This document shows positions 1-64,000 of a stretch of DNA of 64,000 bases, piece after piece. This stretch comes from Raillietiella orientalis (Eukaryota), in the NCBI GenBank assembly GCA_036172245.1, contig JAYWIR010000003.1, forward strand, positions 4,588,001 to 4,652,000. Reading direction: 5' to 3'. The notes beneath the pieces were generated by a model. The model was not told the DNA's origin, made no database searches, and saw nothing but the letters and a program-made list of their open reading frames with translations. Each line of letters starts with the position of its first letter. The stretch's first letter is position 1. The position numbers and the translations under genes are program-made.

Positions 1-149
1 CTCTTCGTGCGTTCTTTCTCCACCAACTCTGCGACGCGGAGCGTCTTTCCTGTTTTCTTCCCGCTCCCACCTAGGCGTTTATTGTAGGATCGCGTTTGCG
101 TTGAGCAGCCGACCGAAGGAAAAAAAAAGGAAAGGTCACTCCACCATAG

Positions 150-1950
150 TGGAATCTCCAAAGAATCGTGGTACGGCGGTATGGGTCCAGGGGGCGTTTC
201 TGCTCGCAGGCAGTGCGAACTTCTGGACGATCTCCCAGAGGTTCGCACTGGGAGTGGGGAAGGGGGGATGGGAATGGGAAAGGAGTAAAGAAAAGAAAAG
301 AAACCACCTTGTTGCCTGCACTGTGAGTCTTGCGGGAGAATCACGGTGAAGAAACTCTTGGCTGTATGCCGACGACCTGGTCTTCTATGCCCGAACCGAA
401 AAAGACCTGAAGTTGAGGCTACGTCACTTGGAGAATCTCGCGTCTCGCTCTGGTCTCACCATCAATCCGTCCGAGTGCGCAGGACTGTTCTAGTTAGGGA
501 ATACTCCCCGTGGATTAAGAAACGTCAACTTGGAGGCTAGCAGCGGTGCCATTCCAAACATCCCAGTATCTGAAGCATGCAGATACTTAGGAAACACTGG
601 TCGGGATCGCAGTATTTGACACCATTCCGTCAAAGGGGGAGATAGTCAAGAAAACCCAAACTCTACTAACGTCTGGGCTCTCTCCCTGGCAGAAGCTGGA
701 TGCGACGAAGACTTACTTCTTTCCTAGCCTCGTACCAGAGGCCAGGTGCGCATCCCAGAAGCGATTGGAAGTTCGCCGACAGGGAGAAGTCTGTGTTGCA
801 CCTCGTCCAGCGCTGCTGATCAGTACTTATACGGGAATGGGAGGAAGAGATGTCTAAGGGTGATACGGCTGTTTGATGAAGCTGGCACCTTCATAATAGG
901 CAGCTGCTTCGAGACCCTGACATCTAACATCTTCTGTCGCCGTTAAGGATGTTGCCAAGAACTTAACTCCGAGAGGTAGTGCTTAAAAAAAACTGCTGCA
1001 GCTGCCTTCGGAGGAAGATCTTGCAAGATTCCTATCTGGCGATCCGTCTGGAAAACTTTTCCCGGATCAGTGGAGATACCAAAGGCATATGGACCACTGG
1101 AAGCCGAGCCCCTCCACCTGGAGCTTCGAGGATGGTGGAACCAGAATCCAACTAGGAGAGCTGGCGTTCGGCGCACCGATGAGGAGGAAGTTCGCTGTGG
1201 ATGGTGCGCGACGCACGAAGAAAGTGAGTGTGGCTATAACTGATTGGTCAATATCCGGACCAAGGGAAAGCCATGAGATGTGCAGGACCCTGTCGTTCCT
1301 CAAGTTACTTCTTGGCAACTGGTGAACATCTTCGTTTCGCCGACTATCGATTCATCCATGCGGGCAAGACTGAACCTGCTGTCGATTCAGGGGCGTCTCA
1401 GGGAAACCCCAAAGAGAAAGATCGTGCCACCGCTGTGTAGTCTGGGATGAGACCCTGCCTCGAGTTCCACATTACTGCACGAGGCGCTCTCTCCCGCAGG
1501 CAGCGAGGCACGGCGACATCGCAGGATTGTCGGCAGCAGATAAGGATGCTGCAGGGTGGCCCAGACTGTACTTGCGAGCGATCCCAATGTGAGAGGCCCG
1601 ACCTGGCGACGCAGAAGGCAAACAGGACGATAATCCTTGAATGTCCATTCGAGAACACCGAGGAGGCATTCCACTCCAGCAAGAACAGAGGAAGAGGACA
1701 AGCATCAAGAGATTGCCCTACTGCTAAGAAGGAAAGGACTTCGGCTCGAAGCCAAAGTCCTTTTGGGCGCGCCAGGAACCCGGATCCCCGGAACGATGGC
1801 GTAGCTCGCGAGCTGAGCATCCCGAAACCGTATGCCGAGAAAATGAGACACCTGACGGTGGTCTCATGCATACAGCACAGTAGGAGCATCCACTGGACGC
1901 ACCGACTGGGACACTCTCCGGATGACGTTCATCCAGAGACGAGGCCATGA
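150..1950 (+). mobile_element. Decayed RLE-type non-LTR retrotransposon (Utopia/NeSL-like): 3' half of RT, CCHC knuckle and restriction-like endonuclease
   Basis: Frameshifted + strand translation gives LYADDLVF (YADD at 365-376), GLTINPSEC, CRYLG, LLTSGLSPWQKLDATKTYFFPSL (~663-730), QYLYG, RFADYRFIH..RLNLL (~1333-1381), ETLPRVPHYC, RPDL, IILECPFEN and C-terminal YAEKMRHLTVVSCIQHSRSIHWTHRLGH. These match the order and form of Utopia/NeSL motifs. Many stops and frameshifts; 5' boundary approximate. Confidence 0.88.
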
Positions 1951-2598
1951 CGCGGCGGCTGCAGAAGAGGAGAGTTCCCCATCCAGCCCATGAACAAAAA
2001 AGAAGCCTCTGGAAGAGGACAAGAAGACAAGGCGGATACATCCGACTTGGGTGCGATGCGTGCAGAAATTAAAGAAATCCCTCTGTGAAGAAAGTTCCAA
2101 ATCAAATCCTTGTCGGCTCAATTTTGTCCGCTCTCTGTGTTTTCGCGGTGTTGCTTTTAGTTTGAAAAGAAATCAGGAAAGTTTTTCGTGCCCTCGGTGT
2201 CCTGCTGTGTCGCTGGTTGCCTGCGACGACCTGGAGGAGCTGCATGTTGGGCTACCTTCTCTTGTTGGATTGGTAGCACTACGAGCCCTATACCAGTTTC
2301 CTGTTGGAATTCCCATTTATAATGTTGCTGGCGGTACTCTTCGCTGTTCGTTTTCAACCTTTTGTTTTTGCTTTCTGTTTTGTTTGTCTTCATTGTTCTC
2401 TTGTTTTATTGTTATCTGCCTGCCTCATTGTCTGTCTTGGTACGTACCTGGCACAAGATCCAACTGATTGCAAGCAACGGGAGGCTGCTGTCTGCGTCCA
2501 GTACCCCAAGGCCAGGACGTTGGCATTTTTCGTCTGGACCGAAGGTCACCGTCGGTCCCACCTGCGTGAAGAGATATCAACGCCCAGCATCCCGACGG

Positions 2599-2617
2599 CT
2601 CTCTCTCTCTCTCTCTC
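2599..2617. repeat. (CT)n microsatellite
   Basis: ctctctctctctctctctc seen directly. Confidence 0.9.
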
Positions 2618-2939
2618 CGCCTGCATGCGAAAGGCGGAACGTGAGGACGATCCGGGAGCTGCCGGTGGCACCAGGCAAGAGGTGGTGACCACGTCCGGAA
2701 GGGGGGAAGAGAAGCAGGCGAGTTCTCAGAGGAACCGAGCGCTCCCCTGCGGCTTATCAAGAGGCGGAGAGCTGGTGTTGAGGCACCGTGCTGCGGTGGA
2801 CCACTCCGCTGCACAAAAAAGCTCACTTGCCATAGCTCCGTGGCAACGGATCATTAGGCTGGGAGTGTGGAGTGAGCCAGGTCCGGTTGCCCGCGGAGGC
2901 TGCGATGCGCCTCTCGACGTCGTCCTAAGCGCGGGCCAA

Positions 2940-3315
2940 TGAGGAGGAGGAGGAGGTTGATCTGCTATTATTGATGATGACGACACGGTTGCTGCTCTTG
3001 CTGTTACCTGTCGTTGTCGTTGTGAATGTAGTTGTTGTCGATGATGATGATGATGATGATGGTAGTGGTAGTGATGGTGCTGTGGCTTCTCTTGCTGGCG
3101 GTGATGTTCACAAAGACGACAATGATGACGATATTGTTGCTGATGCTCTTGCTGCTGTTCTTGTTGCTGTTGTCGTTGTCGTTGCTGCTCTTGTTGATGG
3201 CGAGGATGCTCATGACGATGCTGCTTTGGTTGTCTCTGTCGTCGTCGCTGCTGTCGCTGTTGATATGATAGAAATGGTGATCATGGTGCTGCTGTTGTTT
3301 TTGATGATGATGAGA
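2940..3315. repeat. Compound trinucleotide low-complexity tract (GAG/GAT/GTT/GCT/GTC/GGT)
   Basis: Runs such as gatgatgatgatgatgatgat, gttgtcgttgtc and gctgct in one phase. These explain the overlapping poly-D/V/M/L ORFs in the ORF track. Confidence 0.9.
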
Positions 3316-4963
3316 AGGAGGAGGGCCGCACTGCCTTCCTTCCTCCCCTTCCCCCCGTGCCTCTCGCTGCCCTTCCTTCCGCAGTTTCACGATCGCCTAC
3401 GTGAAGGCGAGAAAGGAAGACGAGAGAGGAGGGAAGCAGGCGAGGACGCCCTGGAGGACGCTCCCTCGTTCCGGGCGAGTTCCTCGAGATGAGGCGGAGG
3501 GGAGAAAGCAAGACTGTCCCGAAATTTCAGGACCTCGGGCTTTCCCTCCGTGGAGTTACCCCCACGGTGCGATGCAAGGTGCTCTCCCTTCCCCCTTCCC
3601 AGGGTGTGCCAAGAGTTCCACTCCCTCCGCCAGACGGGGAGACTCCCTGTGCCTCTGTCGGGAGGTGGTGAGAGAGCTCGCGAGTGCCCGGGGGGGGGGG
3701 GTCAGAGGGAAGGGGACAAGGGGGAAGAAAAGTTGCGCCCGGTTCCACTCTCCCTTTCCTACCCTTCCTCGCATGAGAGACGCAGCACAGGAAACCATGT
3801 AGGAAGAGGGAGGAGCAGCAGACCCTCGTCCCTCTTCCAGGTGCCGCGCTTTCTCTCCTCCCACCCTTTCCGCTCCACCGATCTGGAAGACCAACGTTCT
3901 GCGGGCGTGGCAGCTCCCACCGCGGGGAAGACGGACGCGCGCGTCCTCGTCCGTCCGATTCCCTGACGACCCTCGCGGAAGGCAAAGCGGAGGATGGTGG
4001 CAGAGGTCCTTCTGCTGGTGGAAGATGCAGCTCCCTGGGAGGTGGCTCCTGGAGCGAATTCTTACGGACTCGATCCCCGGAGGCCGCATCTTCTGCGGAG
4101 GGCTCGCCCGGAAATTCCGGCTCTCCTTCCTCGGACGGACAGATGACCGCAGCGGGCACAGGGAGGGTATGGTAGAGTCACGAGGGAGGGGATTGCCAAG
4201 GCGACATCCGCGGCAACACAAAGAGCTTCGAGGCGTCCGAGTAAGCTAACCAGGCCGCTCACCAGTCGACCCGCTCGGTTTCGCCGTCGGGTATTGGATC
4301 TTCAGCCCGTCAGCGGCGCGCACCCCATGACTCCATCCTCGTAACTCCGCCCTTCGTCGCGTCGTCGCCGGATGCTTCCTCTCGGCGCGCGCCGCCCCTG
4401 CGGTGGGTCCTCCGCTTCAGGTGCTGCATCTTCGCGGCAAGATGTTCCGCGCACCTTCTTTCTCCCATTCCGGCGAATGATTCGCCTGTGCCTCCTCGTT
4501 CTCCATTCGAACCCCCCCCCCCGCGCCTGCTTTCCCGTCGAGCGATTACCCCTCCTTCCTGGGAGGTCCGAGGTCTGGGACAGGAGGAGTCCCGCTGTCT
4601 CATTGGGACTGCATGAAGAACCCCACGCCCGAAGCCCGCCGTTTCCTTCGCCAGCGGCATCCTCGGCCCCGAAGCACCAGGCCTTTCAAGGACGCTGAAT
4701 GCGCTTTCCCGTTCCAATCAATGTCCTTTTTTATTGTTGCAATCGGGCCCGCCGTGCAGGCCCCACGGGTCCCCTTCATGACCGCGTGCATACGGCTGGC
4801 TGCGAGGTCACGTCGGTCATCCATCCCAGCTAAAAGTCACACCGAGTCCTGAGAGAAGGAGATTCCCAGGGGATAAAGTGTACGCTCGTCTTGTGTTCAA
4901 ATCAGAGAAGAAGAAGAAAAAGATCGACCATCGGGACACCCGGCGACAGATCCTCTTCGGTCA

Positions 4964-5356
4964 CTAACTTAGGCAGCCATGGATGTTGTAAAGCATCTGG
5001 CGCAGAAGCGGCTCCTCGTCTCTTCCGCCTCCGCCGTACGACACCGCGACGAATCCTGGATCGATTGTGATGGACAGTTCCTCGGGATAGAACTGGAAGA
5101 CTACGTCTGGATCCAGGCCACTGGCGAAGCAAGCGTTGCTGAGGATGCTCTTGAATGCTCCGCCTATCCTGAAGCACCGGCTCTCCGAGTGCCGCTTCGG
5201 GTCGTTGGGGAACCACTGCAGGTGGTAGAAGGCCATCAGCTCCCATACCAGAGCGGTCTCGAACATGCTGAGCTGCAGTTCGGAGAACACGGCGTGTAAG
5301 CTGCTCCTCAGGTAGTTGGCGATGAAATTCACCGCAATGCTGACCTCCACGAACAT
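4964..5356 (-). CDS. Intronless BTG/Tob (APRO) domain protein, 130 aa, divergent
   Basis: ATG at 5356: MFVEVSIAVNFIANYL...FETALVWELMAFYHLQWFPNDPKRHSESRCFRI (Box A-like)...ACFASGLD...YPEELSITIDPGFVAVSYG (Box B-like). The N-terminus matches the BTG M..E...AV.F pattern. Confidence 0.85.
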   Translation of the reverse strand: MFVEVSIAVNFIANYLRSSLHAVFSELQLSMFETALVWELMAFYHLQWFPNDPKRHSESRCFRIGGAFKSILSNACFASGLDPDVVFQFYPEELSITIDPGFVAVSYGGGGRDEEPLLRQMLYNIHGCLS

Positions 5357-8319
5357 TGCGCGTCTTCTAGGGTTGCTCTCTCTCTCAGAGGTGTCAGCCT
5401 TTTTCCTTTCTTTTTCTTTCCGGTCACTCACTCGTTCGCTTTCTTCTCGAGGTGGCTTCGTGGGCGGTCACTGTCACGATCCGTCTTCGTCTCTGGTCTC
5501 CAGCGGGGGATCTGAGCGTTCCGAAAGCACGGTCGAACGGCGGACTCCTCCAGACGACTACGCCAACCAGTTGTGTCGACACCACGCCACTGATCACCAG
5601 GGGGAACTCTTGCTGCATTAAGTATCGCGAACCCCCAAATTTGCGCCTGTAACCATGCGCTGGGCACCGCCGCACGCTTCGGGTGAACTGCGCACCGGAT
5701 GCCTGAACTGCAGGGGTAAGAGGACGGTGTTTCCGCTTGCGCACCCTCACTTGGCCCGGCTCGGGGCTCGTGGCGTGGAAGAGCTCCCCAGCTGGCAGGG
5801 ACACACACAGCAATTTCGCTGAGACGGGAGACTTGGGGACTCTGAAACGTATCCTCACATTCCCAAAGGGGGTCCCCTCTTAAACAAGGAAAAGGGAAGC
5901 GCGAGTTATTTGTCTGGGGAAGAAAGAGGCAAGGGGACTCCCAGAAAACCCCCAGCGGAAACTTCCTCTTGGATCCCTACCCATGCGTCTCAAGAGTACG
6001 TCTTGATACCGGAGAAGACATCGCCTGCTTGCCGAAGCAGCACGAAGCGAACGTGGAAAGAAGTCTCCACTGAGCAGCCGCAAGGAAAATCCGCACGCGT
6101 GAAAGAATGTGGAGGTTCTTTCACTCGTTTGGATGGGTTGTCTCGGGGCGGGGGGGGGGGATGCGGGACTTGGCCAGCCGTTTAGATCCGAGCAAAAGAG
6201 CATCTCAAAGCGAACAGCCTCACATCGTTTCTGGGTCGTTGCCCAGAACGCATCGGGACAACCGCCATCCTTGCAAGCCTTCCATCCTAAAATTTCCCTA
6301 CGCTGGCAGTCGCTTCTTCCAACACGCATTCTCGGTCCATCCTTGGCAAAGATTGCCGGAATCTCACCCAAGTCGTCAAAGAGAACGGTGCTTTCGATGG
6401 GGCTCGAGAATAGAGATATTCCGTACTGGAAGCAACAGTGCAGAGGCCAAAGTCAAGAGTGAAGAAACACACACCACGTTAAGCAAGTGGTTTCCAAACC
6501 GCAGGCAAAGAGGAAGCCCACGCCTTCTCGGAAAAAATCAGCGTCTCGTAAGTGTTAGTAATGGATGAGCGTATGCAGCCCAGTGCTGCTTGTCTAGAAA
6601 CCCATCCGAAGGCTCACGTTCGAGTGCTCATCGGCCCTGATATACAGCATCACGACCATTTTCTGGCTGTAATGCAGCAGTTTTTTTCGTTTTTTTTTTC
6701 TGTTTCAGAGACACCGAGGCACATCGACAGCAAATGCACTGGATTCGGACGTGTCAGCATACAGCTGCAACCAACCGGCATGGCTTATGTAAACAACACT
6801 GAGCACGAAATTTTCCCCACTATCATTTGAGCTCTTCCTGATATGTGATAGCGAACAAATTTCTCTCGTTTCTGAAGCTCCTCTGAAGAAAAATTTCATT
6901 CCGCCTTGGCCCTTCACAAGATGCTGATGTCCCTAATTGGGATTTTTTGCTTACAATGAGGAAACCTACATTTCCAGCAGCTTGAACCTTTTCTTCTCGC
7001 AGGGGAAACCTTCAACTAAAAAAATCTCGGCGTTCCAGCTTACAGATTGAAAACTCACCTCAATGCAAACTCATTTTGACACACGAAACAAGACACACCC
7101 ACACGCAAATCGTATCGCTCATCAGCTGATGCAGCACAAGCGTCTCTTTTGGCCCCATTTTAAATCTGGAATTTTCATCAGCGCTGCATCGAAACGCCAT
7201 GAGATTGGCTTTACGGAATTGCGAGAAATTCCGGGTAGACATGCAGTAGGGGGGGTTGCCGATCGCTCAGAGCATTCATAACCAACACCGAACCATGAGT
7301 ATGCTGTCGCCAACAAAAGCCCGAACCTCCTCTGCGCCCTTCTTGCCGGGAAGCTGAGTGGACTTTGTCCCATCACTTGAAGTGCTTCTTGATCAGCTGG
7401 CTGCAAAAGAAGATAAAGGCAATAACTTGCTGAATGACAGCGGCAAGCAATCTTATGAATCTCAGCAACGATTGGCAGAAGATGTGCCAGTAGCTCATCT
7501 GAATGCGAACTGTCAGTAGAGAGCTTTCAGATGCAATGAAAGCATGCAAAAGACTTATCTGAAGACTGGACTCCCGCGACTAAAAGTTCCCGTTTGCTTA
7601 GCCTTTCCAAAAGTGATTCCCTGCAGCCCCAAGGCGCATAGCAAACACAATCGCAGGACAGTTCCAACAGTTTCTTATCGTTCTGGAATGACGGCGAAAT
7701 CCTTTCTAACGATTTGCAAAATGCTGCTCATTGTACAGTACAATCGTCAAGCTTTCAGATAATTCACCAGAATGAGGATTTCGCCAAAGCGCCCAGGAAA
7801 AAACGACAACCTTGCTCTCTATTTCTCTCCTTCTTCTGGTTTCAAGGTTTGTTTGTTTCTGGTACGAAAAGATAACAGGGAAAGGTCTGCAGATCAGAAA
7901 GGTCCCTGTCTTCAACAGACATTTCTGCTTCCCTTTGGTCGTTCTAGGGTCGTCTCAACGTAGATTCAAGTTTGCAAACTTGAAACTTGCATCCTTGGCC
8001 CAGACCGGCGATCAAATCGCCCATCTGCAGATGTTTTGCTTCGCAGCACTGCTCTTTAGCATCCTTGCTCTCAGGAAAAGTGTGCTGGGTTGCCCAAATG
8101 TTTCCTTTCCTTGATAAGCAAGGCGTGCCCTGTGGCCGGTGCCCTAATGTTGAAGTGGGGCATTGCTTGTGCACGAGTTAACTTGACGAAGGCGGCGGCA
8201 GGTATTTGTCCGTTGCATCCCTTGAGGAATCTTCCAGCATTGTGGTCATTGGGAAATGCATTCTTTAAATATTTTTAGTATTAACTAAATAAATTTTAAA
8301 CTTGATTGGTTCAAAAAGG

Positions 8320-8374
8320 TAGGGCGTAGTTTAATAGAATATTTTGTTTACAACAAAAAGGAAAAATTTCTTGT
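8320..8374 (+). tRNA. trnV: Mitochondrial tRNA-Val(UAC), T-arm-less, within a NUMT
   Basis: D-arm gttt-aata-gaat; anticodon stem ttttg/caaaa with 7-nt loop tttacaa (TAC at 8349-8351); 8-nt aggaaaaa in place of the variable and T arms; weak acceptor stem tagggcg/tttcttg. Directly abuts the 12S rRNA. Confidence 0.72.
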
Positions 8375-9075
8375 TTAAATTAAAAACTAATATGACAGAA
8401 ATATATGCATTAAATTTAGGATTTAATTATGCTTGAAGCTGTTAGTAAGGATTTTTTACATGTGATTTAATATTAGTTGAAATAATAAGGTATATATGAA
8501 TTTTAAAAATAAAATGCGTAGTATTTAATTTTAATTATAAAAAAAATTTGAATTAGTAATTATTTAACATTTTGCTAACATGCGTGCCAGCAGTAGCGGT
8601 TAAACGTAAAAATTAAATTAATATTAATATTTTATTAATTTGAAATGAAATTGAAATTTTTGGTTTTATATTTAAATATTAATTTTTAATAAACTATTGT
8701 TCATAAATTAGAATTAGGTACTCTAATATAAATAGTGGATATTTAAAAGTGAGGAGGAAGACTTTTACGAATTGGTGGTAATGAGGATTAGTAGGGGAGC
8801 TTGCTTAGTAAAGGAACTTACCTTTTTGGCGTTTGTATATCGTTGATTTGATCATTTAAGAGTTATTGAAAGTTTTAATCAAGATGCAGCATGAAAAGGA
8901 ATATTAGTGAGCTACGATATTTTAAGTTTGGATGTATATATGTAATTTTATATTGAAACGGGATTTAATTGCAAATTTATTTGAGAAAGGTAGATTGAAT
9001 GTAATAATCATTAAATGCAAATCGCCCGTCGCTCTGATATAAGATTAGGTAAGTCGTAACATAGTGGATGTACCG
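8375..9075 (+). rRNA. rrnS: Mitochondrial 12S rRNA (rrnS) nuclear copy (NUMT), near full length, 3'-truncated
   Basis: Abrupt very AT-rich block with SSU motifs in the correct order: gtgccagcagtagcggtta (~8584), tagaattaggtactcta, gtgagctac, aatcgcccgtcgctct (~9020), taagtcgtaacatagt (~9050). About 700 nt, the size of invertebrate 12S. Confidence 0.93.
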
Positions 9076-9254
9076 ATGTACTTTTGCCATATAACCTTTA
9101 CCTCCAAATAAAAGACCGGTTAATCTTTCCGTTGAAAACGTTGCAGATGTTGAAAAGCCATAATATCTATCTGGCAATAGTAAGTAATACGAAAAACACG
9201 AATTTACGTGAAGGTTTGCCGAGACAATAACGCTAAGCCCTAGAGTTTGCCTAG

Positions 9255-9298
9255 AGTATTGTCCAAAGGTCGAATGTTTTCGACCTTTGGACAGTACT
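9255..9298. repeat. Inverted repeat, 20-bp arms (one G-T pair), 4-nt loop
   Basis: agtattgtccaaaggtcgaa-tgtt-ttcgacctttggacagtact. Confidence 0.92.
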
Positions 9299-10199
9299 GA
9301 AGGAGAGTGCACAATGAGGAAGCGTAGGACGTCTCTGCAATTTTGCCCCTCACCCCCACCGCCTTGGAGTAGCCACGAGTGGTCGTCGTCGCATAACTTT
9401 TGCATTGAAAACTAGCAATTTGAACCGTCATGTCCGTTGGTCGTAAACGTAAAAAGTTCCTGCAACGGAAAAAAACGTTAGTCGTATGAAATACTATTCG
9501 TGGGATGATCGAGAAGTGCAACCAAAAATGTAAATTAGGTTGAGCTTCAGTGTTGTTGCCGGTGTTTTGAACGTCGACCATGCTAATGGATTCCAGTCAG
9601 GGTAAGGTTTCACGATATTGCGACACTGTAAGACCTTGCATCATTTAGAATGATGCTTACAAGTTGTAATTGCATGAAAAAAATGTGAACGGCGAAAATG
9701 AACATCCAAATCAAGATCATACAATATGAAGCCCCACCAACATTACAAGCCTTAATAATTAGGTTCCTCGAGAATGCAACCATTATTGACCGCTCACTTC
9801 ATCCCAGTGTTGTTGTTCTTTCGGTGAATTAACGAGGTGTAGCTTAACAAGCACAAATCTTGATGGATTTTTTGAACTATTTGATCTTGATGCAATTCTA
9901 ATTTGGATTCGGTTATCAAAGTAGAAGATGAAGCCAATTTTATTTTACAATCACAGTTTTCAAAACCTGTGTCTTCAGCTAATATCATATACTGCAAAAG
10001 TTCTTGTTTTGACACATGGCATATGCCATGTAATATTAAATGTCTTTATTATCCCAAGAAAACTATGGATACAGAAAACATCAGAATGATGCATAAATGT
10101 AGCTTCTGGATTCTGGTGAGAAGCTTTGTGCTCATTTGTTAGCCTTTAGGACATACTATCTCTAGCAGAGAGGTTGCAATACAGTTATGATACCAAATC

Positions 10200-11036
10200 T
10201 TATGATGCCCATGCAGCTAATTCCTTCATATCTTCCTCATCTTCATCCACCTTTTTGACTTCTAAAACAAATAACGAGGAATAATCATTTACTTCATTGA
10301 GTGATCTTACTAGATGGTTTTGCAGGTTCACCAACAGGTGCAGATGGTAATTCTCCAATGCCTAGTAATTCCTTGTCTAGGTCATTTTGTTCCATTTCTT
10401 CTAATTCCCTTTCCAACTCGTCCTGCTCATAATGACAAATAATCATGCAACAATCCTGTGAATCTAACCTCATCAACATCTTGGTCAAATCCTATTGGAC
10501 TAGAGATAGCATCTGATATCTCCCTGGAAATTCCTTGCTGTTCAGCAATATCATCCATCATATCATGCACTTGATCAATATCCCTGAAATAAGACATACA
10601 TCACCTCATGATCTGAAAGATATACGAGCCAACATATGATCATGAGCAGTTTTGAGTGCTTTGGCTGCATCACTCATAGCTTTCAGCACTGCACTATTAG
10701 TATTGGCCCCTTCTAGAGCCTCCCTCTGCATTTCAATGGTGGAAAGAGTACCATCAATCTGTTGCAGCTGTTTTTCATAACGTTTTTTCCTCTTCAGTGC
10801 TTGCAAAGCAGCTGCAAACAACTAATCAGCACTCCTTGTCCAAATGTCTCACCTCTTTTATTCTGCATGCCAAACTTCTTAGCATTCTTCAGCTCAGTAT
10901 CGATCTTGCCTTCTAAGAACACCTGCTTTTTGATGAGCATATCCTCTGTTTCTCTTAGCCTTTGGATAGCTTGAGAGGTGCTCATTGATGACTCATCTTT
11001 TTTACTCCCCCCAAACACACGTGTTAAGAAACTCAT
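10200..11036 (-). CDS. CHMP4: CHMP4/Snf7/Vps32 (shrub) ESCRT-III subunit; exons 11036-10853, 10811-10634, 10583-10469, 10422-10311, 10261-10200
   Basis: MSFLTRVFGG...AIQRLRETEDMLIKKQ...NKRAALQALKRKKRYEKQLQQIDGTLSTIEMQREALE...MDIDQVHDMMDDIAEQQ...DEEDMKELAAWAS*. Four GT-AG introns (41, 50, 46, 49 nt) keep the frame. Confidence 0.96.
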
Positions 11037-11244
11037 CTTACACTACACTGAAATGAGAAAAAGGGGGGGAGAGGGAAACTAAACTAAACAACCCATCCAT
11101 GACTTCATGCTGAGACCAGGAAGGTGGTGAAGCAGTGCTGTACACCTTCCACCTATGAATGCTCTCAAAGTTACGCATGCTGCTTTATTCCATACAGGCC
11201 TTAAAGACCATGTCCCAGAGGAAATATTAACTGCGATACAACAC

Positions 11245-12942
11245 TTAGAGAGCAACGCTATAATTTCCAGATGTCCCATTAAGCAGGAACTTCTTTCTGT
11301 TCTCTCCATGCTTCCCATCTTTAAGAACTGCAGCATGCGTTGATCCCTTCTTTTCATTGTACCTGACCACTACGGGCAGTTCACAATCGGATGAGCTACT
11401 AACACAGATATCCTTCAGATCTTCTGTCGATAATTGTGGAAATTCATGAGACTGTCTGCTGCTATCATTCAAGAAATCATTACTTTTATCTTGTTTTGTA
11501 ACTGGCTGATCTTTAAATAAATTTGGAACACCTTTCTCAGCAGGATCTTCTCCGATCTTTTGCAAAGATGTCACGTTTTCTATTTTCTCACCTCGAACGG
11601 GGATATCCTCTAACAAGTTTGCATAAGCACAGGTAACCACACCTTCAAACTCACCAGGCAACCGATGAATACGAAATGATGCATTAGTTACCATGCTCTT
11701 GATTGAACTACGTCGTGGAGCATTAGAGGTTTCTTGATTTGCAGTGGCCCAGCCACCTTGTACTTTTAAAAGATTTTTCATAGCTCCACTTGTCAACAAC
11801 ACTGGTGCCATTAACTCTCTCTCTGCTCTATTGTGGATTTCTTGCAGAGCATGTGTAGCAATGGAAGCAAGATTACTAAACCTGAAATCAGCCTGAGCAG
11901 AGGGGGGAAGGAAAGAAAAGGACATTTGGTTGGTTAAGAAGGCAGTGGATTTAGAGCTGAACAGCAAACATGTTGAATGCTAAAGCATCTTCTAGAATTT
12001 TTGCTTACATAGAAAAGGAAATTGCATGCAGAAACTCCAGAAGTAGATCTTGACTGACTTGAATTCGAGGACCACATCCCAACATGCTGTCTTCCTTTTT
12101 AAATTTTGCACTCTGTGACTTTTTGTGCTCACTAACAAGTCTGATGCATATACATGAAGCTAATGTAGCAAAACATTTCATAACCTACAAGCATGCAACA
12201 TGGCACAGTTGCTCCAAAGCCAACTTGGGGTAAACAGAAAGATGGATATTGAAGAGCTTCATCAAGGCAGCCATGCATCTGAGTCGGGTGTGAGCAATGA
12301 AGCATTCCAGATGCCTATTAACTGTACATGGTGTGATCTGCTTTTGTTCAACTGGTTTGCATGGACTTTCCAAAGAAGATGAAGATGCAAAGCCAGTGGG
12401 CTGGGGTATATTTTCACGAAACTGGATACGAAGTCACATCTTTTCACCTCATGGTAGACTGATGCTTGGTTCAATGAAGGCATCCGAAAAGGCAACAGTT
12501 TTGACTGACCCTCACTGTTTCCCATGTCCAAATTGTAAATTCCCAAAAGCAGCACTTCAACAAATTTATATTTCTGTACCAAATATACAATCTTTCTAGA
12601 AATTCACTCTTACTTTCTTCTCTCCAGCAGACACAGCACTCAAATAAATATAGATAAAGAATGGCAAAAATTGTAAAACAAACTGCTGTTGCTGGATCTT
12701 TTGACTCTGATAGTAAGCAAACAAGTGATCGCATATTTTTTCTCCCATCTAAAAAAATAACAAAGTTATGCAGCACAGTTAATTTGCTGATCACATCATA
12801 CTTCCAAGAAAGTTGCCCTATCTTCCATGACTTTGAAGAGAGCTTCTATAAGATTGCCATTTTCGTTAATGAAATGCTCACTATCTTCACCAGTAGGGAA
12901 TGTCTTGCATTCGTCAAACCATTTTTGAATGATACCCTTCAT
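11245..12942 (-). CDS. FAM126: Hyccin/FAM126 (PI4KIIIalpha complex subunit); introns at 12749-12801, 12574-12613, 12401-12447, 12141-12188, 11882-12008, 11610-11654
   Basis: Spliced translation MKGIIQKWFDECKTFP...ICDHLFAYYQS...QFVLQFLPFFIYIYL...VEVLLLGIYNL...FRMPSLNQASVYHEP...RIQVSQDLLLEFLHAISF...IHNRAERELMAPVLL...VTNASFRIHRLPEDIP follows the hyccin family motifs. All introns are GT-AG. Confidence 0.9.
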
Positions 12943-13455
12943 GGAAAATATTTATAGTACTTGGAAGACTTGCGCATTTTAATGCTAAAAATCGTTATTC
13001 GTTGTTCCGGGATCAAATCCGGAATTGCATCTGGTGTGGAATAAATTACAAACTGAAAATAATCATACAAGACACATTTTACACATGTTGTATATACGTA
13101 TACTTCTACATGTATGCACACACGGGCATAAAAAGGTTTTCGATTCAAAGACGGCTTTGAAGACTCAAATCTACGCGTTAAGACCGAGATTTTCGTTGCT
13201 TAGCAAGAATACAAACAGCAATCTTCCAGACAGGCAATGTGACCGTCTACCTGTACAAACTGGACTTCATTACGAGGGCTTCAGGGGCACTTCCTACACC
13301 CCTAAATATTCTGATAACTCTCATAAGTTCTTTTCATTGCAAGTGACCAACAAAACCAAATGTGCGAACTGCGAGCAATTGAACAATTGATTCTTGCAAA
13401 AGTCGAAACGGGGGGGAAACACGAAAAATACAAAGCACAGGAAAACTGAAGGGTA

Positions 13456-13481
13456 AAAAAAAAAAAAGAAATGTTTTACAG

Positions 13482-13512
<31 letters not shown>

Positions 13513-13935
13513 CAAGGAAATGCGTGTTTCGCCGAAAGCACGGTCATCAAATATACATACATACATATATATATATATATATCAACCTACTCAAGCAATA
13601 TGACAAACCTTTTTTCTTCTTAAACTTGACACCTGACAGCTGATGGAAAATGCATTCTTTTCCTCTGAACGCCTTTAAAGCACGCAGACACACACACACA
13701 CACACACACCTCCTCGCACCGATACAAAATTCGTGTGTTTGGCTCAGCTCACTCCGAGCTGCGATTGCGACACCTCGCTTACAGCTGGGACGGAGACGGT
13801 TACTACGTTACGGTACTTTTTTCCCCGTGAGTGTCCCACATCCTCGGGATCCTCTCGTATGCACCAGCATCCCGTTTGCTGAGCTTCGGACGGAAACGAA
13901 TCTACATGCAATGACACTCCCCCCCCCCCCCCCCC
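13456..13935. repeat. Cluster of simple repeats: poly-A, poly-T (~28 nt), (CATA/TA)n, (CA)n, poly-C
   Basis: Seen directly at ~13456, 13484-13512, 13552-13582, 13688-13709 and 13919-13935. Confidence 0.9.
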
Positions 13936-16900
13936 GATGTCAAAAGACCTCCGGTCGCAAGTTCGTACACCCGACGAACATCGTTACGTACGGTGTACAT
14001 TCTCCGGAGGGGAAAACGGGAGATCCCGAAATCAGGAGCCGCAACCGACGTGTCTTCTTACCCCACCCTGCACCCCCCAGCCCGCGAGTATCGTGAATGA
14101 GACGACGGCACACGGAAATTCTGATGGATGGACCAAAGTGCTCCCCCACCCCAGACAAACAAGGCCTGAGTGTGCCAGGTGTGGGGAGCGGGAATCGCTC
14201 CCCCACCTCACTGTGGAGATTGTGCTGCCCTCCGACCCCTATGGTAACGGTTCGGGACGACCCTCGGGCTCCCAATGGGCAGCGCGCCCAGAGACGTTCT
14301 TCGGCTCCTCTTCGTGCGGGACGCCCTGCAGCCCGCCGCAGCCCTCGCAGCCCTCTGCTGCATCCGGGGCACCGTGGCAGCTTGGAGCGACATTCGCGAC
14401 GAAGGAGTGGATGCCAACGAGAGGGATGTCATCCCGTATGCGGTCTGCTTCATGCGGAGAGCCACAGGATGGCCCCAGCTGGGTGATATGCGGATGGACC
14501 TCGAGGGTATCCTGCGAAGGATGGGCCCTCCTCCCAGTGGACAGTGATCCCTTCCCCTCCCTCCAAACTCTTTTTGTTTTTCTTCTTTATTTTTATTTTT
14601 GTTTTCTCCCCCATCACACTCCACTGCCGAGGAGCGTCACGCCGGGCTGCGTCCCGGAGTCCCGGCTGGTCCGGTGTTGTGTGGCCGTTAGTGGGGCCTT
14701 ATACCACGTTTGTAGAGTTTTGTAATAAACGCCCCGGGCGTACCCGGGTGGCAACCCCAGAGAAACAGAACGTGGGGGAAGAAAAAAAAAAAAAAGAAGA
14801 AGGCTTCTACTACCAAAAGTGTCCCTGTTTTCCCGACTGCCCCTGCGACCCTCAACTTCCATCTGGGAACACCAGGACACACGAAGCGAGCTCCACAGCC
14901 CACGACGGCACAGGGATGTTCTCTCGGGATTCTTGCAAGCTTGAACTGACCCCGATGAGCCCCCCGGTCACTGCTGCGGGGGTGAAGAAACCTGCTCCCG
15001 TACGATCACAAGGTGATTCCCGAAGTTGCACACGGCCATCTTTAGGTTCGGCTGATCTCCGGGATAGCTTCGATATGATGACTAATGTTCTGGATGGTAA
15101 GTGGTAGAGGCACCCAAACTGTTCCAAACTGTGGATAGTCGCCACAGCCTCCAGGGTGAAAACATCCCCCCAGCCTTACCGTCGGAACTCGTCGACGCAA
15201 CTACCATGGTAACAACGGCTCACTTCTCGTAATCCTCTTGTTGCCTTTGGACATCAGCTAAAAAGAAAGAAAGCCGGGATCTCCATGATGCTACTACGGA
15301 TTTCGCTTTCTTCTCTGACAAACATCGGTGTGCGAGGGGAAACGGAATTACCTCACTTTTATGGGGTTCTCTCCGAAATTCATCACTTGGAAGACAGCGT
15401 GTTTCTGTTTTCCATTCATCCCTGCCACGGGCATAAATCCGCCAGCATACGTCAAACGGAACGTTTCTGCTACAATCTTCGATAAATTTACAGCCAATTC
15501 AATGAATACATGTTTCCACTTTATCGCTTTCTAATTAGTTAACAAATCTATCTAAACGAAGGCTTATACTTCAGGGAACCTTGAAGTATTTCCATTTGAA
15601 ACCTCCATTAGAAATCATACTTCTCTCCTCGTTTTTTTCCTTCCGTGCACCTACATAGTAAGAGCTCTCCACAAGCATAAGCAGGAAGCAAATGAAAACA
15701 CAATTCTTCAAATGAACCACTCTTCGACTTCACTCACGACTTTTAGAGGAGCAGTTTGGTTGCCTCCCGCGGAAATGTCCCTCTCCCCTCTTACAGCACA
15801 CGCAACGGGGAAAAATAAACGTCTCTGGTTTTCAGCTCAGTAACAATATTGAAGAATGGAAAAATCATCGCCAAGAGAACAAAGAGAATGTGAGGCAATC
15901 AAACAAAGCTAGCAGAAAAGTTTCAATTATTTTTATTCACTGGACGTTGCAAATGGACCAGGATCACTCTCAAGCACTTAGACCATTGCAGACACTTTTT
16001 GAGTAGGAGTGTTGAGGATTCTTTTTGCTCTCGGAATTTTCGTTTGGATAATTTCAATTTACCTGTTTAAAATAGATACAGCAATTCAAACTCAATAGAA
16101 TCAGTAGCTCAAAGCACTTCCAATCTATCCATTTAAAATAGATAAATGGACAAATGCCCAGACAAAAATTCCGTTTTCAGTTTGCTCCTTGTTGCTCATT
16201 AGCTTAAACGTATTAGCAAGCTCGTTTTTCTCAAATTCAGGGAATTTAGATTTGGAGACTAGGTTAACTCTGACCGAGATTGCTGCAATTTTCATCATTG
16301 CAAAGGATGTTATGCAAGTAAAAAATATAATAAAAATAATAAATGGGTCTCGTGACAAAGATTGATGAATTTCCTGAAAGAAATGCATCTGTTTCGTTGC
16401 TAGTTTCTTAAAATGCTGTTCATGTGTATTTTCCAAACCAGATCTCCACGGTGAATTTCTCTCTGAATTATCAATTCATCTGCGTTGTGCCACACTCTGA
16501 AAGACTTCCGTTAACATTAGGTTCACTGAGCTAGCTAGAAATACAAGAATAAGGATGAAATCTATAAGGATGAACAATTTTGTCAAATAAAAGATCAGTA
16601 TTTTGGTCGATTCGGAAAACCTTGTTTTCCTCTGTTTTGATTTTTGTTTTCCAATTGAAATCACTGAAATGAATGTGAGGTTTGTCATTCATATTAAATT
16701 AGAGTGAATTGATAATTACGATGAGTGGATAATTACTTCGAAGACACTGTTGTAGCAGTCGGCAATTTTGTTTATTTTGAAACCACCACATTTAGGAGGT
16801 ACACAAATTCACAAAAAGACAGAAATGAAAGTTTGTTAAACTTTGTGGCATGTTAAATATTGAATGAAATGTGCCTATACGTGTTTAACCAGATTAGCTC

Positions 16901-18113
16901 GTGAAAAAGATTCGGTCCGAGGAAGCTGTGAATTGAAGACAATATTTTTCTATCGTATACTGCCGATTTTTAGTTGATAAATATATTTCCCGCTTAGTTT
17001 TGGTGGAAATGAGGCAATGATATCCACCAATAGTATAAAGTCTTTTTAGTGCTATAAAGTTTTGTTGTTTTCAAATCATAATTTTCTTAGATCAACTATT
17101 TTTAATCTTTAAATAGAGAACGACCTTTGCATTCAAACTCCAAAGTTACTTCCTGCTTATTGGAAATTATTTTGAAACTGTGATTTGATAACTTTGCTAT
17201 GTTCATCTTTTCTTAAGCTTTGTCTTAGTATCCTAGATCCTGACAAGCTAAAGTATCAAACGCACATAATCAGAACTATGTATTGTAATAGGAATAATTG
17301 TAATCCAAATAATCGAAGTGAAAAGGCAATGAGTAATATAAGTGAATGTCAGAATAGGACGGTTTTGATGCAAGTACTACGAAACAAGAACTAGGATGAG
17401 TCGTAGTAAGATATTGGTCACGCGTTTATCGTATGTTACATTTCATTCCTATATTTGGACAGTTTGGATTCGTGTATTCCACTTAATTATATAATGTTCA
17501 ATAATGAACGATTCACCTAATAAGCAAACAAAACGGCAAATGGAAATCATTTCCCTTATTGGTGAATTATGCACAGCAGGGCAAGCGAAACTTTTTTTTA
17601 ATTGCATTAATCCTGTGAAGGTTTTGGTACTTTTTACAAGAAAGCATTCCTAGTGATTACGAAGAGAAATTGACCGATGCACGGTGGTATTTTCCATGAA
17701 AAGATCATGGCCACATGGGTGCGCGAATATTAATTACTAAAACTGTTTTCATATATGTGCTTTGTACATGCCGTGTTCGTGTGGCAAGCATTAAACAGCA
17801 AACGATAACCAAGAGTAGTGCGTGCCTTCCAAGGGGAATATAAATTGAATGAAATTTTGATTGTTGATGTGTTCCTGGGTGAACACATTTAGAGGTAACT
17901 TTAAATTGGAATACAGTAATCGAAGATTCGTGTGTCCATTTAAAATATGTCAAGTGTTAAAATGGGTAAATTATTTTACTGTGTAATCAAAACCATCTAA
18001 TCAGTTAGAAACTAACCATCGATCAAATAAATTTGTTTCACAGGAGGGATATGAAATTTAGTGTCAGTTTTGTGCAACTCACCCTTTCACACAAAATTAG
18101 GTAGATAGCGATT

Positions 18114-19509
18114 ATGTCTGTAGAAGAATTGAAGGAACAAGGATTGGAGAAGAATCCAAATTTGGAAATAGCCCAATGGAAGTTTCTGTTAACATTACCT
18201 GAAAATAAAAATAACAGCATTCTGCAGGAGCAATTGTTGGAAGCTATTAAAGCAGACAGTGAGCTATTTGTATTTTACAATCATTGTGTTTTTAAGGGAA
18301 TCTTGTTTTAAGATATGGCCCCGTATTATAAAGAAGTATGTGATGAACTTGGTTTTGCCATAAATGAAGAATTGTTGAAAAAAATGCAGCATGAAAATGA
18401 GACTATGCTGAAGCAGCTAGATTTGGCTATTGAGGATGCAGAAAAGCACCTAGGTGATCTGGAAATTAAAGAATCTCTTCTTAAGAAGTCTGAATATTTA
18501 TCCAAAATTGGTGATAAGGTATGATTTAATTTTACCCAAGTACTGCAATAATTTATACAGGAAAAAGCTTTACAAATGTTTCGTCTGACCTATGAAAAAA
18601 CTGTATCTCTTGGACATCGTTTAGATCTTGTGTTCCATATGATCAGGATTGGCCTGTTTTACATGGATCACAATCTCATTACAAGGAATATTGAAAAGGC
18701 ACAGAGGTCAGTATGGGAAGGGAGTGAAGTTTATTACTCAATTATATGATAGTCTTATAGAAGAAGGTGGTGATTGGGATCGTAGGAATAGACTGAAAGT
18801 ATACCAAGGCTTATATCAAATGGCCATTCGAAATTTCAAAAGTACGGCTCATTTATTCCTAGACACCATTTCTACCTTTACGTCATATGAGCTGATGAAT
18901 TATGAAACATTTGTTGTATATACAGTTTTGGTTTGCATGATTTCTCTGCCACGTAATGAGCTCAGAGAGAAAGTGATTCGAGGAGCAGAAATCTTAGAAG
19001 TCTTGCATGGCAATCCCGGTATCAGAGAATATTTGTTCTCTCTATTCAATTGCCATTACGCAGATTTCTTTCGCAAATTAGGTATAAAGCAAACAGTTTT
19101 ACAAAAAATACATTTTGTTCATAGTGGATATTGAGCAGATGCTGAAATGTGACCGATTGCTTAACCCACATTACCGATACTACATCAGAGAGATGCGTAT
19201 CCTGGCCTATACTCAGCTTCTGGAATCCTATCAAAGTCTGACATTACAGTACATGGCCGAAAGTTTTGGAGTCACTGTGAATTATATTGACAGGTATTCT
19301 GTATGATGCTGCTTTCCAAACTAATTCTCAGCAGAGAGCTCTCTCGATTCATTACTCAAGGACGCCTGCATTGCAAGATTGATAAAGTTGGTGGCATTGT
19401 AGAAACAAATCGTCCTGATTCAAAGAACTGGCAGTACCAGTCTGCTATACGTCAAGGAGATATACTTTTGAATCGCATTCAGAAACTATCCAGAGTTATA
19501 AATATATGA
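18114..19509 (+). CDS. PSMD6: 26S proteasome non-ATPase regulatory subunit 6 (Rpn7); introns 18259-18312, 18519-18560, 18707-18752, 19082-19124, 19294-19334
   Basis: [90 protein letters not shown]...[14 protein letters not shown]. Five GT-AG introns of 41-54 nt. Confidence 0.97.
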
Positions 19510-19899
19510 ATCTCACTTCTTGTTTATTTTGTCATCTATTTTCCTAGCAAATGGAAGAAACAACAAATGAACCATTTCTATGCAATGTAAAACACCTAGC
19601 ATGCCTCAATTTGCTTCATTAGTACATTTTTGTACATTGTTGGCATGAGCAATTACTTTTAAAGCACATGTAGATATAGTCTCCATGGTAAGTGGCAACT
19701 AAAGGCTAAATAAATTTTTACAATTCATTCTCATACATGAAACTGTTGTGGCTTTCAAAACCCAGCAACACTTAGTTCCAATTCCTTACTTTCATGTGTA
19801 AGGTATAATTTCAAATAATAACACTTAACATCAATCAATCAAAATTTCCATTTGCATGCATGCTTTAAGGTCATTGATTATTCTTGTAATTCTCAGTCA

Positions 19900-21250
19900 G
19901 TGTATTCGTCAGATATCCTCAATCTTGCATTAATACCAGTCAAATAATTAAGGAGAATTCTCTGGATGATTCAGAAAAAAAACCATCACAGTTTGATGCT
20001 TAGATGGCAAGTGCAATACCAATTTTGTTGCTAATGCTGATATCTGGACTGAAACTTCCTTAAGCTAGTTTACCTTTGCTTGTGATTTCTTTCATTATTT
20101 CTGGCAATGACACTGCAGTTTAAATACTTAACTTCCCAAGTATTCTTATAGTTCAAAAGTTTCGTTGTTAGACATTATTTTTATTGATAGCAAATAAATC
20201 AAAACTTTACTAATGACTTACTTGTTTCTGAAAATCCCAAGTGTTTAAAATTAGATGGACAAAATTCATGCAACTCCCTTTGAAGTTTCTTTATGAAATT
20301 ATTGCTCTCTCAAGTAATTTATGGTATTGGTGACACAATTCTAAAGTGGCTTTTGGTGAACTGAATCCAATCAAAGTTTTAATTCTTTCAGATGTACTCA
20401 TTTTGTTTATACGGTCACCATGCTCCTGCGATTTTCCAAGAAAGGCACGCTAACCAGCGTATTGTTTGAAAAGCTTTTGAGAACTTATAAGACTAGAATA
20501 CTGGATCCAGTTGCAACGCTCTTTTCACCAAGTCAAGGGAACACATTCCACAGTAGGTCACCAAACACTTTTTAAAAGAACTGCAAAAATGATGCATAAG
20601 TCATGGGAATAAATGGCCTGGTATCTCAAGAAGCTCATTTCATAATCTTTTCCTTTTGATCTTAAGGATGCTTGTGAAAGAAGCTTTCCAGTTTGGGAGA
20701 ACATTTTTTGTAATCTGATACCATCACCATGCTAGTCCTGTAGCATTTATGGTCCAAAATAAACACTATTCCCCCTTGCAACCCATCAACCCCCCTCCTC
20801 CTTACACACTCCATTACCAATAACCCTCCTCAACAAATCCTCCATAATCCTGCATTCAAGATTCACAAAACAATTAATGCTTACACAAGGCAGGCCAAGA
20901 ATTACCTGTAATTCCACACATCACTATTTCTGATTCATGCATTCAATCGTAAGAACCATTACCTCTATAAACCCAAGGCGCACATCCAAAATACTGACAA
21001 AGTACTTCATAATTATAGCTTACAACCAAACCACCTTCCATAACCATGGATCCATGCACCATTAATCCCATCATATACATTCTATGACTACCCCTCAGAA
21101 ATGCTACAATAACAAAAGCACCGCGTGCATTCTCCTACCAACTAGTACCACATGTATAACACCAACTAGAAAAGTCAGAAGTTGAGATATTCTGCCGCTC
21201 ACCCCAGCACTCTTGCTCTCTCATCGACCACGCAGCCATTATAACCATTT
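19900..21250 (-). mobile_element. Possible very old LINE (APE/RT) remnant
   Basis: Minus-strand fragments PNWKASFTSILKIK..(GKDY)..YQAI resemble the P..WK.A....I.K.GKD...YRPI start of LINE RT. Strong C/A strand skew at 20760-21240. No intact catalytic motif seen. Confidence 0.28.
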
Positions 21251-24200
21251 CCATCTGCTTCGTCCAACAAATGATCCATTCGAGGAAGGAATTTTAGGGA
21301 TGGCAAGGAGGTTATTGAAGAGGTAAGAACCACAAGAAGGTCGGTAGAGAGCTATTCAGGAAAACGGCTTCTCGTTTGTGTCCAGATGAAAGAAACCCGT
21401 CGTCTCCGGAAGAGCAGCAGGCCCGGGAAACCGGCTGTCTCCACACTTTTTGCACCCTCCCGGGTCTTGACTGATCAGTAGCTGTCCCCAGGTGAAGTCT
21501 CCGAGCTGGCGGCGGATATTTCGATCACCCTCCATGAAGTGAGCAATTACGGGGGGGCTCGACTCGATGAGGCATCGCTCCCGCAGCGTGGTGGGAGCAT
21601 CGTTCCCCTTCCGGACCTGTAGGAGACGTTGGTGACCAGGATCCCTGCTGACCAGCAAAGGGGTTATTTGAACCAGCTGACCCATTGGACTCTCGTGATC
21701 GAAATCGACCCGCAGCATCGCCGCGTACACGCACCTCTGCATTAAGAAAGCCAGGCGCCACCCGCGCTCCCAGGTGGAACCGCGTCGCCAGGGCATCACC
21801 GCACCACTCGAGCTCTCAGGCTCAGGTGAAAATCGAAGGTGAAAATGGAAAACAAAAAGGAGGAGGAGAGAATCGGAGGCCTCCTGAGTCGTGAGGCCAC
21901 GCTTCTGATGCTTCCCACTGGAGCACGCAACAGTGCCCTGCATAGGTAGCTCGGATGAGAGAAGCAGGATGCTCTCGTTTGCATGCACCTGCGTGGAACA
22001 GGCCGTGGCACCATATACCTTCACGAGCTGGAAGACTGATGCTCAGAGCGATGGGAAGGAACTCACTCTTCAAAGGAGGAGGAGGGAAGGAAGAGAGCGG
22101 TGGGTCCCTGCTCCCTAAGGAAACTCCTAAATCCGTGGGAGAGGAAGGAGGAGGGAGGTAAAAGGAAGGGAAATGATAGGAGAGCAAGACAGGGCTTGCA
22201 TAGATCCGCCGCCTACTAGCGGGTGTCATTGCCTTCCAGCCGTTCGGAGGATACCGAGCATCCCTGACCACAAACCGTCCAGGACGTGTGGGTGGCCCTT
22301 CCAGTTCTTTGATCTCCAAGTGGCAGTCCGTTGGCCGGCAAGGAAGCAGGAGCGGAGCAACAAGCGAGAGTGTCTCCACGGAATGGAGGAACAAGAGAGA
22401 TGAAGGGAGTGGCCGCGTGGAGGCAAATTTGAGAGGGGAAATGGTGCTACATTCCTATGGGATACGCGGGAGACGAATTGAAGCGACCTTCTTCCTTTGA
22501 GAGGCTCCTGAGACCCCCACCTGCGAAAGCTCATTTTACGGAATCGTTCCCAGCAGAAAAAGGAAGTTGCTTGCTGGAAACTGAGCGGCAAACTCAGCAG
22601 TCAGTGGCCCATGGGAAGGCTGACAATTTTCACGCGCACTCCACGAGACGATTCTGCGACTCGCTATCTTCAGCCTTCTCTAGAAGGAAAGCGTCCGTCA
22701 GGAGAGGGAAAGAGGGTCCAGACTTGGGAACCATTTCTGAACAAGGCCGCAGCGAAAGAGGGGGAGGACAGTTTGCAAAATGTACAAACCCCTATGATTC
22801 CACAGGAATCCCTTGGAAACCCCTCTGGAGATGCGAAGAAATGAGGAGGAAGGAGGGAGGAGGGAAAGAGAAGTGGCGGACGCCGTCCTTTTAGTGGATT
22901 CCGAACCTCGAAAAGCTTCCTCTCAATTCGATGACGAAAGAGATGCCCAAGACAGCTCGCGGTGTCCGGCAGGAAAATGTCCGTGATCTTTCCAGTCGGG
23001 AATCGCGTGCGTGAGGACGCGAATTTCCCCATCCCCTTATGAAGTTTCCACTTTGGGCTCTGCTACACCTCATACACCGCATCCCCTTTCGTCCTTTGAG
23101 AGTAGAACAGGAAGAGTCAACCCACCTGGGACCATGTCGAATATCGTACCTTTGGGAGCGAGAGAATCCTCAGTACCTCGCATGTTTCGTCCACGTCTGG
23201 TCCCTTGTGGGTACTTGGGTCTATGAGGTTTCCTCGAGCTCCCATTATCTCCACTGAATGGCTCTGGAGGCGTGGTTCATCTCAAGCTACAAAGGAGAAG
23301 GAAGCGGGAGAGGGAGGAAGTCGTTACAGAAGACCCTTCGCGCTCACAAGCATCTATACACAGGCGCTTTGTCTGAGTCTGCAAGTTAAGCGTGTCCCTT
23401 AACCCCTCTCCTCTGTTTCCCCTATTCCTCTCTCCGACCCACTTTTCGGATGACATCCTTTCGGAGGTAAACTTTGGTTTCACGGAGCGGAGTCAACTCC
23501 GTCACACTAAAAGCTCGAAACTTCCGTTGCTGCCAGCTCCACTTCCGTTCGCCCACGTCTCCCTGGGAGTTCGCACCTCCTTCATGGAGCCTGTTGACTG
23601 TAAAGATTTTCATATCTGCCTTTTTCATGTAGGGAAAGCGGAGTTTTTGACAGTTGGTATCCTGAAGGCAAGCCATGCTCAAGTAAAGTAGTCACTGGCC
23701 ATCGCTGACCCGAGATGGCACTGTTGCAAGGACACCTTCGCACTTCGTGTGTTGTCCTGACGTTCCAACTGGTCCTCTATGGTTACTCTTCAGCATTCTG
23801 TCGTCATTTCCGATTTCAATCAATCCCATGTGAATCAAGGCGTGCCAGCAACCTTTTGAAAAATCTCTCTCCTCTCTTAGCAGCAATGGAAAACATCGAT
23901 CCCTTTTCACATGAGCCTAGGACTCTGATTTGCAAGGAATACTGAAAAGCTTGTCCATCCATTCTTCCAGCATCCTAGTTACAACGGATTCTTGGACTTG
24001 CAGTGGCTGTTCTCAAGTGAAAAGTAAGGCGAACTTTAGGGCTGCACATGGGACGAGTGATCCTCACAGAAGCATCCGATACGGATTTCTGTTCACCTCT
24101 CCACTCACCACAGAGATTCACTGTCGTACTTATGTGGGAGGATAGAAACAAAGAGAGGGAGGTTCATTCCCTCGTTTTTAAAGACATTCTGAGTTTGTGG

Positions 24201-26470
24201 GAGTCCCCGATGAGCATCTTTCCAAAGTGTCTGGAAACATCTAGTGTCAAATTCTTTTTCCTATGCCAGAGTCCTTCATACAGAAGCTCCTTCGTGTCCG
24301 TACCGACTTCCTTTGCTAGTGAAGAATTTCATGCTTGGTGAGGAGACATCTGGCAAAACCCACCCGCATCATCCACACCTCCTAAAGAACACACAAACAA
24401 GCACGTAGCTTGGACAGCCGAAAGTCGCATTCATCTTCCACGAGGCATCGATTTAAGAGTAACCTGACATTCACAAGTGGACACATCGATTTTAACAGAG
24501 ACAGCATACTCGTCAAAAATGATTTGATAAAATCGCTCAAACGCGCTGGTCTCCAAGCATGTCAATGTGCATGCTCAATGTGTGAAAAGCAACTTTTCGG
24601 TTGCAGCAAACGTGGAAATTACATTGAAAATCTAATCACTTCCAGAGGAACCTCTCTATCATGTAAAACTTTTAGTGCAGTCTTTTTGGAAGATACATCT
24701 TTCGATTTTTGATAAGTGGTTTTCCCAGTTTTCTCTTTCTTTCCAGTCATTTAGCTTCCTTGACTCTGATCTGCAAATCTCTGATTTTCTTTTTATTGGA
24801 TAGGGAAATTCGAAGCTCAATTATTGATGGTATACGAACGCGTTTCCCTGCATTGCCTTTTGAAGTACCTTAGATGAGACAACAGTGCAAAAGTACTGAG
24901 CATGGCAATTCTGTTAGCCCGGGTCTGATTGATGTCTGTGGTGGAGCTGCCTAGTAAAAGGATGGGTTTATGCTTTTGAGTGCAGGGTTTGTTGGCACTG
25001 TAGTAACCGGTAGATTAAAAGAGTTTATGATTTTGTAGGCGAGATAGGCTCGCTTCCAGCGAAGCGGAACAGTCGTAAGGTAGATTGTATCCTTGTTCAA
25101 ATTACGTTGCCAGTACATTGGATTGCGCCAATGTTTACTGGTTCAAAGAGTGCAGGTTAAGTTGTTTTCCTCAGTTTAGAAACGAGCTTCTTGCAGCTGT
25201 TAGCATGACTGCTAACGCTGGTGCTATGTCAAATCCTAATGGCTGGAACAAGTTGCATTGCTTTAGCCGTCTGAGACCAGGGTCATCTCAGTGAATGTTT
25301 TCTATGGGTTTCCTTTGGCTTTTGAAACTTAACTGCGAAAAGCTTGGGAACAAGAGATCAGTTCATGCACCGACTATATCATAAAAATGGGGAGGTATGT
25401 GCGAAGGTCCGCTCGGATTGTAAGCGACTGGTGCCCTGCAGCTCCTGGGAGAATGGGATTGCCCTCTACAAGTGCTAGCGATCCGAACCTTCTTTCCAAA
25501 CATCCGATTCTTACTGCGTGGACGAGCAGCGATGGCATCCTAGCTTTAGTTCTAGTCGGACCCTACGCTATTGTCAGGGGGCATTACTGGTACAAAGTTG
25601 CAAGCTAGGATGCAGGGCGTTATGATTTCGAACTGTATGAATGACGTGGGAAGTACAAAGTTTGTAAATGTGCAGATGAGGGAGGTGATGACCGATGATA
25701 ACCAGGTCGTGATGAACTTGACAGTTCGATGAGAATAGTCCATTCCATTATCAAAGGTATCAAAGTTTTCCAGGTTTTAGTCATAAATGCCTTTAGCAAA
25801 GAGTTCACAAAACACCTAAGAGCATGGCACATCCAAGTGCACAGAAACGGAATATATTTGAAACTGATATATAAAGTATGTTGATGTGCATTCATGTGTA
25901 TTTTTGTCTGTTGTGCATAGTTTTTTACTTGTAGGACCTATAGTCATAGTATTCTCTGTGTAAGCTTTATTAGCTTATTGTGATTTCACTGTTTACACTA
26001 TAATAGATTGCAATTCATGAGCCAGGGTAAACCTGAATGTAACCGGAGTCCCTTTTATTCCAATCCTGAATGCTTATGGTGTTGTTAGGAAGTTCATACT
26101 TACAGTCCCCTCCTTAAGGCGATGTTGGCTGTGGGACCACAGGAAGAAGTCTAGGAGAAGATTGGAAATCTATTGGCCTCCAGAGGTGTGCTCTTTCAGA
26201 GTTTGATTGTTGGACAGGGGCATAGTCCGTAGTGTAGTTGCTTGTGACTGGACAGAGAAGTGCTGAAGGAACATTCTTTTTTTGTCTCCAGTACAAAATT
26301 CCCTCTGTCTACCCAACTGCCAGACCCTGTTGTGATACCACTGAAGAAAGGCTGAAAACATCCTTGCTCTGTTGGTTCACCACTACTTGTGTTTGCCAGA
26401 TAGCAGCCAAGATATGGAGCAGATGCAGAATAATCATTACAGATCCTTTAGATGCTTCTTCTGGAATCCC

Positions 26471-26532
26471 TGCTCAAGGAATCTCATGCTCTGTGTTCCA
26501 CAAGGAACACAGAGCATGAGATTCCTTGAGCA
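26471..26532. repeat. Perfect inverted repeat, 29-bp arms, 4-nt loop
   Basis: tgctcaaggaatctcatgctctgtgttcc-acaa-ggaacacagagcatgagattccttgagca; the arms are exact reverse complements. Confidence 0.98.
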
Positions 26533-26814
26533 CTTCCCTCCCCATCTCGAACATCCTGCTCTAATGGGCTCTGCACATGCAGGTGGTCCTCCTTGATGTT
26601 CACCCATGCAAGTTCAGAGAATTACAAAAAAGTTGTTCCTGTTTTCATGAATAAAGTTGCCTGACATGCATTTTCAATTTGTTTATTGATTCCAAAAACA
26701 GGAAACAAACAGAAAGGCATGCTGATATCACGTAGAAAATTTTGGGTGGAATTCAAAACCATTTTCAGAAGTTTCTTCAAAAGATTGCTTGCATTGGTAG
26801 ATAAAAAGCAGTTA

Positions 26815-29800
26815 TTAATCCTCAAAGTTCTGGGAAAGCAAAAAATTGGCGGCCAGATTTTCGTTTTTCTCACAGGCAAAGTAGGCCTGGATGACCATAT
26901 GCTCTGAGAAACCCAATGCTTTTAGCTAGAAGAGGAAAAAAATTCTGCAATTGTGGTTGAAGTGTTTAAATTTTACCCTCTCAATAGCATCTCTATCTTG
27001 AGCAGTCATCTGAATCACGTTGGAATTCAGTGAAGGATTGCTTCCATTTTCTGGAGTATTAGATGCTGGTGGAGCCCCAGCAGGTTCATTCAGCATGCGT
27101 ACAAACGCTTCTTGGTTCTGAGAAATAACTTGCAGAAGCTGGGGATTGGTTTGCCCAATCTGCTGTAGCACCAAATTTAACATTTGTGGATTCTGTTGAA
27201 TAAGCTGCCTCATCTGCTGGAACTGTGGCTGATTGCGAAGGAAACCCAACGGATCATCTAAAGAAAATAGGGAATGAATCTAACCAATAAAAAATCAATT
27301 TACCTTCACTTTCTTGTTCTTGAGCATCAGGTTGATTTGGGATAGAAGAAGATGATTCATCAAGATTGACATCTGGGATGCCTACTAACAAGTACTCCAC
27401 AGCTCGATCAGGATTGTTAAAGCTAGCTCTTAATGCTTCCTCAACCTGTGCACGCTCATAGCCCATGTCTACAATGTTCTGAACCATCTGGTTATATTCT
27501 TCACCCATCAATAAAGTCTCTTCAGCAGCCATCAGTGTGTCAATTGGTGATCTGTAACAACACATCATGCAACAACAACAGTATTAATTGACCTGGCACA
27601 TGAAGATTCTGAACAAATGGGAGTATGAGTGGAAGGCACTTCTGGGACTGGATGCATCTTGATTTCTTCTGTTGCTGTGCCAGCTGCTGAAGTCTCCTGA
27701 GGAGCTGCATTGGCTTTCTGCTTGGTAACCATGATCACCACAAACTTGTTCTCATCAATGTTGTAATCACTTATATGACTGTCATCCTTGAGAATTTTTC
27801 CTAGAAGATGACATTAGATTAATAAACTGTACCAAACAAAGAATCATACAAAAAGGAAGCATCCCATTTTGCAGTTCTGTGAACACCAAATTTCTGAAAC
27901 TGCAGAGAATAACAAACACTACAAATTCAATACAATTAATGAAAGAATATTATCAACACAATATCATGAAACACAATATATAAGTTTGAAATCAAATATG
28001 CTACATGCATTTGATTTTCAATTTCAATTCTTTTCGTCTGCTTAAGCATTTCATTTTAAGCACTGCATTCAGTGTGACTATGAATTCAATCACAAATACA
28101 AAAACTTTGTACATGCACACAATTTTCATTATTTCAAAGAAGAAAAAAAAAAACTCTTCATGAATATGAAAATTCCCACTGAATCATATAGCAAATGAAT
28201 GAAAAAGAAAAAGGAAGCATAAGTATAAAAAGCACACAATATCTGCTATGCTGCTTGACCACACACTTGTCAAAAATTAGCAACTCAAACAAGTAAAACA
28301 ACACAGCAACAAAACCAAAAAAAAGACTTGCACAAAAAAGTAAATCATTTTCCTGACACGCATCATTATGTTTACACATTCTTTCAATTTTATTGTAAAT
28401 CACAGAGACAATTCTCAATGCTTGTGAATTGAGAATTGCATAATGACTGCTGTGCACAACTGTCATCAGCTTCTGATGCTGTTAATATCAAAAGTTGCTC
28501 CTTGCAATTTGAAAATTTCCTGACTTCCTATCATCAATTTTTCTATAGATGAAAAGACATTTAGTTCCTTGAAAATATTCCCACACCATGCTGCAAAGCA
28601 TTGAAATAAAACAAAATGCCACTTCCATTATTTACACATTGTAATCCAATAACATAACTCAAACAATACAGATTTTTTCTCTAGATACATCACTTTTCAA
28701 ACCAATTCATAGCTACACCTGAATTAAAACCAGATTGGTTCAAACCATCTCATTATCAGCAAAACTGCATCTTATAAAGAGTACCACTCATGAACACTTT
28801 GGTATCAGTGACATTCACACTAGCTATTTGCATAACACTATGCAGCTTTTAAATCTTGGGCATCCAATGATCTCAAAATTTTCAACACAAGTTTTAGAAT
28901 AATTGTTATTGAATACATGAATTCATATATGAATTACACAGCAATGACTATAAATGCATTTACACAAGTAGTTGAATACAGACATTCAAGTTAGTCAAAT
29001 AAGAAATTTACAAACCAAACAGATTTAATTCCACTGATGTCTTCCATACTATTTACTGTCCATCCATTCTGAGTAATAGGAAATCATGTCTTACCTTTTT
29101 GACAAATTATTTCCTACCATCCTTATCTGAACCACATTCATACCCATTATGCAAATATGTACACATAAGAACGCTTTGCACCGACTTGTGATTAGTAAGT
29201 CAGCTCATATTTGTTTCCCCCCCATGTAAAAACATAATCTCACGTACACGATTTTTACACACAACTACTTATACACCTTGCAGTCATCCAATTCGCTTTA
29301 AAACTAATTTGCAATTACCGAATGAAGTCCTAATTTAAACAAATGTTCAAAGATTCCGGTTTCTAAGTGTACACGTGAATAGTCACGTGTATACTTGGCA
29401 TTCAGAAGTTTCTTCCTATTTTTACACATTGTTTAAAATACAAATCTCTAATCAGAGTAAACTCTATGAATGATCTCAATTTGAGAGAAGGATAAAGATG
29501 GTAAACGTTCACCAAGGCATCTTATGTAAAAATACTAATAATGAATACTAGAGGTCTTAATAAAAACGAGTAAGTTAAATGAAACTTGGAGAGTCGAACA
29601 ATGATAGCAATTTGAAAACCAGCTTCGACCCATTATGCAGAAATACAAAAATGGATGTGATAAAAAAATTGAAACCATTTCTTACCCGAATATATGAGTT
29701 TCTGACAATTTGCAGGATAATCTTTCCCTTTCATTGTTTCTATTTTCTCTTTAAGTAATTGAACCTAAATGAAAACAAACAATCTGTCTTCAACAATTAC

Positions 29801-29895
29801 AGAAGCATTTCTACTTAAATCTTGCTTACCGTTGAACTTGGATCAATTTCAACTTCAAAAGATTCCTGTTGTAAGCTTCTTAATGTAATTTTCAT
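26815..29895 (-). CDS. RAD23: RAD23 UV excision repair / ubiquitin shuttle protein (UBL-UBA-STI1-UBA); introns 29765-29829, 27801-29685, 27552-27592, 27258-27303, 26926-26976
   Basis: [18 protein letters not shown]...[13 protein letters not shown]...[107 protein letters not shown] on minus at 26682-26687. Confidence 0.97.
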
Positions 29896-30968
29896 TGTAA
29901 CGATCTAGATAGTGCTTTTCATTTAAAATATCACGATTTCATTAATACAATGAGAACGATGTAACGTTTTATACACTCCGTCATGAGGACGACATGTAAA
30001 AAAATTTTTTTAAGATACTGAATTATAGCATAGGAAGTCTTTCGATTGAGAAATTAAACGAAGTACTCCTATCTGTTTCTAGAACAGTCCTGAAACAAAT
30101 GCTGATCTTCAATTATGGCTTTACAACTTATTCTGATTACCACGAACGTTGTTTGAAAACTTGCTTTTGAGAGTACTGTTTGCACTAGTAATGGTAAACA
30201 CGGTAATCGGCAGTTTCGTCATGCATCGAATCACGGAGTCGGCTACAAATTTACTGTGAGTTTCGCAAGACACGAAACACACCGACACATTTCACAGAAC
30301 ATATTCACTATTATCCTGGTGATTCCCAATTTCCGCATCGCAATATTCGCATCGCTTCCCACACACGAACGAACGTAGCCTCCAAGCGTGCTTTCACACA
30401 TTCGCCATTTTGCTGGCCGTCCCCGGTGCAGTCCTCGCGTTTTGCCACACCGCACGGTTATATAAAGTTCCACCCCCCTGTGAACTCGGGTCCCCAATGC
30501 ACTCCAGCTGGCCTCCCTCAGCTTCTTGAAACCCGGCCACCGAGGCCACGGCGTCTGAAACCCGGAAAAAGACACGTCCCGTGCATTCCTACGAGCTGCT
30601 GAAAATTCTGAAAATCTCGGGTCCTTTTTTTTTTTTCCCCTCGTAAACGAATCAAAGGGTATAAATAATTTATCAAGACGAGGCGGCGCATCTGGAGATA
30701 GAGATCCGTTTCCTAATGCTCTCAGAAGATGATGAAATGCTGTTTTTCCTTTTCGTCCTCACAGTAGTCATCCCGCCCATGCGAAGCAACCGATTTTTCA
30801 ACCTTCCCGCAAATAGGGAAACGCCCAAAATTTTCATCAGTTTCGTGAATTAGGGTTTGTCGAGTCCTTTCCTACGCTTTCCTACCCCATACCTATCATT
30901 CAACGGCTTCAAATTTCCTGAGGAATTTTTCCCCCCTTCAATAAAACTCGACAAAGAGTTTGTTTCTT

Positions 30969-30999
<31 letters not shown>

Positions 31000-33900
31000 G
31001 AAGAAGAAACTCTCGAGTCTATAATGAGAAACGAGCTGTTACATTACTACTGACTTCTTATTGATGACATATGCAACAAGAATTGGTCTCAGGCTTGATG
31101 GCCCCACGTCATTATGGATACCTTGGGACAATTTTCAAATTTTCCTCGTTGGAAATCAGCTCGTGTGTTGATATATTTGTAAACACTGTATGCATTGATA
31201 TCACAGTGTAATACGTTTTCTCAATCGACAATTAATTTGCACTCCGAGAATACTCCCACGCCCGTACAAGTTCATCGAAAACTTCCCATCAGCCTCACCG
31301 AGGTGCAACGTCCACCTTCATGGATCCTTTTGCTCCCTCTTTGCAGATTTACGTTGCCGTGTTCACGCAATTCCCATCTGCTTTGTCCACAAAATGCACC
31401 TCCAAACAAAAGAATACACAGAGCTGCATTGCAGAGGTGTTCCCTATAAGCTTGCAAAGTATTCTCGTTAAATCCCACTGATTTACAGCATTGATGGCAT
31501 TTTCCATGCAGTTCGCAGGCAAACTCGAAAATTTGAAGGCGATCCTCACAGATTCCTTCTGCTACCAACCCGATATCGAGTAGTCATGCTGATATCATTA
31601 GCATCCACGAATAAGCATGTCCATAATTTTTTTCCCTAGCTTCCATTATTTGGTTAGAAAGTTTGGGTGAATAATTGTTTAATTGAGTTCTCGCTCATGC
31701 TTCTGGAAGTGTCGTTTTGGAAACTGATCTATGCATCATCAAAATAAGCCATGATTATCGAAATTATGAAATCATCCACTGAAGTATGTGAATGTACTAA
31801 AGGTTGATATTGATATACTGGTTGTTCTGGATGGATGTTCAAATTGGAATTCAGATCGTTACTTTGAAGTTAATATGTGGCAAAGGTTCCTTTATTTTCT
31901 ACAATCCACGTTGCAGCTACTTCCGGTGCTTTAGAGACATCTCAGACTGTTTTCAATGTGTCAGTCAAACTGACAAAGGCAGAATGCTTGAAACCACAAA
32001 TTTACAATGCAAATTATCACAAGGACTGACAGAATACTTTTTTTCGGAATAATCCTCTTTATCCTGTTTCCTTTCTTTTCTTTCAATTGCATTTTCTTCA
32101 GAACATACATCTGTTGAACATACATAATCAAGGTTTCATTAACCATTTTCAACGCATTCTATTCAAACTATCTCATTCAGAATAACGAACAGAAGCATTT
32201 AAAGAGGTTCGAACTGCTGATTCTTTTATGATCTCTTCCCCACTTCTCTGATCTTTATGTTTTTGTCAGACCTACTTAAAAACAGTTAACATGTGGCAAA
32301 TTTGCAGTTGGTTCCCGAGTGAAAAGGTAGTTGTTTTTTTGTCTCACAGAATGTTGATTTATAGTCAGTGGAATACCATAACAGTGTGTTTGCAATTGAT
32401 AAGCATCCTAAAAAAACATTTACTGCTTATGATCACATCTTTTCACATGCCCATTCATCTTGAGTTTACGCGACTGAAAAAATCTAATAGTCAGTCATAT
32501 TTCCCCCCCTATAAATCTGGCAAGGAGGTTTGCAGAATGGGAGTGCAGGTTTATTCAAGCGTTCAAAGATGGATCCTAAGATGAGATTTCGAATGCGTGC
32601 AAGTCCAAATGATACTCATTGAAAATCTTGCCATCTTCACATTGCATGCATTTTTTTTTTTTCACCTGCTATTCAACACTTGTTCCACAAGGTTTTCTGT
32701 TTTTGAAATTTCTGATACACAGTGTACCAGAAATTTCTATAATTCGTAGAAACACCGTGGGCTGTGTTAAAATTTAGGCACCACTCTCCAAGATTTGTCT
32801 CAGAAGAGCATGGTTCGCAGTTTTGAATCTTTTAAACAGATCAAGCATGAGTCAATGCATGGTTTGGGGAATCCCAACCATCCTCCTGAAAAGGATAATT
32901 TCAAGAAAAAGTTGGAGATCTTCGATGGTGGAAGTATGTCGCTTCGAAAAGTGAGGGAGGGAAACTTGTTCAAAGTGAGCGTCAGAGTAGTTAACCATCC
33001 AACCATGAGGTATGAGTAAAAAAAAGAAAAACACTCAGGACAGTTTGAAGTATTTTAGCAAGTGCTATACCCGAATACTATACTCTAGCTAGTGCTATAC
33101 TCTTGCGCTGCAGATCATGGTCCTAATTTGAGAATTTAATTTTGAGTTTTGGAAGTGTAGGCATATACATATACGTTTGAAATTATGAGAAATCCTGGAT
33201 TGAAAGATCACCTTACACACAAAAAGAAAACTGCTTTACTAACTTATAAATTTTGTGACAAAAGTTGCAATTTTTGATATTTTAAACTGCAAAAGAAATG
33301 ACTTGAGATTGACCAAAGAACAAAAACTAGATTACCATTCAAAGAAATAAAATGTCAATCGCCAGTGTACATTGGCATAATGAAGTGAGACATGGCCTAG
33401 TCAAAATGGTGAGACTTCATTTTCGGATCTCATTACATGGGCAAACTTCTTTGCATATCAACTGATTACAGACGCAGTCTTTGCCCTCAAAAAGCTTTTT
33501 TGATCGGTCTCAGGCTTTGATGGGAGCACTGCGCTTCCCCATTAGGGAACCATTTTGAAACTTCATAGCGCATACAGAGAGAAATGTTTTGAATTCCCAC
33601 AATGCTGCTTTCATTTTAAATTGCAAATGTTTACCGATTTAAGGGTGGTTCATTCCACGTAATACGTAACTAAGCTTTCCATTCACCAATGCATCGTATT
33701 CGTTAATGGTGTATAACCTAACATGGAGTAATGGCGGAACACACGCCAATTCGTTCGGGGTTCCCTGCTTTCAATCACTATGCTTTGAACGCACAGCAGT
33801 GAAGTTACCACATTTGCAATGCATTTATTAACCCACTTTTCTCATCGGAAGATTCCGTACCAGATGTGTGCGCGTGTTTTTTTTGGTCCCTGTTTACATT

Positions 33901-36279
33901 CCTTCATTTGTTTCACACTTTTGTGCAAGTTGGCTCCCTTTGGCAAACGCTGGACTCCTTAGAAAATACGTGTTGCGATTATTTAATCAAAATTCAGTAT
34001 GCTGTGTGATGCACAAAGTGTTTCGAACAATTTCTCAAGTATTTTCTCATCTTTCACGTTAAACCTTGCTAAACACCAGAGTTGTGGCAAATGACAAACT
34101 TTGATCCGCTATCACATTACAGGATGCATAAAGCAATTGGAATTCATGTTATCGTGTTTCCTCTTAAATTTATGTTAGGCTTTCATGAACACCACGCGTG
34201 AAGAAAAATTTTGCAACCATCCTTTCACAAATAACGTAGCTTCCTTTCTGTTCTTGTTAAGGCATCGCCCTCTCCCCAATTTGATTATTTTCCGAGTGCT
34301 GTTCGCATACATTATTATTAAAGTGTATCAGATGGTTTCTGAACAAAAGATTCAATATGATCTTTTGCAGAAAGTTTTGAAAAAGCACATGTCACTGATC
34401 TATATGTATACATATGATGCATTTGGGCTGTTCAAAAAGATAGTGACTTCTAAGCCACTGAATATTGCAACCCTTTATCAAACATTCAAACACTTTATTG
34501 TATTGGAACATTATGAGTAACTAGCAACATAATTTGGAGTCAAGGAAAAACACAAATATTTTAGTACTATATTCACAATTTTCACATACAAGACAGTTTT
34601 CTTTTCAACGTGTTCCATCGAATTTAAAAGTATACAGCTTTAAAACCAAATGAACCAAAATAGAGCCATTATGAAATTACGAAAACTTATAACAGATTTA
34701 ATATCACGAGCATTTTACAAAGACAATCATCAGTCTTAAATTTGAAATACTCATTAGAAGAATGAAAATAAATTCGACTGGGACATGATGCTTTTGCAGT
34801 TTGGTGTTCAGTATCCATTCAATAGCTTCACAAGTTAACAACTCAAAGAATGGGCAAATTATTCATATTATAGCCTCAACAGACCATTACGAAGATTTCT
34901 GAAAAGTACAGCAAAAAAAAAAAAAAAAACTTCCTTGTTTTCTAGCAACACAAGGGCATACACACAATTGGAGCATTGGAATAATCAGAAATTTCATTAG
35001 ATTCAGTCGAGGAAAGTGCTTCTTCCGAGGGTATTCTGTGAAATCTTTTACAAAAGTCGCACACGATTTCCAAGTATATAAAACCAGGTATACGAAAGTT
35101 TACACTGCTGTTAAACAGCTGAAGCTATTTAACTCCACATAAGTTGCAAACTGCAACAACAGTGCACTATTACAACACAATATCCACAATACACACTAAG
35201 ACTACACGATGACTGAATTTTGCAGTAATTTAGCTATTAAGCTAATCTCCAGTGAATACCAATCTGGTGTCATGTTCCAAATTCCAATTCTTTGATGAAA
35301 CCCAATAAATACAAATAAGTTCAGCATAAATTAACCTCCTATTGCAGAAGAACAAAAACACACACACACTGAAGATATTTGTATCAAATGCTCTAGCTAC
35401 CTAATGAAACTAAGTGAAAAAATGCAAACAAAGGATGGAATGATCCTTGAACCAAATAAAAAGTTCATCAACTAGGACTTGAAAACTTCAACTAAAGATA
35501 CGTACATAGAAATATACCTACTAACACTTTGGAATGATTTCACAGATATGTCAAAAACTCCCAACAATATATAACTGCAACCCGGAATCCATCAATCATG
35601 ACTGCAGCAACTCGGATTATGTTTCAAAGCTTTAACCTTTATATAGTTTTGAGTCATCATATCTGAAACTCATAGTTTTTTTCCAGTAAAACAAATGGTT
35701 TCCCAATGACTGAATCCCACATGCCAGTTCTTAGAAAAGTTTACAGCTGCATGAAATTCACTAAGCAAATACTTCCTCAACTCAGAAAGAACAAAGTGCT
35801 TGCTTAAAAAGGTAGCTGCACAACAGTTGCACCATTCCTTTTCCAGGCTTTCTTACCTTGGACTTTAAAAACCTGAGACTTGAATGAACCCTTGCTACTC
35901 AATTCTCAATACATTCAAAGTAATGAACTATTTTGGAAACGGAGGATTGTTAAAATTCTTTGCAATGTCCAAAGGCACTTATCATAAGATAAAACACAAT
36001 GACATGACATTGGCAACGGACTACCGGTCCTTTGCTTGTGAAACTAATAGTCAGTTGCACTACCACTCTTTCCAATCGAAGCCAATCACTTTACAGTGAT
36101 AGGCAAACAGATACTACTAGATCAACGAAAAGCAGGTGAATCTTGTGAGAAAAGGCCTCTGATTATGCCGTGACACTGTGGTGAAGGAACCCGCTTTGTG
36201 GGCCACCTCCGAGTTTTCACTCCAAAATACACCGAGCACGAAATTCGAATCCACAGCTCTCGAAAGCTCGCGAAAGCTA

Positions 36280-36760
36280 TCCATTTGTGTTTCCGGCAGT
36301 GACCTTTTTTCCTTCAGGGACCTCCCCGCCCTTTGACGATTCACCGGGCAACTGGCTTTTCGTGGGCCAAAGCCCTGCCACTCCAGATGATGTTGGTGCC
36401 AACGGCGCTCACGAAAACCCACGTCAAGCCGCCACCCTGCAAGCCGAATCCCCTCAAATGTGTTCACACTCGGCACGGGGGCCACCCACCCCAAGGTGGC
36501 CACGTTTTGGGCAGGTCACCACTCGCAGCAACCGGCCGCCACACACGGACACGGGAATTGCCTTCTCGGGAGCTTTCCACTCGTTCCCCCTCGAACCGGG
36601 GAAGGCACGCACGAAATGCAACGGGATGGAGTCCGTCCACCGTGAATGCAGCAACCACAACCACCACAGACCGCGCCACGCGGAGCAGCCACGCCGCGCG
36701 CCACCCCAGTCGGCGAGGGTTCAACGTATTTTGCGGATCGGAATCATCTTCTAAACTATT
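36280..36760. promoter_or_regulatory. GC/CpG-rich island, putative promoter/first exon of the FoxN gene
   Basis: Isolated GC- and CpG-rich patch in AT-rich DNA, followed by ~3 kb of CpG-poor T-rich sequence ending in the acceptor ttttgtcccag (39797) just before the FoxN ATG. Promoter role is inferred. Confidence 0.45.
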
Positions 36761-39700
36761 GAGCCATTTTCCGATATCACTTCTGCAATCCAATAGTCGT
36801 ATTTGTAAAGAGTCATGTGACCTCTGTCCACCAATCAAAATTTTTTTTTTAAAATTGACATGTCTTTGTGTGACGGTTATCTCGATGTATACAAAATATT
36901 TCGATAACATGCTTTTTTGTTGTTGTTTTTTTCTATTTGTGTGAAATGTGTGTGGAAAAGTGTATTTTTCTCTGATTGAGTATAATGCAGAAAGCGTATA
37001 GATTTTTTGAAAATACAGTTAAAATTTACGTGGTGTCATTATTTGTCAGTTACTTTCAGCCGTTATTATTTTTCATAAAGAACATGCTGAAAATACAAAG
37101 TGAACCAATTGAGTAAAATTCGAATGTACCAGAGCAAACTGGAAAAGTGTATATATTTGAGGAAGTTTTGGTTTTGATAATGCCTACTTTCTTTATGTGA
37201 CTTGAATTATATTGCAGGTGGGTACTTCATTTAGTGATTAATTTTAAATGGGAGCATGTAACTGGCTGATCATGTGTTATTTATAGTGCATAACGTTCAT
37301 AACATTGGTAAAAGCAATGTTTCTTATGCTATCCAAAAATGTGTAAATAGTGTAATTTTTTGAATAGCATGAAAAGCTATTTTAGCAAAATATTCGTGCT
37401 ATTACTTAGTAAGGGGTAGTTTACAGTCAACATTGCAGCAAAACTTTCAGTGAATCAGTATTTGCACTGATTTGCATTTTTGCCTGCTGAAGTGCAATGC
37501 GATTGACTGTTTACTAATTTAAGTTGATTTGTTGCACAGCATCTAAGTTCACGCAATTTAAGTATTAGCATTCCAAAGAACATCAACCGTGAATGTTGCA
37601 ATAGTAGGAGAATGAAGTCCTGTATTGCAATGTTTTTTATGTATTATAAATTAGCATTATCGAATATGGTAAAACATGCGAGAGCATGCAGTTAATTTGT
37701 AGTATACTACAAATACATTTGCAATGTTTTTGTTCGTACACAGTGTGCAGAGCAGTGCATTTTTGGATTATAAATTTGTTTATTCAATTGTAGGTTCTCT
37801 AATTCGTCAGTATTATGAAATAAATACATAGTGAATAATATAGATAAGGTGTAGCAAAAATGTGGATAATGGAGAATCAGTTGTTCTAATTATCGTTGAA
37901 TGGTTAGTATGAAAAATGGTTTGTTTGTTTGGTTCTTCAGATTGAGAAATCTAATCTCAGGGATCATTTTTGGTATGAATCCGTATCTTTGTATCAGCTA
38001 GTGACTATAGTGATTGTTTCCATAAAAAACATGTTTCTAAATTCTATTGCATTTGTATTTATGTGATAATTTGCAGTTGTTAATGAATTGAATGAAATGC
38101 TTATTATTATCACTTTGAAAAAAAAAGGAAGGCGGTAGCTAATTTTTTGGTGATTTTGTTAAATGTTTGTCCTCAAACATGAAACTGTTAAAACTGTTTG
38201 TATGCAAATGTTTTGATGCCTTGAATTAGCAACAAATAAAAACAGGTTATCAAACTAATCTTAACAGTTTCATCGCAGTACATTTTCGTTTATGTTTTTG
38301 TTGTTTTGTTTTCAAAAACAGTTCTTTCTTAATAATATTGTTTCAAATGGGGTTGCTACATTGTATTACAATGTATTCAACAGCAGACTGTTTGTTAGAT
38401 ATAAAAATTCTTTTAATTTATAGTTTTATCATCAAATCTATTCAGATTGGAAGGTAAAATTTTTCAGAAATTCCAAAAGCCCATAACGCATGATCGTTGA
38501 AAATACCCTTTCCAGTGTCTGGGAAGTGCACTTGTATGCAATTGGAATGTCCTCTAACTTATTAGGTACAATAAACCAATCCTTGTATGGAAATTTTTGT
38601 TTGCATACGTCTGTGTATTAATTAGGTTCCGTTTAGCACTGCTATTTTAGAAGCAGAGTTGCTTAGAGGCAGTTTCACATCGCCTTTCCATTGAACTTGC
38701 AACTTTTCTACTTTCACAGCTGCTAGTTTGTTATTCTGCTGTTAATTGGCACATATGGGGATGTTTCCATTTTGCTTATGCATCTTCAGTCACTAAACAT
38801 TTGCTCATTTGTATAAAACTGCAATATATGCATGAGGATTTCTTTCAACATTGCTGATTTGGATTTCCAAATGATTTCTTTTTAATAAGCATGAGTAAAG
38901 CCTCATGAAATCATATTGATTTGCCTGTGCTCATAGTTTTCGTAATTTGCTATATTTGCTAGGTTTCAGATCATGGTATACCTTTTAAGTCAGAAGTGTA
39001 ATGTATGCTCTTGCTGTTTTCGTGGTGTAATTGATGAAATGTATGATTGTGTAAGTTCCTAAGATATTGGGCTTTTTGAAAATCGTTTTTCTCTAAATTT
39101 CCCTTTGTTTTACAGTTTGTTGTTTTTTCAGCTGTAATTTTCGTTTTTAATGTTTCTTTTTTATTGATTGCATATCATATCAGTGTTTAATAGAATTATT
39201 AGTATAGGGAGGAATCTTGAAAATACCACCAAATCTAACATTTGCTCAGTATTTTAGTTATTTGACAACTAGGAACAACAATCATATGAACAGGAACAAA
39301 CATTACCTAAGAAGCATTGAGAAGTGGTTGACAACCCAATTAATATTTTTCTTGTGCATATGTGCCTTCATAGTTGTGATTTAAATGGTATGAATGAAGA
39401 TAATTCATTTGATGTAAACGAATGTAATTTTTTCATACATCTGTATCCTGGAAAGTGCAGAATTTAGATTTAAAAATGTAAATCAAATTTAAAACCAGAT
39501 AAAAGTACATACGAAAATGCCCTTGAATTTTTGTGAAAACATTGAAAAATTACCTTGGTTAATCATATGTCGTTTTGTTTAAGTTTTAGGTGATTCTGAT
39601 TTGTTACATACAGCAGTGAGTAAAAGAGCACCATTTGTTTGTAACATTCTATGTTTGTTGATTATTGTTATCAGTAGTATTATACTTGTTACATAATTAG

Positions 39701-39817
39701 TCCAAATAAATTTTTCCCATCGTTGTAACTCATTATTGTGTTTATCTTGCTGTTAGCTCGACACTGGATTCTCCACACTGCTTAATTTTTGTCCCAGAGC
39801 AATGGCAGCGCTTTAAA

Positions 39818-41105
39818 ATGGACGTTTATGAAACTTTGTCCAATCCAGATACGCTGACCCTTCAGGAGATGTTGGACTCAGATATAAAGGCTGAATTTGA
39901 TGGTGCCTTCGAGGATGCGGAGTTGGGAGAGCTAGATCTCAGTCGTGAATTGGAGCGTTTTGAGCATATTGAAACTTTAGATGCTCATTTGGATATGGAT
40001 CTGGATACTGATTTGTTGCAGCGCACTTGGCTTAATGGCTCCTCCCACAGTTATCACAGCATGGATTTAGAAGCCACAGGCTTGCTTGTCAATCCTTCCA
40101 CAGCTGTGCCAGTTGGAATTAACTCCCATAAAGGAACCAAACTTAATCTGTTATGTGAATCACCACTTTCCAGTCCCAAAGTTACATTAGTCCCCACTAG
40201 TACTTCTTCTGTCATGCCATCTTTGTCTAAAATGTCTACACTTGTGCCAGCAACCAGTAGCATGCAGATGCAATACAGTAATGGAATGTCTTCATTGGCA
40301 GGAAGCAAAGTTCAGGTGAACAATAAATAGTTTGGGTGCAATGTTCTATGTTGCCATATAGGCATCCCCCAATGGTCAGAAGACCTTCCCCAAACCAGCA
40401 TTTTCATATTCTTGTTTGATTGCCATGGCATTAAAAAATAGTCGTTCAGGTAGCTTACCAGTATCTGAGATTTACAATTTCATGTGGTAAGTGAATACGT
40501 CAGTATATAACAATCATGAATGATATTGTAGCGAGCATTTTCCATACTTCAAAACAGCTCCAAGTGGTTGGAAAAATTCTGTCCGACATAATCTAAGCCT
40601 TAACAAATGCTTTGAAAAAATTGAAAAACCAGCCAATGGAGGAGGGCAAAAAAAAGGTTGTTTATGGACCATGAATCCTGATAAAATATCAAAAATGGAT
40701 GAGGAGGTGCAAAAGTGGTCTCGCAAGGATCCTGTGGCTATTAAACAAGCCATGGTCAATCCTGGTAAGCAAATTTATTTGTTAGGATGCTTTGCATGCT
40801 GCGAGAATAATGCAGATAATCTTGAGTTCTTGGAACGAGGAGAGCTAAAGATTGACTGTAAGGAGAGGCACACCTCTGGATCATTAGACAGTGAAGAAGA
40901 GGAGGAGGTAATAGTGCCTACATCACTGGAAGTGCTCAAGAGTGAATCTATCCTGGATGGAGGTGCAACATCTACTACTCTGGAGTTAGTGGATCTTCAT
41001 GGGAGTGCTGCTGTATTTGAAGCAGTGCAAGTGCAGTCATCTACAGGAGAAGTATATCCAGCCACTGTGCTGATTCGTCGCACGTGTGCTGAAACCGACG
41101 ACTGA
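39818..41105 (+). CDS. FoxN1/4: Forkhead transcription factor FoxN1/4 (jumu-like); introns 40316-40361, 40487-40531, 40765-40815
   Basis: [66 protein letters not shown]...[40 protein letters not shown]: a forkhead domain with the FoxN1/4-type C-terminal extension. Confidence 0.95.
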
Positions 41106-43306
41106 CCTCCTTCACATTCCTCAGGTTGATCTCACCACAAAGTACAAATTGCCATGCGAGACTGGCCACTGCTAGTGATCTTTGACCTAGTCGTTTTCAT
41201 GTGTGGAAGATAGTATTTAAGAGACTTCTAGGATGTATCCCTTATGTTGCATTGTATCCGAATGGGTGGGTTGAATTATGTACAAAGGTTTGCTAAATAA
41301 GCATCCAAACCACTGCCAGCCCATTCTTTGTATATTGCATTTGTATATGGAACTTTTGTTTTGTAAAGTGCACTCTTGACAAATAAATGCCTGTTTTTTT
41401 TATGCTTGGTTAATTCTACATTCCCAGACCCAAATCTGGAATCCTTACTAGCACTCACATCTTATCCTAATCGAACCAAACTAATTTTGTGATGAACATG
41501 AATATATTTATTCATCTATCTATCTATATATTTTCAAAACAGATGTAAAGCAAGCAAGATATAGACCAAATATAATAGACTTATGTTTCAAGCATCCAAA
41601 TGGTAGCATCGTAATTAGTATTTGACAATAACACCACTGCTCAAACGGTGGGTATGGCAGTTCTCAGGTGTCACGTTCGACACATCTGCGTGCCAAGGAA
41701 CTAATTGTGTACAAACGCAAGTACCGCATGGTCATCCCGATTTATCTCGTTTCGAGGGTTAAAACTTTCGTGTTTTCACTTTTACAAATACGTCTTTTAA
41801 CAGTTGATTTTTGTTTTGCGACTTACGTGATTAATTTGCGACCAGAAGCCTGAAGTTTCAGCCCACTTTGGTCACGTAGTTTCGCGTCCAGTTCTCCATT
41901 TGTTGTAGCATACGACAACGCTGCAAACAGCTTTTTCGGTGCTCATGCTGATATGATAGCACACTGCTGCCTTCATCCATCGTACCCTCGCCCCAATTCC
42001 AATCGTCTCCGCTCTATTGAAGTCTTGTAAACAAACGACCTTGCAGTTGTCCGACTTCAAACTGTTTACGGAGAACTCTTGATCACTCCTGATGAGACAC
42101 GGTGCAATTTGTGGAAGGAGTGTGACAGGGACGGGACGTAAGGACCGGGAAGGAATAATAGAATCGTTGAAACCAGGAATTCTGTTCAAGGATTTCATTT
42201 TCCTCCTACATTCGCAGTCCTGCCTATCAAAAGCCGTTTCTGACGTTTCCTGGTGCAAGATTACTGCACTATTTTATCTTTGCTGCATTTCTTTCAAATG
42301 TACTCCTACAGCTTTTACTTTCTATTCGTCAAGGTTATTGTATTCTAAAAGCAACCTTCTACTCATTTTCTTTTCCCAGGAAGAAAACGTCTGTTTTCTC
42401 AACAAGAGCGAATGAAAATGTCTCTATGCAAAGAATCATTCATTTGAAACGATATTTTTAATTTTAACAGATCAATCAGAAAAAAATTGCAATGCTTTCT
42501 GGAAAATTGATTGCATGATTCCTTCTAGCGATCTATAAATCCAATTCCTCTTTTTAGAAGTTCTGTGTGCAAAAGACACTAGCATACAATTGCTCATCAG
42601 CCAGTACACTGACAACGATTTCGAAAATTCAACTAAAATACCTTATTCTCATGAAATTATAATTCATTTTATACAAATGTTTGAAAACTCCTCATGAAGG
42701 TGCAAAAGGTTCACCTTTAAAATGAATCATGAACTCCATATCCTTGTTCTGCATTAAGCGTGGTAGATACGAGTTTCGACCTTCACTTTCACGTTTGTGT
42801 TGTAGATCCTTAACTTCAACGTGGTATTATATGAAATAGTCAGTTTTGCCTTTTTTAGTTCCAGTGGTGTAAACAAACTGAAAATAACCAAATCTGAGAA
42901 ACTGAGAAACAGAACTGAGAAATAAAAATGAATCAATTAGCTGCTAGCAGTTCAAGCATTCAACGAAAAAGTATGCATCAGGATGTTTTCCCACCGGCAT
43001 CATTATGTGAAACCAGGCACGTCGAGAGGCAAAAAAAGAGAATTGCATCCCTATTATTGCGATTGGTGTGTACAGACTGTTCCTAAAAAAAAAAATATCG
43101 CAATAATAAAACTGCAATGGGTCGAGCTGACTTCATAAACCCAGATGAGGTCACCAGTGGCAAAACTTGTGGGTGTATGTGAGAGCCCTGCAGCGCTTGC
43201 AGTCGTCCCGCAGGGAGATGGTGGGATGCGATGCTGCCTGCGGATGCAGCTGACCGGGACAAGTATTTGAATTATTAAATACTGATGCACGTTATAGCAA
43301 AATATC

Positions 43307-44988
43307 ATGGATCTGTCGATTCCGTCGCGTATGTGTTGTGATTCAAGAATTGAATGCATATCATACTGCAAGAACACAATCAAATTCGTCGAATCACTTT
43401 GCGTCCATGACATTAAGCTGAATCATGAACAAAGGACCCGTTTTGTCGAGTCATTGAAACGGACTGTGAAACATTTTAAGCATTCGTCGTCATCGGATCT
43501 GCCTTCTCTTGAAATTTACGAAGCCTTATTTGCGACGATGTGTGATGTTTTTCACTTATTTACTGCGAATCCAGCGATTTTAGATGATGATATTTTGAAA
43601 CTTTCCTTAAGACTTGTTTATATGTTAATGGATAAACGCAATTGGTATACAAAATATACCCAATCATCATCACATTTACATGTAAGATTACTGAACAGCC
43701 TCATGTATGTCACTAATCAGTTTCCTTATAATTTCTTTTTTTGTAATTGTGTGTACATCTATAAAGCAAGTTTTTATATTGCGAGTTTTTCTACCTTTAG
43801 TGCATTAACTGTTGCTCCAGAAGCCCCATATCTAGAAGAAATGGTGCTCTTAATTCAAAAATTGCTTGGGGAACCACATAATCATTCTCTAGAACTCAAA
43901 GAAGTCAAAAATCTTGGCAGCTTGCTATCAGTCCTTTTAGATAAAACAGTAGGAGAGAAAAATGATGTTCTGTAAGCTGACTTATTGCATTCTCATCTAT
44001 TACATGAATTTTAGATTACTATTCATAAATGAAATCCTGTGTTCTTCTCCATGCCTTTCTTATTTTTATGAATGTCTAAGCTGTGCTCAGAAAGCTGTGC
44101 TCCATAATCTCATTAATGCATTGTTGGACAGTGCCAAAAATTCAAGAGAAAACAACCTAGCTGCAATACATGAAGACAATGTTCATTTCTTGATTGATAC
44201 TTTTTTAAGTGAATGCAAGAATTTATCAACTTATATGAAGTTGTTTCAAGAATCCACAGAGCTTCAGAGGAATATGTCATTGTTGGTGGAGAGTTTGTCT
44301 TGCATTTCAGGGTGTGATTGGTTAGTAGGTATACTGCAGCACCATGAGACATTAATAGATGAAGTCATTGGTGAGTTAGAAAGTACTGCTATGGAAACTT
44401 TTCGTCAGATTTATTCTGTACCATTCATAACATGAGTAAGGATCCTGGAAATATATTTTCTGAAGAATGTTCACTAAAAGCTTTTCACTTGCTCCATCAG
44501 TCCTCCGATTCTCCAGTCTGGGGACTGAAAAGTAATATCCTCAGACTGTTGGCTAATCTTTGCTATGATTACCCTCAGGGCCAAAAAAAGGTATGATAAC
44601 TCATTCAGTGTTCCCTGTTGATAAAGTTCATTAGGTTTTAGATATGGGTGTTGTTCCTCTCATCATGGATTGCTGCCAAATAGATGCTAAGAATCCATGT
44701 ACTACTCCTTGCTTATTCTTCTCTTTGTTTATCAAATTTTGTTTGTAGATCTGCAGCAGTGGGCCATTTTTGCTATTCGAAACCTTTGCATGAATAATCA
44801 GCCTGTTCAGAAACTCATTGCTAGTTATTCTGTGGTTCTGGGAAACAATTCAAGCATGAAAAATGGTGGTTTCCGTGATGTGAGTAGAAATTTTATAGTA
44901 TTAGTATGCTTACTATATTCCAAAGACGATTCTCAAAGAAGATAATTCATGTGACCTATCAGAGAAACTCAGCTCAGTGAAGAAATGA
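43307..44988 (+). CDS. ATXN10: Ataxin-10-like ARM-repeat protein; introns 43705-43800, 43972-44014, 44371-44408, 44591-44634, 44699-44748, 44880-44925
   Basis: C-terminal GLKSNILRLLANLCYDYPQGQKKVLDMGVVPLIMDCCQIDAKNPYLQQWAIFAIRNLCMNNQPVQKLIA matches the ataxin-10 domain. GT-AG introns keep the frame. The start codon is less certain. Confidence 0.85.
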
Positions 44989-46495
44989 ACTGCTTGTAAA
45001 CTTTGTGAATTCTGATTTATTTGATTATACCTAACAACTGGAACCATTGCATTTGCCATTATACATAAAATTTACTTTGTATGTTTGTCCAGATAAAGCA
45101 GTTGGTAATAAAAAAATGTAGTTCTGCACAAGTAGGCACAACGGATTAAAGCAAACAATTCATTCTAATAGCATTTGTTTGTTAGTTTGCTTTGAATTTT
45201 GTATCCAAACTTCCGCCTTTCAATAAATTTCTGGCCTAATCATTATCAATTCTGCAGTCAGTGATTCATTATGGTTAGAAATGTTGTTGTTAGGATGAAG
45301 CATACACTTTTCTGTAGTTCTTCATCAAAAAGTCAGTTATCTCCTACAGAGAAATCTCAAATTTCCAGGTATAAAGAAATTTGTGGTTATGCAGAAAACT
45401 AAACTAAAAATCGAAAGTATTTTTTTTAACAAATCTCCAATATTCCAAACCTCTCCTACGATTGAGGCATATCTCCTGAATTTGTTTGTCTGCATAGTTG
45501 TGCAGTGTATTCCTGTTGTGCTTTTCCAGTACAATTTTCTTTGGCATGTGATATCAGATTTGACTTTAATCATGTGCAGGTTAGCAGAGTATCCGTAGTG
45601 ATCAAGGGGGGAATCCTCCTTTGGTTTTCTTTTTCCAGTAAGTCTCCCCCAATGACGTCTTCCATTCCCCTTTCTTATCATGCTCTAAGCAGGAAATGAA
45701 ACAACGAGTTCTGAACAGCGACTGCAGTGCAAGGCAAGAAAAAATATCCATGTTCCCACTTGGTTCCTGAAATTGTATTCATTTTGCAACCACATTTTCT
45801 CCTTCAGCAGTATAACCTTTTCGCTTGGTATGTTCCATTCAAACCGAAGCACCTGCCCACATCCGGTGAATCCATTGTGTTTATTAGCGTTTTCACACAG
45901 ACATCGAAGATGCCGAAGATAATTTTGCTGTCTGCCGGGTTTCCAGATGCTCGCCCAGTCACCGTCATAACGTTCTCCTCCTCCATCGCTCACCTCACGG
46001 CCACATGCAGCGGATCTCAAACTCCGATGCTCGGAAAAAAATGTCACTGTGCCGTGATGATTTCGCTCCATAACCTTTCACGGTTTCTCTTCGAATGCCG
46101 AGCACGCTATATGCTCGTTAATAAAACACCGCGAAAGCTCGGTCACCACGATGTTCCTCGATCACGCAGCCATCGGCGGGTCGTCACTCGTCAAGAGGTG
46201 AGTCAAATCTACGAATCCATTTGGGATTCGTGCACCTCCTCGGGCATCAACGAGACACGTAAAACGACAGGGACATCTGCACACGAGACGAGGTGGTGCA
46301 TCCGGTCAGGTCGGTGGACCTGGACGGGACTTGGTGCCACTTCCAAAAGTACTTTCTGGTGGTTCATCACTTTCGCACATCTCCAATTCTCTTTTATTTC
46401 ATGCACGAAACTGTGTGACCGATTGCTGATTACGGTTGCAGTAGTGAAGGTGCAAAATCAGAAAATTTCTGATTCCTGTCAAAGATTTCTGGTAA

Positions 46496-46633
46496 ATAGA
46501 CACAGACTTGGAGCTTGCGAGAAACGAGGAGGACAAAGACATAATGGAAGATTTAGTGACAGCAGCGCTCGAAGATGCCGTTAAAAAGGCAGAGGAAGAC
46601 CTGACAAATGCAACCTCTGATCTTGCGGGAACG
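46496..46633 (+). pseudogene. ybaB: Bacterial YbaB/EbfC nucleoid-associated protein C-terminal fragment (Rickettsiales/Wolbachia-like nuclear insertion)
   Basis: IDTDLELARNEEDKDIMEDLVTAALEDAVKKAEEDLTNATSDLAG carries the YbaB ID......D...LEDLV.AA..DA..KA.. signature. No start; preceded by an in-frame stop. Confidence 0.72.
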
Positions 46634-46682
46634 CAGCAAGGCAAGGAAAGAGCTCGAAAATGAAGTTCAAAAAAGGTTGAAA

Positions 46683-46799
46683 GATTATATTGAGCAAAAA
46701 TTTCCTATGCTTTCTCACGAAGAAGAAGTACGATTAGCAAGAAATTGGCACCAATAGAAAGATATTTCTTCTGCTCCTAAGTTGGTAGCCAGCCCCCAT
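46683..46799 (+). pseudogene. rpoH: Bacterial sigma-70 family region 1.2 fragment, RpoH-like (alphaproteobacterial), with internal stop
   Basis: DYIEQKFPMLSHEEEVRLARNWHQ*KDISSAPKLVASPH compared with the RpoH pattern Y...I.KFPML..EEE..LA..W....D..AAHKLVTSH. TAG at 46755-46757. Confidence 0.72.
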
Positions 46800-48049
46800 T
46801 CGACCAAACGGTGGATGGATGGGCAGGCACCCCATTTGAGTGGAAATTTTCGGTGAACTTCATCCGTTTCTTCTGCCTCGGAAAATCCCTTTTGTGATCT
46901 ACGTTGGAGAGCTTCATGTTCACCTCTCAGTTTCATTCTGCTTGGGGTGGGGGAGGGGAGGGGGGCAAAGTCAGGCAATTGCGTCCCTGAGCATGTGCCG
47001 CGAAGTGAGCTTCTCAGATTTTTCCCCTTCCCATGCTTTCTTTCCCCCGTAAATTCTTGTGAAAAATATTGGAGGAAACAGATTACAGAATTTATGCAAT
47101 TACCGTCAACTTACTTTTACTTCTAAAGTAACAATCTTAATTCACGATTTTCACTTCACCTTTCCTTTGTACTATCCTTCAACCAAAAAGTGCTGAATTC
47201 CTCTGAGATTAACCGGAGGGTTCGTGTGCAGCTGCCAGGGATTAACAGCATGGAGACCGTCGGAAAATCGAATTCTTTTAACGTTTGAAGGCCTCAAATA
47301 TTCATTTGCAGGAATGCTTTGGGAAAGAAACGTAAGAATCAATCCTGATTAATCCTTCAATGACACGCGAACCTCAAACTGTGGAAGATGTGGAGAACCT
47401 ATCACAGCCAAAGACCCACCGTGTTTGCCAGACCTTTTCAAGTCGTATTCTTTCCCCCGGACAAACTTGTTGGTTGTTCTGAAGTGGTCAGTTAGGGCAA
47501 GTACCACAACACAAAAATTCACAACTCTCTGCTGCATCAGCGTCCAATCAATTGCGAATTCAACACCCTATGACTTATCTTCAATCCCTCTCCTGTATGA
47601 ACATCTCGTAAAAATCCTGTGAAAATTTCAATGCAAAAGTACCATCGGGAACGAAACTAATTGAAGGCCCATATGGCTGAAGAAGGTTTCTTTCACAGAT
47701 CATCTCCGCAAATTTCTTTCAACCCAATTTCGTAGATTCTTGCGAGCTGCTGCAGAAGAAATTCTTCATCCACAGAAGATTGCATTTCTTCAATTGCAGA
47801 CACCTTTCACTGCAAAAAGTGCAGTCGTCTTCTCATTGAGGACTCATTCCCATCACACAGAAATGCAGTCTTGATCTGCGAATACTCGTGAAATACTGTG
47901 AGGGGAGGAAAAAAGTTCGAACTTGAAAACAGAGAAATACCACAAAAGGAAGAGTACTTCGTATATTAATTATAGAAATCCAACTTAAAGGTCTCTCAAT
48001 GTAGGAAGGCAATTTTTTCTGCTCAGTTGACATTGAAGCTCTTGTAACT

Positions 48050-48340
48050 CCGCATCGTCATGTGGCAAAGTTATCAAATAAACTGACGTCATAAGGCCTC
48101 GATGATTCGACTGATGAAACCTTCTGCGATAGTTATTTAAACAGTTCACACGGTGATGAAACTTTCTCTCTCACAGCTCTCACTCTGCCTCCTTCTACAT
48201 CGGCGCATCTGTTACCAAGTTCACCCATAAGCAGACTGCTATAAAGATACTTGGGAAAATCTAGGCTTTGGGATAATCCAATGTGTGTATTTGCAGTAAG
48301 GTTTCGTGCAAATTTTCTTTGAGGTAATTTTTTTCTTTCA
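48050..48340 (-). mobile_element. Decayed hAT transposase C-terminal dimerisation region
   Basis: Frameshifted minus translation IFPSIFIAVCLWVNLVT...SCER(E)SF...LNNYRR...FDNFA resembles FP.......LTLPVT.ASCERSFS.LK.IK.YLR...I..FA. Confidence 0.5.
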
Positions 48341-51300
48341 CTAGTTGAACCTTTACACAAGCGGAGGCATAGTGAGGAATACTTTACAAGGCACGTTAGC
48401 CCGCTACATGCCATTTTTGTTCTCCGTGCACGCCATTTTGAAAGAAGAGCTGGAACGAGAGTACGTCTCCCTTCTTTGTCACTAATATTTCAGTTGGGTG
48501 CGGCTGCATCTTCTTAGGATTTCAGGGAAGAGGTCATAACAATATCACAGGTCAAGGAAGCACTTCTGCCACTCCAAAAGTGCTTCCTTCTTCCCAACAA
48601 GTTGCTTTTCTACCGAGATGCTTTCAAATGCCGTACCTCTTGGCATCATATGAAGTTTCTACCGAGTTCGATGTGCACACACCAATGGTTCGAGTTTTGA
48701 TTTAAACATCCTTTCGTCTCCAGCTCCATACTTCCTCCATTTATAAGGTTCTTCGGTAAACTTCAGTAAACTCTCATCAATTCAATGGTTATATTGCATA
48801 ATAAAGAGTTGTAGAGCTGCAGAGTTTCTGAGCTTCTGGACGCTAATGCTTTCTTCGTTTTTGTTTGTTTGTCACTTTTTCCATTTTTTTTATTGTCCAA
48901 AACAAGAGGAAAAAAGAAAAATAGATATTCGATACGCTAATTGTCTACTCCCTTGTTTGGAAAGGTGACCATATAGTATTTTGACTTCGGATTTTATGAT
49001 TACTTTCGAGAATTCTTGTCCAAGAATACACCCTTCGAGTGGGCATGAGGGGTATTCATTACCCGTGCATCTTTGTGGATCATACTGATTCATTGAATAC
49101 CAAACGATCCTTCTCGCAGGCTGAGCGCGACGATCAGATCTTCGTGAGCGCGAATTTCTTTATTGCCGGCTAGCAATAGAGAAACACAGTGAATGCTTAC
49201 AGCCTTATTCTGCTTCTCACATCTTCGCCATCGCTCTCTGAATCAGCTATTCACATTCCCTGCGAAGCAGGAGCCCTGAAGTTACTTCATATATTCATTC
49301 CTAGCTTACTCTAAGTGTGGGCAAAAGCAGGGAAAAGTAAGGTGTTCATTTGACCGTTAAAAAAGAGCATCACACATAAACATCCCCAAATGCTCAAGGA
49401 GAAGAAGAGTCTTTTCTGTTTCGCAAGATGAGAAAGGGCAATTAGAAATTGAAAATGCTCTCTTTTCCCTGCATGGACTTTCCCTTAATACAGCACTTTA
49501 ATTGTTGCCTATATGGTGTATGATGCCTTGGCAGGCCTGACCATTTCGAGGAGTCATTTCGAAGAATGTACTACTGACGGTGCACTACGGTTACGCATTT
49601 AGCATGCACAAAAAAGTGCAATCCAGTTGCTGAATTCGTACCAAGTGTCTAAAGAAACTAACGAAGGGATGAAACAAGGACCCTTTCCTAGATCTTCGCT
49701 ACTCCCACTGAGACTGTAATCTGCAAATTCACATGCACAAGTCGATAATAACTCATAAAGACGCAAAAGATGACATGGTATGCAGGGGAGAGAAAAAGAG
49801 GATGAAAAGCATGATATTCTAAAGATCATGGATGAGCTGAAATGTTGACGGTTGGTGAGAAGTACAAACAGGACAGCGATAACGGAGAAACCTAGAGACA
49901 AAGTTCTTGAGGCCACACTTGAGCACAAAAAAGATACAGGGAAAAGATCAGGGACTTCCAGCAATTTTAGTGCCGGCTGGAACATTCACGTACTTAAGAA
50001 TAAAGACACAGCAAGCCATTACTCATCTTTACATTTCTCAAGAACTAGGCTAGAATCGCTGGCATAGGTTTGCCACCTCCAATGCCACGCTCGGCCTGCT
50101 CCGACTTCATTTAATGTGATCTCAATGTATGCCATCGAGTGCCTTTTTCTCCTTTCTACAGAAAAGTGGATAAAGGAAGGGCAGCAGCAGCTAACCGCTA
50201 AGCTGAACTTCATTTCTTAAGCAGTTAAAACTTGTTGCTGACTCACAATACGCGAGAAGACGTGAATTATAAGACTGATGAGAAATCCTAATTATACCAA
50301 GCAAAAAATCCATCTACAAACATAGTGTATTACTAAGGAAACCCCTAGCTGAAAAAAAAATAAGATAGTAAATGAACTAATTTTGCTCTGGTGGGAAAAG
50401 TGGAAAACCAGTTATAACTGGTTACAAAAAGGGTAAGCACTCCTCCATCATTTACGGTTTTGCATTCGGTAAAGCAGCTTAAGAAAATGAGCTAAAATAG
50501 AATTAGGACCATCTGTACGAATTCGTGTATCTTCTTCCCTCTGTGTACATTCTTTTACTCCGATCCCTTCACCAAACAGAGAAATCGATTATAGACCATA
50601 AATTACTTTCGATTTTACGATATTCGATGCAATTCAATCATTTGAATGTGAGAAGCCAGAGGATTTTTCAGTATTCCCAGTATTTAACCTGACTTAGTCA
50701 TTCTAGGATTCTAAATAAAAAGAAAAAATGAATGAGAACTGTCTATTACCATGCTCCACAAATGGAAGCAGGAATGCAAATCCTTAAAGAGCACTCTAAC
50801 ACTCCATTTTTATTCTTGAAATCAGATTTCCTGATAACTCTTGTATGCAAAGATATAAAAGCACCATGGCACCCAAAAAAGTATTCTTGTTCAATAGCAG
50901 AATATAAAAGTTAAGGTTAGGGAGCCTTCTAAAAAAGTACTAAGCTATTGCACATTGGAAGTATAACAGCTGAATAATCATAGGGAGGTTATGTAAGTTT
51001 GAAATTTTCTCATAATGCTTTGTATGAATCTTTAGGAATCTATTAAAGGCTGTTGGAGGCTTTGAGTACACATTGATTAGCATTTTTGGTCTCAAGCAAA
51101 GCATTTTAAAGATCGAGGGGAAAAATCACTAAAAAAAAAAAAGAAAAAAAAGGGAGTATTTATTTGACCAGGAAAACGTTCAAGAGCCTGAAATAAAGGT
51201 TTCAAACTTGTTTGAAACCAAAAAAAAAGATAACTTATATTCGTTAACCATGCTAGAAATTATTTATGAAGCAAAAATTTAGAAACGAATATGAAGGAAA

Positions 51301-51598
51301 GAGGAAAGCACTTACAATTCTGTGGGTGATCACAGAAAAAATACGCGTTTGTGTACGGTGATTCACCAAACCACGAATAGATATGAAATCATTTCCGAGT
51401 TTTCCGTTGCCTACGGATGTCGCACAAAGAATGAATGGACGAAATTTGTTAAAATACTCTAAGCAAAGCTGCCCCTGGATTTAACCACTTTACTACTGTA
51501 TGCATACCTCGACCCCTTTCAGCTTTAGATACGACCTGGAAAGGAAGTGAAATCCAAATTTCCTCCCGCCCACCTTGATGGAAATTCATACTTTTCAG

Positions 51599-52213
51599 AT
51601 GGAGAGGCTGCAGACTATTCACGAACTGAGGAATCAAGTGAATCTCTTGTCAGACTCTGACAACGACACGGATGGACTACCCTTGGGGCAAACAAAGTAC
51701 AAAAGCTATGGCAACTGGGAAAACAGGGACCTGGCTTCAGAAACCACACAAAACGAGAAATGCAATGTAGGAAAGCTAACACAACTCGTTCACGAGAGCA
51801 TGAAGACAAAAGAACAGAACGAAAGGGAGAAGCAGCAGTTGGCATGCAAAGTCCAGGAGTTCCGCAAACTCCTTGATAAAGCTAGAGCCAACTGCTACAA
51901 GCTGGAGAAGAACTTGGAGACCATCCAGGCAGCATTTCGCCACAAAGAAAGGGAGGTGGAACGCTTGAATGAAAAATGCGCGTTCTATGAAGATTTATAC
52001 AGAAAGAAGCACTGTGAATCGAAACTGTTGACGAACGAGTTGTTCAGGACCAGGGAGAAGTCCCAAAATCTCGAGAAGGAAGTCAAGGAGGCGAACGAAG
52101 ACTTGTGCGCGTTCCAAGATCACGTAGCCAACTTAAGCAAAGATATGGAATGCCGCCTGAAAGGCTCGAGAATTCCCGATTCGTACAAAGGAGTGCCGAG
52201 TCATAAGGAATAA
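51599..52213 (+). CDS. Uncharacterised coiled-coil protein (204-codon open exon)
   Basis: Long stop-free ORF rich in E/K/L with heptad character (KEQNEREKQQLACKVQEFRKLLDK...KEREVERLNEK...KSQNLEKEVKEANEDL). The ATG follows an acceptor-like cttttcag. No family recognised. Confidence 0.55.
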   Translation: MERLQTIHELRNQVNLLSDSDNDTDGLPLGQTKYKSYGNWENRDLASETTQNEKCNVGKLTQLVHESMKTKEQNEREKQQLACKVQEFRKLLDKARANCYKLEKNLETIQAAFRHKEREVERLNEKCAFYEDLYRKKHCESKLLTNELFRTREKSQNLEKEVKEANEDLCAFQDHVANLSKDMECRLKGSRIPDSYKGVPSHKE

Positions 52214-52553
52214 AAGAGTACCACCAGTCACAGTTAATCTACACGTCCCGATCAGTATTTATACAAAACAGGAGAGTTTCAAATGTACTCATAGCAGCCG
52301 AGTCGCCGTGCAACACCGAGTTAAGCCACTCACCAGCCGAAAACATAAAAGGGGCGTACAGAACGAAACCTCTCACAAAAATCCTCTGTACATTTCCCCT
52401 TACCTAGTGCTCTCTGCATTTTCGCAAAGGTGGAAATGGGCTTAATTGCTTTCATCTACATGCTTTCCACAGTTCAACTGATTTTCATCTATAATTAATA
52501 ACTGCTGAGATCCGAGTCCCCGACGTAACCACTGCCATCCTTTCTCTGCATTC

Positions 52554-52748
52554 AGGAACCTTTCAGATTTATTTCAAATTTCTCGCCTAAGCACTTACCA
52601 CTCATGTACAAAATTCTCTAAATTCCCTAAATCTGAAATTCACTGCCACCGCCAAATTTTGATTAGGCCGGTTCTAACGATGTCGTGACCGGATACGTGC
52701 ACTGCCAAGATGACCTACGCAGTGCTATGCCAGAAACCTCACAACTGA
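52554..52748 (+). repeat. Dispersed ~190-bp repeat, copy A (intergenic, CpG-retaining)
   Basis: Shares aattctctaaattccctaaat, ccaaattttgattaggc, ccaagatga and tatgccagaaa in the same order with 54673-54858. Confidence 0.9.
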
Positions 52749-53823
52749 CTCATCTGACTCTGGCATCCCACGAAACAAAAGGATGGGGCGGCCCCGCTCC
52801 GCAGCCACCGCATCCGCAACCCCGCATTGTTCTCGTGCTGTCAACGTGGGCATTTTCCACGGTGGCAAATTAAAAGATTCAGACCCTCAGCCGTCGGGAA
52901 GTCAGGGCGGCTTTGATGGGAATTCATACTTGCCTCATACCTGGCATTTAAAAAGCTTTATCTGACGTTTCTTACCGTATCCTCCTTTTGAAACACCGAG
53001 CGTCGCCTCAGTTTGAACTAATAATGCTAAGATACATGTTGAATCCCAAGGTAATGTGCCAGTAACCACGTTACGGGAAAAGTTGGGATTTTTTTCCAAT
53101 CATTATTGAATTTTCTTATTTTGTAAACTCAACTGACGGCTTCTCGTAATGGATGGGTCCTGCTTAATTATCTTGGAGTGGCTCTTGAGCTTTTTCACAC
53201 ACTGCCTGATGCCAATAAACTTTACACATCCGAAATGAATACTACGCATGCATTAAGGAGGATTTATGTTGAATCTTGCAAAGTCTGCTTACCAAGGTGG
53301 GCATACTGTTAAGGCCATATTTAATGAAAATTCTTTCAAATGTGCAAGCTAATCTGGCATAACCCAATCTCATGACTATATTAACTTTAATAGATAGAAA
53401 ATCTAATTTCCGATTTTAAATACTTTCAAAGAATTTACTTATTGTGAATAACGAAAATATTTGCTTTCATCCATGCTGAATGACAACTTGATTTGCAAAC
53501 ATACACTGAATGGATCTACAAAACAGACCCAATTTGCAGCTTCCCTACATAAATGGCAAATCAATCTTAGAATCTTTACATCATTCTATTTCTAAGGGAC
53601 CTGAAAATCAGGAGGAAATACAGCACAGGCCTTTTTCTTCTGAAACAGATCCTAAGAATCCACTGTGAAAGATGAGCAGCACAGCTCATTTTTCAGCTAT
53701 GGAGGAATCCCCCCTCCCACATCAACACACTCAAGCAAAACTCCGGATTATGAACACTCCCAGCCTTGGGAATTGTAATCAGTCTTGGCTTTGATGAACA
53801 GCAAATTGAATAAATGCGATAAT

Positions 53824-54527
53824 TCAGTTTTCTTGTCCATCTTCATCTTTCTCTTTTTGGGCTGCATCAAAAACTCAGCAACATATACTAATAAGATAAT
53901 TCCTTGCCTGCAATAACTCCAATTTCATCTTTACTAGGCTCATCGAAATTGGCCACCAATCGAGGCACTCCTTCTTCATCCTCTTCTCCACCAACTTCTT
54001 CACCACCACCAGGTCTAAGGGGGCCAGATGTCCCCTTGTTCAAGCCCTTAGGATTTGAAGCTACTGAAGCTAACTTCTTTAGCTGACTCAGACCATCTGT
54101 GCCAAAATTTCCGAGCTGACTCAAAATTCCAGGAAGCATTTCAGTAATTTCTGTCATAGTTAACCTAATAACAAATCCATTTATCAGTCCAGCTTACGTT
54201 TGCTTTCAGCATGACCAGTAATGGCAAACGTGTTTGCAGTCAAAGATGCCTGCACCTTGGGATTATTGAAATGGATCACAGCACCATCTTCCTTAATCAT
54301 GTTGACCTGAGTGAGATTAACTTTGAATTGAAAACCAAGAATTTTGTTCATTTACAGACCTCTTCAATGCCAGGAATTGTATTCACTGAAAGTTTCTTCA
54401 GTGAACTTTGTAGTTTCTTATCATCAGTAGTTGCTGTTCGGTGGATGACTTTTTTCTTTCTCCGAGCTGTGCCTTTTCCACCAATACGCACCTGTTCTTG
54501 CAACTTGTTCAGCTTTTCTTTATTCAT
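53824..54527 (-). CDS. BTF3: BTF3 / nascent polypeptide-associated complex beta; introns 54307-54359, 54151-54197 and a probable GC-AG intron 53862-53907 (otherwise stop at 53888)
   Basis: [106 protein letters not shown]...[16 protein letters not shown]. Confidence 0.96.
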
Positions 54528-54672
54528 GACAAGAACTAAAAATATATCTATGAAATCTATATCGCAAAGATGCATATAATGCATTCATCCTAATTATACA
54601 ACATATGATAAGCTATATAATAATGCTCTTTTATTATCCAAATACTTCTCATGGCATACAAATCATATACAA

Positions 54673-54858
54673 TGAACACTCCAGAATTTCAAATTTGATG
54701 CCTAGATATTTACTCTACGTACAGAATTCTCTAAATTCCCTAAATATAAAATTCACCGACACCAAATTTTGATTAGGCTAGTTCTAATGATATCATGACT
54801 AAATATGTGCACAACCAAGATGATGCATGCAGTGATATGCCAGAAATATCAAAACTGA
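54673..54858 (+). repeat. Dispersed ~190-bp repeat, copy B (probable BTF3 5' intron, CpG-decayed)
   Basis: Colinear with 52554-52748. Lies upstream of the acceptor (54536) that precedes the BTF3 ATG. Confidence 0.9.
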
Positions 54859-57800
54859 ATACCTAAAGTTTAGGTTTCCAAATACACCTTTACAGCTCAA
54901 CACTAACAATTTTTACATCGGGAAGCATCTACTTTAAAACCAAAGGCAAACGACACAAGTGCTTTGCAAATCCTTGGTGTGATACCCACAACTAATTTTG
55001 TCACTTTAATGACCACGCAATACCAAAAGTAAAGTATATTATATATGTTGAACTATGATCAACTGTGTATTATTTTCGATTCTGGCAAATTCCCGATGCA
55101 CGATCTGTCATCCTCAACCAGAAAGAATAACGGAATAATGGTACATGTGCAAAGCAAATATGGAAACATCTTAGAACTCACAAGACTTAGGTCTCTGGTT
55201 ATGAACAAAAGCTGGCTACTAAATAAAAACCTAAGCGACTTGACATATTTTAACTAATATTAATAAAATATATAATCTTGGCGAAGACAGTGCTGAAATT
55301 AATCTCCGATATGAAACTTCCACTTGCATGAGCGATAAAAATCCCATCCACCAATTCAAAAAAATACTTCAATTTTTTTGAGCCGCAGTAAAATAGCAGA
55401 AAACATGTGCATCAATTTACATCAGCATTTAAAAATAAAAACAAATCATCACATACCTGAAACCTAAAAAATTTTGCGGCACTTTGTTATGGAAAATATT
55501 TCTTAATATCCCATTTTTTAAGCTAAAATAGTAAACATTACGGAGAAAATATAAACAGCTAATCCTTACGTACACCACTACAGACTTTTATCTTTTGATA
55601 ATCAACACTCAAGAGCACTCAAACAATAGTACATGATCCGCACAAAATGTAACCATTTAAAATTTCACTGAATTTTCGCCACGACACAGGATGCAAATTA
55701 AAATTGAGGAACTTATTCCTGCTACAATTAACATCATAATAATCTTAAAACGAATCGAAAACGGAAAACGACAAATCTGCTGTGTCCAATAATGAAATAA
55801 TAGTTTTGCATTCCAACTCGCATACTACAACTCCAGCAGTTCCTTACATAACAGCGTGATCTTCACTTTTGCTCTCTTGATGGGGTTGCCAAATAAAAGG
55901 CAGCAAATGCATCATTTACTATGGTCTTTGTGTTCATGCCATTTACTATAAAAGAAACAGAAATGTATTCATGAACTCATGCTATCATTTTAACTGCAAT
56001 ACAAGAATTTCTGATATTTTAGGAAACTGTTGCTATGTGTAGTTGGTTTCAATAGCTGAACTACATAACATATTTATATTTGCACTGCAGCAGAGTGGCG
56101 TACGTGACTAAAATCAAAGCATTTTATCGACTTATTGCAGCAATAATAAGATGTAGTTTGATTATCAAGAGCAGCTATTACTCTTCAAATATTCGATATA
56201 TAGATCGTAAAACACAACTGCTGATTACTTTCTGCTGCGACAGATGAAACAAAGATACTCTGAATTATCCCAATAGAGTCGTTAATAATGTAATGCATTT
56301 AAAAGAAACACTAGAAAATAAACGAAAATTGGCATTACATGATCTACAAAAAAAAAAATAATTTTTTCAATGTGGCTATTACGAATGCATTATTCAGAGT
56401 CTTCATAATGCAGACATGATGCTAACAATCTTCAAGACTATGTTGTGGGTTCGTGGAGTTCACGGCAGCTACAGCATTTAACGAGGATTTTTAATACTAC
56501 GTTTCCTGTATCACTCATAATCAGCACAGAAAACAGATTGCCTTTATTTCCATTTGTGAGTATTCGCTCTAAATACATTCTTATTAGGTGTTGGCATAAT
56601 ATCCTACATCCTTCTATGTAGCATATCACGCAAGTTTAACCAAAGTACAGATTAAAGACACTCTCTGCGTTCTGATTCCTACATCTACTACATCAACATT
56701 CCTCACATCTTTGCAGATTCTTTAGTACCCATACAACGTTACGTGAATCATTCAAGGCAGATCAACTAGGAAAAAAAAAAAACAGCCTAAGAGAAATCAT
56801 TGTAGTTGACGATGTATAACACCCGCGGATAAGCGACTAGTCTTTAGTCCACGAAAAACAAGATCATATTAATCCACACTGTATCGTCAAATAAGACAGA
56901 CAGCCTTAGCTCACAAATCATGCCAATTATTTTGCCTCCTTGTGCTGATTTTTCTATTGCTTCGTTGCAATTTTAAAGAAAACCTTTTTTTTTTAACTCG
57001 AAATTCTGTTTATTCATTAATTTCAATTATTCTTCCTCATCGTGAAGTCTCTCTCATCCTTTTCCATAGGAGATAGAAGTTGGAATAAGATTCGTGTCTC
57101 CATATCTGAAGTGCAACTGATTGAATACACTCAATCCTTCTCATAGATGGCGAGCACGTAATGAGGAAAACTAAAATTCTGTGAGACCTATACGCATCAA
57201 GCAATGTGATGATGCTGCAAACAAAATTCAGAAATTTCTCATCATGTATCACAAAAGAGGCTTCAAAACCTCATCGGAAAATGTTCAGCTAAGGTGTATC
57301 TGTACACAACCCCTTCAAGTACCTATTTGTACATTATTAGAAAGCGAGTTGCAAATCATTGCATCTCAGACACCTTAGCCCTCAAAGATAAACTCATGTG
57401 CCGTCCAAAAACCATATACAAGTAGGTGTGAGGCTAACGTTGGTCAAAGTAAGCAAAGTACGAGCAAGACTAAAAAAAAAAAGGGCAGCCTTTGGAAATA
57501 TACTCACAAACTTCCAAAAGGGGATGCAAGTTTTGCATCATAACATTTGCGAATTTTCAGAAGAACTGAGGTTGGTAGCACCCTAACAAATGTATAGTCA
57601 GATGTTTTTCCTTTGTTATTCTTTTTATTGGTCATGAGATACTTTTGTCATTTCTACATGTGTGTCTGGGGTAATTCACCGTATCATCCACCCCAAAACC
57701 AATTTCATCAATTCTAAAACGAACTCCTACTAAATGAAGCTAGTGGAGGAGTTACAATTTCTATTTATTCTCAGGGAATGGAATGATTTTCCTTTTGAGT

Positions 57801-60800
57801 TATTTTTTAATTTTTTCTTGGAAAAAATTTCACTGCATTCACATTAAAGCAAGTTACTGGACCAGCACAATGTATCCATCTTTTGAATAGTGTTTTGTAT
57901 CCTAAGAGAACTGATAGGCAGCCAATAAGGTTTCCTTGTTTCCAGCACAAGGAATTTTTAAGAATTCTTTGAAAAATGTGAGCTCTTTCCTTAAAGAGAT
58001 TTCGGGATTGCTAGGAACATTCACTGAAAGCAGAAATGGAAAGTCTCAGAGCAGCGTGTGTATTTCAAGAAAATATGGAGACTTCCTGAGAAGAAATGTG
58101 GAGATTTCAATTGAACGAACAACTTATTCGCAGGAAGTAAGAAGAAATGGTTTAAAAAGGTGAAACAAACCTTAGAATCATAATTACCACCTTCCTCATC
58201 ATAAGCGTCGACAAATATCTGCAGATGGGTTTTCAATCTGTTTCGGCCCCAATAAAAGAAATCTGCTATCAAGTTCTCGAAAAAGATGACAAACGTCGTA
58301 TATAGTTATTATGTATTGAGGGAACTTTTCCAAAAAGGAAGGGAGCGATATTTTCTGTTATAAAAGAGCGTAAAGCTACACAAATACTTAAACTGCATGT
58401 TAAAAAAACATCAAAAGTAAGCAAATTCAGATGAGAGAACAAAGAAAAGAGAAATCCTCTAAAGAGGAAGCTCCGCGTTACTTAATTTCCAAGAATGGAA
58501 TTAAGAGAATGTGAATCATAACCAATAGGAACGGCACAAAAATGCTAACCAGGAAAAAAATCACCTCGGATCATCAGAGAACCTACAACTCATGCATTAC
58601 CTAATTATTCAATAGTGCTGTCAAGTTCTGTCAATGGAACATTCGATGCTAAATTATGCAAAAACAAATCTCTTCTCATTTCAATTACTCAGTTGATGAT
58701 TTCCCCAAAATGCAGTTGTATACGCCCACTGATTGAGGAGCAAATTTACTTTTAAAATTAAACTTACAATAGAAATTCCTATATATTGGAAGGACATTAA
58801 AGAATCACGTTACTCCTATTTCGAAAACTGTGGTGAACAAAAAATCTGGCAAGCATTTTCTAAAAAAATAAAAAGGAAAAATAAAAGGCTCGTTGGCAAC
58901 CCTTACATCCAATTGAAGTTCTCGGTTTCCCAGTTGGCTGGTTGAGAAAATTTCCATTGCAAATGCAAAAAATAAATTCCTGCACAACGGATAGCATTAG
59001 CAAGGCATGATTGATAAGATGCGTACTCCCAGTAGGAGTATTTTGAGATATTTACCTCGAATGTGAGAGGAGAATACATGAAAACCTGAAAACAGTTGTA
59101 AGCATTAATGGCAATGTCAGCAGTGTCCTATTTTACCTCTTTCCAAGTTTTGGAGACGAATTGAAAACTGTAAGCTCCGGCAGATTTTTATATAGTCGTG
59201 TACAAAGGAAGATACGAAAAGAGTTAGACTTTACTAATGAAGAGTTAATCACTGATACAAGATTTCTGAAATGATGTGACGACACGTGGTTTAAGATAAG
59301 AATTGTTAAATTGAAATGAGAGTACACGAGATGAAATAAGGGACCAGGAACATTACTGTCACCAAAAAAAATAAGGCAATACGTGATAAAACCAGATTTT
59401 TTAAATTTTCTTCCAAGTAATTAAGTCTCAATGTTTTAGAAAGTGATAGAAGAAGAGATTGCCAAAACCTTTCAGCTCGGGTATATGGTAATTCCCAATG
59501 TAATTCATGACAAGAAAGGATCACTCATAACTAAACATTAAATCTGAATGAAAACTAATGTAAATATGATACTCTGGGTTCTGAATTTCCTCAATCTCCT
59601 ATTTCTGTTGAAAGCACACTACGCTGATATCTAAGTATTAAGTGATTCCTTTTCAAATTGAGCTTGTCCAATGGAGTTGCAAATTTGTATATTAGAATTC
59701 CAATAGGTGCGGTTAGAAAAACCAAACTATTTGTTTAATTGTTAATATGTTTTGTGTTCGGACTGATAAATGAGCACTCATTTCTTGTTGGTAAAGTTGC
59801 GCTGGAATTTAATTCTTGTGTCCTCTCTGTAGCGCATGCTTGGCAATAATCAAGTACGTTCAATGAGAACACTCATGAGCAGCTCCATTGTCTTAATTGT
59901 TGACGCATAATGGAGAAAGATGAAAGAAGCATTCTGTAGAACTTTTGTTCAAGTTGTCCTGGTGGATTCTGTGACAGTTATAAAGCAAGAAAACATGACA
60001 GTCCTATTTTTGTGTTAAATAGGTCGTTCTTCTGGGAGGATTATTCCTCCAAAATATTCGTTCACAATTTAAAATCTCATTAAGGCTTTCTTCTGTACGA
60101 TCTCTGTAGATTACAATAAAGAATAAAATTTCACTTCAATTGACGGTTTCCAGTACAAGCTAAGTGATTGTCAACTTTTGAATAGGGGATTGAGCATGTG
60201 GCAAGAGAAGGCTCAATGTAATGCTCTTTGATCAAAAATAATTTTACAAACAAAAGAGAAGCCATAATCCTCAACGTAAGACAAGAAACAGTAGGATATA
60301 CTACATTGGAAAGATTGAAAAAAATAATACATTATAATTTCTCATGTAAATAAGATTAGGTCTGCATAATTTATAAGATCAGGTGACCGCCATTGCGCAA
60401 ATCTCAATACATAAGTAGCCTTTAAGTTTAATCAGATTGACTACTGGTGCCTTTTGCAGTATTGTATAATGAAATAAAGTAAAAAAGAAATGTCATTGAT
60501 AATACATCACCGAAAAGGAAAGGTACAAATGTAGAGATCACTCAGAATATTAGAATATCGAACAAAATTAGCAAAAGCTTATAGGATAAAATGTAAAATC
60601 TCTTGAGATCACATTCTCACCATTTATGATTCCATATTTTTTTATTAAAAACCTTGGGTGACAATCAGTACGATAAGTTGGAAACATTAGAATACAATAG
60701 GAATGCAACTTTTGAAATTAGCATGTGATGAATGTGAATTAAAATGTGAGGTTCCATTGAGTTTTAAGAAAATTGTTACCGTAACTTTGGTATTCCCCTA

Positions 60801-61076
60801 ATTAGATTTGCTATGTATTTGAGATTCATTGGTTTTAGAGCAGTTAAGGAGATTTATTTATGCTTTTCTTGACTTTTGAAAATATGAAATAGATCGTGAA
60901 ATAAAAATATTTATTTATTTTATTTTATTTTTTTACGGTATACCTTTCTTTCGATGAAATATTAGACATTAATTTCCTGCACACGGGGCAACCTTGAAGC
61001 GGAAGTATTCTATGTTGTTGTGTGGTAGTTGGTGTCGTATGGGAAACTATAATTTATAAAGTCGTGAGAGTACATA

Positions 61077-63230
61077 ATGGGGGCGTATAAGTATATGCAA
61101 GAATTGTACAGAAAAAAACAATCAGATGTTATGCGCTATCTGCTGAGAATCAGGACATGGCATTATAGGCAATTGACAAAATGCCACCGTGCTCCAAGAC
61201 CCAGTCGACCAGACAAAGCAAGAATGTTAGGTTACAGGGCTAAACAAGGTGAATTTGATGATTGTATTCGTATTTTTGTGCCCACATGAATTCCAGATTG
61301 CTACAGAATGATCTTATCCTGCATTTGTTTTCCTTTTGGTATTCTATGTTATGTTGCAATGAAAAAAGTTCATTTTATGAATAGTGCAGATATTTCATTC
61401 CGCAATCTCACAATAGATTGCAAAATGAAATATTTGCAATCAACAGAAACCTAATCTATTGTATGATTAATGTTCGATAGAAATACGCACTTTGATTTGC
61501 ATATCAGATGCAAGTGTGCATTCTGTAGTGCTGTTTTGGAAATCGTGGCCATCAAAGGGTTAGGGGCTTATTTGTCAAATATTGATCGAAGCTTATATTA
61601 AAAGCAAGATCTCACATTAAAACATTTTGTGTGGAATGTTTCTGTGTTACTTGGAAGTCTGTGTATTTGGTTTCTAACTTATGTATCGTAACTTTCGTAA
61701 ATGGCAATAGAAGGACATTTTTCAGTTATTTCTTTGTCATAAAGATTTCATTTTGTTTTGAAATATTGTTTCATAGCACTTGTATGTATCCTGAGACAAC
61801 TTTTATTGCAATGTGAGTTGCAGGTGCACTCTATGAATTGAAGTTGCATGGTTATGTTCATTTTACCTAACTAATGTTAAATTGTTAGAAATAAATTGCA
61901 TCCAGATCCTTATTTCGAAATTAGTCAAGTCGTTGTTGCATTCCCGAGTTAAGTGGATATTTTTTGATTCTGGATTCTCGAGTTGCTGATTCTTGCACAC
62001 ATTTTTAAAGGAGCATGCCACATGTAATAAGATGTTAAAAGTGAAAGTTTTTTTATTTCTTTCCGTTGAGTCACGGATCATTGCCTAATTATGTTTATCA
62101 CCAAACAATTCTACTTCATATTTCATTATCGTTAAATGCTGGTTTCAGTTTAGTTGCAAACATTTGTGTCAGCTAAAGCAAGTTGCTGTTGAAACTGGAA
62201 TTGTATGCCCTTTCTCAGTTTTTGTTCTCGTTTTTTAAGAATTGTGCAAAAGCAAGCAAATTTTAGCACAGTGTCACTTAAAAAATCAAAAAGTAGCATA
62301 CAATTGACTACTTGTTTGATTTTCAATAAGTCAACTACACGCATGTTTGCAACTCTCAACCATAGTAAAATATTGTTTAATGATCATTGGTAATAATGCA
62401 AAAATTTGATTATTTGATCCCTAGCACCGAGATTAAGAAAAAGTGCTGCAAGGATGTATTTTTGAACTTATTTCATCTTTGTTTTACATAAATTTAGTTG
62501 GCTGTGGTGAATGCAATTTCATGTGAGAAATTCGCTTATGATTGTTTGCACTTAAAATGTACGTTTTTAGTAGTCAAAATATTGAATTAATTCTTATAAT
62601 ATGAAAGCCAAGTACTGTTTCAAAAATAGGTGTGACAAAGATGTGTAGATCCATTGTTTTAGGAGTTGTTGTGTCTGATTCAAGTCTTACTGTGCTCTTC
62701 CAGGATATGTGATATATCGGATTCGTGTAAGGCGTGGTGGTCGTAAGAAGCAAGTTCCCAAGGGATGCACCTATAGCAAGCCTAAGCATCATGGAGTTAA
62801 CCAGTTAAAGCCTGTGAGAAACCTGCAAGCTGTTGCTGAGGTAATGCATAAGCACGTATGAAAATTTGCTCATGCTTATCCAGGAACGAGTGGGTCGTCG
62901 ATGTGGAGCATTAAGGGTGCTGAATTCATACTGGGTTGGTCAGGATTCCACATACAAATATTACGAAGTTATTCTGATTGATCCATTCCACAAGGTAGAG
63001 TAGAAGAAAATTTCTTGCTGATGATGTTTTTGCAGACGATTCGCCGTGACCCCAATTCTCAATGGATCTGTAAGCCTGTTCACAAACATCGGGAAATGCG
63101 AGGGAAGACCTCTGCTGGTAGAAAATCGAGGGGGCTTGGTAAGGGTCATCGCTACAGTCAAACTATTGGTGGTTCAAGAAGGGCTGCCTGGAAGAGACGC
63201 AATACATTGTCACTGCGCAGAAAGCGCTAA
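61077..63230 (+). CDS. RPL15: 60S ribosomal protein L15 (eL15); introns 61249-62703, 62841-62883, 62995-63035
   Basis: [26 protein letters not shown]...[34 protein letters not shown]...[28 protein letters not shown]...[23 protein letters not shown]...NTLSLRRKR*. Confidence 0.98.
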
Positions 63231-64000
63231 GTGCTGGTTAAAAAAAATAATTATGATTCTTAGTTCTACTCATTTGCAGAGCATCTACGATGCATCTTTT
63301 ACCTTAAATTGGGAATTGGAATTGTTTGGGGGGAGAACATCATGACCAGAGTGATTTGGGCATTCGTGTTTAAGCATTTTGCATCATCTGAGCAATGCTA
63401 CTGCCCATGCAAATATGTCGTTATGAAATTGTTTTAGGAGTGGAGTTTGAAGAGCTATTCATTATGTTGAAGTTAGAGGAATTCATCTTTAAACCATAAG
63501 GCTAATAATATGGGTGAATGAAGTAATGTTTTTTGGGTAGTAATGTAAGGAAACGCGTTCATAAAACAAGTAGTTCATAAAACGTGCAAATTGTAAAAAT
63601 CATTTGGAAGGATATTTTTTTTTCATTACTGTAAGGGAATGTGAGGCAGGCTAAGGATTGGAATAGTTTTGTGCAGACTTGAAAGCTGCATCACACACAA
63701 ATCGTTTGTGACATTTGTGACTGCATCATTACAGGCAATCAAAAATGGGGAAGTGTGTTCTAAAGTGCAGGAGTTGTTACTCCTGCGCTCATCGTGTTGA
63801 GTATGTGAGAAAACTTTTTTAAAAAGTTACGCGGAGTGTGTGGCTGAAAATGAGCATTTTTTTTCCAAAAAGATGTTGACTGTTCCTTACACCGTAAAAT
63901 TCCAACAAATTCGAAGAGTTCCATCATCACCGTCAGACTCTTTCCCATCGCCCTTGCTGTTTACCGTGCCCTGATCAATTTGAAAGTGGTTTAGCATGCT

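What the first reader, a model, noticed from the sequence alone, without database searches (positions are those of the whole stretch)
46430..46800. Patchwork of bacterial gene scraps (ybaB/ebfC then rpoH) in the animal chromosome
Seen: within ~300 nt and on one strand, a YbaB/EbfC C-terminal piece, a short linker (ARKELENEVQKRLK) and an RpoH-like region 1.2 piece with a nonsense codon. None of this appears in the ORF track. Known: both are bacterial families, and the end of ybaB would not normally run straight into the interior of rpoH. From memory the residues look Rickettsiales/Wolbachia-like, which needs confirming. Inference: an old endosymbiont-to-nucleus transfer assembled from short non-contiguous fragments or collapsed by deletions. 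It records a past infection, and more scraps may be hidden nearby.
Basis: partly seen in the sequence, partly recalled or inferred. Interest (0 to 1): 0.72.

Follow-up and report, generated by a model that had tools for sequence, protein, structure and literature searches.

The report
Three-piece Wolbachia scar in animal DNA
A 292-base stretch between ordinary animal genes is made of three broken scraps of DNA from the bacterial symbiont Wolbachia joined end to end, most likely a dead scar left when a chromosome break was patched with symbiont DNA.

Summary
Confirmed. ybaB and rpoH lie about 1.4 kb apart around wsp in 40 of 53 Wolbachia genomes; the middle gene lies inside that interval in 0 of 13. 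The insert is decaying: a stop codon, a frame break, and pN/pS 0.6 against 0.12 among Wolbachia. It is one of roughly 700-1,000 such pieces in this genome (rough extrapolation). Another site (C32) chains 10 pieces of 39-272 nt, with junction overlaps above chance (P 4e-4). Best reading: a non-functional complex nuclear Wolbachia transfer, made by end-joining of short symbiont fragments, like complex numts/nupts. No reads spanning the junctions were available. This scan already noted the same patchwork pattern on other DNA of this genome. New variant of a known kind; moderate interest.

The parts
46501..46629 (+). Piece 1: 3' part of Wolbachia ybaB/ebfC, lacking its 5' half and last 11 codons; one extra codon at about 46532-46534; weak extension left to 46494
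   Evidence: PF02575; 86% nt to G042 and G035, matched in 53 of 60 Wolbachia genomes; alignments
46626..46694 (+). Piece 2: internal scrap from the 5' part of an unnamed 841-aa proline-rich Wolbachia gene; firm core 46638-46694, extension to 46626 needs a 9-nt gap
   Evidence: 91% over 56 nt to G002:C62, E 8e-16; 92-95% over 44-52 nt to G006, G031, G042; matched in 13 of 60 genomes; gapped alignments; no Pfam family over cut-off, no usable Atlas hit
46694..46792 (+). Piece 3: region 1.2 of Wolbachia rpoH (about codons 23-55), no start, with a premature stop
   Evidence: PF00140; 89-90% nt to G042, G031, G015, G035; matched in 57 of 60 genomes
46755..46757 (+). Nonsense codon in the rpoH piece
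   Evidence: 0 of 21 Wolbachia rows have a stop in this segment
46626..46629 (+). Junction 1: 4-nt overlap shared by the ybaB donor and the piece-2 donor (one of the four bases differs in the host); holds only if the 9-nt gap in piece 2 is accepted; changes the reading frame, and the ybaB frame stops at 46661-46663
46694..46694 (+). Junction 2: 1-nt overlap between piece 2 and rpoH, in frame
44691..44942 (+). Host context: exon with the ataxin-10 domain, about 1.6 kb upstream of the insert; the insert lies in non-coding, locally GC-rich DNA (0.49 left, 0.53 right, against 0.34 further left)
   Evidence: PF09759 E 3.5e-6; no other Pfam hit of note in 82 frames of 41500-51500; GC values
9134..9213 (-). 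Separate single Wolbachia scrap (HAD-family hydrolase gene), 37 kb away
   Evidence: 90-93% nt in 5 of 5 genomes searched and L084; donor gene PF13419

Best explanation
A non-functional complex nuclear Wolbachia transfer (nuwt). In the germline of an infected ancestor, Wolbachia DNA broke into short fragments; three were joined to each other and into a host chromosome break by end-joining that favours overlaps of a few bases, and the insert has since mutated without selection. Shown: Wolbachia origin of all three pieces, their donor positions, the base-level joins, decay. Inferred: the join happened before or during insertion (the filler is itself Wolbachia DNA and no second host copy of it was found); the ybaB and rpoH pieces came from one donor molecule whose wsp-bearing middle was lost; the enzyme (polymerase theta or classical NHEJ) is not determined.
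For: Three donors tile 46501-46792 with no unassigned base if the 9-nt gap is accepted, 8 unassigned bases otherwise. ybaB and rpoH are within 3.5 kb, same strand and order, in 40 of 53 genomes; the middle gene is inside that interval in 0 of 13 and 161 kb away in G035. Chance of such collinear closeness among three random pieces is 0.002. pN/pS to the nearest relatives 0.59-0.61 against a pooled 0.12 and a maximum of 0.29 in 209 Wolbachia pairs; 14 bases of 219 seen in no Wolbachia row, against 0-8 (most 0-3) for Wolbachia rows left out in turn. The same build at C32: 10 pieces, scattered donor places, both orientations; overlaps 4,5,2,3,2,0 at six junctions against a null mean of 0.74, P 4e-4. 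The host holds Ku and POLQ-type helicase domains. Published parallel: complex numts/nupts with 1-7 bp microhomology or blunt joins, formed before or during integration (PMC6215612, passages).
Against: No read or contig bridging the insert was seen. The window's own junctions are weak: 1 nt, and 4 nt that depends on a gap and carries a mismatch. One genome (G058) has the middle gene 2.9 kb downstream of ybaB on the same strand and another (G006) 19 kb away, so an unsampled donor could have had the three genes close together. Overlap lengths were read by eye against relatives of the donor, not the donor. The pN/pS rests on 25-26 differences and is still below 1. No empty host site was available for comparison.
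Confidence: 0.7

Rival explanations
1. One contiguous Wolbachia segment from a donor with the gene order ybaB - middle gene - rpoH was inserted whole and later collapsed by two deletions at short overlaps.
For: All three pieces are on the coding strand. Gene order around ybaB is labile: 9 of 53 genomes have ybaB and rpoH apart on one contig, and G058 has the middle gene 2.9 kb downstream of ybaB in the same orientation. Fragmentation of larger inserts is proposed for Arsenophonus DNA in bed bugs (bioRxiv 10.64898/2026.07.17.739188, passages).
Against: 0 of 13 genomes show that order; the closest relatives (G042, G031, G035, G002) keep ybaB and rpoH 1.4 kb apart with the middle gene elsewhere; G058 is a poorer match (82, 87, 84%) and has rpoH far away. 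The C32 chain, with pieces from 74 kb to 1.35 Mb of G035 in both orientations, cannot be explained this way.
Confidence: 0.18
2. Two events: a ybaB-wsp-rpoH fragment was inserted first; a later break inside it was repaired with loss of 1.4 kb and capture of a new Wolbachia scrap.
For: Explains the collinear outer pieces and the foreign middle directly. The middle piece has the highest identity (91-95% against 86% and 90%), and identities genome-wide run from 63 to 99%, so transfer happened more than once.
Against: The identity difference rests on 44-56 nt and falls if the gapped extension is included. It needs a second break in the same 1.6 kb. In rice no recurrent insertion was found for mosaic inserts (PMC6215612, passage).
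Confidence: 0.07
3. Artefact: a chimera made in library amplification or assembly from DNA of a living Wolbachia in the sample.
For: No reads bridging the insert were seen. Chains of short pieces are a known product of whole-genome amplification (own knowledge).
Against: A living strain would not carry a stop in rpoH or pN/pS 0.6. The two ybaB copies in this assembly agree at only 103 of 123 bases and share none of their private changes. No rpoH gene matched TIGR02392 in the assembly. The site is inside a contig of at least 6.96 Mb.
Confidence: 0.04
4. The insert has been co-opted, as a short fused peptide or as a regulatory element of a neighbouring host gene.
For: Pieces 2 and 3 are in frame; the insert lies in a GC-rich island and its private changes run AT to GC 11 to 1 (P 0.02).
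Against: Frame break at junction 1, stop in rpoH, open frames of only 55 and 50 codons, raised pN/pS. A GC drift fits neutral adjustment to the surroundings; on all 24 such differences to G035 the bias is not significant (P 0.11).
Confidence: 0.01

Closest known systems
Nuclear Wolbachia transfers (nuwts) in Brugia malayi (PMC3849323; passages) and other filarial nematodes (PMC12693587; passages)
   Same: Short Wolbachia gene fragments in host DNA, mostly 100-200 bp in Brugia (median 168 nt for the 42 low-copy pieces here), enriched between genes, with a spread of divergence; hundreds per genome.
   Different: The passages I saw describe single fragments or near-contiguous regions; 'mosaic' does not occur in PMC3849323, and 'adjacent', 'rearrange' and 'chimer' do not occur in PMC12693587 (main texts only). 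Here distant donor loci abut with 0-5 nt overlaps.
Fossil Wolbachia insertions of Dictyocaulus viviparus (PMC4046930; passages)
   Same: Short disabled fragments with nonsense codons, used as a record of infection; donor there is clade F-like.
   Different: Here some pieces elsewhere in the genome are 98-99% identical to a living strain, so infection may be recent or current. My tree groups the pieces with L003, L005, L006, L010, L014, G015, G031, G035 and G042 at weak support (83/77); that some of these are supergroup F is recalled, not tested.
Complex numts/nupts and mosaic organelle insertions (PMC6215612; passages)
   Same: Several fragments from different donor places and orientations at one site, joined blunt or at 1-7 bp overlaps, formed before or during integration.
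   Different: Donor is a free bacterial endosymbiont, not an organelle; pieces here are 39-272 nt, whereas the examples in the passages are hundreds to thousands of bases.
Arsenophonus remnants in bed bug genomes (bioRxiv 10.64898/2026.07.17.739188; passages)
   Same: Dispersed, clustered, non-functional symbiont gene scraps.
   Different: Explained there by fragmentation of larger inserts; 'mosaic' and 'microhomology' do not occur in that text.

Membership tests
Nuclear Wolbachia transfer (nuwt) | Closest relatives are Wolbachia | tested here: met
   For the C32 ybaB piece the top 22 of 80 GTDB loci are Wolbachia or Rickettsiales MAGs at 73-94% aa, the rest at most 64%; the window pieces match these loci at up to 85-89% nt, and only one other bacterium passed E 1e-3 (75% over 69 nt); both protein hits at 81%.
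Nuclear Wolbachia transfer (nuwt) | Embedded in host nuclear sequence in the assembly | tested here: met
   Flanked by animal genes (ataxin-10 domain, forkhead, hyccin, PSMD6) in G000:C3.
Nuclear Wolbachia transfer (nuwt) | Junctions supported by raw reads or PCR | tested here: inconclusive
   The only listed run (X1) gave four 151-nt records identical to the flank at 44580-45467 and none on the insert.
Nuclear Wolbachia transfer (nuwt) | Decay relative to living Wolbachia | tested here: met
   Stop codon, truncations, pN/pS 0.59-0.61 against 0.12.
Complex (multi-fragment) insertion made by end-joining | Fragments from different donor places abut within 10 bp | tested here: met
   Window: 2 of 2 inner junctions. 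C32: 6 of 6 junctions examined, of 9 in the chain.
Complex (multi-fragment) insertion made by end-joining | Microhomology or blunt joins | tested here: met
   Pooled excess over random joins, P 1e-4 to 2e-3 depending on how junction 1 is scored; the window's two junctions alone prove nothing.
Complex (multi-fragment) insertion made by end-joining | Empty orthologous site showing a single insertion at a break | not testable with these tools
   G000 has no relatives held.
Functional horizontally transferred gene | Intact frame under purifying selection | tested here: not met
   Frames of 55 and 50 codons, stop codon, raised pN/pS.
Transposon-type insertion | Target-site duplication | tested here: not met
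   Longest word shared by the two flanks is 4 nt and not at the edges.

The most novel reading that the evidence does not exclude
This host routinely shatters Wolbachia DNA into 40-300 nt shards and ligates them into chains at microhomologies before sealing chromosome breaks, so its short nuwts are born short and shuffled, not worn down. Shards may be drawn in part from one donor neighbourhood (window: 1.4 kb apart; C32: 4.6 kb; C25: 7.6 kb; C10: adjacent and inverted), like local shattering and re-ligation of a symbiont chromosome piece. In line with this, 6 of the 7 pieces at 94% identity or more are under 70 nt, while none of the 10 pieces over 300 nt exceeds 90% (short diverged pieces escape detection, so this is only suggestive).
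Probability: 0.3. Interest if true: 0.62.

Novelty: new variant of a known kind. Interest (0 to 1): 0.38.

Why it matters
The locus itself is dead DNA. Its value is as a record: it shows a Wolbachia infection of this lineage, and its joins show how symbiont DNA enters a nucleus. If multi-shard chains are the usual form here, hundreds of junctions in one genome make the entry mechanism (microhomology joining against blunt ligation; shuffling at insertion against later decay) directly countable, and short nuwt length could not be read as age. Screens with strict cut-offs (E 1e-30 in PMC12693587) would miss most 50-nt shards.

Tried and rejected
Read support: one run listed, no RNA holder listed; it did not cover the insert, which is no evidence either way. 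Linker as a remnant of the skipped wsp interval: rejected, no match of that interval at the insert. Linker copied from another host-resident copy: none found (short diverged copies could be missed). More bacterial DNA in the flanks: none at E<=0.001 for 46300-46493 and 46795-46950 or elsewhere in 40001-60000 (16 genomes); 20001-40000 gave one marginal 37-nt hit in 1 of 16 genomes (E 7e-4); 58390-58452 (E 0.015) is at control level; a translated search with 1,783 G035 frames found only the two known sites. Loss of classical end-joining as the cause: not supported, Ku domains are present; the ligase IV search was uninformative because its control rang nowhere; the POLQ-type hits do not separate POLQ from HELQ. 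Naming the middle gene: no family. Placing the host: PSMD6 is 68-78% to many animal groups and insects share only 76% among themselves, so it does not discriminate; my notebook remark of a 'divergent lineage' is withdrawn. The rpoH codon counts used a wrong frame and are discarded; one search is the corrected run. Other hit sites (C10, C25, C34 and more) are known by coordinates only; their DNA was not read. Whether shards come from local donor neighbourhoods more than chance was not established: 1 such pair among the 20 pieces of the two stretches without ybaB.

Full report
Observation. The pieces are at the stated place on the + strand. The YbaB piece and the sigma-70 region 1.2 piece pass their Pfam cut-offs, and NCBIfam names YbaB/EbfC and RpoH. 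The window is G000:C3:4588001-4652000, in an animal assembly of 210 Mb and 491 contigs. The insert lies about 1.6 kb past an exon with the ataxin-10 domain; among 82 reading frames of 41500-51500 only that exon, the two bacterial pieces and one weak DUF hit matched Pfam.

Origin. A second ybaB scrap in the same genome (C32, locus L002) was used to scan GTDB: the top 22 of 80 loci are Wolbachia or Rickettsiales MAGs. Against 60 genomes of that genus, window 46501-46629 matches ybaB in 53 (best 86%), 46694-46792 matches rpoH in 57 (best 90%), and 46638-46694 matches a third gene in 13 (83-95%) (only 9 candidates were scored per genome, so the last count is a lower bound, and G035's copy turned up only). 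The third gene is an unnamed 841-aa proline-rich protein downstream of an amino-acid symporter-like gene (that label is recalled), with no family assignment. A 123-nt ybaB tree places both host copies in an open group with G035, G042, G015, G031, L003, L005, L006, L010 and L014 (support 83/77); this is too weak to name a supergroup.

Donor layout. In Wolbachia the order is dnaX, ybaB, a surface antigen gene (PF01617; wsp by recalled sequence), rpoH. The two outer pieces are 1,388-1,429 nt apart in seven loci and within 3.5 kb, same strand and order, in 40 of 53 genomes; 9 have them apart on one contig and 4 on different contigs. In the host they are 64 nt apart. Three random pieces would show such collinear closeness with probability 0.002, so the outer pieces probably come from one molecule. 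The middle gene lies inside the interval in 0 of 13 genomes and is 161 kb away in G035. Against my reading: in G058 it lies 2.9 kb downstream of ybaB on the same strand, and in G006 19 kb away; both are poorer matches for ybaB and rpoH, and neither has the host's order.

Junctions. Junction 2 has a 1-nt overlap and is in frame. At junction 1, allowing a 9-nt gap in a length-variable part of the middle gene extends it to meet ybaB at a 4-nt overlap shared by both donors (two donors give this alignment, three others do not reach that far); otherwise 8 nt are unassigned. There is no target-site duplication.

Decay. Both ybaB and rpoH are cut at both ends; the ybaB frame stops at 46661 and the rpoH piece has a stop at 46755 found in 0 of 21 Wolbachia rows. 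pN/pS to the two nearest relatives is 0.59-0.61 (0.18-0.48 to the other 19, where strain divergence dominates), against 0.12 pooled and at most 0.29 among 209 Wolbachia pairs. Fourteen of 219 bases occur in no Wolbachia row. Eleven of these are AT to GC and one the reverse (P 0.02; P 0.11 on all differences to G035), in keeping with the GC-rich surroundings. The two host ybaB copies agree at 103 of 123 bases and share no private change, so they are independent transfers. No match to the rpoH family model was found in the assembly, which may have had symbiont contigs removed.

Genome-wide pattern. One more scrap lies at window 9134-9213. The C32 site is a 939-nt chain of 10 pieces of 39-272 nt (one rests on E 1e-4 in a single genome); 8 map to G035 at scattered places in both orientations. 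At the six junctions for which both donors were in hand, exact overlaps read by eye were 4, 5, 2, 3, 2 and 0 nt, against a mean of 0.74 for random joins: P 4e-4, and 1e-4 to 2e-3 with the window's two junctions added. Three 20-kb stretches of G035 searched against the host gave 44, 39 and 29 matches. After setting aside multi-copy donor sequence, 22, 11 and 9 remain (9 of the 39 rows, all at one repeated query position, were left out before the count). That extrapolates to about 1,000 pieces, or about 730 from the two stretches without ybaB. This is rough: hits go down to 63% identity and were not checked one by one.

Mechanism. The best reading is capture of short Wolbachia fragments by end-joining, before or during repair of a host break, followed by neutral decay. 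Origin, donor positions, joins and decay are shown; timing and enzyme are inferred. The host has Ku and POLQ-type domains, so neither pathway is excluded. Rivals are collapse of a segment from a differently ordered donor (0.18), a two-step history (0.07), artefact (0.04) and co-option (0.01). The main gap is read support: the one listed run did not cover the insert.

Comparison. Nuwts are well known (PMC3849323, PMC12693587, PMC4046930; passages read), and multi-fragment inserts with microhomology are well known for organelle DNA (PMC6215612; passages). Four searches of the held library for mosaic or end-joined Wolbachia inserts (listings and abstract openings only) showed no paper describing chains of about 50-nt Wolbachia shards; subscription journals are mostly missing, and I saw no supplements, where such cases could be tabulated. 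Searches were searches on the mechanism (listings only, apart from PMC6215612). This scan had already noted the same patchwork pattern at other sites of this genome; those are unchecked AI notes and not independent support, and my reading was on record before I saw them.

Verdict. Real, Wolbachia-derived, non-functional; a new variant of a known kind. The single locus is ordinary; the genome-wide habit of stitching tiny shards is the part worth a systematic count. Interest 0.38.

Noticed in passing
L002:936-1874 (G000:C32): Chain of 10 Wolbachia pieces of 39-272 nt from scattered donor places, including an element with 30 copies in G035 and a ybaB 3' half intact to its stop codon.
   Followed up: yes
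window 9134-9213: Single 80-nt scrap of a Wolbachia HAD-family hydrolase gene, 90-93% identical.
   Followed up: partly
G000:C25:1606265-1606457: Two pieces 98-99% identical to G035, 60 nt apart in the host and 7.6 kb apart, order reversed, in the donor: a very young patchwork; DNA not read.
   Followed up: no
G000:C34:2032016-2034842, C35:117364-119579, C6:36031-45674, C56:13457-23655: Longer, more diverged Wolbachia-like blocks (63-90%), partly collinear; C34 and C35 begin at nearly the same donor position.
   Followed up: no
G000:C10:682369-682722: Two adjacent donor pieces in opposite orientation, 41 nt apart in the host.
   Followed up: no
G000:C5:3770343-3770789 and 3792661-3793107: Two Ku-domain matches with identical score in inverted orientation 22 kb apart: a recent inverted duplication or an assembly duplicate.
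   Followed up: no
window 45300-46100 and 47650-47900, - strand: Stretches that look like exons of further host genes on either side of the insert; no Pfam match, not identified.
   Followed up: partly
G058:C1:1559645-1563172: In this Wolbachia the unnamed proline-rich gene lies 2.9 kb downstream of ybaB and rpoH is elsewhere; the ybaB-rpoH interval is broken in 9 of 53 genomes.
   Followed up: partly
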